This document shows, piece by piece, positions 1-32,000 of a stretch of DNA of 32,000 nt. Position 1 is the first letter of the stretch. Every line of letters starts with the position of its first letter. Both the position numbers and the translations under genes were made by a program. This DNA comes from Lachnospiraceae bacterium (lineage in GTDB: Bacteria > Bacteroidota > Bacteroidia > Bacteroidales > UBA932), in assembly GCA_963604455.1 (NCBI GenBank), contig CAVCRL010000009.1, positions 1,817 to 33,816 on the forward strand, in the 5' to 3' direction. The notes beneath the pieces are model-generated. The model searched no databases. It had not been told where the DNA came from and was given only the letters and a program-made list of their open reading frames with translations.

Positions 1-102
1 CAGGGACGCGAGGCCACCAAGCAGCTGCTCAAAGACAACCAGGAACTCTGCGACGAGATCGAGGCGAAGGTACGCGAGGCGTTGAAGAACGTGAAGGACT
101 AA
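1..102 (+). CDS. recA: 3' end of a CDS truncated by the window edge; the C-terminal tail resembles RecA recombinase
   Basis: Frame 1 reads [33 protein letters not shown] with a stop at 100-102. This matches the RecA C-terminal pattern (E. coli ...[29 protein letters not shown]...). Only 33 aa are visible. Confidence 0.6.
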
Positions 103-677
103 GCCTCACGTTCCTCGGCGATCGCCTTGTTATAGCATTCACGGCACAGGGGCTCGTAGGCATCCTTTTCACCAAGGACCACGAGCTCCGTGTTGTGTGA
201 CAGCCTGTGAGAGTGGTTTGCAAGGTTACCGCACCTGACGCAGATGGCGTGGACTTTCCGGACTTCCTCCGCGACCGCCATCAGGTAAGGCATAGGGCCG
301 AAAGGTTTTCCGAGAAAATCGGTGTCAAGGCCGGCGATGATAACACGGATCCCTCTATTGGCGAGTTCCTGGGCCACATCCACAAGCGACATATCATAGA
401 ACTGGGCCTCGTCAATCCCGACGACCTGCACATCCGGACCGACGTTCAGCATCTCTTTCGGATCCTTCACGGAATGGCAAGGGATCTTGTGGAAGTCGTG
501 CGAGACAACATCATCCTCTGAATATCTTGTGTCGATTGTCGGCTTGAAGATCTCGATCCTGAGGTTGGCGAACTTGGCTCTGCGGATCCTGCGGATCAGT
601 TCCTCTGTCTTGCCGGAGAACATTGATCCACAAATGACTTCAATACATCCGGATTTTTTTATGTTTTCTGAAAACAT
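99..677 (-). CDS. tdk: Thymidine kinase
   Basis: 192-aa ORF with an ATG start. It has an N-terminal P-loop ([11 protein letters not shown]) and C-terminal Zn-ribbon cysteines (CVRCG...CRECY), both typical of type II thymidine kinases. Confidence 0.9.
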
Positions 678-773
678 TTCGTTAGATTTGTTGAAATAAT
701 CAATAACACTCGCAAACCTTGCGGCACGGCATTGTCTCCGCCCTTCGGTTTGTCAGGCAAAGATAATATTTTT

Positions 774-1781
774 ATGGGAAACATCGACGAAAAAAGGCTT
801 TCCGCACTGCTGGAAAGAATTGGCAATATGAAGGCGGAGCTTGAGGCTCTTGAGAATGAGGTGCGCGCGCTTGGATCCGAGACGCAGGCCGGGGAGCGGG
901 AACTGACCGCTTCGGCAGGTCCTGTGGCCGAGGAAGCGGTTGAGGCCGTCGCTCCGGACGCTTCGACACTTCGCCAGGCTCAGTACACCGCAGACTCAGC
1001 GGATGGTGTTGAAGCCTTGGACACTCCGGCAGATGATACTCCTATTGAAATTGACATTCCGGACATAAGCATCCCGCCGATAGTTGAGGATCCGGTCGCC
1101 GAATATATTGCCGCATCTTCTGAAGGTGGGGAGAACCGTGTCACAGGCACAACGGCCGAAGACATCGTCAATGACCACCCGGCCACTGATCTCACGGAAC
1201 AAGTCACGGGAGCTGATTCTCCAGTCACTGAACCGGAATCCCAGGTCACTGAGCCTGTCGAAGTGACATCCGAAAAACCGGAAAGCCTAACCGAAGAGCC
1301 TGTCGAAACGGTTCCAGACCTGGCCACCGAGCCTGTCGAGGCCGAGATTCCGTCAGAGAGCCAGACTATGGACGACCTTCCGTTCGGAGACGATCTCCCT
1401 ATGGAGACAGAGGATGAGCCGCTGTTCAAAACCGATGAGGCGGAGCAGCCTCAGAAGCCAAGAAAGGCGATCGTTGACAGCACCAAAGCCGAAACCGCCG
1501 TTATGGACGTGATGGCCGACAACCAGGCCTGGAGAACAGACCGGCCGGGACTTCAGGTCAAGAACGTCATCAGCGCCATCTCGCTGAACGACAGGGTACT
1601 GCTGATCAATGTGCTGTTCAGGGAGGATCCGCTGCTGTTCCAAAACACAATCAGCGCCTTCAACGCGATGACAACCCTTGACGAGGCCGTGGCGTACATC
1701 CAGGCAAACTTCCCGGAATGGGATCTGAACTCGGAGCCTGTCTATAGGCTGATGATGGCAGTGCGCAGAAAGCTCCGTTAG
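774..1781 (+). CDS. Hypothetical protein: N-terminal coiled-coil, long acidic Pro/Glu/Thr/Val low-complexity linker, conserved-looking C-terminal domain
   Basis: The track ORF starts at a TTG (732); the first ATG is at 774 (MGNIDEKRLSALLERIGNMKAELEALENE). The middle contains repeated VTEP/EPVE-type acidic segments. The ~90-aa C-terminal region (RPGLQVKNVISAISLNDRVLLINVLFRED...) looks globular. I recognise no family. Confidence 0.6.
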   Translation: MGNIDEKRLSALLERIGNMKAELEALENEVRALGSETQAGERELTASAGPVAEEAVEAVAPDASTLRQAQYTADSADGVEALDTPADDTPIEIDIPDISIPPIVEDPVAEYIAASSEGGENRVTGTTAEDIVNDHPATDLTEQVTGADSPVTEPESQVTEPVEVTSEKPESLTEEPVETVPDLATEPVEAEIPSESQTMDDLPFGDDLPMETEDEPLFKTDEAEQPQKPRKAIVDSTKAETAVMDVMADNQAWRTDRPGLQVKNVISAISLNDRVLLINVLFREDPLLFQNTISAFNAMTTLDEAVAYIQANFPEWDLNSEPVYRLMMAVRRKLR

Positions 1782-1869
1782 AATCACTCGCAAGGGGAAG
1801 CCGTCAATTGACGGTCCACCCAATAACGTCAAACCAGGGCTCCCTATCCATTAACGTCAAAAACAGACT

Positions 1870-2580
1870 ATGCCAGGAATCCTTTACATAGTGCCGACCC
1901 CTGTAGGCAATCTGGACGATATGACTTTCAGGGCCGTTCAGGTGCTGAAAGACGCTGATCTGATCCTCGCAGAGGACACAAGGACCAGCAGCGTCCTGCT
2001 TCACCGCTACGACATCCACGGCAAACTCCAGTCGCATCACAAATTCAACGAGCACCAGACCGCCGAGATGATCAAGGAACGGATTCTCGGCGGATTGAAT
2101 GTCGCCCTGATCAGCGACGCCGGCACTCCGGGAATATCCGACCCCGGCTTCCTGCTTGCGAGGACATGCGCCGCCGAAGGGATTGAGGTGCAGACTCTTC
2201 CCGGAGCCACGGCCTGCATCCCGGCGATAGTCTCCTCCGGACTGCCTTGCGACAGGTTCTGCTTCGAGGGATTCCTGCCGGTGAAGAAAGGCCGCCAGAC
2301 CTTACTGAAAACCCTTGCGGAGGAGCCCAGAACGATGATTTTCTACGAATCACCTTACAGACTGGTGAAAACCCTCGACCAGTTCATTGACTATTTCGGT
2401 GCGGACCGAGAATGCTCCGTGGCAAGGGAAATCTCCAAGATCCACGAGGAGCACAAACGCGGAACCCTTGAGGAAGTGGCGGCGTGGTACCGGGAGCACG
2501 AGCCAAAGGGCGAGATCGTCATCGTTGTCGCCGGCGCTCCATCTGAGAAGAAAAAGCGGACAGTCGAGGCGGAAGAGTAG
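1870..2580 (+). CDS. rsmI: 16S rRNA (cytidine1402-2'-O)-methyltransferase RsmI
   Basis: 236 aa. The N-terminus (LYIVPTPVGNLDDMTFRAVQVLKDADLILAEDTRTS) plus SDAGTPGISDPG and FEGFLP motifs are characteristic of the tetrapyrrole-methylase-fold RsmI family. Confidence 0.9.
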   Translation: MPGILYIVPTPVGNLDDMTFRAVQVLKDADLILAEDTRTSSVLLHRYDIHGKLQSHHKFNEHQTAEMIKERILGGLNVALISDAGTPGISDPGFLLARTCAAEGIEVQTLPGATACIPAIVSSGLPCDRFCFEGFLPVKKGRQTLLKTLAEEPRTMIFYESPYRLVKTLDQFIDYFGADRECSVAREISKIHEEHKRGTLEEVAAWYREHEPKGEIVIVVAGAPSEKKKRTVEAEE

Positions 2581-2668
2581 TTTACGAATATGTCCGCTCA
2601 GTTTCCAGACAATCCTTTTAACCAAACATATTCACTTATGACCTGAACCAGAATATTTTCCGAATATT

Positions 2669-3754
2669 ATGAAAGACTTCAACTCCAACAAGGATGGCAA
2701 AAGGCCGTCCGCTTCATTCGTTGTCGGGGCGGTGGCCCTGCTGTTTCTCATTGTCGGCTATCAGGCGGCGCTGTTCATCCACAAGGCATCTGTCGCACGG
2801 ATCATCGCGAATTATGACGAGCCGGACACCGTGTTCGTTTACACTTCCGGGAACTCGCGCGAAGCGGTCAACGAGACGCCGGACGCTTCGGCAGGCTCAG
2901 CGACCGATCGTGCACTCAACCGTCATTCAAGCGCTTCGACACCTCGACAAGCTCAGTGCACAGCAGGCTCAGCGATCGATCGGTACAGGAAAAGGCCTTC
3001 TGGTGTACCAAACGCTTCCGGAAAGGCATTTGGTACAGGAAACGGCACTTTGGCGTACAAAAAGGGAGGCGGTCCGGCCAACGGTTCATTCCGCAGGAAC
3101 TCAGATCATTCTCCAGCGGCGGAGGCGATAAGGCGGAGCCACACTCCGAGGAAGTACGAGAGCTTCCGCTTCGATCCGAACACAGTCAGCATTGACGACC
3201 TGATGCGCCTGGGCTTCACGCAAAAACAGGCGCAGTCAATTGACAACTACCGCCAGAAAGGCGGCCGGTTCCGCCGCAAGAGCGATTTCGCGAAGTCCTA
3301 CGTCGTGGAGGATTCCGTTTACAGAAGGCTGGAAAAGTTCATCAACATCCCGAAGATCGACCTCAACTCGGCTGACTCCGTGACATTTATGACGCTTCCT
3401 GGGATCGGCAAGTTCTTCGCCGGCAAGATGGTGTCCTACCGTAAAGAACTGGGAGGATATTCCTACCCGGAGCAACTGATGGACATCTGGCACTTTGACC
3501 AGGAAAAGTTCGACAACCTGAAAGACCTCATCAAGGTGGACACAACGGCCACAGGGGCATATTCATTATGGTCGCTGCCGGAAAGCGCGCTCGCCGGACA
3601 CCCTTACATCGGGAAAAGGGCCGCGAGAGGAATCGTGATATTCAGAGACAACTCGCCACGTGGCGAATGGAAGGTCGAGAATCTGATAAAGGCTGGAATA
3701 TTGGCCCCCGACAAAGGAGAGAAACTCGCTAAATGCCGCATCGCAGCCCCATAG
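2669..3754 (+). CDS. ComEA-like helix-hairpin-helix DNA-binding protein with an N-terminal TM anchor and a repeat-built low-complexity linker
   Basis: 361 aa. There is a TM helix (FVVGAVALLFLIVGYQAALFI). Two HhH-type units follow: IDDLMRLGFTQKQAQSIDNYRQKGGRFRRKSDF, and LNSADSVTFMTLPGIGKFFAGKMVSYRKELGGYSYPEQL. These are typical of ComEA-family proteins. Confidence 0.65.
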   Translation: MKDFNSNKDGKRPSASFVVGAVALLFLIVGYQAALFIHKASVARIIANYDEPDTVFVYTSGNSREAVNETPDASAGSATDRALNRHSSASTPRQAQCTAGSAIDRYRKRPSGVPNASGKAFGTGNGTLAYKKGGGPANGSFRRNSDHSPAAEAIRRSHTPRKYESFRFDPNTVSIDDLMRLGFTQKQAQSIDNYRQKGGRFRRKSDFAKSYVVEDSVYRRLEKFINIPKIDLNSADSVTFMTLPGIGKFFAGKMVSYRKELGGYSYPEQLMDIWHFDQEKFDNLKDLIKVDTTATGAYSLWSLPESALAGHPYIGKRAARGIVIFRDNSPRGEWKVENLIKAGILAPDKGEKLAKCRIAAP

Positions 3755-3842
3755 AAACGAAGTGTTTGGGAGGAATATCTCTAAGGACATCGCAAAAAAG
3801 GATATTTTTAGTGAATATTAACATATTCAAGGAAGAAAATAT

Positions 3843-3873
3843 TTTGCTTTTTGCGGCAAAAGACTTAAATTTG
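3843..3873 (+). promoter_or_regulatory. Candidate Bacteroides-type promoter for rpmH
   Basis: TTTG at 3843-3846 and TAAATTTG (TAnnTTTG) at 3866-3873 are separated by 19 nt. The -7 box lies ~36 nt upstream of the rpmH ATG, in an AT-rich intergenic region. Confidence 0.45.
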
Positions 3874-3908
3874 CAGTCCGTTTTGGAAAATATAAAAAAT
3901 AAGAAGAT

Positions 3909-4061
3909 ATGAAAAGGACATTTCAACCATCCAGACGCAAGCGCGTGAACAAGCACGGATTCCGTGAAAGAATGGCAACCGCCAATGGTCGCCGCGTACT
4001 CGCTTCCCGTCGCCGTCACGGACGCAAAAAGCTGACTGTATCATCTGAGGACAGATGGTAA
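3909..4061 (+). CDS. rpmH: 50S ribosomal protein L34
   Basis: This 50-aa ORF is absent from the track because it is shorter than 60 aa. It reads [50 protein letters not shown], the canonical L34 sequence (MKRTFQPS...HGFR.RM.T..GR.VL..RR..GRK.L). Confidence 0.92.
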
Positions 4062-4080
4062 TCCGTCAGATACCGTTTAG

Positions 4081-4107
4081 GGCAGGTCGGTAAGGCCTGC
4101 CTTTTTT
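4081..4107 (+). terminator. Rho-independent terminator after rpmH
   Basis: GGCAGG (4081-4086) pairs with CCTGCC (4096-4101) and is followed directly by TTTTTT (4102-4107). The hairpin begins 20 nt after the rpmH stop. Confidence 0.6.
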
Positions 4108-4129
4108 GTTTTCCGGAAAAAGTATTCAA

Positions 4130-4564
4130 ATGGACATTGACGAGAAATATATGACCGAGGCCTTGAAAGAGGCGCGGATAGCTTTCGACGAGGATGAGAT
4201 TCCGATCGGGGCGGTCGTGGTGTGCAGAGGCAGGATCATTGGCAAAGGGCATAATATGACAGAAAGGCTTCACGATCCGACAGCCCACGCCGAGATGATA
4301 GCGATCACGGCGGCGACGGAGGCTATGGGCGGGAAATATCTCAACGACTGCACACTGTACGTCACCGTGGAGCCTTGTCCGATGTGCTCCGGAGCGCTCA
4401 ACTGGGCACAGATAGGCAGGATCGTTTACGGAGCGCTGGACCCGAAAAGAGGTTACTCGATGTTCACCCCATCCCTCCTCCATCCGAAGACAGCGGTTCA
4501 AGCCGGAGTCCTTGCCGAAGAGTGCTCAGCCCTTATGCTGGACTTTTTCAAAGGCAAACGATAG
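4130..4564 (+). CDS. tadA: tRNA-specific adenosine deaminase (CDA-fold nucleoside deaminase)
   Basis: Zinc-binding deaminase motifs HAEM (..TAHAEMIAI..) and PCPMC (TVEPCPMCSGAL) are present, and the protein is TadA-sized. The first ATG is at 4130; the track start at 4106 is a TTG inside the rpmH terminator T-run. Confidence 0.85.
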   Translation: MDIDEKYMTEALKEARIAFDEDEIPIGAVVVCRGRIIGKGHNMTERLHDPTAHAEMIAITAATEAMGGKYLNDCTLYVTVEPCPMCSGALNWAQIGRIVYGALDPKRGYSMFTPSLLHPKTAVQAGVLAEECSALMLDFFKGKR

Positions 4565-4566
4565 CC

Positions 4567-5307
4567 TTACAGCACTATCCCGGAATACGACTCACAGACG
4601 GTCCGGTAACTTTCAAGGTTGCCGATGTCGTAACGCCGTCCAGGCATCTCCATAGCGTGCACGGGTGCCTGCGCGCAAAGCCAGGCGATGTAGCTGCCAG
4701 GAGCGTCAGTGCCGCATCCGGCCGCGATTCCGGAAGGGATCAGGCGGGCATCCTTGCGGGTGTAAAAGTAAAATGGAGGACAACACCAATGCGAACGGGG
4801 CTCGGACGGCTTCTCGACCATATTCAGAACCTTATCGTCCAAATCCACTTCGACGACTCCGCATTTGTGCAGCCGTTCCTCTGACAGCTCGTAGTAACGC
4901 ATTATGCAGGACGTGCCTTTGGAACGGGCATATTCAATAAAACCTACAAGGCTGAAATCCAAGACATTGTCCCCGGCTATGACCAAGATGTCATCATCGA
5001 AGGACAACGCGTCGATAGCGAACTGGATGTCCTTGACAGCGCCAAGCCGGGTCTCATTGGTCGAGGTTCCGTCATCCACCACAGTGATTTTGTCTTCAGG
5101 ACGGCCGGCGGCCCATTCACGGAAATGCCCGGCGAACTTATGGTTCGTCACAACGGCATATTCATCGACAAGTCCGGACGTGCGGATGTCGTCCACAAGC
5201 CAGTCCAGGATTGTTTTCCCCTTCACGTCAAGGAGCGGTTTCGGGAAATTCTCCGTCAAGGGATAAAGCCGTGTCGCATAGCCGGCGGCGAGAATCAAAC
5301 ATTTCAT
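4567..5307 (-). CDS. Sugar-1-phosphate nucleotidyltransferase (NTP_transferase family)
   Basis: 246 aa. The N-terminal signature MKCLILAAGYATRLYPLTENFPKPLL matches the G-x-G-T-R-L / K-P-L motif of NDP-sugar pyrophosphorylases. Its start overlaps the stop of the upstream kinase gene by 4 nt. Confidence 0.75.
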   Translation of the reverse strand: MKCLILAAGYATRLYPLTENFPKPLLDVKGKTILDWLVDDIRTSGLVDEYAVVTNHKFAGHFREWAAGRPEDKITVVDDGTSTNETRLGAVKDIQFAIDALSFDDDILVIAGDNVLDFSLVGFIEYARSKGTSCIMRYYELSEERLHKCGVVEVDLDDKVLNMVEKPSEPRSHWCCPPFYFYTRKDARLIPSGIAAGCGTDAPGSYIAWLCAQAPVHAMEMPGRRYDIGNLESYRTVCESYSGIVL

Positions 5308-6476
5308 ATCTTCACCCCGTCCGCACTGTGACAGATGTAGGCCGAATAATGTCCCTTCAAATCAGGAAACTCGGCAAGATACTCTGTCTCAACCTTTTCG
5401 AATATGCTCTGACGCATCGCCGGATCGATTATCGCCATACAGCACCCCTTAAATCCGGCCCCGCTGAAGCGGCCTCCGTAGATGCCGTCCGTGCGGGTCA
5501 TTATGTCATAGATTTTCTTGAGCTCAGGAGAGCCGGTCTCCCAATTCTCGATCGACGAGCGGCCACTCTCAAAACTCAAACGGCCATATTCCTCGATGTC
5601 TCCCCTCCTCCAGGCTTCCGCGCCTCGCTGGACACGGTCATATTCAGTGTACCAATGCTCCGCACGCTTGCGCCAGTTGTCCGGGAGGCTGTTTTCATAT
5701 TTTCTGAACACTTCGACCGGGACATCCCGAAGATTGGTTTCTCCGAACTTGCCGTAGTCCATTCCCGCATAGGCCTTGAGAGCGTACGCGGCGCTTCGGC
5801 ACTCGTCCACCCGCATATTGAATTTGCTTCCGGCGAGAGTACGCTCCACCCCGCTGAAGAAAATCGCAATGTCGTAAGGCTTCATCGCCGGGGATGTCGG
5901 GATCAGCTCGTAGCTGTCATCCTTGGTGTCAAGGTAGAGAAGATGATCCTTCTTGGAATAGACCTCGCAGCTTTGGTCAAGCTTGCCGCAGGAGACTCCG
6001 ACATATTCATTCTCAGCGGCTTTGGCCGTCAGGATCAGTTCCTTGTCGGTCAGATGAAGGCCATTGACCGTGCACAAGGCTTTCAGGAAAGCGATTATGA
6101 CCGCGGCTGAAGAAGACAGTCCTCCGATGGGAAGGGATCCCTCTATCACTCCGCTCAGGCCCACCCGCAACGGGAGCAACGCGCACAGCTGGGCAGTGGC
6201 TCCTCGGAGGTAATCAGCCCAATCGTTCTGCCTTTCCTCCGGAACGGCGTTGACGTGCCACTGGGCACGCTTGTGGAACTGAAGCGATGACAACTCAATG
6301 ACACCGTTCTTTTTCGGAGCGAAAGCGATGTGGATGCCTTTGTCTATGGCAAAGCCGGTCACTTTTCCAAGTTGGTGGTCAGAGTGCGCCCCGATCGGAC
6401 AGACTCGGTAAGGACAGAACGAGAGCCCTTCCGGCTCCCGTCCATAGATGTCCCTGAATTTCTGCTCGCAGGTCAT
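5304..6476 (-). CDS. GHMP-family sugar kinase, galactokinase-like
   Basis: 390 aa. It has a GalK-like N-terminal motif (PYRVCPIGAHSDHQ, compare GRVNLIGEHTDY) and the GHMP ATP-binding motif (LPIGGLSSSAAVIIAFLKAL). The sugar specificity cannot be read from the sequence. Confidence 0.75.
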   Translation of the reverse strand: MTCEQKFRDIYGREPEGLSFCPYRVCPIGAHSDHQLGKVTGFAIDKGIHIAFAPKKNGVIELSSLQFHKRAQWHVNAVPEERQNDWADYLRGATAQLCALLPLRVGLSGVIEGSLPIGGLSSSAAVIIAFLKALCTVNGLHLTDKELILTAKAAENEYVGVSCGKLDQSCEVYSKKDHLLYLDTKDDSYELIPTSPAMKPYDIAIFFSGVERTLAGSKFNMRVDECRSAAYALKAYAGMDYGKFGETNLRDVPVEVFRKYENSLPDNWRKRAEHWYTEYDRVQRGAEAWRRGDIEEYGRLSFESGRSSIENWETGSPELKKIYDIMTRTDGIYGGRFSGAGFKGCCMAIIDPAMRQSIFEKVETEYLAEFPDLKGHYSAYICHSADGVKI

Positions 6477-6494
6477 AGGCCTCCCGATTTACAT

Positions 6495-7829
6495 TTAGAG
6501 TCTTGCCTGAAGAGCCTTGCCCTGCTCCTCGTAGCCTGGCTTGCCAAGAAGAGCGAACATATTCTTCTTGTAGGCCTCGACTCCCGGCTGGTTGAACGGA
6601 TTCACGCCAAGCACATAGGCGCTGACACCGCAGGCGAACTCGAAGAAGTAGAACAGACCGCCAAGATTGAAAGCGTTGATCTTCTCGATGGAGACTTCAA
6701 GCTGAGGAACGCCGCCGTCGATGTGGGCGAGTTTCGTTCCGAGCTGGGCCATAGCGTTGCAATGCTCAACGTGCTGTCCGGCGAGATAGTTGAGCTGGTC
6801 AAGATTCTGCTCGTCGCTTCCGATCACGACCTCGCGGTTGCTCTTCTCGATGTTGACCACAGTCTCGAACACGATCCTGTCGCCGTCCTGGATGAACTGT
6901 CCCATAGAATGGAGGTCGGTGGTGAAGTTCACGGAAGCCGGGAATATTCCCTTGAGATCCTTGCCCTCGGACTCGCCGTAAAGCTGCTTCCACCACTCTC
7001 CAAGGTACTGGAACTTAGGATTGTAAGCCACCAGAATCTCGACTTTCTTTCCAAGTTTTGAATATAGGAGGTTCCTCATCGCGGCGTACTGCACGGCAGG
7101 GTTCTCCTCTCCTTTGACAGCAAGAGCCTTCTCCATCTCAACGGCTCCGGCAAGCATCTCACGTACATCGAATCCGGCGAGAACGATAGGCAGGAGTCCG
7201 ACAGGAGTGAGTACGGAGAAACGGCCTCCGACATTGTCAGGAACGACAAATGTCTTGTAACCTTCCTGTGTGGAAAGGGTCTTGAGGGCTCCCTTGTGGG
7301 CATCGGTGATGGCAACGATCCTCTCGGAGGCGTCCTTATAATTCTTCTCGATGTGCTCTTTCACGATTCTGAAAGCGACAGCCGGCTCGGTGGTGGTTCC
7401 GGACTTGGAGATCACGACAGTGGCGACATTCCTCTCGGCCACGAGATCCATCAGTTCAGCGAGATATTCCTCGGAAAGGTTGTTTCCGGCGAACACTACC
7501 TCAGGAGCGTCCTTCGCTCCGCTGAGCTGCTTGGCGAAATTGTGGGAAAGGGCCTCGATGGCGCAGCGGGCTCCAAGGTAGGATCCTCCGATACCGATCA
7601 CCACGACAAGATTCACACCTTTGGCCTTCCAATCGTCACGGATGGCCTCGCACTCCTTGATAAGCGAGTCAGGTGTCTGTGACGGCAGATGCTTCCAGCC
7701 CAGGAAATCGTTGCCGGCTCCAGTCTCGCTTTCAAGGACATCAAAAGCCTGCAGAGCCTTGCCGACATATTCCTTGTAGTCAGCATCATTCACAAAAGAG
7801 GAGCATCCTCCCAAATTCACTTTGACCAT
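6495..7829 (-). CDS. pgi: Glucose-6-phosphate isomerase
   Basis: Bacteroides-type short PGI with GNDFLGWKHLP, IGIGGSYLGARC, ISKSGTTTEP and GGRFSVLT motifs. The likely ATG is at 7829 (MVKVNLGG...); the track's upstream extension to 7886 seems unnecessary. Confidence 0.9.
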   Translation of the reverse strand: MVKVNLGGCSSFVNDADYKEYVGKALQAFDVLESETGAGNDFLGWKHLPSQTPDSLIKECEAIRDDWKAKGVNLVVVIGIGGSYLGARCAIEALSHNFAKQLSGAKDAPEVVFAGNNLSEEYLAELMDLVAERNVATVVISKSGTTTEPAVAFRIVKEHIEKNYKDASERIVAITDAHKGALKTLSTQEGYKTFVVPDNVGGRFSVLTPVGLLPIVLAGFDVREMLAGAVEMEKALAVKGEENPAVQYAAMRNLLYSKLGKKVEILVAYNPKFQYLGEWWKQLYGESEGKDLKGIFPASVNFTTDLHSMGQFIQDGDRIVFETVVNIEKSNREVVIGSDEQNLDQLNYLAGQHVEHCNAMAQLGTKLAHIDGGVPQLEVSIEKINAFNLGGLFYFFEFACGVSAYVLGVNPFNQPGVEAYKKNMFALLGKPGYEEQGKALQARL

Positions 7830-7939
7830 ATTCTTCAAAATTAAGGTTAAACGTTCGTCTGAAGCGACCTTGCGCGGCCACTTCATATACAGTCTGCAAA
7901 AATAACCATTTTCGGCTAAAAATCAAGCGGGTAGGAAGG

Positions 7940-7998
7940 GGTTTTGCTTTCCGGTTTGCTTTCGGTTTGCTTTCGGTTTGCTTTCGGTTTTGCTTTCC
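7940..7998. repeat. Tandem repeat of ~5 units of 11-13 nt (GGTTTGCTTTC core)
   Basis: The sequence reads ggttttgctttcc / ggtttgctttc x3 / ggttttgctttcc. It lies in the non-coding gap between pgi and the five-gene operon. Confidence 0.85.
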
Positions 7999-8080
7999 GA
8001 AGGAAGCGCTATGCGGGGAATATGATCCAGTCGAAGTCGATTCGCCTCACGAAGGAAGCGCTATGCGGGAAATATGATCC
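7998..8080. repeat. Two copies of a 31-nt direct repeat, 52-nt period, one mismatch
   Basis: cgaaggaagcgctatgcggGgaatatgatcc (7998-8028) and cgaaggaagcgctatgcggAaatatgatcc (8050-8080) abut the tandem repeat. Confidence 0.85.
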
Positions 8081-8480
8081 TGTGGGGAATCCGTACTTTG
8101 ATATCGCTGTACTGATCACAGCGCTATCATCTGGCCACCTGACCTGACTAATGCACGGTATTTAGCGTTGATTGCCAAGTTAATCATTGTCAATGCGTTA
8201 CAAGATACTGGTAGTCAAAACGGAAGGCCAACGTTTCACAACTAATTGATAGTCAGTCGGTGATGCTCCACAGTTTTATAATCAATGTTTTATGGAATCG
8301 TACGCAACTCTGGCTTCACAATTGAAATCAAAGGGATTTCCAGTCATCACGGCGAATCAACAACCAACCGGACTGACCTCACATTTATGTACACTTGAAG
8401 GAGCTTTTCAAATTTATATAAAAGAGGATGTTCTCTTCTCCAGCAATATAAGCCCTTCATTTGTCTAGATGATATAGACT

Positions 8481-9464
8481 TTACCTTTTGAACTTGTCCA
8501 GATTCGCCTTCCAGTCCGCCTCAAAAGACGGGACCGTGGTGGAGAAATTTTCTTTGAAAGAGGCTGGTATGCCCTTGCCATACAAGGTCTTGAGAAAAGA
8601 TTTCACTCCCTCTACCCTATAGAGATCTTCCATATGACAGAAAATGGACTGACCTCCCTGATAGTTTTCAAACACGTAGCGGAACTGCCTGGCGCTGAAA
8701 TCGCAGTCCGAGCGCATCATCCTTATCTCGTCTTCCGAGAAAGAAGGCTTTCTGCCGGGCAGAGAGGTGTACTCAGCGATTCCCTCGTAACACCACATCG
8801 GAAGGTCAACATACTGGTTGTAGTCTATCGAAGCGAAAAAACAATAGTGCGTCAACTCGTGCCAAAGCACATTCTGGGTGTAGTCATCAGAGGAAAACGC
8901 GAATCTGCCATTGAGGGCGATGGCGCGAAGATAATATCCAGACGGAGATATTTCGGATATTGTTATCCCTGCCGTGGTGCTGAAATCATCTCTCCCGGGA
9001 CAAAACTCGGTCATCAACTCATTGAAAGATTTCTGGTCGACCGTCAAATATACCGGGACCTTGCGTCCGTTCATATCAGCTGGATAATAATACTTCCCGA
9101 TTATATCCTCCAAGCGAGGAATAGCCTGTCCTGCAATCGTTTGGCACTTCAGAGCCTTTTTAGTCAATGACTCAGGAAAGTAAAAGATGAAATTGTCATC
9201 CTCCAGTGTTTTCAATCCTGATTCAGGATCACGGCCAAAATCATCGCCGTTATCCCACGGAGCAGGCCTCGGGAAAGGATTGAACCGGGACAAAAGGTCA
9301 TCCAGTCCACCACTGAAAGAATTTATCCAATCAATGGTTTCCTGAGGAACTTCCGCATAGAGAAGCGGTTTCTGGTCTTTTCCCTTGTCGTATATTCTTA
9401 TCAGGGCTAACGCCATCATCACGAACACGAGCAACACGCCCGCGACTGAACCCATACGTCTCAT
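8481..9464 (-). CDS. Membrane-anchored zinc metallopeptidase-like protein (HExxH + downstream Glu, MA-clan / Peptidase_MA_2-like)
   Basis: 327 aa. It has an N-terminal hydrophobic anchor (VAGVLLVFVMMALALIRIY). HELTH is encoded at 8847-8861 (residues 202-206), followed ~21 aa later by WCYEGIAEY, the HExxH...EG.AEY gluzincin arrangement. The ATG lies 1 nt after the upstream gene's stop. Confidence 0.6.
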   Translation of the reverse strand: MRRMGSVAGVLLVFVMMALALIRIYDKGKDQKPLLYAEVPQETIDWINSFSGGLDDLLSRFNPFPRPAPWDNGDDFGRDPESGLKTLEDDNFIFYFPESLTKKALKCQTIAGQAIPRLEDIIGKYYYPADMNGRKVPVYLTVDQKSFNELMTEFCPGRDDFSTTAGITISEISPSGYYLRAIALNGRFAFSSDDYTQNVLWHELTHYCFFASIDYNQYVDLPMWCYEGIAEYTSLPGRKPSFSEDEIRMMRSDCDFSARQFRYVFENYQGGQSIFCHMEDLYRVEGVKSFLKTLYGKGIPASFKENFSTTVPSFEADWKANLDKFKR

Positions 9465-9465
9465 A

Positions 9466-11250
9466 CTAATTCAAGAATATTATGTCCTCAACAGCCTCTT
9501 TCGTGGTGTTGCCAAGGTCCCCGATCCGGAACCCGTCACCAGTGGTTTCACAGAAGAAGTACATATGACCATCCTTGGTGACCAAAGACAGATCAGCCAT
9601 TGACACCAAATCGGAAGACTCTTTGCTTTTGAACGCCACAGCGATCGCGGCGTGGTTTTGTGTCAAGATGTATGCGGTCTTGTACCCGGCCTCACGGAAC
9701 AGCACAGCGGCAAGAACAGCCTTGCAGTCACAATCCCCACGGCCGTCAAACATCGTCTCGTCGGGGAAACGGGCATAATCCCTCGGATTGCCTATCTCCG
9801 GACATTTTTCATCATATTCATACCTGATGTTCGGCATCTGGACAAAGTCAAGGATGAACTGCATCCGCTCAAGCTCGCTCAAACCTTGCGTCCTTGATGC
9901 CTTGTCAATATATTCAAGTACCTTGTGGACCCTTCCATTCTTTTTGCAGTCAGCGAAAAGTTCCTCCGCATTGGCCTTATGCGCCCTGTTCGGATAAAGC
10001 CTGAACGGATTGGAAGCCCGCAAGTCCGCGATCCTCTCAAGGTTGAAAGTGAGGGTAAGATTTCCTTTCAGTTTATGATACAAAGAATCCAGGTCCCAAG
10101 AATATGTCCGCTCAACCTTCCCATCATCAGTATCATCCAGGATCGGGACTTCTTCCTCGTCGTCATCATCCCAGTCCGGCAAGTGATGCTCCTCCTCGTC
10201 ATCCGCATAAGACAGCGCCCAAGGCTCCTTGGTTATGTACCTCTTGTTGACCCAGACTCCTATCAATATCGCCGCCTGAAGAGGGACGAAGTCGCTTCCA
10301 TAGATGAATATAGACACGAGAAGCGCAGCGGATGAAGCTATGACTATCCAGTTGTTCAGCCCGCCAACGCCGGTGTTACGGTCAATCAGCATCAGAAAAT
10401 CATCAAAAGCCTTTCCTTCGAGAGACGCTTCGATCTTCACCTGACGAAGTATCGCCCAGACGGCGAAGTACACGGCCAGCAGCATGGTCGTGAAGCCAAT
10501 CTGCTCACCAAGAGCGGGGAATGAAGCCTTTCCCATCCCTGTCAGGAAGAAAACACAATAGACAATTGAGAAAAGCACCGATGCCGGAAGCGCGGTGTCT
10601 TTCCAAGTCAACCTTTCAGCCAAGGCATCCTCGCTGGCCGGCTTTGGCTGGCGATCCTTGTACAACAGCAGAAACCCTCCCGCACGCGCCGTGACGGAAT
10701 ATTTATTCGGCTTGACTTTTCCCAGCCGCCCTGTCTCGATCACCTTTCCGACAAGGCGGTCGGACGCCGCGGCCGAATCTCCATCCTCGCTGGCAAGAGG
10801 AGGACAGGAATACACATACGAATGCCTCCTCAGCCACAACTCGTACCATATTCCCGAGCCATTGATTCCCGGACGTCCTTTCGCGTCAGTGATGTAGCCC
10901 AGACGCAGGCCGGACTCCCCATAGATGTTGCCGGACAGATCGACCCACCCCTCCTTGCGGACCTCATTTGACAAGTCTGAAGCGGAAGGGTCTTTCCTCA
11001 GGTTGATGAGAGCCAGACCTTTCTCCACATTGGAATTGCCCTGGTAGCGGTTTGCCGGCGGTTGATTGTAATCGTGAAAGACATAAGCGCCAGATGAGAC
11101 GTTGAAAACGACGTCTCCAAAGGTATGGAAGCAACCATCCTCGCCACAATAGGATGTCTTCGTCCTCCTTTTCAGGAGACACACCAACACATACACCGTA
11201 TAAATGACCAACAGGACAACAAGCAGCAGCGCGATCCTTACAAATACCAT
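9466..11250 (-). CDS. Polytopic membrane protein with a C-terminal transglutaminase-like (papain-fold) domain
   Basis: 594 aa, organised as follows:
- an N-terminal TM helix;
- a ~200-aa soluble region;
- a cluster of TM helices at residues ~220-335;
- an extremely acidic linker (DDEEEHHLPDWDDDDEEEVPILDDTDDG);
- FPDETMFDGRGDCDCKAVLAAVLFREAGYKTAYIL...NHAAIAVAF...FFCETTGDG, resembling the transglutaminase-core Cys...His...Asp/Glu pattern. CDC is encoded at 9724-9732. Confidence 0.55.
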   Translation of the reverse strand: MVFVRIALLLVVLLVIYTVYVLVCLLKRRTKTSYCGEDGCFHTFGDVVFNVSSGAYVFHDYNQPPANRYQGNSNVEKGLALINLRKDPSASDLSNEVRKEGWVDLSGNIYGESGLRLGYITDAKGRPGINGSGIWYELWLRRHSYVYSCPPLASEDGDSAAASDRLVGKVIETGRLGKVKPNKYSVTARAGGFLLLYKDRQPKPASEDALAERLTWKDTALPASVLFSIVYCVFFLTGMGKASFPALGEQIGFTTMLLAVYFAVWAILRQVKIEASLEGKAFDDFLMLIDRNTGVGGLNNWIVIASSAALLVSIFIYGSDFVPLQAAILIGVWVNKRYITKEPWALSYADDEEEHHLPDWDDDDEEEVPILDDTDDGKVERTYSWDLDSLYHKLKGNLTLTFNLERIADLRASNPFRLYPNRAHKANAEELFADCKKNGRVHKVLEYIDKASRTQGLSELERMQFILDFVQMPNIRYEYDEKCPEIGNPRDYARFPDETMFDGRGDCDCKAVLAAVLFREAGYKTAYILTQNHAAIAVAFKSKESSDLVSMADLSLVTKDGHMYFFCETTGDGFRIGDLGNTTKEAVEDIIFLN

Positions 11251-11253
11251 AGA

Positions 11254-13683
11254 CTACCCTCCTATCGATTCATCAAGTTCATCCATTTCTGCCTTGGATA
11301 TTCCCAAAGGCACTCCGGCGAGTGAATATGCCAAGTCTCTTCGCCTGTAGAATCCGTAGTACAACGAAAGTTTGTCCGCAAATGACAAGGCGGGGAGCGG
11401 ATCAAGCGGACAATTGCAGACAAGACGCGACTTGATGCCTTCATCAAGTTTCTGCCAGCAAGTAAGCAGGGCGTATTCCGGTGCCGCATCATCTGTGACC
11501 GCATTGGTGTTTCCGAACACCCTCGGAACAATCGAACTCCTTAGTACCGGCGTGTTACCCGACGGCACGGAGAACAACATACCGTTCACCCCGGCCATCT
11601 TCTCAAAAGGAGCAACATTGACATCATCGTCAAGGATGTCCAACATCCGGCCGATGCTGTCGGCCGTGTGGATGTGAAGCTTCGGGGCAAACAACCGGCC
11701 AAGGACAGCGACCAGATCATCCGCATTTGCGGCAGGCGTTCCTCCGCCAGACAAGTCCGCGGCGTCCAGAATCTCCGACTGTGTGAAAGATGATTTCAGA
11801 AGCGCAAGCAGATCTTCTTTTCCCAATTCCGACAAACGTCTCTCACCTTCCCTCAAATGAATCTCAGCTTCCGAAACCGAATTATCATCAATCAGTCTCT
11901 CGCCACAGAACGTTCCTCCGATCAGTGGCTGGTTGAACATCGTTTCCGGAATCACTTCCTTGCCGGACTTCACATCCGGGACAGTCAGTTTGTCACGGAA
12001 CAACGCCAGATAGCCAAGCTGGGCGTCACACTCCTTCACGAGCTCATCGTAGAAGGCACCTTGCTGATCCATCAGGAATTTGGACAGACGCTTGTTGACA
12101 GCAAGCAGAGTCGAGGCAAGCAACCTGTATTTCAATCGCAAGATGCGTTTGAAGTGACGGCGCAGCCTGATGAAGAACTCTATTGTCAATGGAAGGAAAA
12201 ACAGCACCGGAATCCACAGCCACTCGACCGTAGCGAGTCCTCCAAGGTTAATCACCTTTGGAGACACCACACGCAAAACCGGAATGACGGTAAAGACAAG
12301 CAAGATTCCAAGAAGGAAGCACCGGACGAGCAGGCTCAGGACTACAGGTTCCCTTTTGAGGTTCTTGCACAGCCTCTCCATAATCTTGGATGAGGTGTTC
12401 TCCTCCGCGTCAGCCTGACATTTATCATATTCATTCCTCAAATACTCCGGAACGGGAACAATCTCATCGTCTCTCAGGATGACTCCGGCGCGTTTTCTGT
12501 TCAGATACTCCTTCGCCGAATTGAAGACGGACTCCAACTGGGCTATCGTAGGGTACTTGGAAGCCGAGTCGATGAGCGATTTCCGGTAGAGGCTGCGCAA
12601 CAGAGTCTTGAAGCTTTCCGCCGCCTTTTCCCGGTTCTTCCGTATGATACCTGAAAATCTGGCGAGCAGGGCATAGGAAAGGCTCTGCATATAGCGGGTC
12701 AGCCGCGCGGGCGTGAACTTAAGATATTTCCAGTAATAGACCGGGAACAATTCCGCCCTGAACAAATCCCAGACGGGATGTGGATCCGCCTCGCCGTCCA
12801 TCTTCTTCAAATCAACGTCCAGACTGCCACATTCTTCCCGAAGCCGCACGGAAACGGCATCTGCATTGACAGCATCCTCTTCCAGCACCTCACGCACAAT
12901 TCTCCCGGCATATTCATCATCCTTGTTGTCAGCGTCCTTGAATTCCGCAACGAGTTTGTCCAGAATATGTTTAAGCTCAATGCCTCGGTGCCGTTCGCTG
13001 CTGTAGAAAATCGAAGCCGCACCCAGTGAGAATGTTCCGCTGTCCTTTCCTATCCTGTCAAAAAGCCTTTCACATCCTGCACTGACAAAGAACAGGTTCG
13101 TGAGAATCTGGAACAGCAATTCCGTCCGTTGTCCCTCGTCCAGACCGGCGTAAAACCGTGCTCCTTTATACTGCACATCCTGATACGCCACCACACGGTT
13201 GAAATGCTTCGGGCCAAGCTGTTCGTTGAGCATATTCAAATCTTCCAGCATCATAGCGGCCTTCTCGCGTTCCGGCCTGCTGTCCAATTGGTTGATGGTG
13301 CTCGGGATGTATAGTATTCCTGTGATCTCCACACCGAGGTTGGCGTGGTCGGAGATGATCCTTGGGAGATTGTCACGCAAAAGGCCGGGAAGCGGAGCAA
13401 ACACCTCCTGCGTCAGCCTCTCATTCGCTGCGCCAAGGATAACTATCTGGAAATTACCGACTCTATATCCTGCCTTATTGAACGCATTGCAGCAATCCCT
13501 GCCTTCGGCGACCAACTCATCCACAAGAGCCTTGCACGAGGATGCATCCGACACGGCCCTGTCGGACACGTGGAAATATCGCCAGAACGGTTTCAAAGAC
13601 TCCCCTGTGGAATCAAGGAGGCTCCGCAGTTTCCCTGACGAAACCGCAGAGCTTCCCAGATCTATTATCCAAATCGGGAGCAT
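11254..13683 (-). CDS. 809-aa two-TM protein; the N-terminal domain looks like a GTP-motif-degenerate paralogue of the adjacent tubulin-like domain
   Basis: ATG start 1 nt after the tubulin-like gene's stop. Two central TM helices are present (VVLSLLVRCFLLGILLVFTVIPVL; WLWIPVLFFLPLTIEFFI). N-terminal segments parallel the neighbouring protein:
- IWIIDLGSSAVSS vs IFIGLGGSGVNTV;
- RYFHVSDR vs RFLFVDTD;
- FQIVILGAANERLT vs YWVVASCNGGTGSG;
- LGVEITGILYIPS vs PKVGLVLYMPR. Confidence 0.6.
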   Translation of the reverse strand: MLPIWIIDLGSSAVSSGKLRSLLDSTGESLKPFWRYFHVSDRAVSDASSCKALVDELVAEGRDCCNAFNKAGYRVGNFQIVILGAANERLTQEVFAPLPGLLRDNLPRIISDHANLGVEITGILYIPSTINQLDSRPEREKAAMMLEDLNMLNEQLGPKHFNRVVAYQDVQYKGARFYAGLDEGQRTELLFQILTNLFFVSAGCERLFDRIGKDSGTFSLGAASIFYSSERHRGIELKHILDKLVAEFKDADNKDDEYAGRIVREVLEEDAVNADAVSVRLREECGSLDVDLKKMDGEADPHPVWDLFRAELFPVYYWKYLKFTPARLTRYMQSLSYALLARFSGIIRKNREKAAESFKTLLRSLYRKSLIDSASKYPTIAQLESVFNSAKEYLNRKRAGVILRDDEIVPVPEYLRNEYDKCQADAEENTSSKIMERLCKNLKREPVVLSLLVRCFLLGILLVFTVIPVLRVVSPKVINLGGLATVEWLWIPVLFFLPLTIEFFIRLRRHFKRILRLKYRLLASTLLAVNKRLSKFLMDQQGAFYDELVKECDAQLGYLALFRDKLTVPDVKSGKEVIPETMFNQPLIGGTFCGERLIDDNSVSEAEIHLREGERRLSELGKEDLLALLKSSFTQSEILDAADLSGGGTPAANADDLVAVLGRLFAPKLHIHTADSIGRMLDILDDDVNVAPFEKMAGVNGMLFSVPSGNTPVLRSSIVPRVFGNTNAVTDDAAPEYALLTCWQKLDEGIKSRLVCNCPLDPLPALSFADKLSLYYGFYRRRDLAYSLAGVPLGISKAEMDELDESIGG

Positions 13684-13684
13684 A

Positions 13685-16600
13685 CTAAGCCAGATACTTG
13701 TTTGACAGGAATTTAGAGACAGTCTCCAACCGTTCGTTCAGGACACGGAGAATGTCGCCGATGGTCTCCTTCTCCATCTTTCCGGCACCCTCCCATTTTG
13801 CGTTAAGGTCGTTCTTCAGGGACCGGACCGCTTCCTGATACTTCTGCCGCAGAAGATCGGAGTCAAGGAAATTGACGTTCCTCACCAGATCAGAGATCAA
13901 GTTGGAGAATCGGCCTGTCGAATAATGTTCTGAAAAGCCGGCGAACAATTCAGTCATCATATGCTCAGGCCTGTCAATGGCAACGGTGTGGTAGAACACC
14001 CTGTCCCCGTCAGTCACCTTAAGCTCAATCTTCTCATTGTCCACGAGAGACAGTGACGCGGAAGTAGCGAACTTCGCGATCATTCCATCGAATATCACCG
14101 GTGTGTCGGCATAGTGTCCGGCGTTGTATGTTTCCGTTCCTTTGCGCATAAAGTGAGAGAATGTCTCTCCAAGCTGGTTCATAAGCAGATACTTTGTGAA
14201 CACGATGAGTTCCGGCTTGATCTCCTTAGGCAGGACGATGTTGTCGGCATTTCCTCCAGAAGCGGCGAACGCCTGATGGAAATGGTAGAACACCTTGTTC
14301 TGGCACCTGTCATATTCATTCTTGATGCTTTGGTACATATCATAGTACTCGAAGGAGAGTCCGATTTTCGTGACGATCTTGTACATCACAGACGGATTCT
14401 GACTGTCAAGCATCTTCGTCTTTCCCGCACTGGAGGCCTCAAGGAACACATCCTTGACCACTCCTTCCGGACCGACGCAGAACGCCCTGTCGATGACACG
14501 CCCGGTTCTCTTCGCTTTGCTGTACGGGAAGAACACGGCTGGCTGGGTCTTCTGCCTGATGGTATGACGGGCCTCATTGTTCAGTTCGGAGAAGAAATTG
14601 GCGAGAGTCTTCTCGTACCACTGCTTGCTCACCGTCTCATTCTGATGCAGCAACGCTTTCATTGTGCCGACAGTGTAGTCAAGAAGATCCTCGACGACTC
14701 GTTTGAAGTCCGTCTTGCTTGTGTTGGTGAACAAATGGCTTTTATCATCAACAACGTATTTCTCCTGAATCATCCGCTCGCCATAGAGGCTGATCATCTG
14801 ACTGAACATTCCCTCCAGAGAGCAGGACATATCTCCGTTCCGAAGTGGCTTGTACCCCTCACCAGGGACATAGTCTGAGGTGTGGCCGATGATCAGGCCA
14901 TACCACTCGGAGAATTGGTTGCCATCCTCTATCCAGCCATATCCATCCACATATTCAGTGATATCCGGCACGAACACAGAGGTCACATCCAGCTTTGTGG
15001 CGTAGAAGGACCTCGCCAGCGAGGTGTAGCCTTGCGCCGCACCCTTGTCACCATTCAACACGGCGGTCGCCTCGGCGACGAGTTTGCGGATATGCGTGAT
15101 GATACGGTCGATTATGCCACGGTCGCCGTAGGCAAGCTCGCGGATCATATCAAAGGCCTCTTCCGCCAGAATCACCTTGACGCTTGCCCTGACCCAATCC
15201 CTAAGACGTTCGAAGAAGATGGACACATCATTGGAATTGTTTCCTGTAAGCCTCTCCTTGAGAGTGATCTGAATGGCATTCCTGTACAGCTCATCCAACT
15301 CCCCTTCTATGCTGTCACGGTTCTCCACCATAGCCTTCCGGCTTGGCCGTATCCCCTCAAGCACAGCGGTGTTGGTGTCAGTGGTATAAGCCAGATAGAG
15401 TTCCTGGCAGTACGAATCCAGATCCTGTAGTATAGACATCACATACTGGAGACCGTGCTTACGGCAATTGTCCTCCGTCCAGTCCCACAGTTCCCGCTCC
15501 ATTGCCTTGCGGGTCTTGTCCTTTTCCTCCCCGCGACGCTTGATGGACTTCTCGATGGAGTCTATGACACTTCTGGCCTCCTCAATGGACACGTTGGAAG
15601 GCAACTTGCTGACGACCTTGTTGTCGCTGTCCCTGATGACATTGTCCGGCATATCCTCATCCAGCATCTCCACTGCCATCGCGTTTATGGTACGGAAATA
15701 TGAATCCTTCCCGGCGCCGGACTCAAACAGGGAACTCTTGATGATGGTGTCAAACACGGAGCGCATCAGCTTGTCTCGCTCCTCAAACGAATCAACCGGA
15801 GCGCCAATGATGCCGTAGCGCAGCATCTCGTACCTCACACGCAACGACACATAGTTCTCGAACTGCTCATCCGGTTTGCGCAAGGCCATATATCCCATAG
15901 GCACAAGGAAGTTTGCCGCATCAGTGGCCACCTCGCCATCCTCATAGTTGTCAAGGAACGACTTGAAACCTCCGGCACCTTTGCCACTATGAATATAAAA
16001 CATCAACTCGGCGGTGTTGGAATACATCTTCTCAATGTCACCCATATTGCTGTTCCGATCAGTATGATAGTCAATAGGGATGCAGAACTCGAACGGGCGG
16101 TATGGCATCTTATCATCGAAAAGTGTGTAATCGTCCACCATAGCCATCCTATGGAACATCAAGTTCTTCGGACTCTCCTTCGCCCATTTCTGGAAAGCCT
16201 CGATCTCCTTGAACACCGCATAGGCATTGCGAGGGTATTTTTCATTGTCGGAGTTCATATTCATATAAATCCGAGGCATATACAGGACAAGTCCGACTTT
16301 CGGGTTGCCTTTGTCCACGTGGGTACGGTGTATCATATTCACCAAATACAACACATCCAGGACAGTACCGCTGCCGGTTCCACCGTTGCAACTGGCCACG
16401 ACCCAATAATGAATCACATTCCTCGCGCTGTCAATCTCATCCTGGTTCAGCTCATTGATGCAAGTCTGAAGCTTGTCGGTGAACTTGTCCACCTTGCGTC
16501 CAAACGCGATGCGGGACTTGAGGCGAAGGGCGCCGGCTCCAAACGAAAGGTCACGGTTGTCCATACTCTCGGCGACCATTGCCGGACAAGCCTCGATAAT

Positions 16601-16921
16601 GCGCCGGTTGATCTTAAGCTCAGGCGCGTACTTCGCCTCATTGTAGCTGATGTACGGATTTATGTCCCCCAGATTCAGCAACTCCACGTCATTGATGAAA
16701 TCTATCCTTCCTCCTTCGTACAGGTTGCGGTAAGTCTCATTCGCCTCCGCCACATCACGGCTGTCCGTGTCCACAAAAAGGAAGCGGTAAGTCTCGTTCA
16801 TCACCTGAAGACGGCTCTTCATTTCCGTCCCCCTCGTGCGTTCATAGACCTTGTACTTGATTTGGGAAACGGTGTTGACTCCGGAACCACCCAAACCGAT
16901 GAAGATGTGTTTCTCTGCCAT
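13685..16921 (-). CDS. Giant (1078 aa) tubulin/FtsZ-superfamily GTPase-like protein (Tubulin_2 / FtsZ-like type)
   Basis: The N-terminal IFIGLGGSGVNTV (GLGGSG encoded at 16880-16897) resembles the T1 loop. VVASCNGGTGSGTVLDVLYLV (NGGTGSG encoded at 16367-16387) is the tubulin signature [SAG]GGTG[SAT]G of the T4 loop. An ~800-aa, largely helical C-terminal extension of unknown function follows. Confidence 0.75.
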   Translation of the reverse strand: MAEKHIFIGLGGSGVNTVSQIKYKVYERTRGTEMKSRLQVMNETYRFLFVDTDSRDVAEANETYRNLYEGGRIDFINDVELLNLGDINPYISYNEAKYAPELKINRRIIEACPAMVAESMDNRDLSFGAGALRLKSRIAFGRKVDKFTDKLQTCINELNQDEIDSARNVIHYWVVASCNGGTGSGTVLDVLYLVNMIHRTHVDKGNPKVGLVLYMPRIYMNMNSDNEKYPRNAYAVFKEIEAFQKWAKESPKNLMFHRMAMVDDYTLFDDKMPYRPFEFCIPIDYHTDRNSNMGDIEKMYSNTAELMFYIHSGKGAGGFKSFLDNYEDGEVATDAANFLVPMGYMALRKPDEQFENYVSLRVRYEMLRYGIIGAPVDSFEERDKLMRSVFDTIIKSSLFESGAGKDSYFRTINAMAVEMLDEDMPDNVIRDSDNKVVSKLPSNVSIEEARSVIDSIEKSIKRRGEEKDKTRKAMERELWDWTEDNCRKHGLQYVMSILQDLDSYCQELYLAYTTDTNTAVLEGIRPSRKAMVENRDSIEGELDELYRNAIQITLKERLTGNNSNDVSIFFERLRDWVRASVKVILAEEAFDMIRELAYGDRGIIDRIITHIRKLVAEATAVLNGDKGAAQGYTSLARSFYATKLDVTSVFVPDITEYVDGYGWIEDGNQFSEWYGLIIGHTSDYVPGEGYKPLRNGDMSCSLEGMFSQMISLYGERMIQEKYVVDDKSHLFTNTSKTDFKRVVEDLLDYTVGTMKALLHQNETVSKQWYEKTLANFFSELNNEARHTIRQKTQPAVFFPYSKAKRTGRVIDRAFCVGPEGVVKDVFLEASSAGKTKMLDSQNPSVMYKIVTKIGLSFEYYDMYQSIKNEYDRCQNKVFYHFHQAFAASGGNADNIVLPKEIKPELIVFTKYLLMNQLGETFSHFMRKGTETYNAGHYADTPVIFDGMIAKFATSASLSLVDNEKIELKVTDGDRVFYHTVAIDRPEHMMTELFAGFSEHYSTGRFSNLISDLVRNVNFLDSDLLRQKYQEAVRSLKNDLNAKWEGAGKMEKETIGDILRVLNERLETVSKFLSNKYLA

Positions 16922-16941
16922 ATTGCTATTCTGTAAATATT

Positions 16942-18495
16942 TTACTTTATCCAGCGAATCTTATATTTCTCTATCGTGATGGGGGCGTGCCTCGCGATAA
17001 CAGGATGCTGATGGATGCCATATTTCACTCCGCTCTTGAATGACGAGCCCTTGGTCAAGGTAGCCACATAATCAGGATGTTTCATCGGACGGACAAACGG
17101 ATTGTAGCGTCTCACGTCAATCCGGATTGCCCAGTCACTGTCCGGCACGGCCAAGAAAGAGGCACCCTTGCCCAAATCCACCTTATCCAGATTGTTCGCC
17201 TTTTTCTTTTCCGTAACGGGGGTACCTTCTTTTGAGACTTCAAACTTGCCGTTGATGCGATAAAAATCAGACCGATTACGTAAGAAGGCCTGGATCACCA
17301 TCATTATGTACAGGATGACAAGCACGGCAATCAGACAACAAAGCCATAAAGGGAGCGGATAACAGAACACGGTACGGCTCACCGGAGCGGCAGCACGCAT
17401 CGTAGGAGCCGCAAAGCCCAATTTGCCCAGTTCAGCCTCATAGGGGACATCAAACGAGGCTTCCGCAATAACATCACCGGCAAATTTCCGAAACGATGGG
17501 CAAAGCACGCTGTTCCCCTGATGGCGGAACTTTCCTGCAGCCAGTTTCACTTCCTCCTCGTTCGCATTCTTAGGTAACTTTGATTTGAATTCGTACCCTT
17601 CGGCCGTCGAGCCGACCGAATCCACACGCAAGACATCATACACAGGATTGGGCCTCCAGGACACTTTTATGTCAAGATTTCCATCAACATCCATAGAAGG
17701 TGCTATCGAAAAACCGTCCGGTTCAATCTTGCCTGCGACCAGAGCATAGAACTTGTCCAAAAGGATAGCGTTCTTCCGCTGTGTGAACCAGTCAGACAGA
17801 GCTTTGCCGTTGGCAATCGGAACGTGGCTGAAGCCGAACCGTTTCGGGAACACGCTGCGGACCCTCTCAAGGTCTCGTCCGCTTCCGGGAAGCTGGAGAG
17901 CGAACACATAGACGTCGTTCCCCGCCTGCTCAGTCGCGAACCTCCGAGCCACGCCATCCCAGTCCTCGCGTCCCCTGCGGGCCGCCGAAGGGTCGTGAAG
18001 GAAGTCCGTGATGATGAAGACAAACTTCAAACGGCTGCGGTCTATCTGTTTCATATCATCCGCAAGATAGTGCAGCATATTGTCAAGGTCTGTCCATTTG
18101 AAGTATTTCTCTTTCTCGTAGGCTGTCGTTGGCGTGTCATAGATATGTCCCGCATAGTCGATCAGGTTTGCGATGGTCTCCGCGCTTACCTTTCCCGCGC
18201 TTCCCACCTCATTTACCGCCTCTCCGCCGAACTTGATGATGGACACATAATCCCCCTGCTGAAGCGAGCGGAAAAACTCACCCAACGCCGGGACCACCGT
18301 CTCCTTGAACCTCCCCATCGTACCCGACACATCAATCGCGAAGATATAATCCGCCCTCTGCCCCTCAAGTTCCTTCCCGAACTTCTCCATAAGCATAGGA
18401 TAATCAGCCCTCAAGGCCTCCATTCCCCCAACCTGAGAGAACAGCGGTGCCGCAACGAGCGTCAATGTGATCAGTAGAGTAGTTATTTTCTTCAT
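16942..18495 (-). CDS. Secreted, single-pass membrane-anchored von Willebrand factor A (vWA) domain protein
   Basis: 517 aa, organised as follows:
- a signal peptide (MKKITTLLITLTLVAAPLFSQ);
- a vWA MIDAS-type motif, YIFAIDVSGTMG (DVSGT encoded at 18319-18333), with a later FVFIITDFLHD strand;
- a strongly hydrophobic TM segment (FCYPLPLWLCCLIAVLVILYIMMVIQAF) at residues ~377-405;
- a ~110-aa beta-rich C-terminal tail. Confidence 0.75.
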   Translation of the reverse strand: MKKITTLLITLTLVAAPLFSQVGGMEALRADYPMLMEKFGKELEGQRADYIFAIDVSGTMGRFKETVVPALGEFFRSLQQGDYVSIIKFGGEAVNEVGSAGKVSAETIANLIDYAGHIYDTPTTAYEKEKYFKWTDLDNMLHYLADDMKQIDRSRLKFVFIITDFLHDPSAARRGREDWDGVARRFATEQAGNDVYVFALQLPGSGRDLERVRSVFPKRFGFSHVPIANGKALSDWFTQRKNAILLDKFYALVAGKIEPDGFSIAPSMDVDGNLDIKVSWRPNPVYDVLRVDSVGSTAEGYEFKSKLPKNANEEEVKLAAGKFRHQGNSVLCPSFRKFAGDVIAEASFDVPYEAELGKLGFAAPTMRAAAPVSRTVFCYPLPLWLCCLIAVLVILYIMMVIQAFLRNRSDFYRINGKFEVSKEGTPVTEKKKANNLDKVDLGKGASFLAVPDSDWAIRIDVRRYNPFVRPMKHPDYVATLTKGSSFKSGVKYGIHQHPVIARHAPITIEKYKIRWIK

Positions 18496-18515
18496 AAGAG
18501 TGGTTCTAATTGCTA

Positions 18516-18523
18516 CAAAGATA
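18516..18523 (-). promoter_or_regulatory. Candidate -7 box (TATCTTTG) upstream of the vWA gene
   Basis: The reverse complement of 18516-18523 is TATCTTTG (TAnnTTTG), 21-28 nt upstream of the vWA ATG (18495). No clean -33 TTTG is seen at the expected spacing. Confidence 0.3.
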
Positions 18524-18598
18524 GGAAAAATAATCTATTCTGTCATTGTTGTTTTCCATTGTTTTCACATTAATATCACATTCCCCATAGGTTGGAAA

Positions 18599-18977
18599 GT
18601 CTCAGTACCGCTCTCGCAGTAGACTAAATGAACGAAATGAAGAAGATTCAGGATCAGAGTGTCATCGAGTCTCAATACCGCTCTCGCAGTAGACTAAATG
18701 AACAATGCCAATCAAAACCGAACGCTCGGCGGCTGCACGTCTCAATACCGCTCTCGCAGTAGACTAAATGAACACACAGGAATTCCCCGCAAAACTGCTG
18801 CTAATGTCTCAATACCGCTCTCGCAGTAGACTAAATGAACACGTATCATGTCAGCGCAGATGAACGGAATCTTGTCTCAATACCGCTCTCGCAGTAGACT
18901 AAATGAACTCGACGGCGCAACTTGCAATGTTGAGGGAAGCGTGTCTCAATACCGCTCTCGCAGTAGACTAAATGAAC
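18599..18977 (-). CRISPR. CRISPR array of 6 x 35-nt repeats and 5 spacers (35, 35, 32, 33, 34 nt)
   Basis: Repeats occupy 18599-18633, 18669-18703, 18739-18773, 18806-18840, 18874-18908 and 18943-18977, reading gtctcaataccgctctcgcagtagactaaatgaac on the plus strand. Only the first (cas-distal) repeat carries a substitution (A7G), consistent with the leader lying on the cas2 side. On the minus strand the repeat reads GTTCATTTAGTCTACTGCGAGAGCGGTATTGAGAC. It ends in ATTGAGAC, which resembles the ATTGAAA(C/G) 8-nt crRNA 5'-handle, so minus-strand transcription is inferred. Confidence 0.95.
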
Positions 18978-19454
18978 AGCATCGGTTTCAATGGATTAGA
19001 TTTTCATATGAAATAATGCTGCTTTGCTCTCATCCTGATGGTCAACGCCTTGCTCCATTTGTTCATTTCTTTCGCAAAAGTAATGGTTTTTATGCAATAA
19101 AACAAGAGATTTCAAGCGACATCTCAAGCCAACTTTGCTGATAATAAAGCCATTAGAAGTCCTATTTATTTTCGCAAACCTTTGCGGGTCAATTCAATCA
19201 TAATGGTTTTGCGAAAATCCGTCCCGAAACCACAGAATCAAACCATTGATAATCAACCTATCACAAAATACACGGTTGAAAATCTTCTAAAATGGCCCAA
19301 GGATTTCCGAACTTCCGAGGTTTTCGAATTATCGTTCAACAGCCAAAGGCGTCAGGTCAAACGTAAAGCCCCAAAGGCAAACGAATTAGCCATAAAGCCA
19401 ATTTTCGCAAATGTTTTTCAATATGTCAAAGAACGTAGACGGGGACCTGTAAAG
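18978..19454 (-). promoter_or_regulatory. Putative CRISPR leader (477 nt, AT-rich, non-coding) with a candidate -7 box and a recurring 9-mer
   Basis: It lies between cas2 and the intact proximal repeat. The reverse complement of 19075-19082 is TACTTTTG (TAnnTTTG), ~98 nt upstream of the first repeat. TTTCGCAAA or its complement occurs 4 times (see findings). No convincing ORF is present on either strand. Confidence 0.5.
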
Positions 19455-19751
19455 TCAGCAAATAGCCACATTGTCCAAATTACGCCGCTTGTCAGGCAAT
19501 CGTACTATTTTCGTGTAGCAATTCATACACAATGAGTAATAAATCACACTATCTTCCTTGAGGTCAATTATTTCGGCAACTTTAGCCTCAAGATCCTCAA
19601 ATTGCCTGTCAGTCATCATACACTCAAAAACACTGAAGTTCGCGCGCACACCATACCTTTCGAGAAGTTTTCCCACCTTCTCGCGCCGTTTGTTGTCTGC
19701 TACATCATAGGCAACAACACAAAAATTCTTCTTTGCACGCATACTCACCAT
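19455..19751 (-). CDS. cas2: CRISPR-associated endoribonuclease Cas2
   Basis: 98 aa. The N-terminal beta-strand with the catalytic Asp (FCVVAYDVADNKRREKVGKLLERYG...VNFSVFEC) is typical of Cas2. The gene overlaps the RT-cas1 stop by 7 nt. Confidence 0.9.
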   Translation of the reverse strand: MVSMRAKKNFCVVAYDVADNKRREKVGKLLERYGVRANFSVFECMMTDRQFEDLEAKVAEIIDLKEDSVIYYSLCMNCYTKIVRLPDKRRNLDNVAIC

Positions 19752-22024
19752 TTTGCTATATACGGCCTATACATCGCTCCATTATCAATATAATTCGCGA
19801 TTTCCAGGACTTGAGTGTTTATTATATCTGTCAACCGTGTTTCGACACCACGATATTTCTCATAACGGTTGAGTCGCTCAAAAATATTCTTTACCAATAG
19901 TTTCCGTGTCGAAGCATCCAACTTTCCATCGGACATCGCCAATGGCTCTTTCTTTTGGATAAGCGAGATCACGACCCGTTCTACGGCTTGGGCACGGAAT
20001 AACTCAATGATGTCATAGACGAAAGTAGGCTTACCCTGTTGCGGAATATGAATAACACTTATGGTAGGGTTCAACCTCCTCCAAAGCAGAGCCTGCCACA
20101 CACGAGGATAAATCATCGCATAGCCATAATTCAACATACAATTCATCAAATCAGTGGCACCTTGTCTGGTTCTCTTCTCAAAGTCAACATCATCATCCGA
20201 AATCAGTTCCCTTATGTAAGCCCAATACAACTCGGCGCAATGAGCCTCCTGCGCCATCATCTTGGCGCGATACTCCGGGTTATCGACGCAGTCCATAACC
20301 TTAGCCAAACATTCCGCTATGCGCGGAAGAGCATCTTCATAAACATCACAAAGTTTCTTCGAGGTCGTCTTGTGATACTTATGGAAATACTTCATCAGGT
20401 TCAACTGATTCTTCATCTTTCCTTGCAATATCTTTGCAGCCAAACGACTCTGACAGGCAAGCGTCATTGAAGATTGCTTCTGCCACAACGAAGTGCTTAT
20501 GTGTCTCTGCGTCATCAGGCTGCCTTGGTGCATTCCGGACCAGGAGAAAAAGTGAATTCCAATCTTGTGATTCACACAATATTTGACAAGGTTACTGGAG
20601 ATAGTCACGCCCTCGCACATAACACAGATGCGCTCCAAATTAGAAATCGAAGGGATCTTCTTTTTCTTTCCAGCCACTCTCATCACCAATCCATATTCAC
20701 TTGCCCCTAAATATGTTCCGGGAGTTGTTATCACTAGATCCGTTGTCTCACCCTCTTTCTTCCTATATTCAAGTTTCTTCTGCTGAATAGCCTTCTTTAC
20801 TTCTTTGTCCCCATCAGACTTCGCTTTATTACTAGCCTTCAAGTAGGAATAATGTTGAAGCAACCCATCCCTCAAAGACTCTGCCCTAAGAACATTATCC
20901 GGAGAAATGAAGCTGATCTCCTTCAAAGCATCACGTAATACCCACTTGTTTGGAATCTGGGAATATTGCTCCGTCACAACATCACAAAGATGCCCTATCA
21001 GGATTTTGTCCAAATAAGCCAGATCATCTTTGGTGACCAAAGGAACATAGTACCTCAATATCGCCGAAATGCTCTCTTTACCTTTCTTATCAAAGCCTTG
21101 CCCGTCCCATTCAAGTTGACGGATGCGCTGCCTCAACTCATCTTTTTTCTTTTCTGACAAATAGATATGACGATTGTCAATCATCACTCCAAGGAATTCA
21201 AATCCATCCTTAATCAATGAGACAGACGGAGGATTCAGCGTCAATTTGAGACGTTCAGTCAGAAAAGCCGAGCCTTCAGTCAGCCAAGCTTCGGCATGCT
21301 CCTGAGATTCGCAACAGATTATGAAGTCATCGGCATAACGGACATATTGGCTCGTTCTGGACAGCACATATTGGTCAAACGGCGTGAGATAATAATTTGC
21401 CAGCAATGGTGAAAGCACAGCTCCCTGAGGGACACCGACGGTCACGTCTTGCCAATGTGAGGATTTGTTGACAACTCCCATTTTCACACACAATTGGAGC
21501 AGCGACAGCATATCCTCATCAGCAATCAGAGGTGTCAAACGCTTAAACAACAATGAATGATCAATGTTGTCAAAATAGTTATCGATGTCAAGGCGCAATA
21601 AGTACGGTGTCTTTTTGCTCTGGCAACAGTACCTTGCGGCTTTAACCGCTTTTGTGTGTCCCTTGCCGGGACGATAGCCATAACTATTCGGAACAAACAC
21701 TTTCTCGAATCTCGGTTCCACCAAAATTTTCACCGCCTGCTGGACTACCTTGTCACGCACGCTCAGCAGTCCCAAACGACGAACTTCATTCGATTTTTTA
21801 GGAATATTCACCCGCAAATACGGCTCAGGACGCCACCTCCGCTGACGCAACTCCTCAAGCAACTCCGTCAAATAGGTGCCAAGCCGCTCTTCAAACTGCA
21901 GCAACGACACTCCATCCACTCCACCCGCAGAGCCTTTCTGTTTGACAATTTTCCACGCGTCAAACAGAAGAGACTGCGAGCAGAGTCTGGAATAAAGAGG
22001 TGGTCTGGTTGAGCCTGATGCCAT
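19745..22024 (-). CDS. cas1: Reverse transcriptase-Cas1 fusion protein
   Basis: The N-terminal half has group-II-intron-like RT motifs (RLDIDNYFDNIDH; GVPQGAVLSPLLAN; YVRYADDFIICC). The C-terminal half is Cas1 (VMCEGVTISSNLVKYCVNHKIGIHFFSWSG; NCMLNYGYAMIY; SVIHIPQQGKPTFVYDIIELFR). The first ATG is at 22024; the track start at 22054 is a TTG overlapping cmr6. Confidence 0.9.
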   Translation of the reverse strand: MASGSTRPPLYSRLCSQSLLFDAWKIVKQKGSAGGVDGVSLLQFEERLGTYLTELLEELRQRRWRPEPYLRVNIPKKSNEVRRLGLLSVRDKVVQQAVKILVEPRFEKVFVPNSYGYRPGKGHTKAVKAARYCCQSKKTPYLLRLDIDNYFDNIDHSLLFKRLTPLIADEDMLSLLQLCVKMGVVNKSSHWQDVTVGVPQGAVLSPLLANYYLTPFDQYVLSRTSQYVRYADDFIICCESQEHAEAWLTEGSAFLTERLKLTLNPPSVSLIKDGFEFLGVMIDNRHIYLSEKKKDELRQRIRQLEWDGQGFDKKGKESISAILRYYVPLVTKDDLAYLDKILIGHLCDVVTEQYSQIPNKWVLRDALKEISFISPDNVLRAESLRDGLLQHYSYLKASNKAKSDGDKEVKKAIQQKKLEYRKKEGETTDLVITTPGTYLGASEYGLVMRVAGKKKKIPSISNLERICVMCEGVTISSNLVKYCVNHKIGIHFFSWSGMHQGSLMTQRHISTSLWQKQSSMTLACQSRLAAKILQGKMKNQLNLMKYFHKYHKTTSKKLCDVYEDALPRIAECLAKVMDCVDNPEYRAKMMAQEAHCAELYWAYIRELISDDDVDFEKRTRQGATDLMNCMLNYGYAMIYPRVWQALLWRRLNPTISVIHIPQQGKPTFVYDIIELFRAQAVERVVISLIQKKEPLAMSDGKLDASTRKLLVKNIFERLNRYEKYRGVETRLTDIINTQVLEIANYIDNGAMYRPYIAKW

Positions 22025-22035
22025 TATATCACGTT

Positions 22036-23241
22036 TTAGATTCTTTTCAAGCAACCATAACCGACATTCGTCTTGGCTCCAATTCCAATATCTTCAAGAA
22101 TTGATGTGCAGAGATTCAATTTATTCTCCGAAGTGATTCTTACTGTGCCTTCTTGATAATCAGTAAATTTATAACAGAACGAAAATATTATCCCAGAGCA
22201 AACCTTCACAATCTTGATAGGAACAGGTGGATCCAAAGGTCCGCCAGTATGAGGAGTCAGGTAGTCGTCTGTTATAACTTTAGATATTCCTTCTGGTCCA
22301 ACAACCAATGCATCAGCAAAAACATCCGCACCATTCGTACCAGCAAGGCCAAACATATTATTTCTAAGCCGTAAAATAAGGTCTCTGCCTCCTTCTGATA
22401 ATGTAATATTTGTAAATACGGAAAGTTCTTTCAGTATATTAAAAATATATTGCAAACGAGACTCGTCCTTATCATCATTAGGGAACACACTTCTTATCAC
22501 ACCTTTTACAGAAGATCCTGGAATCACTGGTAAACCAGAGGTATAGTCGAACTGCAAACCAGTCTTTATCGCATCATTATCAGGGATTCCGTGTGACAAA
22601 CCGCCTCCGATTATCAGTCCTGGAGCGATAACTTTCATTCTTTGGGAAACAAAGTCGCCGGCCAAAGATTCAATTATTTGCATATTCACACGCAATGAAG
22701 GATTCAATGCCCTTGAACCTTGTGACGGGATATATGTACTGTGGCTAAAACGATATCCAAGATTAGCCGTGGCATCTACTTCCTCAACTTCTATTCTATG
22801 TATTTCTCCATAGTTTACACGAGGACTCGGACTCCATCCTTCAACGTCACTTGTAGCAAATAGCCTCAACGCTATTTTTAGCACAGTTGCAGCATTCAGC
22901 ACATCCTTCTCAAATGTTTGCCTTTGAGAAGAAGCCGTGTTATGCACATACCAACCAGACAAAGACAAAGTCCGAAGATCATTGTACCTTTGACCCGATG
23001 CCCGGATTAGATAATTCTTTATCACAATCGGAATTCCTCTCCTAACTTTCGAGTCAGAAACGGGATTCTCATAAACAGCCAAAGCAGCAGCAAATCCACA
23101 TTGCGAGACAGTAGCGCCAAACGAAGAAAAACTTGATTTGAACTCTTTCGCATAGGTTCCTCTGCTGTCAACAACGCCGACCTCTGTCAAAGATTCAACA
23201 GCAAACCCGATTTGCTCATATGAAGGTTTAAATGGCTTCAT
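22036..23241 (-). CDS. cmr6: Type III-B RAMP protein Cmr6 with an N-terminal Cmr5-like (small subunit) extension
   Basis: 401 aa. The C-terminal ~260 aa carry RAMP motifs (PVIPGSSVKGVIRSVF; the glycine-rich end GIGAKTNVGYGC). The N-terminal ~135 aa are helical, with SSFGATVSQCGFAAALAVY and VLNAATVLKIALRLFA resembling the Cmr5 motifs (P.mI..nGL.qtlAFL ; a...l.W.kRfA). There is no separate cmr5 ORF between cmr4 and cmr6. Confidence 0.75.
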   Translation of the reverse strand: MKPFKPSYEQIGFAVESLTEVGVVDSRGTYAKEFKSSFSSFGATVSQCGFAAALAVYENPVSDSKVRRGIPIVIKNYLIRASGQRYNDLRTLSLSGWYVHNTASSQRQTFEKDVLNAATVLKIALRLFATSDVEGWSPSPRVNYGEIHRIEVEEVDATANLGYRFSHSTYIPSQGSRALNPSLRVNMQIIESLAGDFVSQRMKVIAPGLIIGGGLSHGIPDNDAIKTGLQFDYTSGLPVIPGSSVKGVIRSVFPNDDKDESRLQYIFNILKELSVFTNITLSEGGRDLILRLRNNMFGLAGTNGADVFADALVVGPEGISKVITDDYLTPHTGGPLDPPVPIKIVKVCSGIIFSFCYKFTDYQEGTVRITSENKLNLCTSILEDIGIGAKTNVGYGCLKRI

Positions 23242-23965
23242 TATTTCCAGAATTTGAGTAAACCGTTATCTTACAAAGTCCATAGCCGACAGTAGCATTC
23301 GCCCCAATCTGAACAACAGTATTGCTGATGGCTTTGACAAAAGACTCATCTATATCTCCTTCATATAAAACAAATGCCGCAAGGCGACTTCTCCTTGGAA
23401 GCACCTGTTCATACCATAAGTTTGCGCTGATTCCATTCTCAAGGTAATTTCTTGCTATTACCGGAAGATGCTCATCATCAGCAAAATTCTGCAAGAATTT
23501 ATTTGCATCAAGCATAATTTCTTCATCTCCGACCATAATTCTCGTCATACCTTTGCTGCACTCAATTGCATCTTGAATAGCACTTCCCCCACCAAATAAT
23601 TGTGCCTCATTTCTCAACTCATCAAGGACTTCCTGACAAGACACCAATCGATATGGATAATTTTCGATGTTAGTAATATCCGGCATAGCCAACAGCATTG
23701 CATCAGTAAATCGATATGCGCCAGGTTTGCAGGCCAATGCGTTCTGGTCATCAACTTTTTTCCCGAATATTTTTTCAGTGATGTCATTATGCAATAACTT
23801 TGAACAATGCTCACGAAGAGCTCCTTTCAAACTTGATGAGAAGATACAGGGGATCCCTGTGACCGGATCCCTTTGAATGAGCTTGTCGATAAGACCATCG
23901 TTGTCTTTTCCACTGCCTACCTGCAAATTGCTTATGCAGTCAATTATTAATAATGATACATTCAT
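23228..23965 (-). CDS. cmr4: Type III-B RAMP backbone subunit Cmr4
   Basis: 245 aa. LQVGSGKDNDGLIDKLIQRDPVTGIPCIFSSSLKGALREH matches the Cmr4/Csm3 N-terminal motif, including the Asp at the position of the target-RNA-cleaving residue. The C-terminal glycine-rich loop is IGANATVGYGLC. Confidence 0.85.
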   Translation of the reverse strand: MNVSLLIIDCISNLQVGSGKDNDGLIDKLIQRDPVTGIPCIFSSSLKGALREHCSKLLHNDITEKIFGKKVDDQNALACKPGAYRFTDAMLLAMPDITNIENYPYRLVSCQEVLDELRNEAQLFGGGSAIQDAIECSKGMTRIMVGDEEIMLDANKFLQNFADDEHLPVIARNYLENGISANLWYEQVLPRRSRLAAFVLYEGDIDESFVKAISNTVVQIGANATVGYGLCKITVYSNSGNNEAI

Positions 23966-23983
23966 AATCTGACATTTTATTCG

Positions 23984-25075
23984 TTATACATAAATATTCA
24001 AGCCGACTGCCTTTAATCTGGACTTACCATTTCGAAGATTCCCAAGTACTTCATTGTTACTGTGATATATCACAGAGCCACGTCCCAACAGATGATACAA
24101 AGAGGATCTGTTTTCTTTGCTCCACTTATGAGTATCAGAAACATATCTATTGTCAATGCTCTCACCCCAAATGAAATCAAACTTGTCACGTTCTTCCGCA
24201 GGGATGAATGCATCGCTTAAGAGCAGGACTCTACCATCTTTATGCAACTTTTCCTTGAACATTTCTACAGGATCTTTTCTATCCCCTATAGGTTCTATCG
24301 TCATATTGAACGCGGACCTGTTACCTCCCAAATAAACAACCCGACTTAATCTGTCCATTTTGACAGGCTCTTTATCTGACTCTGACTTTACAAGAATATC
24401 CTCAGATGTCTCAAGGCTAAACAAGAAATTGTACCTTTTCGCCATTCTGATCATCGTCTGTTTATAATATGCTTTTTCATCGTCAGCAAGACCATCATTC
24501 TTAGTGATTCCGATGCGTTCATCATATTGGAATATTTCTGACGCTTTCAACAAGCCTGAGTCTTCCTTTGAAGAAACCCAATACTCGTAATTATCAAAGT
24601 TCTTAAAGGTAAAAGGTGTGCCACCATCGACTTTAGTGATTTTACACTGTGGGAGATTGCAACCGGTAGAGTACGAGACTTTTCTCTCTGAAATCAACTC
24701 GACATCATAACCATAATCCATTGGACACGGAGTGAATAATTCTGAATCTGAATTGGCATCGCCCAATCGTTTCTCAACAAAGACCGGAGAAATCGATGAG
24801 ATTACACCATAGCTATCTTGTGGATCTTCTATACTAAATGATCTCTCACCGATTAACCCTGGCCAGAATTTTCTGACTTCAGGGACATCCTTTTCGAGCA
24901 GATTATGTTCCTCCAAAATTACATAGCGCATCAATCCCAGCAATGCTGAAGCCTGAGGAAGAATACGACTGCGGACTAAATAATTCTGATTTTCCCCATC
25001 GCCAAAAGTCACTTCCCCACCAAAGAAGTAACTGCCGACCGGACGAAGCCGGACAATATATTTAAACTTATCCAT
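23984..25075 (-). CDS. cmr3: Type III-B subunit Cmr3
   Basis: 363 aa, at the canonical position after cas10. It has an N-terminal VRLRPVGSYFFGGEVTFGDG...ILPQASALLGLMRY and a later VVYLGGNRSAF (compare the Cmr3 LGGE motif). Confidence 0.75.
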   Translation of the reverse strand: MDKFKYIVRLRPVGSYFFGGEVTFGDGENQNYLVRSRILPQASALLGLMRYVILEEHNLLEKDVPEVRKFWPGLIGERSFSIEDPQDSYGVISSISPVFVEKRLGDANSDSELFTPCPMDYGYDVELISERKVSYSTGCNLPQCKITKVDGGTPFTFKNFDNYEYWVSSKEDSGLLKASEIFQYDERIGITKNDGLADDEKAYYKQTMIRMAKRYNFLFSLETSEDILVKSESDKEPVKMDRLSRVVYLGGNRSAFNMTIEPIGDRKDPVEMFKEKLHKDGRVLLLSDAFIPAEERDKFDFIWGESIDNRYVSDTHKWSKENRSSLYHLLGRGSVIYHSNNEVLGNLRNGKSRLKAVGLNIYV

Positions 25076-26480
25076 TGCTTACTACTGACACTAAATGTTC
25101 AACATATCTCAACAAGCTATGTATGTAGTCTATAGCCTCTGTTGGATTACTTTCATCTGATTTTAGGCATAATATTTCCTTGATTTTGGCTAAGTAACCT
25201 TGATGCTGTTTGTGAACACTTTCGTTAAAATTATTATTTATAAAGTTCTTCAACAACTTTCTTTTACCACGCGAGTTTTCATTCTGAGCGTCAGGTTGAT
25301 CATCAGGTTGAGATAAAATGTACCGCAGAGGTTGCTCGTGACGCTTCAACCAGAACGTCACACTGTGCAGGAATTTTTGATCACCTGAAAACGAACATAT
25401 TATCAAACCTATGATGGCATTATACAAGTTTACGTTTGACTTTTTGATAACGCCTCCATTAGTCTGACCGCTATGTTTACGCAGTTCCCACACGATTGAG
25501 TTTTTTTCTGGCTGCTCCTTGGCATTCTCCAATAATTCATTCGCTCTTTGGCGAGTCTCCGCCATAGGGTACTTTTCGTAAGAAATGGCCACGCCATAAC
25601 TTAAGGAAGGTTCATTGTCTGTAATATCGACTCCATTCAAGCATTCCCCCAATTCATTATCCAAACCGCTTAACAAACAAAATATGTCTTCCTTTCCATT
25701 ATATAAAGGTGCATAAAAAGATATATCATCACCACCTTGATATATAACCTGGCCACCATACTCCTGAACTTTTGTTCTCATATTCGTACCAAATTTCTGA
25801 AAGCATCCTGACAGAGAAGGATTTACAGCCAGGTTTTGTCCAAAATTATCACCATCAGCGTTAACAAAAACCACATAATGATTCGAGGCCACTTCCGGCA
25901 ATGATTCAAAAACATCCAAATCCATTGGCCCAAAGAAACTTTTCAGGTCAGAAATTTTTTGTTCAAACAGATTTGACAGATAATTATCCCTCTCAATGTC
26001 AGGATAGATATCCCTACATTCCGCACAAGACAGCATATTCTGAATCGCTTTTACCGCAGCAGCGGAATCATCTCTTTCTGACTCGTACTCTACGATGTAA
26101 ATCTTTATCTTGCGCCTAAGGTAGTCGAACATTTGTCCTTCATTCATATTCAAGCCCAGACACCTTACCATCCTTTTCCCCACATCACATAGCACAGTGT
26201 CGCATATCTTCCTCAACGCTTCAATGAAGCTTATCTTGTCAGTCCCTTCAAACACATACTGATCAGGAAATCTACCAATGGAACTTGGATCAAACATTTC
26301 TTTGTTTACCGACGGCTTCAGGAACTTGCAACCGTCATCGAAAAGCGGTTGAACAATCCTTTTTGACAAATCCGAGAAGAAGTAACTTGAAGCCCAGATT
26401 GATCTCGTGCTTTTAGCATAAGACAACACTCGGTCGATCGGGCCGAATGTTATTCCGAAATATTTCTTAGTTTGATTCAT
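25068..26480 (-). CDS. cas10: Cas10/Cmr2, short form without an HD nuclease domain and with an intact GGDD cyclase/Palm motif
   Basis: 470 aa. It starts directly with the post-HD segment (FGITFGPIDRVLSYAKSTRSIWASSYFFSDL). Palm motifs VVFVNADGDNFGQ and VIYQGGDDISFYAP are present (GGDD encoded at 25725-25736). No H-D dyad-containing N-terminal domain is visible. Confidence 0.85.
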   Translation of the reverse strand: MNQTKKYFGITFGPIDRVLSYAKSTRSIWASSYFFSDLSKRIVQPLFDDGCKFLKPSVNKEMFDPSSIGRFPDQYVFEGTDKISFIEALRKICDTVLCDVGKRMVRCLGLNMNEGQMFDYLRRKIKIYIVEYESERDDSAAAVKAIQNMLSCAECRDIYPDIERDNYLSNLFEQKISDLKSFFGPMDLDVFESLPEVASNHYVVFVNADGDNFGQNLAVNPSLSGCFQKFGTNMRTKVQEYGGQVIYQGGDDISFYAPLYNGKEDIFCLLSGLDNELGECLNGVDITDNEPSLSYGVAISYEKYPMAETRQRANELLENAKEQPEKNSIVWELRKHSGQTNGGVIKKSNVNLYNAIIGLIICSFSGDQKFLHSVTFWLKRHEQPLRYILSQPDDQPDAQNENSRGKRKLLKNFINNNFNESVHKQHQGYLAKIKEILCLKSDESNPTEAIDYIHSLLRYVEHLVSVVSNG

Positions 26481-26481
26481 A

Positions 26482-27786
26482 TTACCTCATTTTACTAAAA
26501 TTTCCTTCAGGTCCCAAGATATAACTGACATAGCCTCCAGCAATTGAAGATTTATTCCTTATCTGAACTTGCCTTCGATGATTATTATTTATGTACTCGA
26601 AATACCCTCTTAGAGAGAATCCCTCAGCTATCCTCATATTTTCCAAATCACTAATGTCTTCATTTATAGCGGTATGGGAAATACGGAAACGCATATCCCT
26701 CAACTCATCAGGAATTTCATTTAGTATAATATATACTATAAAACCGTCATTCTTATTCGGGACAGGATGATAATCAATAGGTGATTTGAAACGTATATCA
26801 GCATTAGAATCACTTTGCAAAGTGATTTTATCACCATAAGTTTTCCAATCCTGAGATACAGCCAACCCCAGAGCATCTCTATACAGATTCTTATGCTTTA
26901 TTAATTCCTCTGAATCATCATACTCTTCTTCCATTGCATATGAAATTCTATTATTCGGCTTAACCTTTTTAGGAGAACTCAATTCGTTATAACCTATTAT
27001 GCCACATAGATACTCATACACTTCATTATAATATTGGAAGTTTGTTCTAATCACTGGCTTGTCCCAAACATCATTCATAGAACGCGCATAATAGTACATA
27101 AGTGACTTTATGTAACAATCTGGTTCGTTGACCCCGCTGCGTATAACTTTGTGAAAATAGTGAATGTATTTGAATAACTCCGAAAAATCCGTAAGATTGC
27201 CATCGTATGTTACTGGAATATCAAAATAGTACGACGCATTCTGCGGAACCTGAAAAATCGGTCTGTTGTTTTCCTTATCCATTACGCAGAAGCACCCGAA
27301 ACCTTTATCCTGCCTTGTGCCAAAACTATTATTCGCAAAAAAGTCATCAATAATATCCGCTATACTATCTACAAGCTCAGACACCATAGATATTATTGTC
27401 ACTTCTAGATTCGAAAACATCACCAACTTCTTACGTTTAGCATTACCTGCACCCATATTCGCAAAGAAGATCGGATATAAATTTTCCTTTTGTTGCAGCC
27501 CTTTATTATTATATATAGGGTTATTGTTATCATCCTTCTTATTCTGGACATCAGGTAATATTTTGACAGAAGCACAACTAATCCGCATCTTGTAGTTCAA
27601 TGCCGAATTATGATCTTTAATCCTCCAAGCATCTGGAATAGCCTCTCCTCTCAATGTCTTTGTTTTTATGATAAACCTGTCAAGTTTCGGTTTGACCTCA
27701 GTGGCTCGAAGGCAACAATTCGGATCATCGCCCTGAAAATGCCACATCGGAGTAATCTGTTCTAAATTAAATACTTTCTTATACAT
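26482..27786 (-). CDS. cmr1: Type III-B RAMP protein Cmr1
   Basis: 434 aa, immediately upstream of cas10 as in canonical cmr operons. It has an N-terminal ITPMWHFQG (RAMP beta1-loop type) and a glycine-rich loop, TRQDKGFGCF. Confidence 0.7.
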   Translation of the reverse strand: MYKKVFNLEQITPMWHFQGDDPNCCLRATEVKPKLDRFIIKTKTLRGEAIPDAWRIKDHNSALNYKMRISCASVKILPDVQNKKDDNNNPIYNNKGLQQKENLYPIFFANMGAGNAKRKKLVMFSNLEVTIISMVSELVDSIADIIDDFFANNSFGTRQDKGFGCFCVMDKENNRPIFQVPQNASYYFDIPVTYDGNLTDFSELFKYIHYFHKVIRSGVNEPDCYIKSLMYYYARSMNDVWDKPVIRTNFQYYNEVYEYLCGIIGYNELSSPKKVKPNNRISYAMEEEYDDSEELIKHKNLYRDALGLAVSQDWKTYGDKITLQSDSNADIRFKSPIDYHPVPNKNDGFIVYIILNEIPDELRDMRFRISHTAINEDISDLENMRIAEGFSLRGYFEYINNNHRRQVQIRNKSSIAGGYVSYILGPEGNFSKMR

Positions 27787-27806
27787 CTTGAATCTCGGTT
27801 AAAATC

Positions 27807-28781
27807 CTATTGTTTTGAGTTATTATATGGCGTGCACTGATACCGCCCTAAACCATAATTCACATCGTTGCCGATAGCCAACTGAGACATCATACTCAGC
27901 AATGGAACATAATATGGTGACACACGACCATAGGTTATCGTTCCTACATACCCTGGCATTACATAAACCTTGTCTGAACCTTTCTTTGGAGTACTACGTA
28001 ACGAAATGTACTTTAAATCCGCATTCAACAACCAAGGTTCCACGGCAGGTGCGACCAATCTCTCTATAGAGGTCTCCCAGTCCTCTTTGCTTTTGATATC
28101 ACACAGCCCATCCTCAGCATAGAGTAGAGTAAGGGTGGAAAGCCGGTAAGCCGCCGCGCTTATCCATTGATAAAAAGATGGGAAGCCATTCAGTCTGGAC
28201 TGATAACCGACTTTTATCGCATCAACTGGTTTAGCCAACGCCATCGGAGTCTTGAGACAGAGTCTGACATTTACATTCTCGTCAAAGCATCGCTTGGCGA
28301 AATTATGAAGCCTGAGTTCCCGGCTAACCTTAAGGCTTATTAGATCCAAAGGTACACACGGTTCGCCCAATCCTGTCTCCAGCATATTCTGAATGGCCGT
28401 GATGACTGCAGACTGGAGACGAATCAATCGGCCAAGCAACAAAATATGAAACTTATAAGTTCCAGAGGTCAACAAGATGTACTCATTGCTTGGCAAGGTC
28501 ATAGCGGAGACATCAAAAAGGTACCCTTTAGGGAATCCTCCACTAAGCTGCCTGTAAAGGAAATGATCTTCCGCCAAAGGCAGGGTGTCAAGACGTTCCC
28601 GCAATGAGTCCCCTTCAGGCATTCTAACCTGCTCTGCGGCATAGAGAAAACAATTCCTGACAGCCGCACCAATCCACGCTTTCTGTGAAAGGTCACGGCT
28701 CGGTTTAAACTCCACAGAGATGCGAACGAATGCCAAAGCGTCCAGCGACCGTAAAAGGACAAAATTCTCGTTATTCATCAT
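27807..28781 (-). CDS. cas6: Probable Cas6 crRNA-processing endoribonuclease
   Basis: 324 aa. The C-terminal glycine-rich loop LAIGNDVNYGLGRY resembles the Cas6 G-x-G-x(5)-G-x-G motif. Position in the cmr operon and the need for a repeat-processing enzyme support the call. The assignment is by motif and context only. Confidence 0.6.
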   Translation of the reverse strand: MMNNENFVLLRSLDALAFVRISVEFKPSRDLSQKAWIGAAVRNCFLYAAEQVRMPEGDSLRERLDTLPLAEDHFLYRQLSGGFPKGYLFDVSAMTLPSNEYILLTSGTYKFHILLLGRLIRLQSAVITAIQNMLETGLGEPCVPLDLISLKVSRELRLHNFAKRCFDENVNVRLCLKTPMALAKPVDAIKVGYQSRLNGFPSFYQWISAAAYRLSTLTLLYAEDGLCDIKSKEDWETSIERLVAPAVEPWLLNADLKYISLRSTPKKGSDKVYVMPGYVGTITYGRVSPYYVPLLSMMSQLAIGNDVNYGLGRYQCTPYNNSKQ

Positions 28782-29247
28782 CCTGTTTATTTTTAATCAC
28801 TTGCCTGCCGCTATTCGCCTTGTAGAGTTCGTCGAAGGTCTTGAAATCCTTTGCCCAATGAGCGAAGTATTCGGACAACTTCGAAGGATCCATATCTTTC
28901 TGCTTTTCGTTCGAGCCTTTCCAGACTTTGTCAAAAAGCTCCACTTTGGCCTTGAAATTATCAAAACATCTCTTTGTCCTCGAAGATTCCTTGCATAGTT
29001 CTTCCAAACAGAGGTTCTTGTCCATCAATGCCTTATTGTCATCTTCTAATTTTTTAACGCGTTGTCTTGTCCGATTGGGCACAACGTTATAATGCATCGC
29101 CAAAAGCAAAAGCAGGATCAAGACGGCAAATGCCCAGTTCACAAGGCACGAGTGTTCCTTCAATAATTCACTTGCGTCAAAGCAAACGAGTACCACGATG
29201 CCCACGACAACCGTCAGAAAGCATCCAAATAATTTACTGTTCATCAT
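28771..29247 (-). CDS. Small two-TM / coiled-coil protein of unknown function embedded in the type III-B operon
   Basis: 158 aa. It has TM helices LFGCFLTVVVGIVVLVCF and WAFAVLILLLLLAMHY, then a charged helical tail (RQRVKKLEDDNKALMDKNLCLEELCKESSR...). Its ATGATGA start overlaps the corA stop by 4 nt, and its stop overlaps the cas6 start by 11 nt, which argues for a real, translationally coupled gene. Confidence 0.65.
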   Translation of the reverse strand: MMNSKLFGCFLTVVVGIVVLVCFDASELLKEHSCLVNWAFAVLILLLLLAMHYNVVPNRTRQRVKKLEDDNKALMDKNLCLEELCKESSRTKRCFDNFKAKVELFDKVWKGSNEKQKDMDPSKLSEYFAHWAKDFKTFDELYKANSGRQVIKNKQDDE

Positions 29248-30743
29248 TTTTTCTTTTTATATTTTACAAGGCCGACAGCGAAAGCCACACCTATCAAGGC
29301 AATGACCACCTGCCATATCAAACCATTATTATTCTTCAGCACATCACTCATCTTATTCATTCCCCAGAATCCTGTCACAATCGAGACAGGGAGAAGAATA
29401 GCCGCCATATAGTTCAGTAAGGTCGCCTTCTCATTGCGCTCACGCTCTTCCGCCAACTGGACATACTGGTGCAATTCCTCAATCTCACCATCGAGGTCTC
29501 TGATGTTTTCATCCAATTCCAGACAGGACCGGAGCATAGAGTAAAGCTCAATACCCTGATCCTGAGCGGACACCTCCCGGAAGTTCACTTGATTGATGAA
29601 GCGGATATATTCTTTGTACAATGAGCCTGCCCTTCCGGACAACTCCTCGACCTTCAGATCCTTCATTGAACACAAGTCAGAAACCTCTTTGGAGAACCTA
29701 AGCATCGATGCCCGCTGGACGATGACGAGTTCAGCCATTCTGGCGTAGATGGTCTCAAAATAATCCGTCAGATACGGAGGTGCCGTGGAGTTTGTCAAAA
29801 ACACAAATGAATATCTGCTGACTCCATACAGCGAGCACCATTTACGCCAACGCAAGTAAGTGCGTTTCTTTAACAAGGATGTTTTCATCTCGTCATCCTG
29901 ACAGGTTTCATCTCCAACGTCCACAAACAAGTACTTGTACCAAGAAGAAGAGAAACGAGTGTTGGGGTTACAGTAAGCATCCTCATTATTCGAGAAATCT
30001 TTTGACAGCTCATCGTTCTTGTACCAAGACATCACAAACATACGATCGTCTATCACAGGTTCCGGATGTATGTCTGATGACAATTCTGAAATCAATCTTG
30101 TGATAAAGGATGCCGGTTTCCAGTAATCTTTTGGAGTATAGCTCTCAAAAGTCTCCTCGTAGCTATATTCCGAGCTCAGACCTTCTATCCTTATCCATTC
30201 GCCTATCTGTCCTCGACTCTGGATGTCACCATAGAACGGTGGCATAATACGACGACCATACTGGTTGATTCTCAATATGTCATCCAAGAAACTTTGTTTT
30301 TTGTCCGTATTACGGAGGTAGAATGACAAGAAACCTATTCCCGTGGCATAGAGGTTCAGGTTCATCGATTCGACCTCAAGATCGTATGGCTCATTCCTTC
30401 CGGAAACCTTTATAAGATAACGTACTTCTCTTGAAAGCTGCGGTTCAATCCTCTCGTAATGTCTTATTATATCAGTGTCGGAACCGGAATCATACATAAC
30501 CCTATGAACGAAAGGGTAATAGTAATTCCTCTCAGTGTAGAGGGATGCCGCCTCAATATCATTCGGTGGCTCCGGCACGCGTTTCCAATAAGAATGAGGA
30601 TTGATCTGAATCGAGTTCAAATCAACCTTCTCTGACAAAGAGGCATTTTCTTTCCCGTTCAGTTCCCATTTGAATGGAAAGAAGAAAATATGATAACTAT
30701 AGGTTTGTGTTGGCGCTGGTTTCTCAAAAATGTTTTCAGGCAT
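29244..30743 (-). CDS. corA: CorA-family membrane protein (type III CRISPR-associated CorA effector type)
   Basis: The C-terminus LLNYMAAILLPVSIVTGFWGMNKM...LIWQVVIALIGVAFAVGLV gives two TM helices flanking the CorA GMN signature (encoded at 29355-29363). A large divergent N-terminal cytoplasmic domain precedes it. The first ATG is at 30743; the track start at 30779 is a TTG overlapping the upstream stop. Confidence 0.8.
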   Translation of the reverse strand: MPENIFEKPAPTQTYSYHIFFFPFKWELNGKENASLSEKVDLNSIQINPHSYWKRVPEPPNDIEAASLYTERNYYYPFVHRVMYDSGSDTDIIRHYERIEPQLSREVRYLIKVSGRNEPYDLEVESMNLNLYATGIGFLSFYLRNTDKKQSFLDDILRINQYGRRIMPPFYGDIQSRGQIGEWIRIEGLSSEYSYEETFESYTPKDYWKPASFITRLISELSSDIHPEPVIDDRMFVMSWYKNDELSKDFSNNEDAYCNPNTRFSSSWYKYLFVDVGDETCQDDEMKTSLLKKRTYLRWRKWCSLYGVSRYSFVFLTNSTAPPYLTDYFETIYARMAELVIVQRASMLRFSKEVSDLCSMKDLKVEELSGRAGSLYKEYIRFINQVNFREVSAQDQGIELYSMLRSCLELDENIRDLDGEIEELHQYVQLAEERERNEKATLLNYMAAILLPVSIVTGFWGMNKMSDVLKNNNGLIWQVVIALIGVAFAVGLVKYKKKK

Positions 30744-30775
30744 AACTTTTGGGTTTATATTTTCAGAATATTTTC

Positions 30776-31558
30776 TCAACTATTAGCGAACAGGGCTTCA
30801 ATCCGGGTGGCCATCGATTCGAGCTCGGAGGCGGTGTAGGAGCCTAAGACGGTACCGAGGTAGCCGGAGTCACCGCCACCGTAGAATACCTTCTGGCTGA
30901 GGATGCCTTCGGCGAAAAGGGAACGGAGCTTGTCGGCGTCCTCACCGTAGAACATCAACTCGATGTCTGAATATATCACAAGGCGGCGGTAGGGGTAAAG
31001 GCGGTCACAGATCGGGGAGAACCTTGGGGAGGATGTCTTCACTATGAATATGCTTGATGAATCTCCACGCAGGTTGTGAGCGATGGCATATTCAGCGGCC
31101 ATTTCATCCCCGTCTGTCACCCCCTGTGCCTTGCGGTCAGCCTTGCGGATTGCCTCCACCTCCTGACGTGTCGCTCCAAGTGCCAGCATTCCAGGAATAT
31201 ACCTTGCGTCGTTGGCGCCGACCAGCAGTTGGTGCCGGGAAGGTGTGATATTCAAAACAGACAGGACCTGTTCGATTGAAGAGGGGCTGTCGATGAAGTC
31301 ATTGTGATGGTCAATCCTGACATAATTTGACGGTGGAGGCACGTCCTCTTTCAATTCGATTCCGTAGATTGTGCAATCAGGCTTATCCGCATATTCATCA
31401 AGAATATCACGGTATTCACTCAGGAGAGCGTTGTTCCAACCAAGTTTTTTGTCGGCATAGTTAGTCCTCAACTTATCAAGCAGCTCCCGAATAGTCTGCA
31501 TCTCAAGGTCATATCCGCCTAAAAGGAATATTCTGTAACTCATAATTTTTCTCTTCAT
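30776..31558 (-). CDS. DHH-motif phosphoesterase-like protein, candidate NrN (CorA-associated signal-degrading phosphodiesterase)
   Basis: ~255-260 aa, with an ATG at 31558 or 31543. It has RIDHHNDF (DHH encoded at 31304-31312) and a C-terminal GGGDSGYLG resembling the DHHA1 GGGH motif. It sits directly upstream of corA, as described for CorA/NrN pairs. A canonical DHH motif I (DxD) is not obvious, and the gene is more GC-rich than the rest of the cas locus. Confidence 0.5.
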   Translation of the reverse strand: MKRKIMSYRIFLLGGYDLEMQTIRELLDKLRTNYADKKLGWNNALLSEYRDILDEYADKPDCTIYGIELKEDVPPPSNYVRIDHHNDFIDSPSSIEQVLSVLNITPSRHQLLVGANDARYIPGMLALGATRQEVEAIRKADRKAQGVTDGDEMAAEYAIAHNLRGDSSSIFIVKTSSPRFSPICDRLYPYRRLVIYSDIELMFYGEDADKLRSLFAEGILSQKVFYGGGDSGYLGTVLGSYTASELESMATRIEALFANS

Positions 31559-31646
31559 AATTAGTCGCGCCGGCTCCTGCCCGCCAGCCACGAATGGTAT
31601 CGTTTGAGCGCAAGCTATAATTGGCCCAGTTTATTTCACAGGGATT

Positions 31647-31677
31647 CAAATTTAGGAAATAAATCGTTAAAACCAAA
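31647..31677 (-). promoter_or_regulatory. Candidate Bacteroides-type promoter for the nrn-corA-cmr operon
   Basis: On the minus strand, TTTG (31677-31674), a 19-nt spacer and TAAATTTG (31654-31647) follow in order, matching -33 TTTG / -7 TAnnTTTG. The motif lies ~90 nt upstream of the first ATG of the DHH-motif gene. Confidence 0.45.
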
Positions 31678-31755
31678 TAGAAATTGATGATAAATACCAT
31701 TATTCATCCTACAAGACGGTGACAAAAGTTCACCAGACAGTTTTGATGCAAGGCA

Positions 31756-31814
31756 CGAAAAAAACACTATCCGGAATTTTGGTAACGTGCAAAATTCCGG
31801 ATAGTGTTTTTTCG
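31756..31814 (-). terminator. Long hairpin terminator downstream of the partial minus-strand CDS at the window end
   Basis: cgaaaaaaacactatccggaatttt (31756-31780) and aaaattccggatagtgttttttcg (31791-31814) form a ~24-bp stem with one bulged base and a 10-nt loop. On the minus strand the stem runs into a T7 tract. It starts ~57 nt after the stop at 31871. Confidence 0.65.
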
Positions 31815-31870
31815 CGCCCACACCTGTCACAATGAAAAGTCAGTGACAGACACGAACATATTCATCAGCC

Positions 31871-32000
31871 TCTATTTGCGGCAGGCGTCGGCGATGACCT
31901 TCTCGCTGCGGGCGATGAAGTCGGAGAGCGCCTTGCCTTTGAGCAAGCCGTTGGAAAGGAGGGCGAGGTCGATCACCTGCTTGAGGATGTCGTTGCCGGC
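31871..32000 (-). CDS. 3' end of an unidentified CDS truncated by the window edge
   Basis: The minus-strand frame reads ...AGNDILKQVIDLALLSNGLLKGKALSDFIARSEKVIADACRK* with a stop at 31871-31873. It is GC-rich like the housekeeping genes and is followed by the hairpin terminator. I cannot recognise a family from 42 aa. Confidence 0.4.

Follow-up and report, generated by a model that had tools for sequence, protein, structure and literature searches.

A conserved five-gene operon of a tubulin-like GTPase and a vWA protein in gut Bacteroidales, a lineage-specific version of a class predicted since 2010

Operons in which a gene for FtsZl1 (Pfam PF13809, Tubulin_2) is accompanied by a vWA gene were published by Makarova and Koonin 2010 (PMC2875224), who predicted a membrane-remodelling role for them and reported vWA, OmpA-like, P-loop GTPase, kinase and B1-B9 families as partners of FtsZl1. 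The only true Bacteroides case shown in that work is a three-gene locus of B. caccae, of which the last gene encodes a COG4870 cysteine protease. [quoted passage not shown] Finally, ‘Tubulin + other protein + vWa’ was catalogued in 2023 as the CRISPR auxiliary candidate UAS-129 (PMC10910872). The locus described here had been put forward in its initial annotation as an uncharacterised system, but this kind of system had already been described by computation in 2010, 2020 and 2023 (as FtsZl1-vWA operons, conflict systems and CRISPR candidates, respectively). For the operon itself no experimental function was found in the literature searched, as the annotation had stated.

The window (the whole stretch of 32,000 nucleotides that was analysed) contains five open reading frames, g1 to g5 in order of transcription, packed on the minus strand between positions 8481 and 18495 (Table 1). 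The successive gaps of 20, 1, 3 and 1 nt are those initially described. The motif TAnnTTTG, which we take to be the Bacteroidetes -7 promoter consensus, is matched upstream of g1 and recurs approximately 30-105 nt upstream of this gene in 26 of 62 related loci, while 0.04 occurrences are expected per 280 nt of coding sequence; upstream of g2-g5 it is present in just 0-4% of the related loci. Together, the gaps of 1-20 nt, the concentration of the promoter motif at g1 and the cross-phylum synteny (see below) support the proposed single operon, i.e., five genes that probably form one transcription unit. Hydropathy analysis placed membrane segments in four of the five products, as expected: g1 (residues 4-22 and 383-401), g3 (449-467 and 483-507), g4 (8-26, 221-239, 250-268 and 301-330) and g5 (4-22); none was detected in g2. 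Downstream of the operon, positions 7887-8480 contain no coding sequence but an 11-nt tandem repeat together with a 43-nt direct repeat, in agreement with the repeat-bearing gap noted before.

Table 1. Coordinates, in the window, of the operon, its motifs and its neighbourhood.
Feature	Position	Strand	Remark
Conserved cassette limits	8476..18556	-	Flanks unrelated on both sides (compared with loci L078-L083)
g5, gluzincin-type metallopeptidase	8481..9464	-	327 aa
HELTH zinc-binding motif of g5	8847..8861	-	Residues 202-206; alignment
g4, polytopic membrane protein with transglutaminase-like domain	9466..11250	-	594 aa
GDCDCKA of g4	9718..9738	-	Putative catalytic Cys position (C507, C509); alignment
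g3, TM-hairpin protein	11254..13683	-	809 aa
TM hairpin of g3	12163..12339	-	Residues 449-507; tip of two very long helices, 445-473 and 484-565
g2, FtsZl1-type protein	13685..16921	-	1078 aa
T4 signature GGTGSG of g2	16367..16384	-	Residues 180-185; invariant in 67-69 of 69 sequences
T1 loop GLGGSG of g2	16880..16897	-	Residues 9-14; G9, G11, G12 and G14 invariant in 69 of 69 sequences
g1, vWA protein	16942..18495	-	517 aa
MIDAS motif DVSGT of g1	18319..18333	-	Residues 55-59; alignment
Promoter motif TATCTTTG, a TAnnTTTG match	18516..18523	-	21 nt upstream of g1 ATG
CRISPR array, six 35-nt repeats (GTTCATTTAGTCTACTGCGAGAGCGGTATTGAGAC)	18599..18977	-	Context, outside operon; transcribed toward g1
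Type III-B cas locus	19455..31591	-	Cas2, RT-Cas1 fusion, Cmr6/4/3, short Cas10, Cas6, CorA-like protein, unknown ORFs

The g1 protein consists of an N-terminal signal or anchor, a vWA domain (residues ~51-230), a beta-rich middle part, a TM helix and a C-terminal tail of ~115 aa. Its own Pfam matches (VWA_2, E 1.3e-4; VWA, E 5e-4) are both under the curated cut-off; the family profile matches the vWA domains of ITIH1 (E 1.1e-3) and alpha2-delta (E 0.044-0.05), relatives of g1 have precomputed VWA_2/VWA_3 matches, and the MIDAS residues D55, S57, S/T59, T135 and D164 are kept in at least 64 of 66 sequences. These matches identify g1 as a vWA protein with an intact metal-ion (MIDAS) site, in line with the vWA fold, signal peptide and TM anchor attributed to it before. 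According to the positive-inside rule, its tail would be cytoplasmic and its vWA domain periplasmic, with one TM helix in between.

Residues 6-366 of g2 match Tubulin_2 with an E value of 2.5e-37 (129 bits vs a cut-off of 27 bits), the family that had been anticipated from the tubulin/FtsZ signatures of the 1078-aa protein. The Pfam scan yielded no other domain, FtsZ_C and Tubulin_C being absent. The AF2 model (pLDDT 89.7) comprises a tubulin/FtsZ-fold GTPase domain (~1-400), a long helical region (~400-645) and a mixed alpha/beta and helical C-terminus. In a Foldseek comparison with the PDB this model retrieved CetZ (E 9.9e-6), beta-tubulin and TubZ, with a probability of 1.00 over 370-450 aligned columns; a sequence search turned up no relative of solved structure. 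Past the putative core helix the family shares S321...D324-N325, which may or may not correspond to the T7 ‘synergy’ loop with its catalytic acidic residue; T6-H7 of FtsZl1 was not identifiable for Makarova and Koonin 2010 (PMC2875224). Taken together, the profile match, the invariant T1 and T4 loops and the model characterize g2 as a protein of the tubulin fold that is predicted to bind GTP and that extends into a long stalk of helices.

The third product, g3, gave no match in the Pfam scan. In its AF2 model (pLDDT 86), an N-terminal Rossmann-like domain (~1-250) is followed by a long stalk of helices, next by a TM hairpin and finally by an alpha/beta domain at the C-terminus. For the N-terminal domain, Foldseek returned gamma-tubulin, FtsZ and tubulin (probability 0.97-0.99, E only 0.03-0.2, TM-score 0.29-0.38), and the order of the secondary-structure elements agrees with that of g2 in the AF2 models. 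Alignment with the g2 family by hhalign, with T4-S5-H5 in register, gave a marginal signal (E 0.06-0.11; controls 0.13-0.46), and a profile search with g3 produced no PDB or Tubulin_2 matches. An exhaustive profile search for the g3 family returned 150 representatives; no T1 or T4 motif is present in any of the 145 newly returned ones that were checked, and the T4-equivalent position of g3 reads G84-D/N-x-x-E88. This protein has a long stalk and a membrane hairpin and is devoid of GTP-binding loops, and its predicted fold suggests that it may be a tubulin-like partner of g2. The two TM segments that had been proposed for the 809-aa protein stand, whereas its status as a ‘degenerate copy’ of the tubulin domain is owed to the predicted fold, the sequence signal being marginal. 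The stalk and hairpin also showed a weak likeness in Foldseek to ClyA-type alpha-pore-forming toxins and dynamin-like stalks (E 0.014-0.2, rmsd 22-50 A), the values for the matches to dynamin-like proteins being E 0.03-0.14 and rmsd 26-50 A. Bacterial dynamin-like proteins (BDLP, DynA, LeoABC), which often act as pairs of paralogues, take part in the repair of membranes and in defence against phages. Like these pairs, the operon provides a G-domain, a long helical stalk and a membrane-inserting hairpin; unlike in them, the G-domain has a tubulin/FtsZ and not a dynamin fold.

In g4, 4-5 TM segments are followed by an acidic linker and a C-terminal transglutaminase-like domain (~458-594). The protein itself falls 0.6 bit short of the Transglut_core cut-off (22.4 bits vs 23, E 1.5e-4), and no PDB relative was found by sequence; among 29 family members, 15 match DUF553 (best E 1.2e-8) and 12 match Transglut_core. 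The assignment of g4 as a polytopic protein with a terminal transglutaminase-fold domain, predicted from sequence, is thus set at the level of the family. This part of the earlier claim of a transglutaminase-like Cys/His domain was retained, but not Cys509: by motif spacing the core equivalent is C507, and neither Cys is conserved, with Cys at 507 in 23/60 and at 509 in 33/60 members, many of which read GDSNSKA. A Cys-His-Asp catalytic triad was rejected as a family trait on these counts. Other positions are better kept (H533 in 48/60, C567 in 59/60, E/D568 in 60/60), and g4 of the window may itself be active, since both Cys, the His and the Glu are present. The positive-inside rule makes a cytoplasmic location of the domain more likely.

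The last product, g5, starts with a TM/signal segment, followed by a gluzincin-type metallopeptidase domain. Single-sequence searches gave weak matches only; the family profile matches the catalytic domain of the microbial collagenases M9 (E 8.3e-5), and family members match DUF2268, Peptidase_M9 and Peptidase_MA_2, the last of which had been foreseen. H202 and H206 are conserved in 29/32 sequences and E203 and E227 in all 32, E227 being the third zinc ligand position, so that g5 is predicted to be an intact HExxH...E zinc peptidase, as proposed. All motifs read from the DNA at the outset (GLGGSG, GGTGSG, DVSGT and HELTH) were found in place.

The order vWA-tubulin-g3-g4 is syntenic in ~60 species-level loci of Bacteroidales, Fibrobacter and Acidobacteriota, whose proteins are 23-78% identical to those of the window, and the synteny persists down to 23-30% identity. 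The same gene order in so many independent loci at such divergence argues that the operon is more than a chance arrangement, and the cross-phylum synteny, which had been suggested as a check for all five genes, was supported for this four-gene core; g5 was detected in 31 of ~60 related loci, about half, and no extra gene beyond the five is conserved. Strains with a 93% identical g2 (loci L078-L083) share the cassette at 87% nucleotide identity. Close relatives carry it in differing contexts, its distribution is patchy and its core proteins diverge fast. Sister strains that share the downstream flank have lost the operon by deletion and retain just the last 37-44 codons of g5 beside the CRISPR array, which indicates that the operon is dispensable. 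No IMG/VR viral contig carries the system, and on plasmids it is almost never found. For most of the operon the GC content is 0.48-0.54, near the ~0.51-0.56 of the core flank, while the cas locus is set apart at 0.38-0.47; the operon thus seems to have been resident for a long time. It represents the Bacteroidales-type five-gene variant of the FtsZl1-vWA operon, an accessory cassette that is self-contained and has a promoter motif of its own.

The CRISPR array has the position that had been reported for it: it lies on the same strand as g1, a gap of 103 nt separates the end of its degenerate terminal repeat from the ATG of g1, and a consensus scan revealed no terminator-like site in this gap. 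The defence neighbourhood in which the operon was thought to lie did not hold in its general form. PADLOC-DB v2 gave no match for any of the five proteins at E values up to 0.1, and a comparison of the immediate flanks, covering 136 ORFs (144 Pfam families) of 40 dereplicated loci, revealed mostly housekeeping functions, the only defence-type matches being two Cas1/RT, two TIR and two PDC-S01; general defence-island enrichment is thus not supported. What holds is narrower, namely a recurrent adjacency to type III-B RT-Cas1/Cas2 loci: in three deep sublineages, in which g2 is only 31-45% identical, the operon is immediately preceded, in the same orientation, by cas2 or an array. On one related contig the upstream neighbour of the operon is a CRISPR-type NYN gene. 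A classification as type III CRISPR ancillary effector is not supported, as no sensor domain was found and linkage to cas10 is not consistent.

Like the published FtsZl1 operons (PMC2875224), the locus encodes a vWA protein (here immediately upstream of g2; such proteins often have a signal peptide or TM segment as well as an intact MIDAS), a g2 of the ~1000-1100 aa class, in which a helical middle part precedes a C-terminal domain of distinct type, and further lineage-specific membrane proteins. Unlike the partner list of that work, it adds a putatively tubulin-like TM protein without GTP motifs, a transglutaminase-fold membrane protein and a gluzincin; the cysteine protease gene after FtsZl1 in B. 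caccae parallels g4. With the systems of Kaur 2020 (PMC7159879) it shares tubulin-domain proteins (one or two) to which a coiled-coil or helical domain is fused, a vWA protein anchored by a TM segment, with the vWA domain predicted to lie outside, peptidase or TM effectors, and the proposed logic of NTP-dependent assembly with a vWA co-factor. However, those systems centre on a TRAFAC GAP1-N2 GTPase and FNIII-repeat proteins (HSP70 in a related class), whereas none of the five proteins matched a P-loop GTPase, FNIII or HSP70, and membership in the GAP1-N2 systems was rejected because the GTPase and FNIII components are missing. The candidates in PMC10910872 likewise have vWA and tubulin-domain genes by CRISPR loci, and their tubulin genes (990-1045 aa) are similar in size to g2, as judged by names and coordinates alone. 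The system is a real, conserved operon of gut Bacteroidales and a lineage-specific version of a class predicted since 2010. Operons of a MoxR AAA+ protein, a vWA/DUF58 protein and a TgpA-type membrane transglutaminase, and the Bat operon of Bacteroides, place an NTPase together with a vWA protein and with a polytopic membrane protein that has a transglutaminase-like domain, in an envelope-facing arrangement; a MoxR AAA+ ATPase takes the part that a tubulin-fold GTPase has here.

With regard to function, we tentatively favour a conflict module that is triggered at the envelope and dependent on GTP; membrane remodelling is a close rival. The role that appears most likely is one in conflict or defence, with an abortive or threshold-type response such as has been suggested for systems of vWA and NTPase; a housekeeping cytoskeletal role seems less likely. 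The periplasmic vWA domain of g1 would bind an envelope-side ligand or sense envelope damage, and the g1 tail would relay the signal inward; g3 may tether g2 to the inner membrane, perhaps as a heterodimer like the dynamin-like pairs or alpha/beta-tubulin. GTP-bound g2 would then assemble, and assembly would deform or perturb the membrane and engage the two protease-fold modules, which would act either as effectors or in maturation. An accessory, conflict-type character is suggested by the sharp borders, variable context, deletion in sister strains and fast divergence, by the degenerate enzymatic modules (g3 without GTP loops, g4 without Cys in many members), by the adjacency to RT-Cas1/Cas2 in three sublineages and the NYN neighbour, and by the published conflict prediction (PMC7159879), the CRISPR listing (PMC10910872) and the parallel between g4 and the B. 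caccae cysteine protease (PMC2875224). The lack of PADLOC matches, the housekeeping flanks, the absence from viral contigs and near-absence from plasmids and the core-like GC speak against it. The rival is the proposal of Makarova and Koonin, possible but somewhat doubtful here, of a remodelling or envelope-maintenance machine without an immune role, in which the GTPase and its anchored partner would shape, repair or vesiculate the inner membrane, with the vWA protein and the peptidases responsible for organising or processing envelope components. Membrane segments in four of five products, mostly housekeeping flanks, a composition near that of the core genome, the dynamin-like resemblance of the g3 stalk and hairpin (Mgm1, BDLP, MxA) and the same prediction from published context analysis (PMC2875224) favour this proposal; yet the likenesses of the stalk are weak, with E values above 0.01 and an rmsd of 22-50 A, and a dispensable operon that is deleted in sister strains, patchy, variable in context and recurrent beside CRISPR loci is not what it would lead one to expect.

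An unlikely explanation is the assembly and processing of a cell-surface structure or adhesin, with the vWA protein as adhesive or matrix part, the metallopeptidase processing it, the transglutaminase-like protein cross-linking or trimming, and the GTPase positioning. The signal-peptide-like N-terminus and MIDAS-competent vWA domain of g1, the match of the g5 family to a secreted collagenase and the fimbrial (FimA/Mfa2) or BspA-LRR genes near some loci would agree with it. However, g1 is held in the membrane by its TM helix and has a conserved cytoplasmic tail, the g4 domain is probably cytoplasmic, about half of the operons lack g5, and secretion-system genes are not linked in the loci examined. 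Slightly less probable still is a CRISPR ancillary module that acts downstream of or with type III-B RT-Cas1-Cas2, e.g. as a membrane effector or adaptation-linked factor, and that may be co-transcribed by read-through from the array. The cas2 gene or array directly upstream in three sublineages despite the divergence of g2, the transcription of the array toward g1 across a gap with no terminator-like site found, and the UAS-129 listing (PMC10910872) point in this direction. Against it, cas genes occur within 10 kb in only 2 of ~66 species-level operon loci, plus the lineage of the window; g1-g4 are found at none of ~25 RT-Cas1 loci with a downstream flank; six RT-Cas1 loci keep long arrays after deletion of the operon and, conversely, cas genes decay beside intact operons. 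Moreover, CARF, SAVED or other second-messenger sensor domains were not found in the five proteins, the locus already holds a CorA-type effector, and the operon has its own promoter motif.

We give little credence to the boldest form of this idea, in which the vWA-FtsZl1 cassette would be a functional partner of RT-Cas1 type III-B loci, i.e., a membrane-anchored tubulin-fold GTPase machine serving as an envelope-level immune effector or sensor and coupled to CRISPR via read-through or a shared trigger. If it were true, a member of the tubulin superfamily would for the first time be assigned a part in the immunity of prokaryotes.

The five minus-strand open reading frames predicted in the initial annotation, here g1 to g5 in transcription order, were reproduced exactly in position and spacing, with intergenic gaps of 20, 1, 3 and 1 nt. 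Upstream of g1 lies a match to TAnnTTTG, the Bacteroidetes -7 promoter motif. Of 62 related loci, 26 have this motif approximately 30-105 nt ahead of g1 (0.04 expected), and it precedes internal genes in 0-4% of loci, a distribution that fits a single predicted operon with its own promoter. Scans for sigma-70 promoters and intrinsic terminators stayed at shuffle level, such scans being uninformative for Bacteroidetes.

A conservation scan using one genome per species returned 77 loci, and all related loci came from MAGs of gut or rumen samples (Paludibacteraceae, Muribaculaceae, Alistipes, Tannerellaceae, Phocaeicola, Parabacteroides, a Fibrobacter and Acidobacteriota), from which the window is assigned to an uncultured Bacteroidales bacterium. 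The order vWA gene, tubulin-like gene, g3 and g4 was kept on one strand in about 60 of the 77, with protein identities as low as 23-30%, which together with the short gaps and the near-exclusive promoter motif upholds the proposal of one operon. The synteny proposed for all five genes holds across phyla for g1 to g4, whereas g5 follows g4 in only about half of the related operons. Further conserved downstream members were sought and rejected, the neighbours being unrelated MFS, Endonuclease_NS, UDG and HAD proteins. Three operon contigs (L064, L067 and L068) come from MAGs labelled Methanomethylophilaceae archaeon, Clostridiales and Heimdallarchaeota; their g2 is 66-84% identical to that of the window under the first two labels and 27% under the third, and the first two are very probably mis-binned Bacteroidales contigs. 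An archaeal origin of the window, raised by one named match to a Methanomethylophilaceae MAG, was dismissed, as the operon is present in 60 or more loci of Bacteroidales and the archaeal, Clostridiales and similar contigs look mis-binned.

Coordinates of the operon and of neighbouring features (window positions unless a contig is named)
Feature	Position	Strand	Remark
g1 (vWA)	16942-18495	minus	ORF
g2 (tubulin-like GTPase)	13685-16921	minus	ORF
g3 (putative pseudo-tubulin)	11254-13683	minus	ORF
g4 (transglutaminase-fold)	9466-11250	minus	ORF
g5 (metallopeptidase)	8481-9464	minus	ORF
Promoter-type motif TAnnTTTG	18516-18523		upstream of g1
CRISPR array, six 35-nt repeats	18599-18977	minus	upstream of g1
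Type III-B CRISPR-Cas locus, complete	19455-31591	minus	beyond the array
Non-coding gap, 594 nt	7887-8480		between g5 and PGI-like gene
g5 stump, example	L094:13640-13836		equivalent to window 8438-8596
g5 stump, example	L091:9178-9303		equivalent to window 8438-8596

The identification of g2 as a tubulin/FtsZ-like protein with T1 and T4 GTP-binding loops was borne out by a match to Pfam Tubulin_2 (the FtsZl1 family; E 2.5e-37, residues 6-366) and by the invariance of GLGGSG (T1) and GGTGSG (T4) across 69 relatives (T4: 67-69 of 69). Its confident AF2 model (pLDDT 89.7) aligns over 370-450 columns with CetZ, tubulins and TubZ (probability 1.00), so the tubulin/FtsZ fold appears to be complete, with both of its domains. 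Behind it come long helices spanning approximately 250 residues and then a C-terminal region of mixed character. A search by sequence found no related solved structure for g2 or FtsZl1.

For g3, described at first as a degenerate tubulin copy, the predicted fold agrees with that description, while sequence similarity barely exceeds that of controls. The protein has no Pfam match and no PDB match by sequence. Its AF2 model is good (pLDDT 86), and Foldseek relates the N-terminal beta-alpha-beta domain to gamma-tubulin, FtsZ and tubulin; the probabilities are 0.97-0.99, but the E values only 0.03-0.2. Comparison with the g2 family by hhalign gave E 0.06-0.11 (unrelated controls, 0.13-0.46), pairing 'ILGAANE' of g3 with the g2 T4 loop and 'ITGILYIPS' with 'VGLVLYMPR', in a register that agrees with how strands and helices follow one another in the two independent models. 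Searched exhaustively against 1.84 billion representatives, the g3 profile returned just 150 members and no Tubulin_2 protein; of the 145 newly returned members checked, none had a T1 or T4 motif. A sequence-detectable paralogue of g2 was therefore rejected, given the hhalign result and a profile lacking PDB or Tubulin_2 matches; on this mixed evidence g3 is held to be a likely but unproven pseudo-tubulin. The resemblance of its stalk to ClyA-type pore-forming toxins was too weak to use.

Support for the assignments of g1 and g5 came mainly at the family level. The single-sequence vWA match of g1 is weak, but its family profile reaches the vWA domains of ITIH1 and alpha2-delta, its relatives carry VWA_2/VWA_3 matches, and the residues of the metal-ion site (MIDAS: D55, S57, T/S59, T135, D164) are essentially invariant, in line with the proposed vWA protein. 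Alone, g5 gave marginal matches only; its family profile matches the M9 collagenase catalytic domain (E 8.3e-5), family members match DUF2268, Peptidase_MA_2 and M9, and the zinc-site residues are kept (29 of 32 sequences have H202 and H206, and all 32 have E203 and E227), as expected of the HExxH...E peptidase first proposed. In the g4 family, 15 of 29 members match DUF553 and 12 of 29 Transglut_core, which assigns it a transglutaminase-like fold by homology, as had been claimed; Cys509, however, does not stand as the catalytic cysteine, since motif spacing places the canonical nucleophile at C507. Cysteine occupies position 507 in 23 of 60 sequences and position 509 in 33 of 60, many members have GDSNSKA instead, and His533 is kept in 48 of 60. 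With the nucleophile in only 23 of 60, catalysis is not what the family conserves, and catalysis by the g4 of the window is plausible. Cys567 and Glu/Asp568 (nt 9547-9552) are almost invariant (59-60 of 60) despite the frequent loss of the nucleophile.

The CRISPR array and the non-coding gap also agreed with the initial annotation. The degenerate terminal repeat of a same-strand CRISPR array ends 103 nt ahead of the g1 ATG, and the type III-B locus beyond it comprises Cas2, an RT-Cas1 fusion (769 aa), Cmr3/4/6, Cas10, Cas6 and a CorA-like membrane protein, besides three ORFs (434, 158 and 271 aa) without Pfam match. Its Cas10 is short (470 aa, palm domains only), and the locus is similar to the CorA/SAM-AMP class published for Bacteroides fragilis (PMC10600005). 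GC content is 0.38-0.47 in the cas locus, 0.48-0.54 over most of the operon and approximately 0.51-0.56 in the core genes on the opposite side; the low GC of the cas locus relative to its neighbours suggests recent transfer. The non-coding gap next to the core genes is repeat-bearing, as reported, with about 4.8 copies of the 11-nt tandem repeat TTTGCTTTCGG (7943-7997). It also holds a direct repeat of 43 nt, whose two copies (7989-8031 and 8041-8083) are 86% identical. An Rfam search identified no family in the window, this gap included. Similarity to related strains stops at 8438-8476, so that this gap marks the cassette edge. Just downstream of the operon (4567-7886) lies a sugar-nucleotide trio of NTP-transferase, SIS/PGI-like and GHMP-kinase genes. 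A similar trio follows just downstream of the operon in a 55%-identical relative (L003:10465-12910 / L088:18452-20946), with different order and strand and no sequence similarity detected at E 1e-5, and its sharing is probably a coincidence.

The operon behaves as an accessory cassette. Strains with a 93%-identical g2 show 87% nucleotide identity to the window over exactly 8476-18556 and nothing outside, and in other relatives the operon adjoins glutamine synthetase, sugar-nucleotide genes, a DEAD helicase or AAA/type I restriction genes. Conversely, a scan for relatives of the RT-Cas1 of the window gave 40 loci, about 25 of them with a downstream flank, and none contained g1 to g4. In six loci (L091, L094, L107, L111, L113 and L114) the terminal degenerate repeat is followed within approximately 25-30 nt by a g5 stump, consisting of the last 37-44 codons at 77-86% amino-acid identity. 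In the three compared (L091, L094 and L113), the flank downstream of the stump is 96-100% identical to that of operon-bearing strains. Judged from these alignments, the stump is a deletion scar, the entire operon having been lost beside the array, and within one species group the site occurs in three allelic states: operon alone, CRISPR-Cas with g5 stump, and both, as in the window. By the same genomic reading the operon is dispensable; the CRISPR locus functions in its absence and retains long arrays. The contigs of the six closest operon-bearing strains (L078-L083) all break off within approximately 40-640 nt ahead of the vWA gene, which points to a repeat there that interrupts assembly; the last called gene on five of them (not L083) is a 149-163 aa ORF, without Pfam match in the one copy scanned (L079:31-522).

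A defence neighbourhood, as originally proposed, was not found as a general property. In 40 dereplicated loci, 136 flanking ORFs carried 144 Pfam families, mostly housekeeping, with few defence-type matches (Cas1/RT 2, TIR 2, PDC-S01 2). The system was absent from IMG/VR viral contigs and plasmids gave one weak match, so phage or plasmid carriage was rejected. PADLOC, too, recognised none of g1 to g5, and general defence-island enrichment is unsupported. What stands is a narrower but real association with RT-Cas1/Cas2 loci. In a Parabacteroides MAG (L020) and a Phocaeicola clade (L026, L136-138), lineages other than that of the window, the vWA gene is immediately preceded on its own strand by RT-Cas1 and Cas2; their g2 is 31-32% identical to that of the window and 45% to each other. 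Cas genes occur within 10 kb in only 2 of approximately 66 species-level operon loci, although on a rough estimate even this is very unlikely under uniform placement. An insertion hot spot common to accessory modules would account for the adjacency with no need for functional coupling. True coupling to CRISPR is rated improbable, the least probable of the readings.

In several loci the cas side is decaying while the adjacent vWA-tubulin operon is intact: L139-143 (L139:1-4201) have a 27-repeat array and a lone cas2, without RT-cas1, ahead of the vWA gene; L146:349-2773 has an RT fragment and then a merged cas2-vWA ORF call; and in L144:755-1378 a lone CRISPR-type NYN ribonuclease gene lies next upstream of the operon, with 74% identity to the gene that opens the CorA-type III-B loci L118-L127. 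Compared with window 19745-28781, CorA, orf158 and orf271 of L112, L113 and L114 are 83-91% identical, while Cas6, Cmr and RT-Cas1, between those genes and the array, are only 32-50% identical, indicating that interference and adaptation genes were swapped inside conserved flanks.

The operon is real, yet it falls within a computationally described class and is not a new kind of system. Makarova and Koonin 2010 (PMC2875224) defined FtsZl1 with the architecture of g2 and foresaw a role in membrane remodelling. The partners listed there are vWA, kinases, a P-loop GTPase, OmpA-like proteins and membrane families that were uncharacterised. Families like g3, g4 and g5, all present here, are missing from that list, and the B. 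caccae FtsZl1 locus has three genes, the last a cysteine protease, instead of five. Kaur et al. 2020 (PMC7159879) predicted a conflict role for GTPase-centric systems in which one or two genes for tubulin plus coiled coil accompany extracellular vWA proteins held by a TM anchor; their defining GAP1-N2 GTPase and FNIII components are both absent from the window operon. The CRISPR-associated candidates of Altae-Tran et al. [quoted passage not shown] A literature search found no experimental study of FtsZl1, 15 years after its description, so that 'uncharacterised' remains apt in the experimental sense.

Hydropathy placed membrane-type segments in g1 (4-22, 383-401), g3 (449-467, 483-507), g5 (4-22) and g4 (one N-terminal and three or four further), and none in g2. 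The conserved operon combines a MIDAS-competent vWA domain, a GTP-loop-intact tubulin fold, a protein without GTP loops whose very long helices end in a membrane hairpin (g3), a transglutaminase-fold module and an intact zinc peptidase. By the positive-inside rule the large domains of g3 and g4 would be cytoplasmic, the side of g5 being ambiguous. The vWA domain of g1 would be periplasmic, with one TM helix and a cytoplasmic tail; it might sense something on the envelope side and relay a signal through the tail. g2 may then assemble on GTP at the membrane with g3 as tether, and the protease-fold proteins g5 and g4 could act as effectors or processing factors. With G-domain, stalk and hairpin shared out between an active protein (g2) and its putative inactive paralogue (g3), the architecture recalls dynamin-like pairs.

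A conflict or defence-type role is tentatively favoured because the operon behaves as an accessory element, has deletion alleles, includes enzymatic modules that are degenerate and adjoins CRISPR loci; the mostly housekeeping flanks speak for no general defence setting. Non-immune membrane remodelling, the function foreseen for FtsZl1 in 2010, ranks next as a close rival, and a role in surface assembly is improbable, only slightly less so than coupling to CRISPR.

FtsZl1 is the most divergent branch of the tubulin/FtsZ superfamily, and its Bacteroidales form is a compact, well-delimited five-gene unit with clear and mutable GTP loops, MIDAS and zinc site and with natural presence/absence alleles. 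Its tie to one class of CRISPR locus, the RT-Cas1 type III-B, is unexpected, repeated and non-obligate. The value of the finding lies in a clean testable unit for a long-untested family, a predicted pseudo-tubulin membrane partner and this CRISPR tie, and pending a test of function the advance is incremental under either leading reading. If the defence role is true, a tubulin-fold NTPase would join the immune switches (STAND, dynamin, MoxR); if remodelling is true, a tubulin-based analogue of the bacterial dynamins would be defined.

Follow-up and report, generated by a model that had tools for sequence, protein, structure and literature searches.

The window, by which we mean the whole 32,000-nucleotide stretch of DNA that was analysed, carries on its minus strand a cassette of five genes encoding, in order, an exported vWA/MIDAS protein, a tubulin-like protein (Tub1078), a protein referred to as U809, a transglutaminase-like protein and an HExxH protein. 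The genes are separated by gaps of 1, 3, 1 and 20 nt, the vWA gene lying 20 nt upstream of Tub1078, and all four partners of Tub1078 are predicted, from their hydrophobic or TM segments, to be membrane proteins. A preliminary description of the Tub1078 gene did not state its strand and missed the operon context, and it is these two that carry most of the functional information. The features of the locus are as follows.

8476 to 18556, minus strand: conserved five-gene module, its limits set where nucleotide homology to related contigs starts and stops
18516 to 18523, minus strand: promoter-like element TATCTTTG (sequence match; conserved in the related contig L082)
16942 to 18495, minus strand: gene 1, exported vWA protein, 517 aa (sub-threshold Pfam matches, hydrophobic segments, MIDAS conservation)
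13685 to 16921, minus strand: gene 2, Tub1078, FtsZl1/Tubulin_2 family, 1,078 aa (ORF list and translation, Pfam, homologues, AlphaFold2)
11254 to 13683, minus strand: gene 3, U809, 809 aa (AlphaFold2, Foldseek, hhalign, synteny)
9466 to 11250, minus strand: gene 4, polytopic membrane protein, 594 aa, with a C-terminal transglutaminase-like thiol-peptidase core (Pfam, hydrophobic segments)
8481 to 9464, minus strand: gene 5, N-terminally anchored protein, 327 aa, with HELTH (residues 202-206) and E227 (motif, conservation)

The reading frame of Tub1078 (ATG start, stop codon at 13685-13687) is a real gene, as had been supposed, with 327 homologues in the database at E<=1e-5, of which the full-length ones range from 93% down to 30% identity and all carry PF13809. 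Tub1078 itself matches Pfam PF13809 (Tubulin_2) at E 2.5e-37 with 129.4 bits (cutoff 27) over residues 6-366, corresponding to model positions 1-354 of 356. Its match to PF00091 is below the cutoff (23.7 bits, cutoff 33), and the Pfam search found neither an FtsZ_C nor a Tubulin_C domain. Tubulin_2 is the FtsZl1 family, described by Makarova and Koonin in 2010, in which the founding member is 1,051 aa long and the genes usually adjoin a vWA gene (PMC2875224). The N-domain of Tub1078 is matched by 763 clusters, and the median for the 139 new representatives within the 150 best N-domain matches is 1,077 aa. Given this median and the size of the founding member, the extension of ~700 residues is the family norm, which refutes the earlier view of Tub1078 as an unusually large family member.

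The N-terminal part of the protein contains the nucleotide-binding elements listed here.

15824 to 16921, minus strand: N-terminal tubulin/FtsZ-type GTP-binding domain, residues 1-366 (Pfam and Foldseek)
16880 to 16897, minus strand: T1 loop GLGGSG, residues 9-14 (sequence, homologue conservation, hhalign)
16763 to 16783, minus strand: S2 strand and T2 loop FLFVDTD, residues 47-53 (sequence, conservation, hhalign)
16511 to 16540, minus strand: T3-like loop GAGALRLKSR, residues 128-137 (conservation and by-eye comparison)
16367 to 16387, minus strand: T4 tubulin signature NGGTGSG, residues 179-185 (sequence and conservation)

In the AlphaFold2 model of Tub1078 (pLDDT 89.9) the N-domain comprises strands S1-S6, an H7-like helix (296-311) and an S7-like strand (342-348). 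The preliminary description had proposed a structure prediction with a Foldseek comparison as a check on its assignment to the tubulin/FtsZ superfamily, and this returned a tubulin fold and no non-tubulin Rossmann or P-loop fold: the top 50 matches in the PDB are all tubulin, TubZ or CetZ at a probability of 1.00, and 170 matches reach E<=1e-3. Beta/gamma-tubulin, TubZ (2xka) and CetZ1 (4b46) are matched at E about 1e-5 with TMt values of 0.31-0.47, which fits a match to the N-domain alone, and phage FtsZ/tubulins rank first among the matches in a viral fold library. The core had been placed in about the first 300 residues; it is indeed N-terminal, and the Pfam domain is somewhat longer.

GLGGSG, FLFVDTD and NGGTGSG are present as they had been read. 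The glycines of T1 (G9, G11, G12 and G14) are unvarying in 92 full-length homologues, as are G180, G181, T182, G183 and G185 of T4. In a set of 94 more distant family representatives, each at least 900 aa long and with an N-terminal domain roughly 24-55% identical, 90-91 have the T1 glycines, the remaining sequences being gapped there, and T4 is retained at G180 (94/94), G181 (93/94), T182 (94/94), G183 (93/94) and S184 (90/94). Conservation of these two glycine motifs, on which the assignment had been held open to refutation, is therefore found among close and distant homologues alike. T2 is comparable to the FtsZ sequence FFAVNTD and keeps D51 in 92, T52 in 84 and D53 in 79 of the 94; hhalign pairs it with AVNTD of FtsZ, and pairs FIGLGGSG of Tub1078 with VIGVGGGG of E. 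coli FtsZ. The T3-like loop, preceded by a family-specific insert of ~40 residues (about 85-126), has the spacing of GAGANPEVGR when compared by eye with the E. coli FtsZ sequence, and its G128, R133 and R137 are present in all 94 distant relatives and A129 in 90. P216 and D284 occupy T5/T6-like positions. On sequence and predicted structure, Tub1078 is almost certainly a real tubulin/FtsZ-type GTP-binding protein with intact signatures and an ordinary member of the FtsZl1/Tubulin_2 family.

Two further features concern hydrolysis and the remainder of the protein.

15938 to 15982, minus strand: candidate T7/H8-equivalent helix KGAGGFKSFLDNYED, residues 314-328 (placed by AlphaFold2 secondary-structure order)
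13688 to 15823, minus strand: family-typical C-terminal region, residues 367-1078 (AlphaFold2 and full-length family conservation)

In tubulin/FtsZ proteins the T7 loop (NxDxxD/E) supplies the catalytic acid by which the adjoining subunit is activated to hydrolyse GTP. The candidate helix of Tub1078 carries the acidic residues D324, E327 and D328; among the 94 distant relatives N325 is kept in 81 and S321 in 62, an acidic residue flanks N325 in just 56, and no acidic T7 residue is invariant. Past the H7-like helix the model has the single strand 342-348, whose G343 is conserved in 92/94 distant relatives, and then about 300 residues of helices. This agrees with the earlier remark that no canonical C-terminal layout could be recognised, and no S7-S10 domain with its four-stranded sheet is evident in the AlphaFold2 secondary structure; later strands, from 648-692 onward, could in the model complete a sheet. 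Without an evident S7-S10 domain or an invariant T7 acid, canonical head-to-tail polymerisation with self-activated hydrolysis cannot be assumed. The remainder had also been called mostly helical, which holds for the predicted bundles at about 351-644 and for the terminal helices but not for the mixed alpha/beta part at about 645-1000. The C-terminal region is kept at full length throughout the family; no known domain was found in it in Pfam, NCBIfam, PADLOC or PHROGs, and sequence searches of the PDB gave matches below threshold only (E 0.05-0.57), mostly designed helical bundles.

A signal peptide, a complete MIDAS and a single TM segment (about residues 375-403) are recognised in the vWA protein, which ends in some 115 aa of cytoplasmic tail. 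Its Pfam matches to VWA and VWA_2 are below threshold, and the MIDAS residues D55, S57, S/T59, T135 and D164 are unvarying in 72 vWA homologues. A vWA neighbour is kept in 74 of 79 loci, and U809 likewise follows the tubulin-like gene in 74/79. The AlphaFold2 model of U809 (pLDDT 84.7) begins with an alpha/beta N-domain; helices come next, then a TM hairpin (about 445-505) and finally some 300 aa of C-terminal domain. Foldseek relates it to FtsZ (5mn5_B, 2rho_B) and gamma-tubulin with probabilities of 0.99-1.00 but E values of 0.02-0.18, and hhalign aligns it with the Tubulin_2 N-domain at E 0.013 over 188 colinear columns, the controls for this comparison giving E 0.04-0.37 (reversed control 0.04). 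Its helical parts are weakly similar in Foldseek to alpha-pore-forming toxins and dynamin-like proteins. The comparisons with FtsZ and tubulin are only suggestive of U809 being a nucleotide-free or degenerate tubulin-like paralogue that lacks the GTP-binding T1 and T4 loops.

The 594-aa protein scores 22.4 bits against Pfam Transglut_core (cutoff 23) and has a candidate active site formed by C509, H533 and E568. Among its 70 homologues, 33 have C, 29 have S and 8 have D at position 509; 57 keep H533, and E or D stands at 568 in all 70. The 327-aa HExxH protein, for which NCBIfam gives a weak hint only, is from its motif a probable zinc metallopeptidase; its gene was detected in 41/79 loci, and 41 homologues keep H202 in 30, E203 in all, H206 in 31 and E227 in 33. 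The conserved active-site residues seen across the partner families (72, 70 and 41 homologues) reflect selection on the partner active sites.

The limits of the module, which is ~10 kb long, are defined by contig L082, which aligns to window positions 18556-8476 at 86.8% identity and to no other part of the window. The tubulin-like protein of L082 is 93% identical to Tub1078, and its module is flanked by a GH31 fragment, an AraC-type regulator and a TonB-dependent receptor. Homology is likewise confined to the module for L001, L002, L003, L005, L008 and L010. The element TATCTTTG, a putative promoter, is found 20 nt ahead of the vWA start codon, within the conserved 60-nt leader of the module, and matches TAnnTTTG, the Bacteroides -7 promoter element. 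The gene order is kept in 69-74 of 79 loci of gut and rumen Bacteroidales, down to 23-30% identity, and a pattern-limited scan of 185,579 species genomes showed the module in just about 80-90 of them. In the flanks, 127 ORFs carry 146 different Pfam families, with no neighbour conserved among them. The cassette is thus a discrete, relocated module occurring in unrelated flanks, and this patchiness, with flanks that differ even where the proteins are 93% identical, speaks against a core function. It is regarded as serving an accessory stress or conflict response and not core cell biology.

The explanation that we favour, an FtsZl1 GTPase working within a membrane module, has as a whole, mechanism included, about an even chance of being right, and the GTP-regulated mechanism at the inner membrane is itself offered tentatively. 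Soluble Tub1078 would bind GTP and assemble on the inner membrane from the cytoplasmic side, where U809, with its two TM segments, would tether the assembly and perhaps act as a nucleotide-free subunit, so that an active and an inactive partner would be paired as they are in alpha/beta-tubulin. A link through the membrane would connect the assembly with the exported vWA protein, whose MIDAS may bind a ligand in the periplasm or at the surface; the two peptidases, transglutaminase-like and HExxH, would process a component or target, and the output would be a local change of the envelope. A precedent is found in the predicted conflict systems of Kaur et al. (2020), in which tubulins with helical C-terminal extensions are encoded beside membrane-bound proteins with extracellular vWA domains (PMC7159879). 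A bolder form, in which Tub1078 as the active and U809 as the nucleotide-free subunit would make a membrane-anchored heterodimer that polymerises on the inner membrane when the vWA protein binds its ligand, and the module would be a mobile, unrecognised tubulin-based envelope-defence system of gut Bacteroidales, is a long shot.

Other readings of the module differ in what this output would be for. A defence against phages or other invaders, of the abortive infection type, is possible if on the unlikely side; here the vWA protein would sense the invader, the tubulin-like GTPase would be the thresholding switch or polymer, and U809 and the peptidases would damage the envelope. The discrete, relocated and patchy nature of the module suits such a role, as does the weak likeness of U809 helices to pore-forming toxins and dynamin-like proteins, yet none of the five cassette proteins has a match in PADLOC-DB v2 (E<=0.01) or in PHROGs. 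In the window the module directly adjoins a CRISPR array and a type III-B locus, but this adjacency is not kept at the nucleotide level in relatives, and in GC content the cassette (0.48-0.52) differs from the CRISPR-Cas locus next to it (0.42-0.45). At other loci, TIR, HEPN/nucleotidyltransferase, RT-Cas1, MzaA or PD-T4-2 genes occur in a few of the flanks, although flanking genes are mostly housekeeping, with few defence-like. A role in conflict has been predicted for systems that combine a tubulin with an extracellular vWA domain (PMC7159879), but Pfam and motif searches found nothing here of the DO-GTPase and GAP1 core of those systems, and the components of the module are constant, in contrast to the variable effectors typical of conflict systems.

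Rather unlikely in our estimation is a non-defensive machine for membrane remodelling or a surface organelle, concerned with vesicles, envelope maintenance or the support of a surface or motility apparatus. Makarova and Koonin proposed a membrane-remodelling role for FtsZl1 operons (PMC2875224), and this family-level prediction accords with the four membrane partners, the extracytoplasmic vWA domain, the weak dynamin-like matches of U809 and a cassette GC close to that of the host housekeeping genes (0.54); the rarity of the module and its unrelated flanks tell against it, and the need for two peptidases is not obvious. In Synechocystis, Sll0445 co-purifies with pilus-assembly proteins and its mutant is impaired in phototaxis (PMC9880817), but that cyanobacterial operon, with a tubulin, an FtsA-like and a DivIC-like protein, has other partners. 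A conventional cytoskeletal homologue acting in division (FtsZ-like) or DNA segregation (TubZ/PhuZ-like) would share the N-domain fold and GTP-binding motifs, but is very improbable given the missing FtsZ_C/Tubulin_C, the sub-threshold PF00091 match, a context of membrane proteins and peptidases with no division or plasmid/partition genes, the patchy distribution, and a viral fold library that holds short phage tubulins only and no giant relatives. FtsZ proper was rejected as an identity for Tub1078 on its lack of FtsZ_C, the PF00091 score, the vWA/peptidase neighbours and the patchy distribution.

What is new is the five-gene cassette, its order conserved in about 70 Bacteroidales loci and behaving as a discrete module, together with the suggestion that U809 may be a nucleotide-free paralogue of tubulin-like type. 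Tub1078 is of an already-known kind, a member of the family described in 2010, and since it is a typical member the window leaves the picture of FtsZl1 unchanged. Within the tubulin/FtsZ superfamily, FtsZl1/Tubulin_2 is the branch that has diverged most, and the literature searched yielded no biochemistry or solved structure for it since 2010. What the module offers is a small experimental system with clear limits, from bacteria that are abundant in gut and rumen: 10 kb with its own upstream leader, a high-confidence model of Tub1078 and four membrane partners with conserved active-site residues. The pairing of Tub1078 with U809, if true, would be an independent bacterial active/inactive tubulin pair and the first mechanism for the FtsZl1 family.

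Of the known systems, the FtsZl1 operons are the closest. They too encode a protein that starts with a tubulin-like domain, in which family-specific inserts separate the T1 and T4 motifs, and that has a helical middle, a C-terminal globular region and no recognisable canonical C-terminal domain; its length is some 1,050-1,150 aa, within the 1,000-1,150 aa of the family architecture. They too have an adjacent vWA gene with membrane-associated operon partners. They differ in that U809, the transglutaminase-like and the HExxH proteins match none of the partner families of the 2010 paper, compared by description, and that the present cassette has no P-loop GTPase, OmpA-like protein or Ser/Thr kinase; the only true Bacteroidales member of the 2010 set, BACCAC_02057 of B. 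caccae (913 aa), adjoins a COG4870 cysteine protease. Tub1078 has its GTP-binding fold in common with FtsZ, TubZ, CetZ and eukaryotic tubulins (probability 1.00 in Foldseek), and likewise the T1 GxGGxG, T2 (D/N)TD, T3 GAG...GR and T4 GGTG(S/T)G motifs. In sequence it can hardly be seen to resemble them (against E. coli FtsZ, hhalign gives E 0.07; a HMMER search of the PDB gave no match), and Tub1078 differs in the insert before T3, the ~700 extra residues and the want of an evident S7-S10 domain and a family-invariant T7 acid.

The tubulin-containing GAP1-N2/DO-GTPase predicted conflict systems of Kaur, Burroughs, Iyer and Aravind (2020) are also membrane-proximal and multi-gene, with a tubulin bearing a C-terminal helical extension beside a membrane protein with an extracellular vWA domain, and those of Firmicutes have two tubulin-domain genes per system (PMC7159879). 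They are built around DO-GTPases and GAP1, often with FNIII-repeat proteins, in Firmicutes and Actinobacteria (PMC7159879), whereas the present hosts are Bacteroidales and the five cassette proteins have no Walker A motif (GxxxxGK[ST]), no GTPase family match in Pfam or NCBIfam and no FNIII domain in Pfam. Synechocystis Sll0445 of the Sll0445-Sll0447 operon likewise has a Tubulin_2 domain and is the only such protein with experimental data found in the literature searched, its mutants also showing altered PSII fluorescence (PMC9880817); it is distant from the Bacteroidales subfamily, and its FtsA-like and DivIC-like partners include no vWA protein, peptidases or U809. Alpha/beta-tubulin and BtubA/B differ from the putative pair described here, in which U809 lacks the T1 and T4 loops and would be anchored in the membrane by its TM hairpin, but if U809 is tubulin-like they would have in common with it that two diverged tubulin-fold subunits are encoded side by side.

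The open reading frame at 13685–16921 is a real gene, encoded on the minus strand, and the preliminary description was right to place its product in the tubulin/FtsZ superfamily. The Pfam model Tubulin_2 (PF13809) matches residues 6–366 with an E-value of 2.5e-37 (129.4 bits against a cutoff of 27) and is present in all full-length homologues; the classical Tubulin/FtsZ model (PF00091) scores below its threshold and spans residues 6–63 alone. An AlphaFold2 model from a 92-sequence alignment (mean pLDDT 89.9, pTM 0.73) gave 170 Foldseek matches in the PDB at E<=1e-3, the top 50 of which are without exception beta/gamma-tubulins, TubZ (2xka, 2xkb) or CetZ1 (4b46), with probability 1.00, E-values of about 1e-5 and target TM-scores of 0.31–0.47. 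A non-tubulin fold, the outcome named beforehand as speaking against the assignment, is thus not what AlphaFold2 and Foldseek returned. Matches in a viral structure library were short phage FtsZ/tubulins only. In sequence comparisons, kinship with the classical members is barely detectable; neither a whole-family HMMER profile nor one for the N-domain had a significant match among PDB sequences, and the hhalign alignment with E. coli FtsZ ran only from T1 to T2 (E 0.07).

The following motif map combines the secondary-structure order of the AlphaFold2 model with conservation in 94 distant family representatives, loops being matched to the E. coli FtsZ sequence by motif, spacing and secondary-structure order, without superposition.

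Motif map of the tubulin-like GTPase
13685–16921, minus strand: the gene, an open reading frame with an ATG start, 1,078 residues
Residues 9–14: T1, GLGGSG, glycines kept in 90–91/94
Residues 47–53: FLFVDTD, containing T2 (D51 92/94, T52 84/94, D53 79/94)
Residues about 85–126: family-specific insert
G128 (94/94), A129 (90/94), R133 (94/94), R137 (94/94): T3, spaced as in FtsZ GAGANPEVGR
Residues 179–185: NGGTGSG, containing T4, GGTGS kept in 90–94/94
P216: T5-like, 92/94
D284: T6-like, in IPID (compare FtsZ IPND), 82/94
Residues 296–311: H7-like helix (A304 82/94)
Residues 314–328: helix (S321 62/94, N325 81/94)
Residues 342–348: S7-like strand (G343 92/94)

The tubulin-type nucleotide pocket is conserved. 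Homologues number 327 at E<=1e-5, the full-length ones being about 1,045–1,100 aa long and ranging from 93% down to 30% identity; an identical copy was absent from the contig index searched. The glycine motifs, whose conservation had been proposed as a check on the assignment, hold across an alignment of 92 full-length homologues, in which G9, G11, G12, G14, G180, G181, T182, G183 and G185 are invariant. A candidate T7 region surrounds the conserved N325, which in the window protein lies among the acids D324, E327 and D328; N325 is flanked by an acid in just 56 of the 94 family sequences, and the family therefore shows no invariant catalytic acid. Long antisense open reading frames of 182–315 aa lie over the gene on the plus strand (14114–14878, 14882–15430 and 15989–16936) and are most likely shadows of the minus-strand gene.

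The preliminary description is wrong in calling the protein unusually large. An exhaustive search with residues 1–375 (clusters at 50% identity, E<=1e-3) found 763 clusters, and the 139 new representatives among the 150 best matches have a median length of 1,077 aa (upper quartile 1,114 aa), so the long extension is the norm. The protein is a typical member of the FtsZl1 family, described in 2010 by Makarova and Koonin (PMC2875224), who reported for the family inserts between T1 and T4, a T6–H7 region and C-terminal domain that could not be confidently aligned, and operons that include vWA proteins and membrane proteins. Santana-Molina et al. (2023) likewise regard Tubulin_2 proteins as FtsZ-like but divergent, with long extensions (PMC9871819).

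The GTPase gene stands second in a minus-strand run of five genes, with gaps of 20, 1, 3 and 1 nt in that order, and it encodes a soluble protein alongside four predicted membrane proteins.

Partner genes of the cassette
16942–18495, minus strand: gene 1, vWA protein, 517 aa, with signal peptide, vWA domain, TM helix at about 375–403 and cytoplasmic tail
11254–13683, minus strand: gene 3, 809 aa, with a TM hairpin at about 445–505
9466–11250, minus strand: gene 4, 594 aa, polytopic, with a C-terminal transglutaminase-like core
8481–9464, minus strand: gene 5, 327 aa, with an N-terminal anchor, HELTH and E227

The vWA domain, extracytoplasmic and predicted to bind a ligand through a metal ion, is strongly constrained: its MIDAS residues (D55, S57, S/T59, T135, D164) are invariant across 72 homologues. 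The two peptidase-like proteins have intact catalytic residues in the window, and these are variably kept elsewhere. C509 of gene 4 is the cysteine predicted to act in catalysis in the transglutaminase-like domain; of 70 homologues, 33 have C at this position, 29 have S and 8 have D. H533 is kept in 57 and all 70 have E or D at position 568, the triad histidine and acid being mostly retained. E203 of gene 5 is invariant in 41 homologues, H202 and H206 each occur in about three quarters, and one histidine is missing in about a quarter. Since C509 is replaced and HExxH histidines are lost in some homologues, certain cassette subfamilies may carry inactive or altered peptidases. No family match was found in Pfam for the 809-aa protein, and searches of PADLOC, PHROGs and NCBIfam yielded no informative match for any of the five.

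These five genes form a mobile, self-contained module. In tblastn searches of 79 loci from species-representative genomes, order and orientation are kept for the first four genes in 69–74 loci and for the fifth in 41, down to 23–30% identity, the hosts being mostly rumen and gut Bacteroidales (Paludibacteraceae, Muribaculaceae, Alistipes, Bacteroidaceae, Tannerellaceae). Contigs with a 93%-identical tubulin-like protein have all five genes and, downstream, unrelated ones (a GH31 fragment, an AraC-type regulator and a TonB-dependent receptor) where the window has glucose-6-phosphate isomerase. One of them aligns in nucleotides with window positions 18556–8476 at 86.8% identity and with no other region, and homology is likewise confined to the cassette in six further relatives. 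The conserved 60-nt leader of the module contains one candidate promoter element:

18516–18523, minus strand: TATCTTTG, a match to the Bacteroides -7 element

Scans for sigma-70 promoters and terminators gave background levels, and no direct or inverted repeats of at least 9 nt flank the module. A Fibrobacter sp. MAG (L061), outside the Bacteroidota, has homologues of the vWA, tubulin-like, 809-aa and transglutaminase-like genes at 23–31% identity, the HExxH gene being undetected there by tblastn, a distribution that would fit horizontal spread among bacteria of the rumen and gut. A 4,858-nt contig binned as a Candidatus Methanomethylophilaceae archaeon (JAFZXW010000062.1) carries tubulin-like and 809-aa genes at 52% and 45% identity, through either mis-binning or cross-domain transfer.

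The AlphaFold2 model of the 809-aa partner (pLDDT 84.7) starts with a beta-alpha-beta domain in which the elements are ordered much as in the tubulin N-domain. Its PDB matches of low rmsd (6.6–9 Å over 236–322 columns) and top probability (0.92–1.00) are S. aureus and B. subtilis FtsZ and gamma- and other tubulins, at Foldseek E-values of 0.02–0.18 and none at 1e-3. With diverse alignments, hhalign of this family against the tubulin-like family gave E 0.013 over 188 colinear columns, and reversed and unrelated controls gave 0.04–0.37; as this only slightly beats the controls, we do not claim homology, and narrow tubulin alignments gave no significant result. Aligned pairs are FQIVILGAANE with YWVVASCNGGTGSG, ILYIP with LVLYMP, TELLF with AELMF, and SLGAAS with PMGYMA, both glycines of the last being invariant in close homologue sets. 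A profile search for distant relatives returned already known proteins only. Given this marginal likeness and the absence of any glycine-rich T1 or T4 loop, the partner has about an even chance of being a degenerate, membrane-anchored tubulin-like paralogue devoid of GTP-binding loops. Through its long helices and hydrophobic hairpin it also resembles, with low confidence, dynamin-like proteins and alpha-pore-forming toxins. Its IIDLGSS start was considered as an actin/HSP70 phosphate-1 motif and rejected, because this glycine varies among homologues and the structural matches of the model are to FtsZ and tubulin, not actin.

On one side of the cassette in the window lie sugar-metabolism genes; on the other come a CRISPR array and then a type III-B locus with RT-Cas1.

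CRISPR-Cas neighbourhood
18591–18977: CRISPR array of six repeats (core GTCTCAATACCGCTCTCGCAGTAGACTAAATGAAC, period 67–70 nt), separating the cassette from the RT-Cas1 gene and starting upstream of the vWA gene by about 100 nt
19745–22054, minus strand: RT-Cas1 fusion, 769 aa, TTG start
22036–31591, minus strand: type III-B genes (Cmr4, Cmr3, Cas10/Cmr2), after RT-Cas1

The 401-aa protein at 22036–23241 (minus strand) looks like a Cmr5–Cmr6 fusion, since Cmr5 models match residues 9–135 and Cmr6 models 195–399. A single island of cassette and CRISPR-Cas locus was rejected because the module limits are defined and GC differs, being 0.48–0.52 in the cassette, which is closer to the 0.54 of housekeeping genes than to the 0.42–0.45 of the RT-Cas1/type III-B locus; the latter value lies below the rest of the window (0.51–0.54). 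A Parabacteroides contig with a distant cassette (32% identity) is a second case of CRISPR proximity, with two repeat copies at positions 3–107, differing by 3 mismatches from the window repeat, about 3 kb upstream of its own vWA gene. In the flanks of 32 loci, the 127 ORFs closest to the cassette match 146 different Pfam families with no recurrent neighbour; the majority are housekeeping and a few are defence-like (TIR, HEPN/nucleotidyltransferase, one RT-Cas1, MzaA, PD-T4-2).

The GTPase would assemble in a GTP-dependent manner at the inner membrane via the 809-aa partner, under the control of whatever the vWA protein binds outside, and proteolytic processing and a local effect on the envelope would go with this. 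We lean towards an accessory stress or conflict role because the module is mobile and patchy, a role made uncertain by the lack of a defence-catalogue match and the largely housekeeping flanks. Worth carrying forward are a defined five-gene Bacteroidales module, the confident structural model of the GTPase and the hypothesis that an active tubulin and a degenerate one are paired at the membrane. Experimental data on a Tubulin_2 protein were found, in the literature searched, for Synechocystis Sll0445 alone, whose mutant shows impaired phototaxis (PMC9880817). Among published frameworks, the cassette fits NTP-dependent conflict systems, where tubulins extended at the C-terminus by helices adjoin membrane-bound extracellular vWA proteins (PMC7159879); these are defined by DO-GTPases and GAP1, neither of which was recognised in the five proteins here. 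It also fits the membrane-remodelling framework proposed for FtsZl1 operons (PMC2875224).
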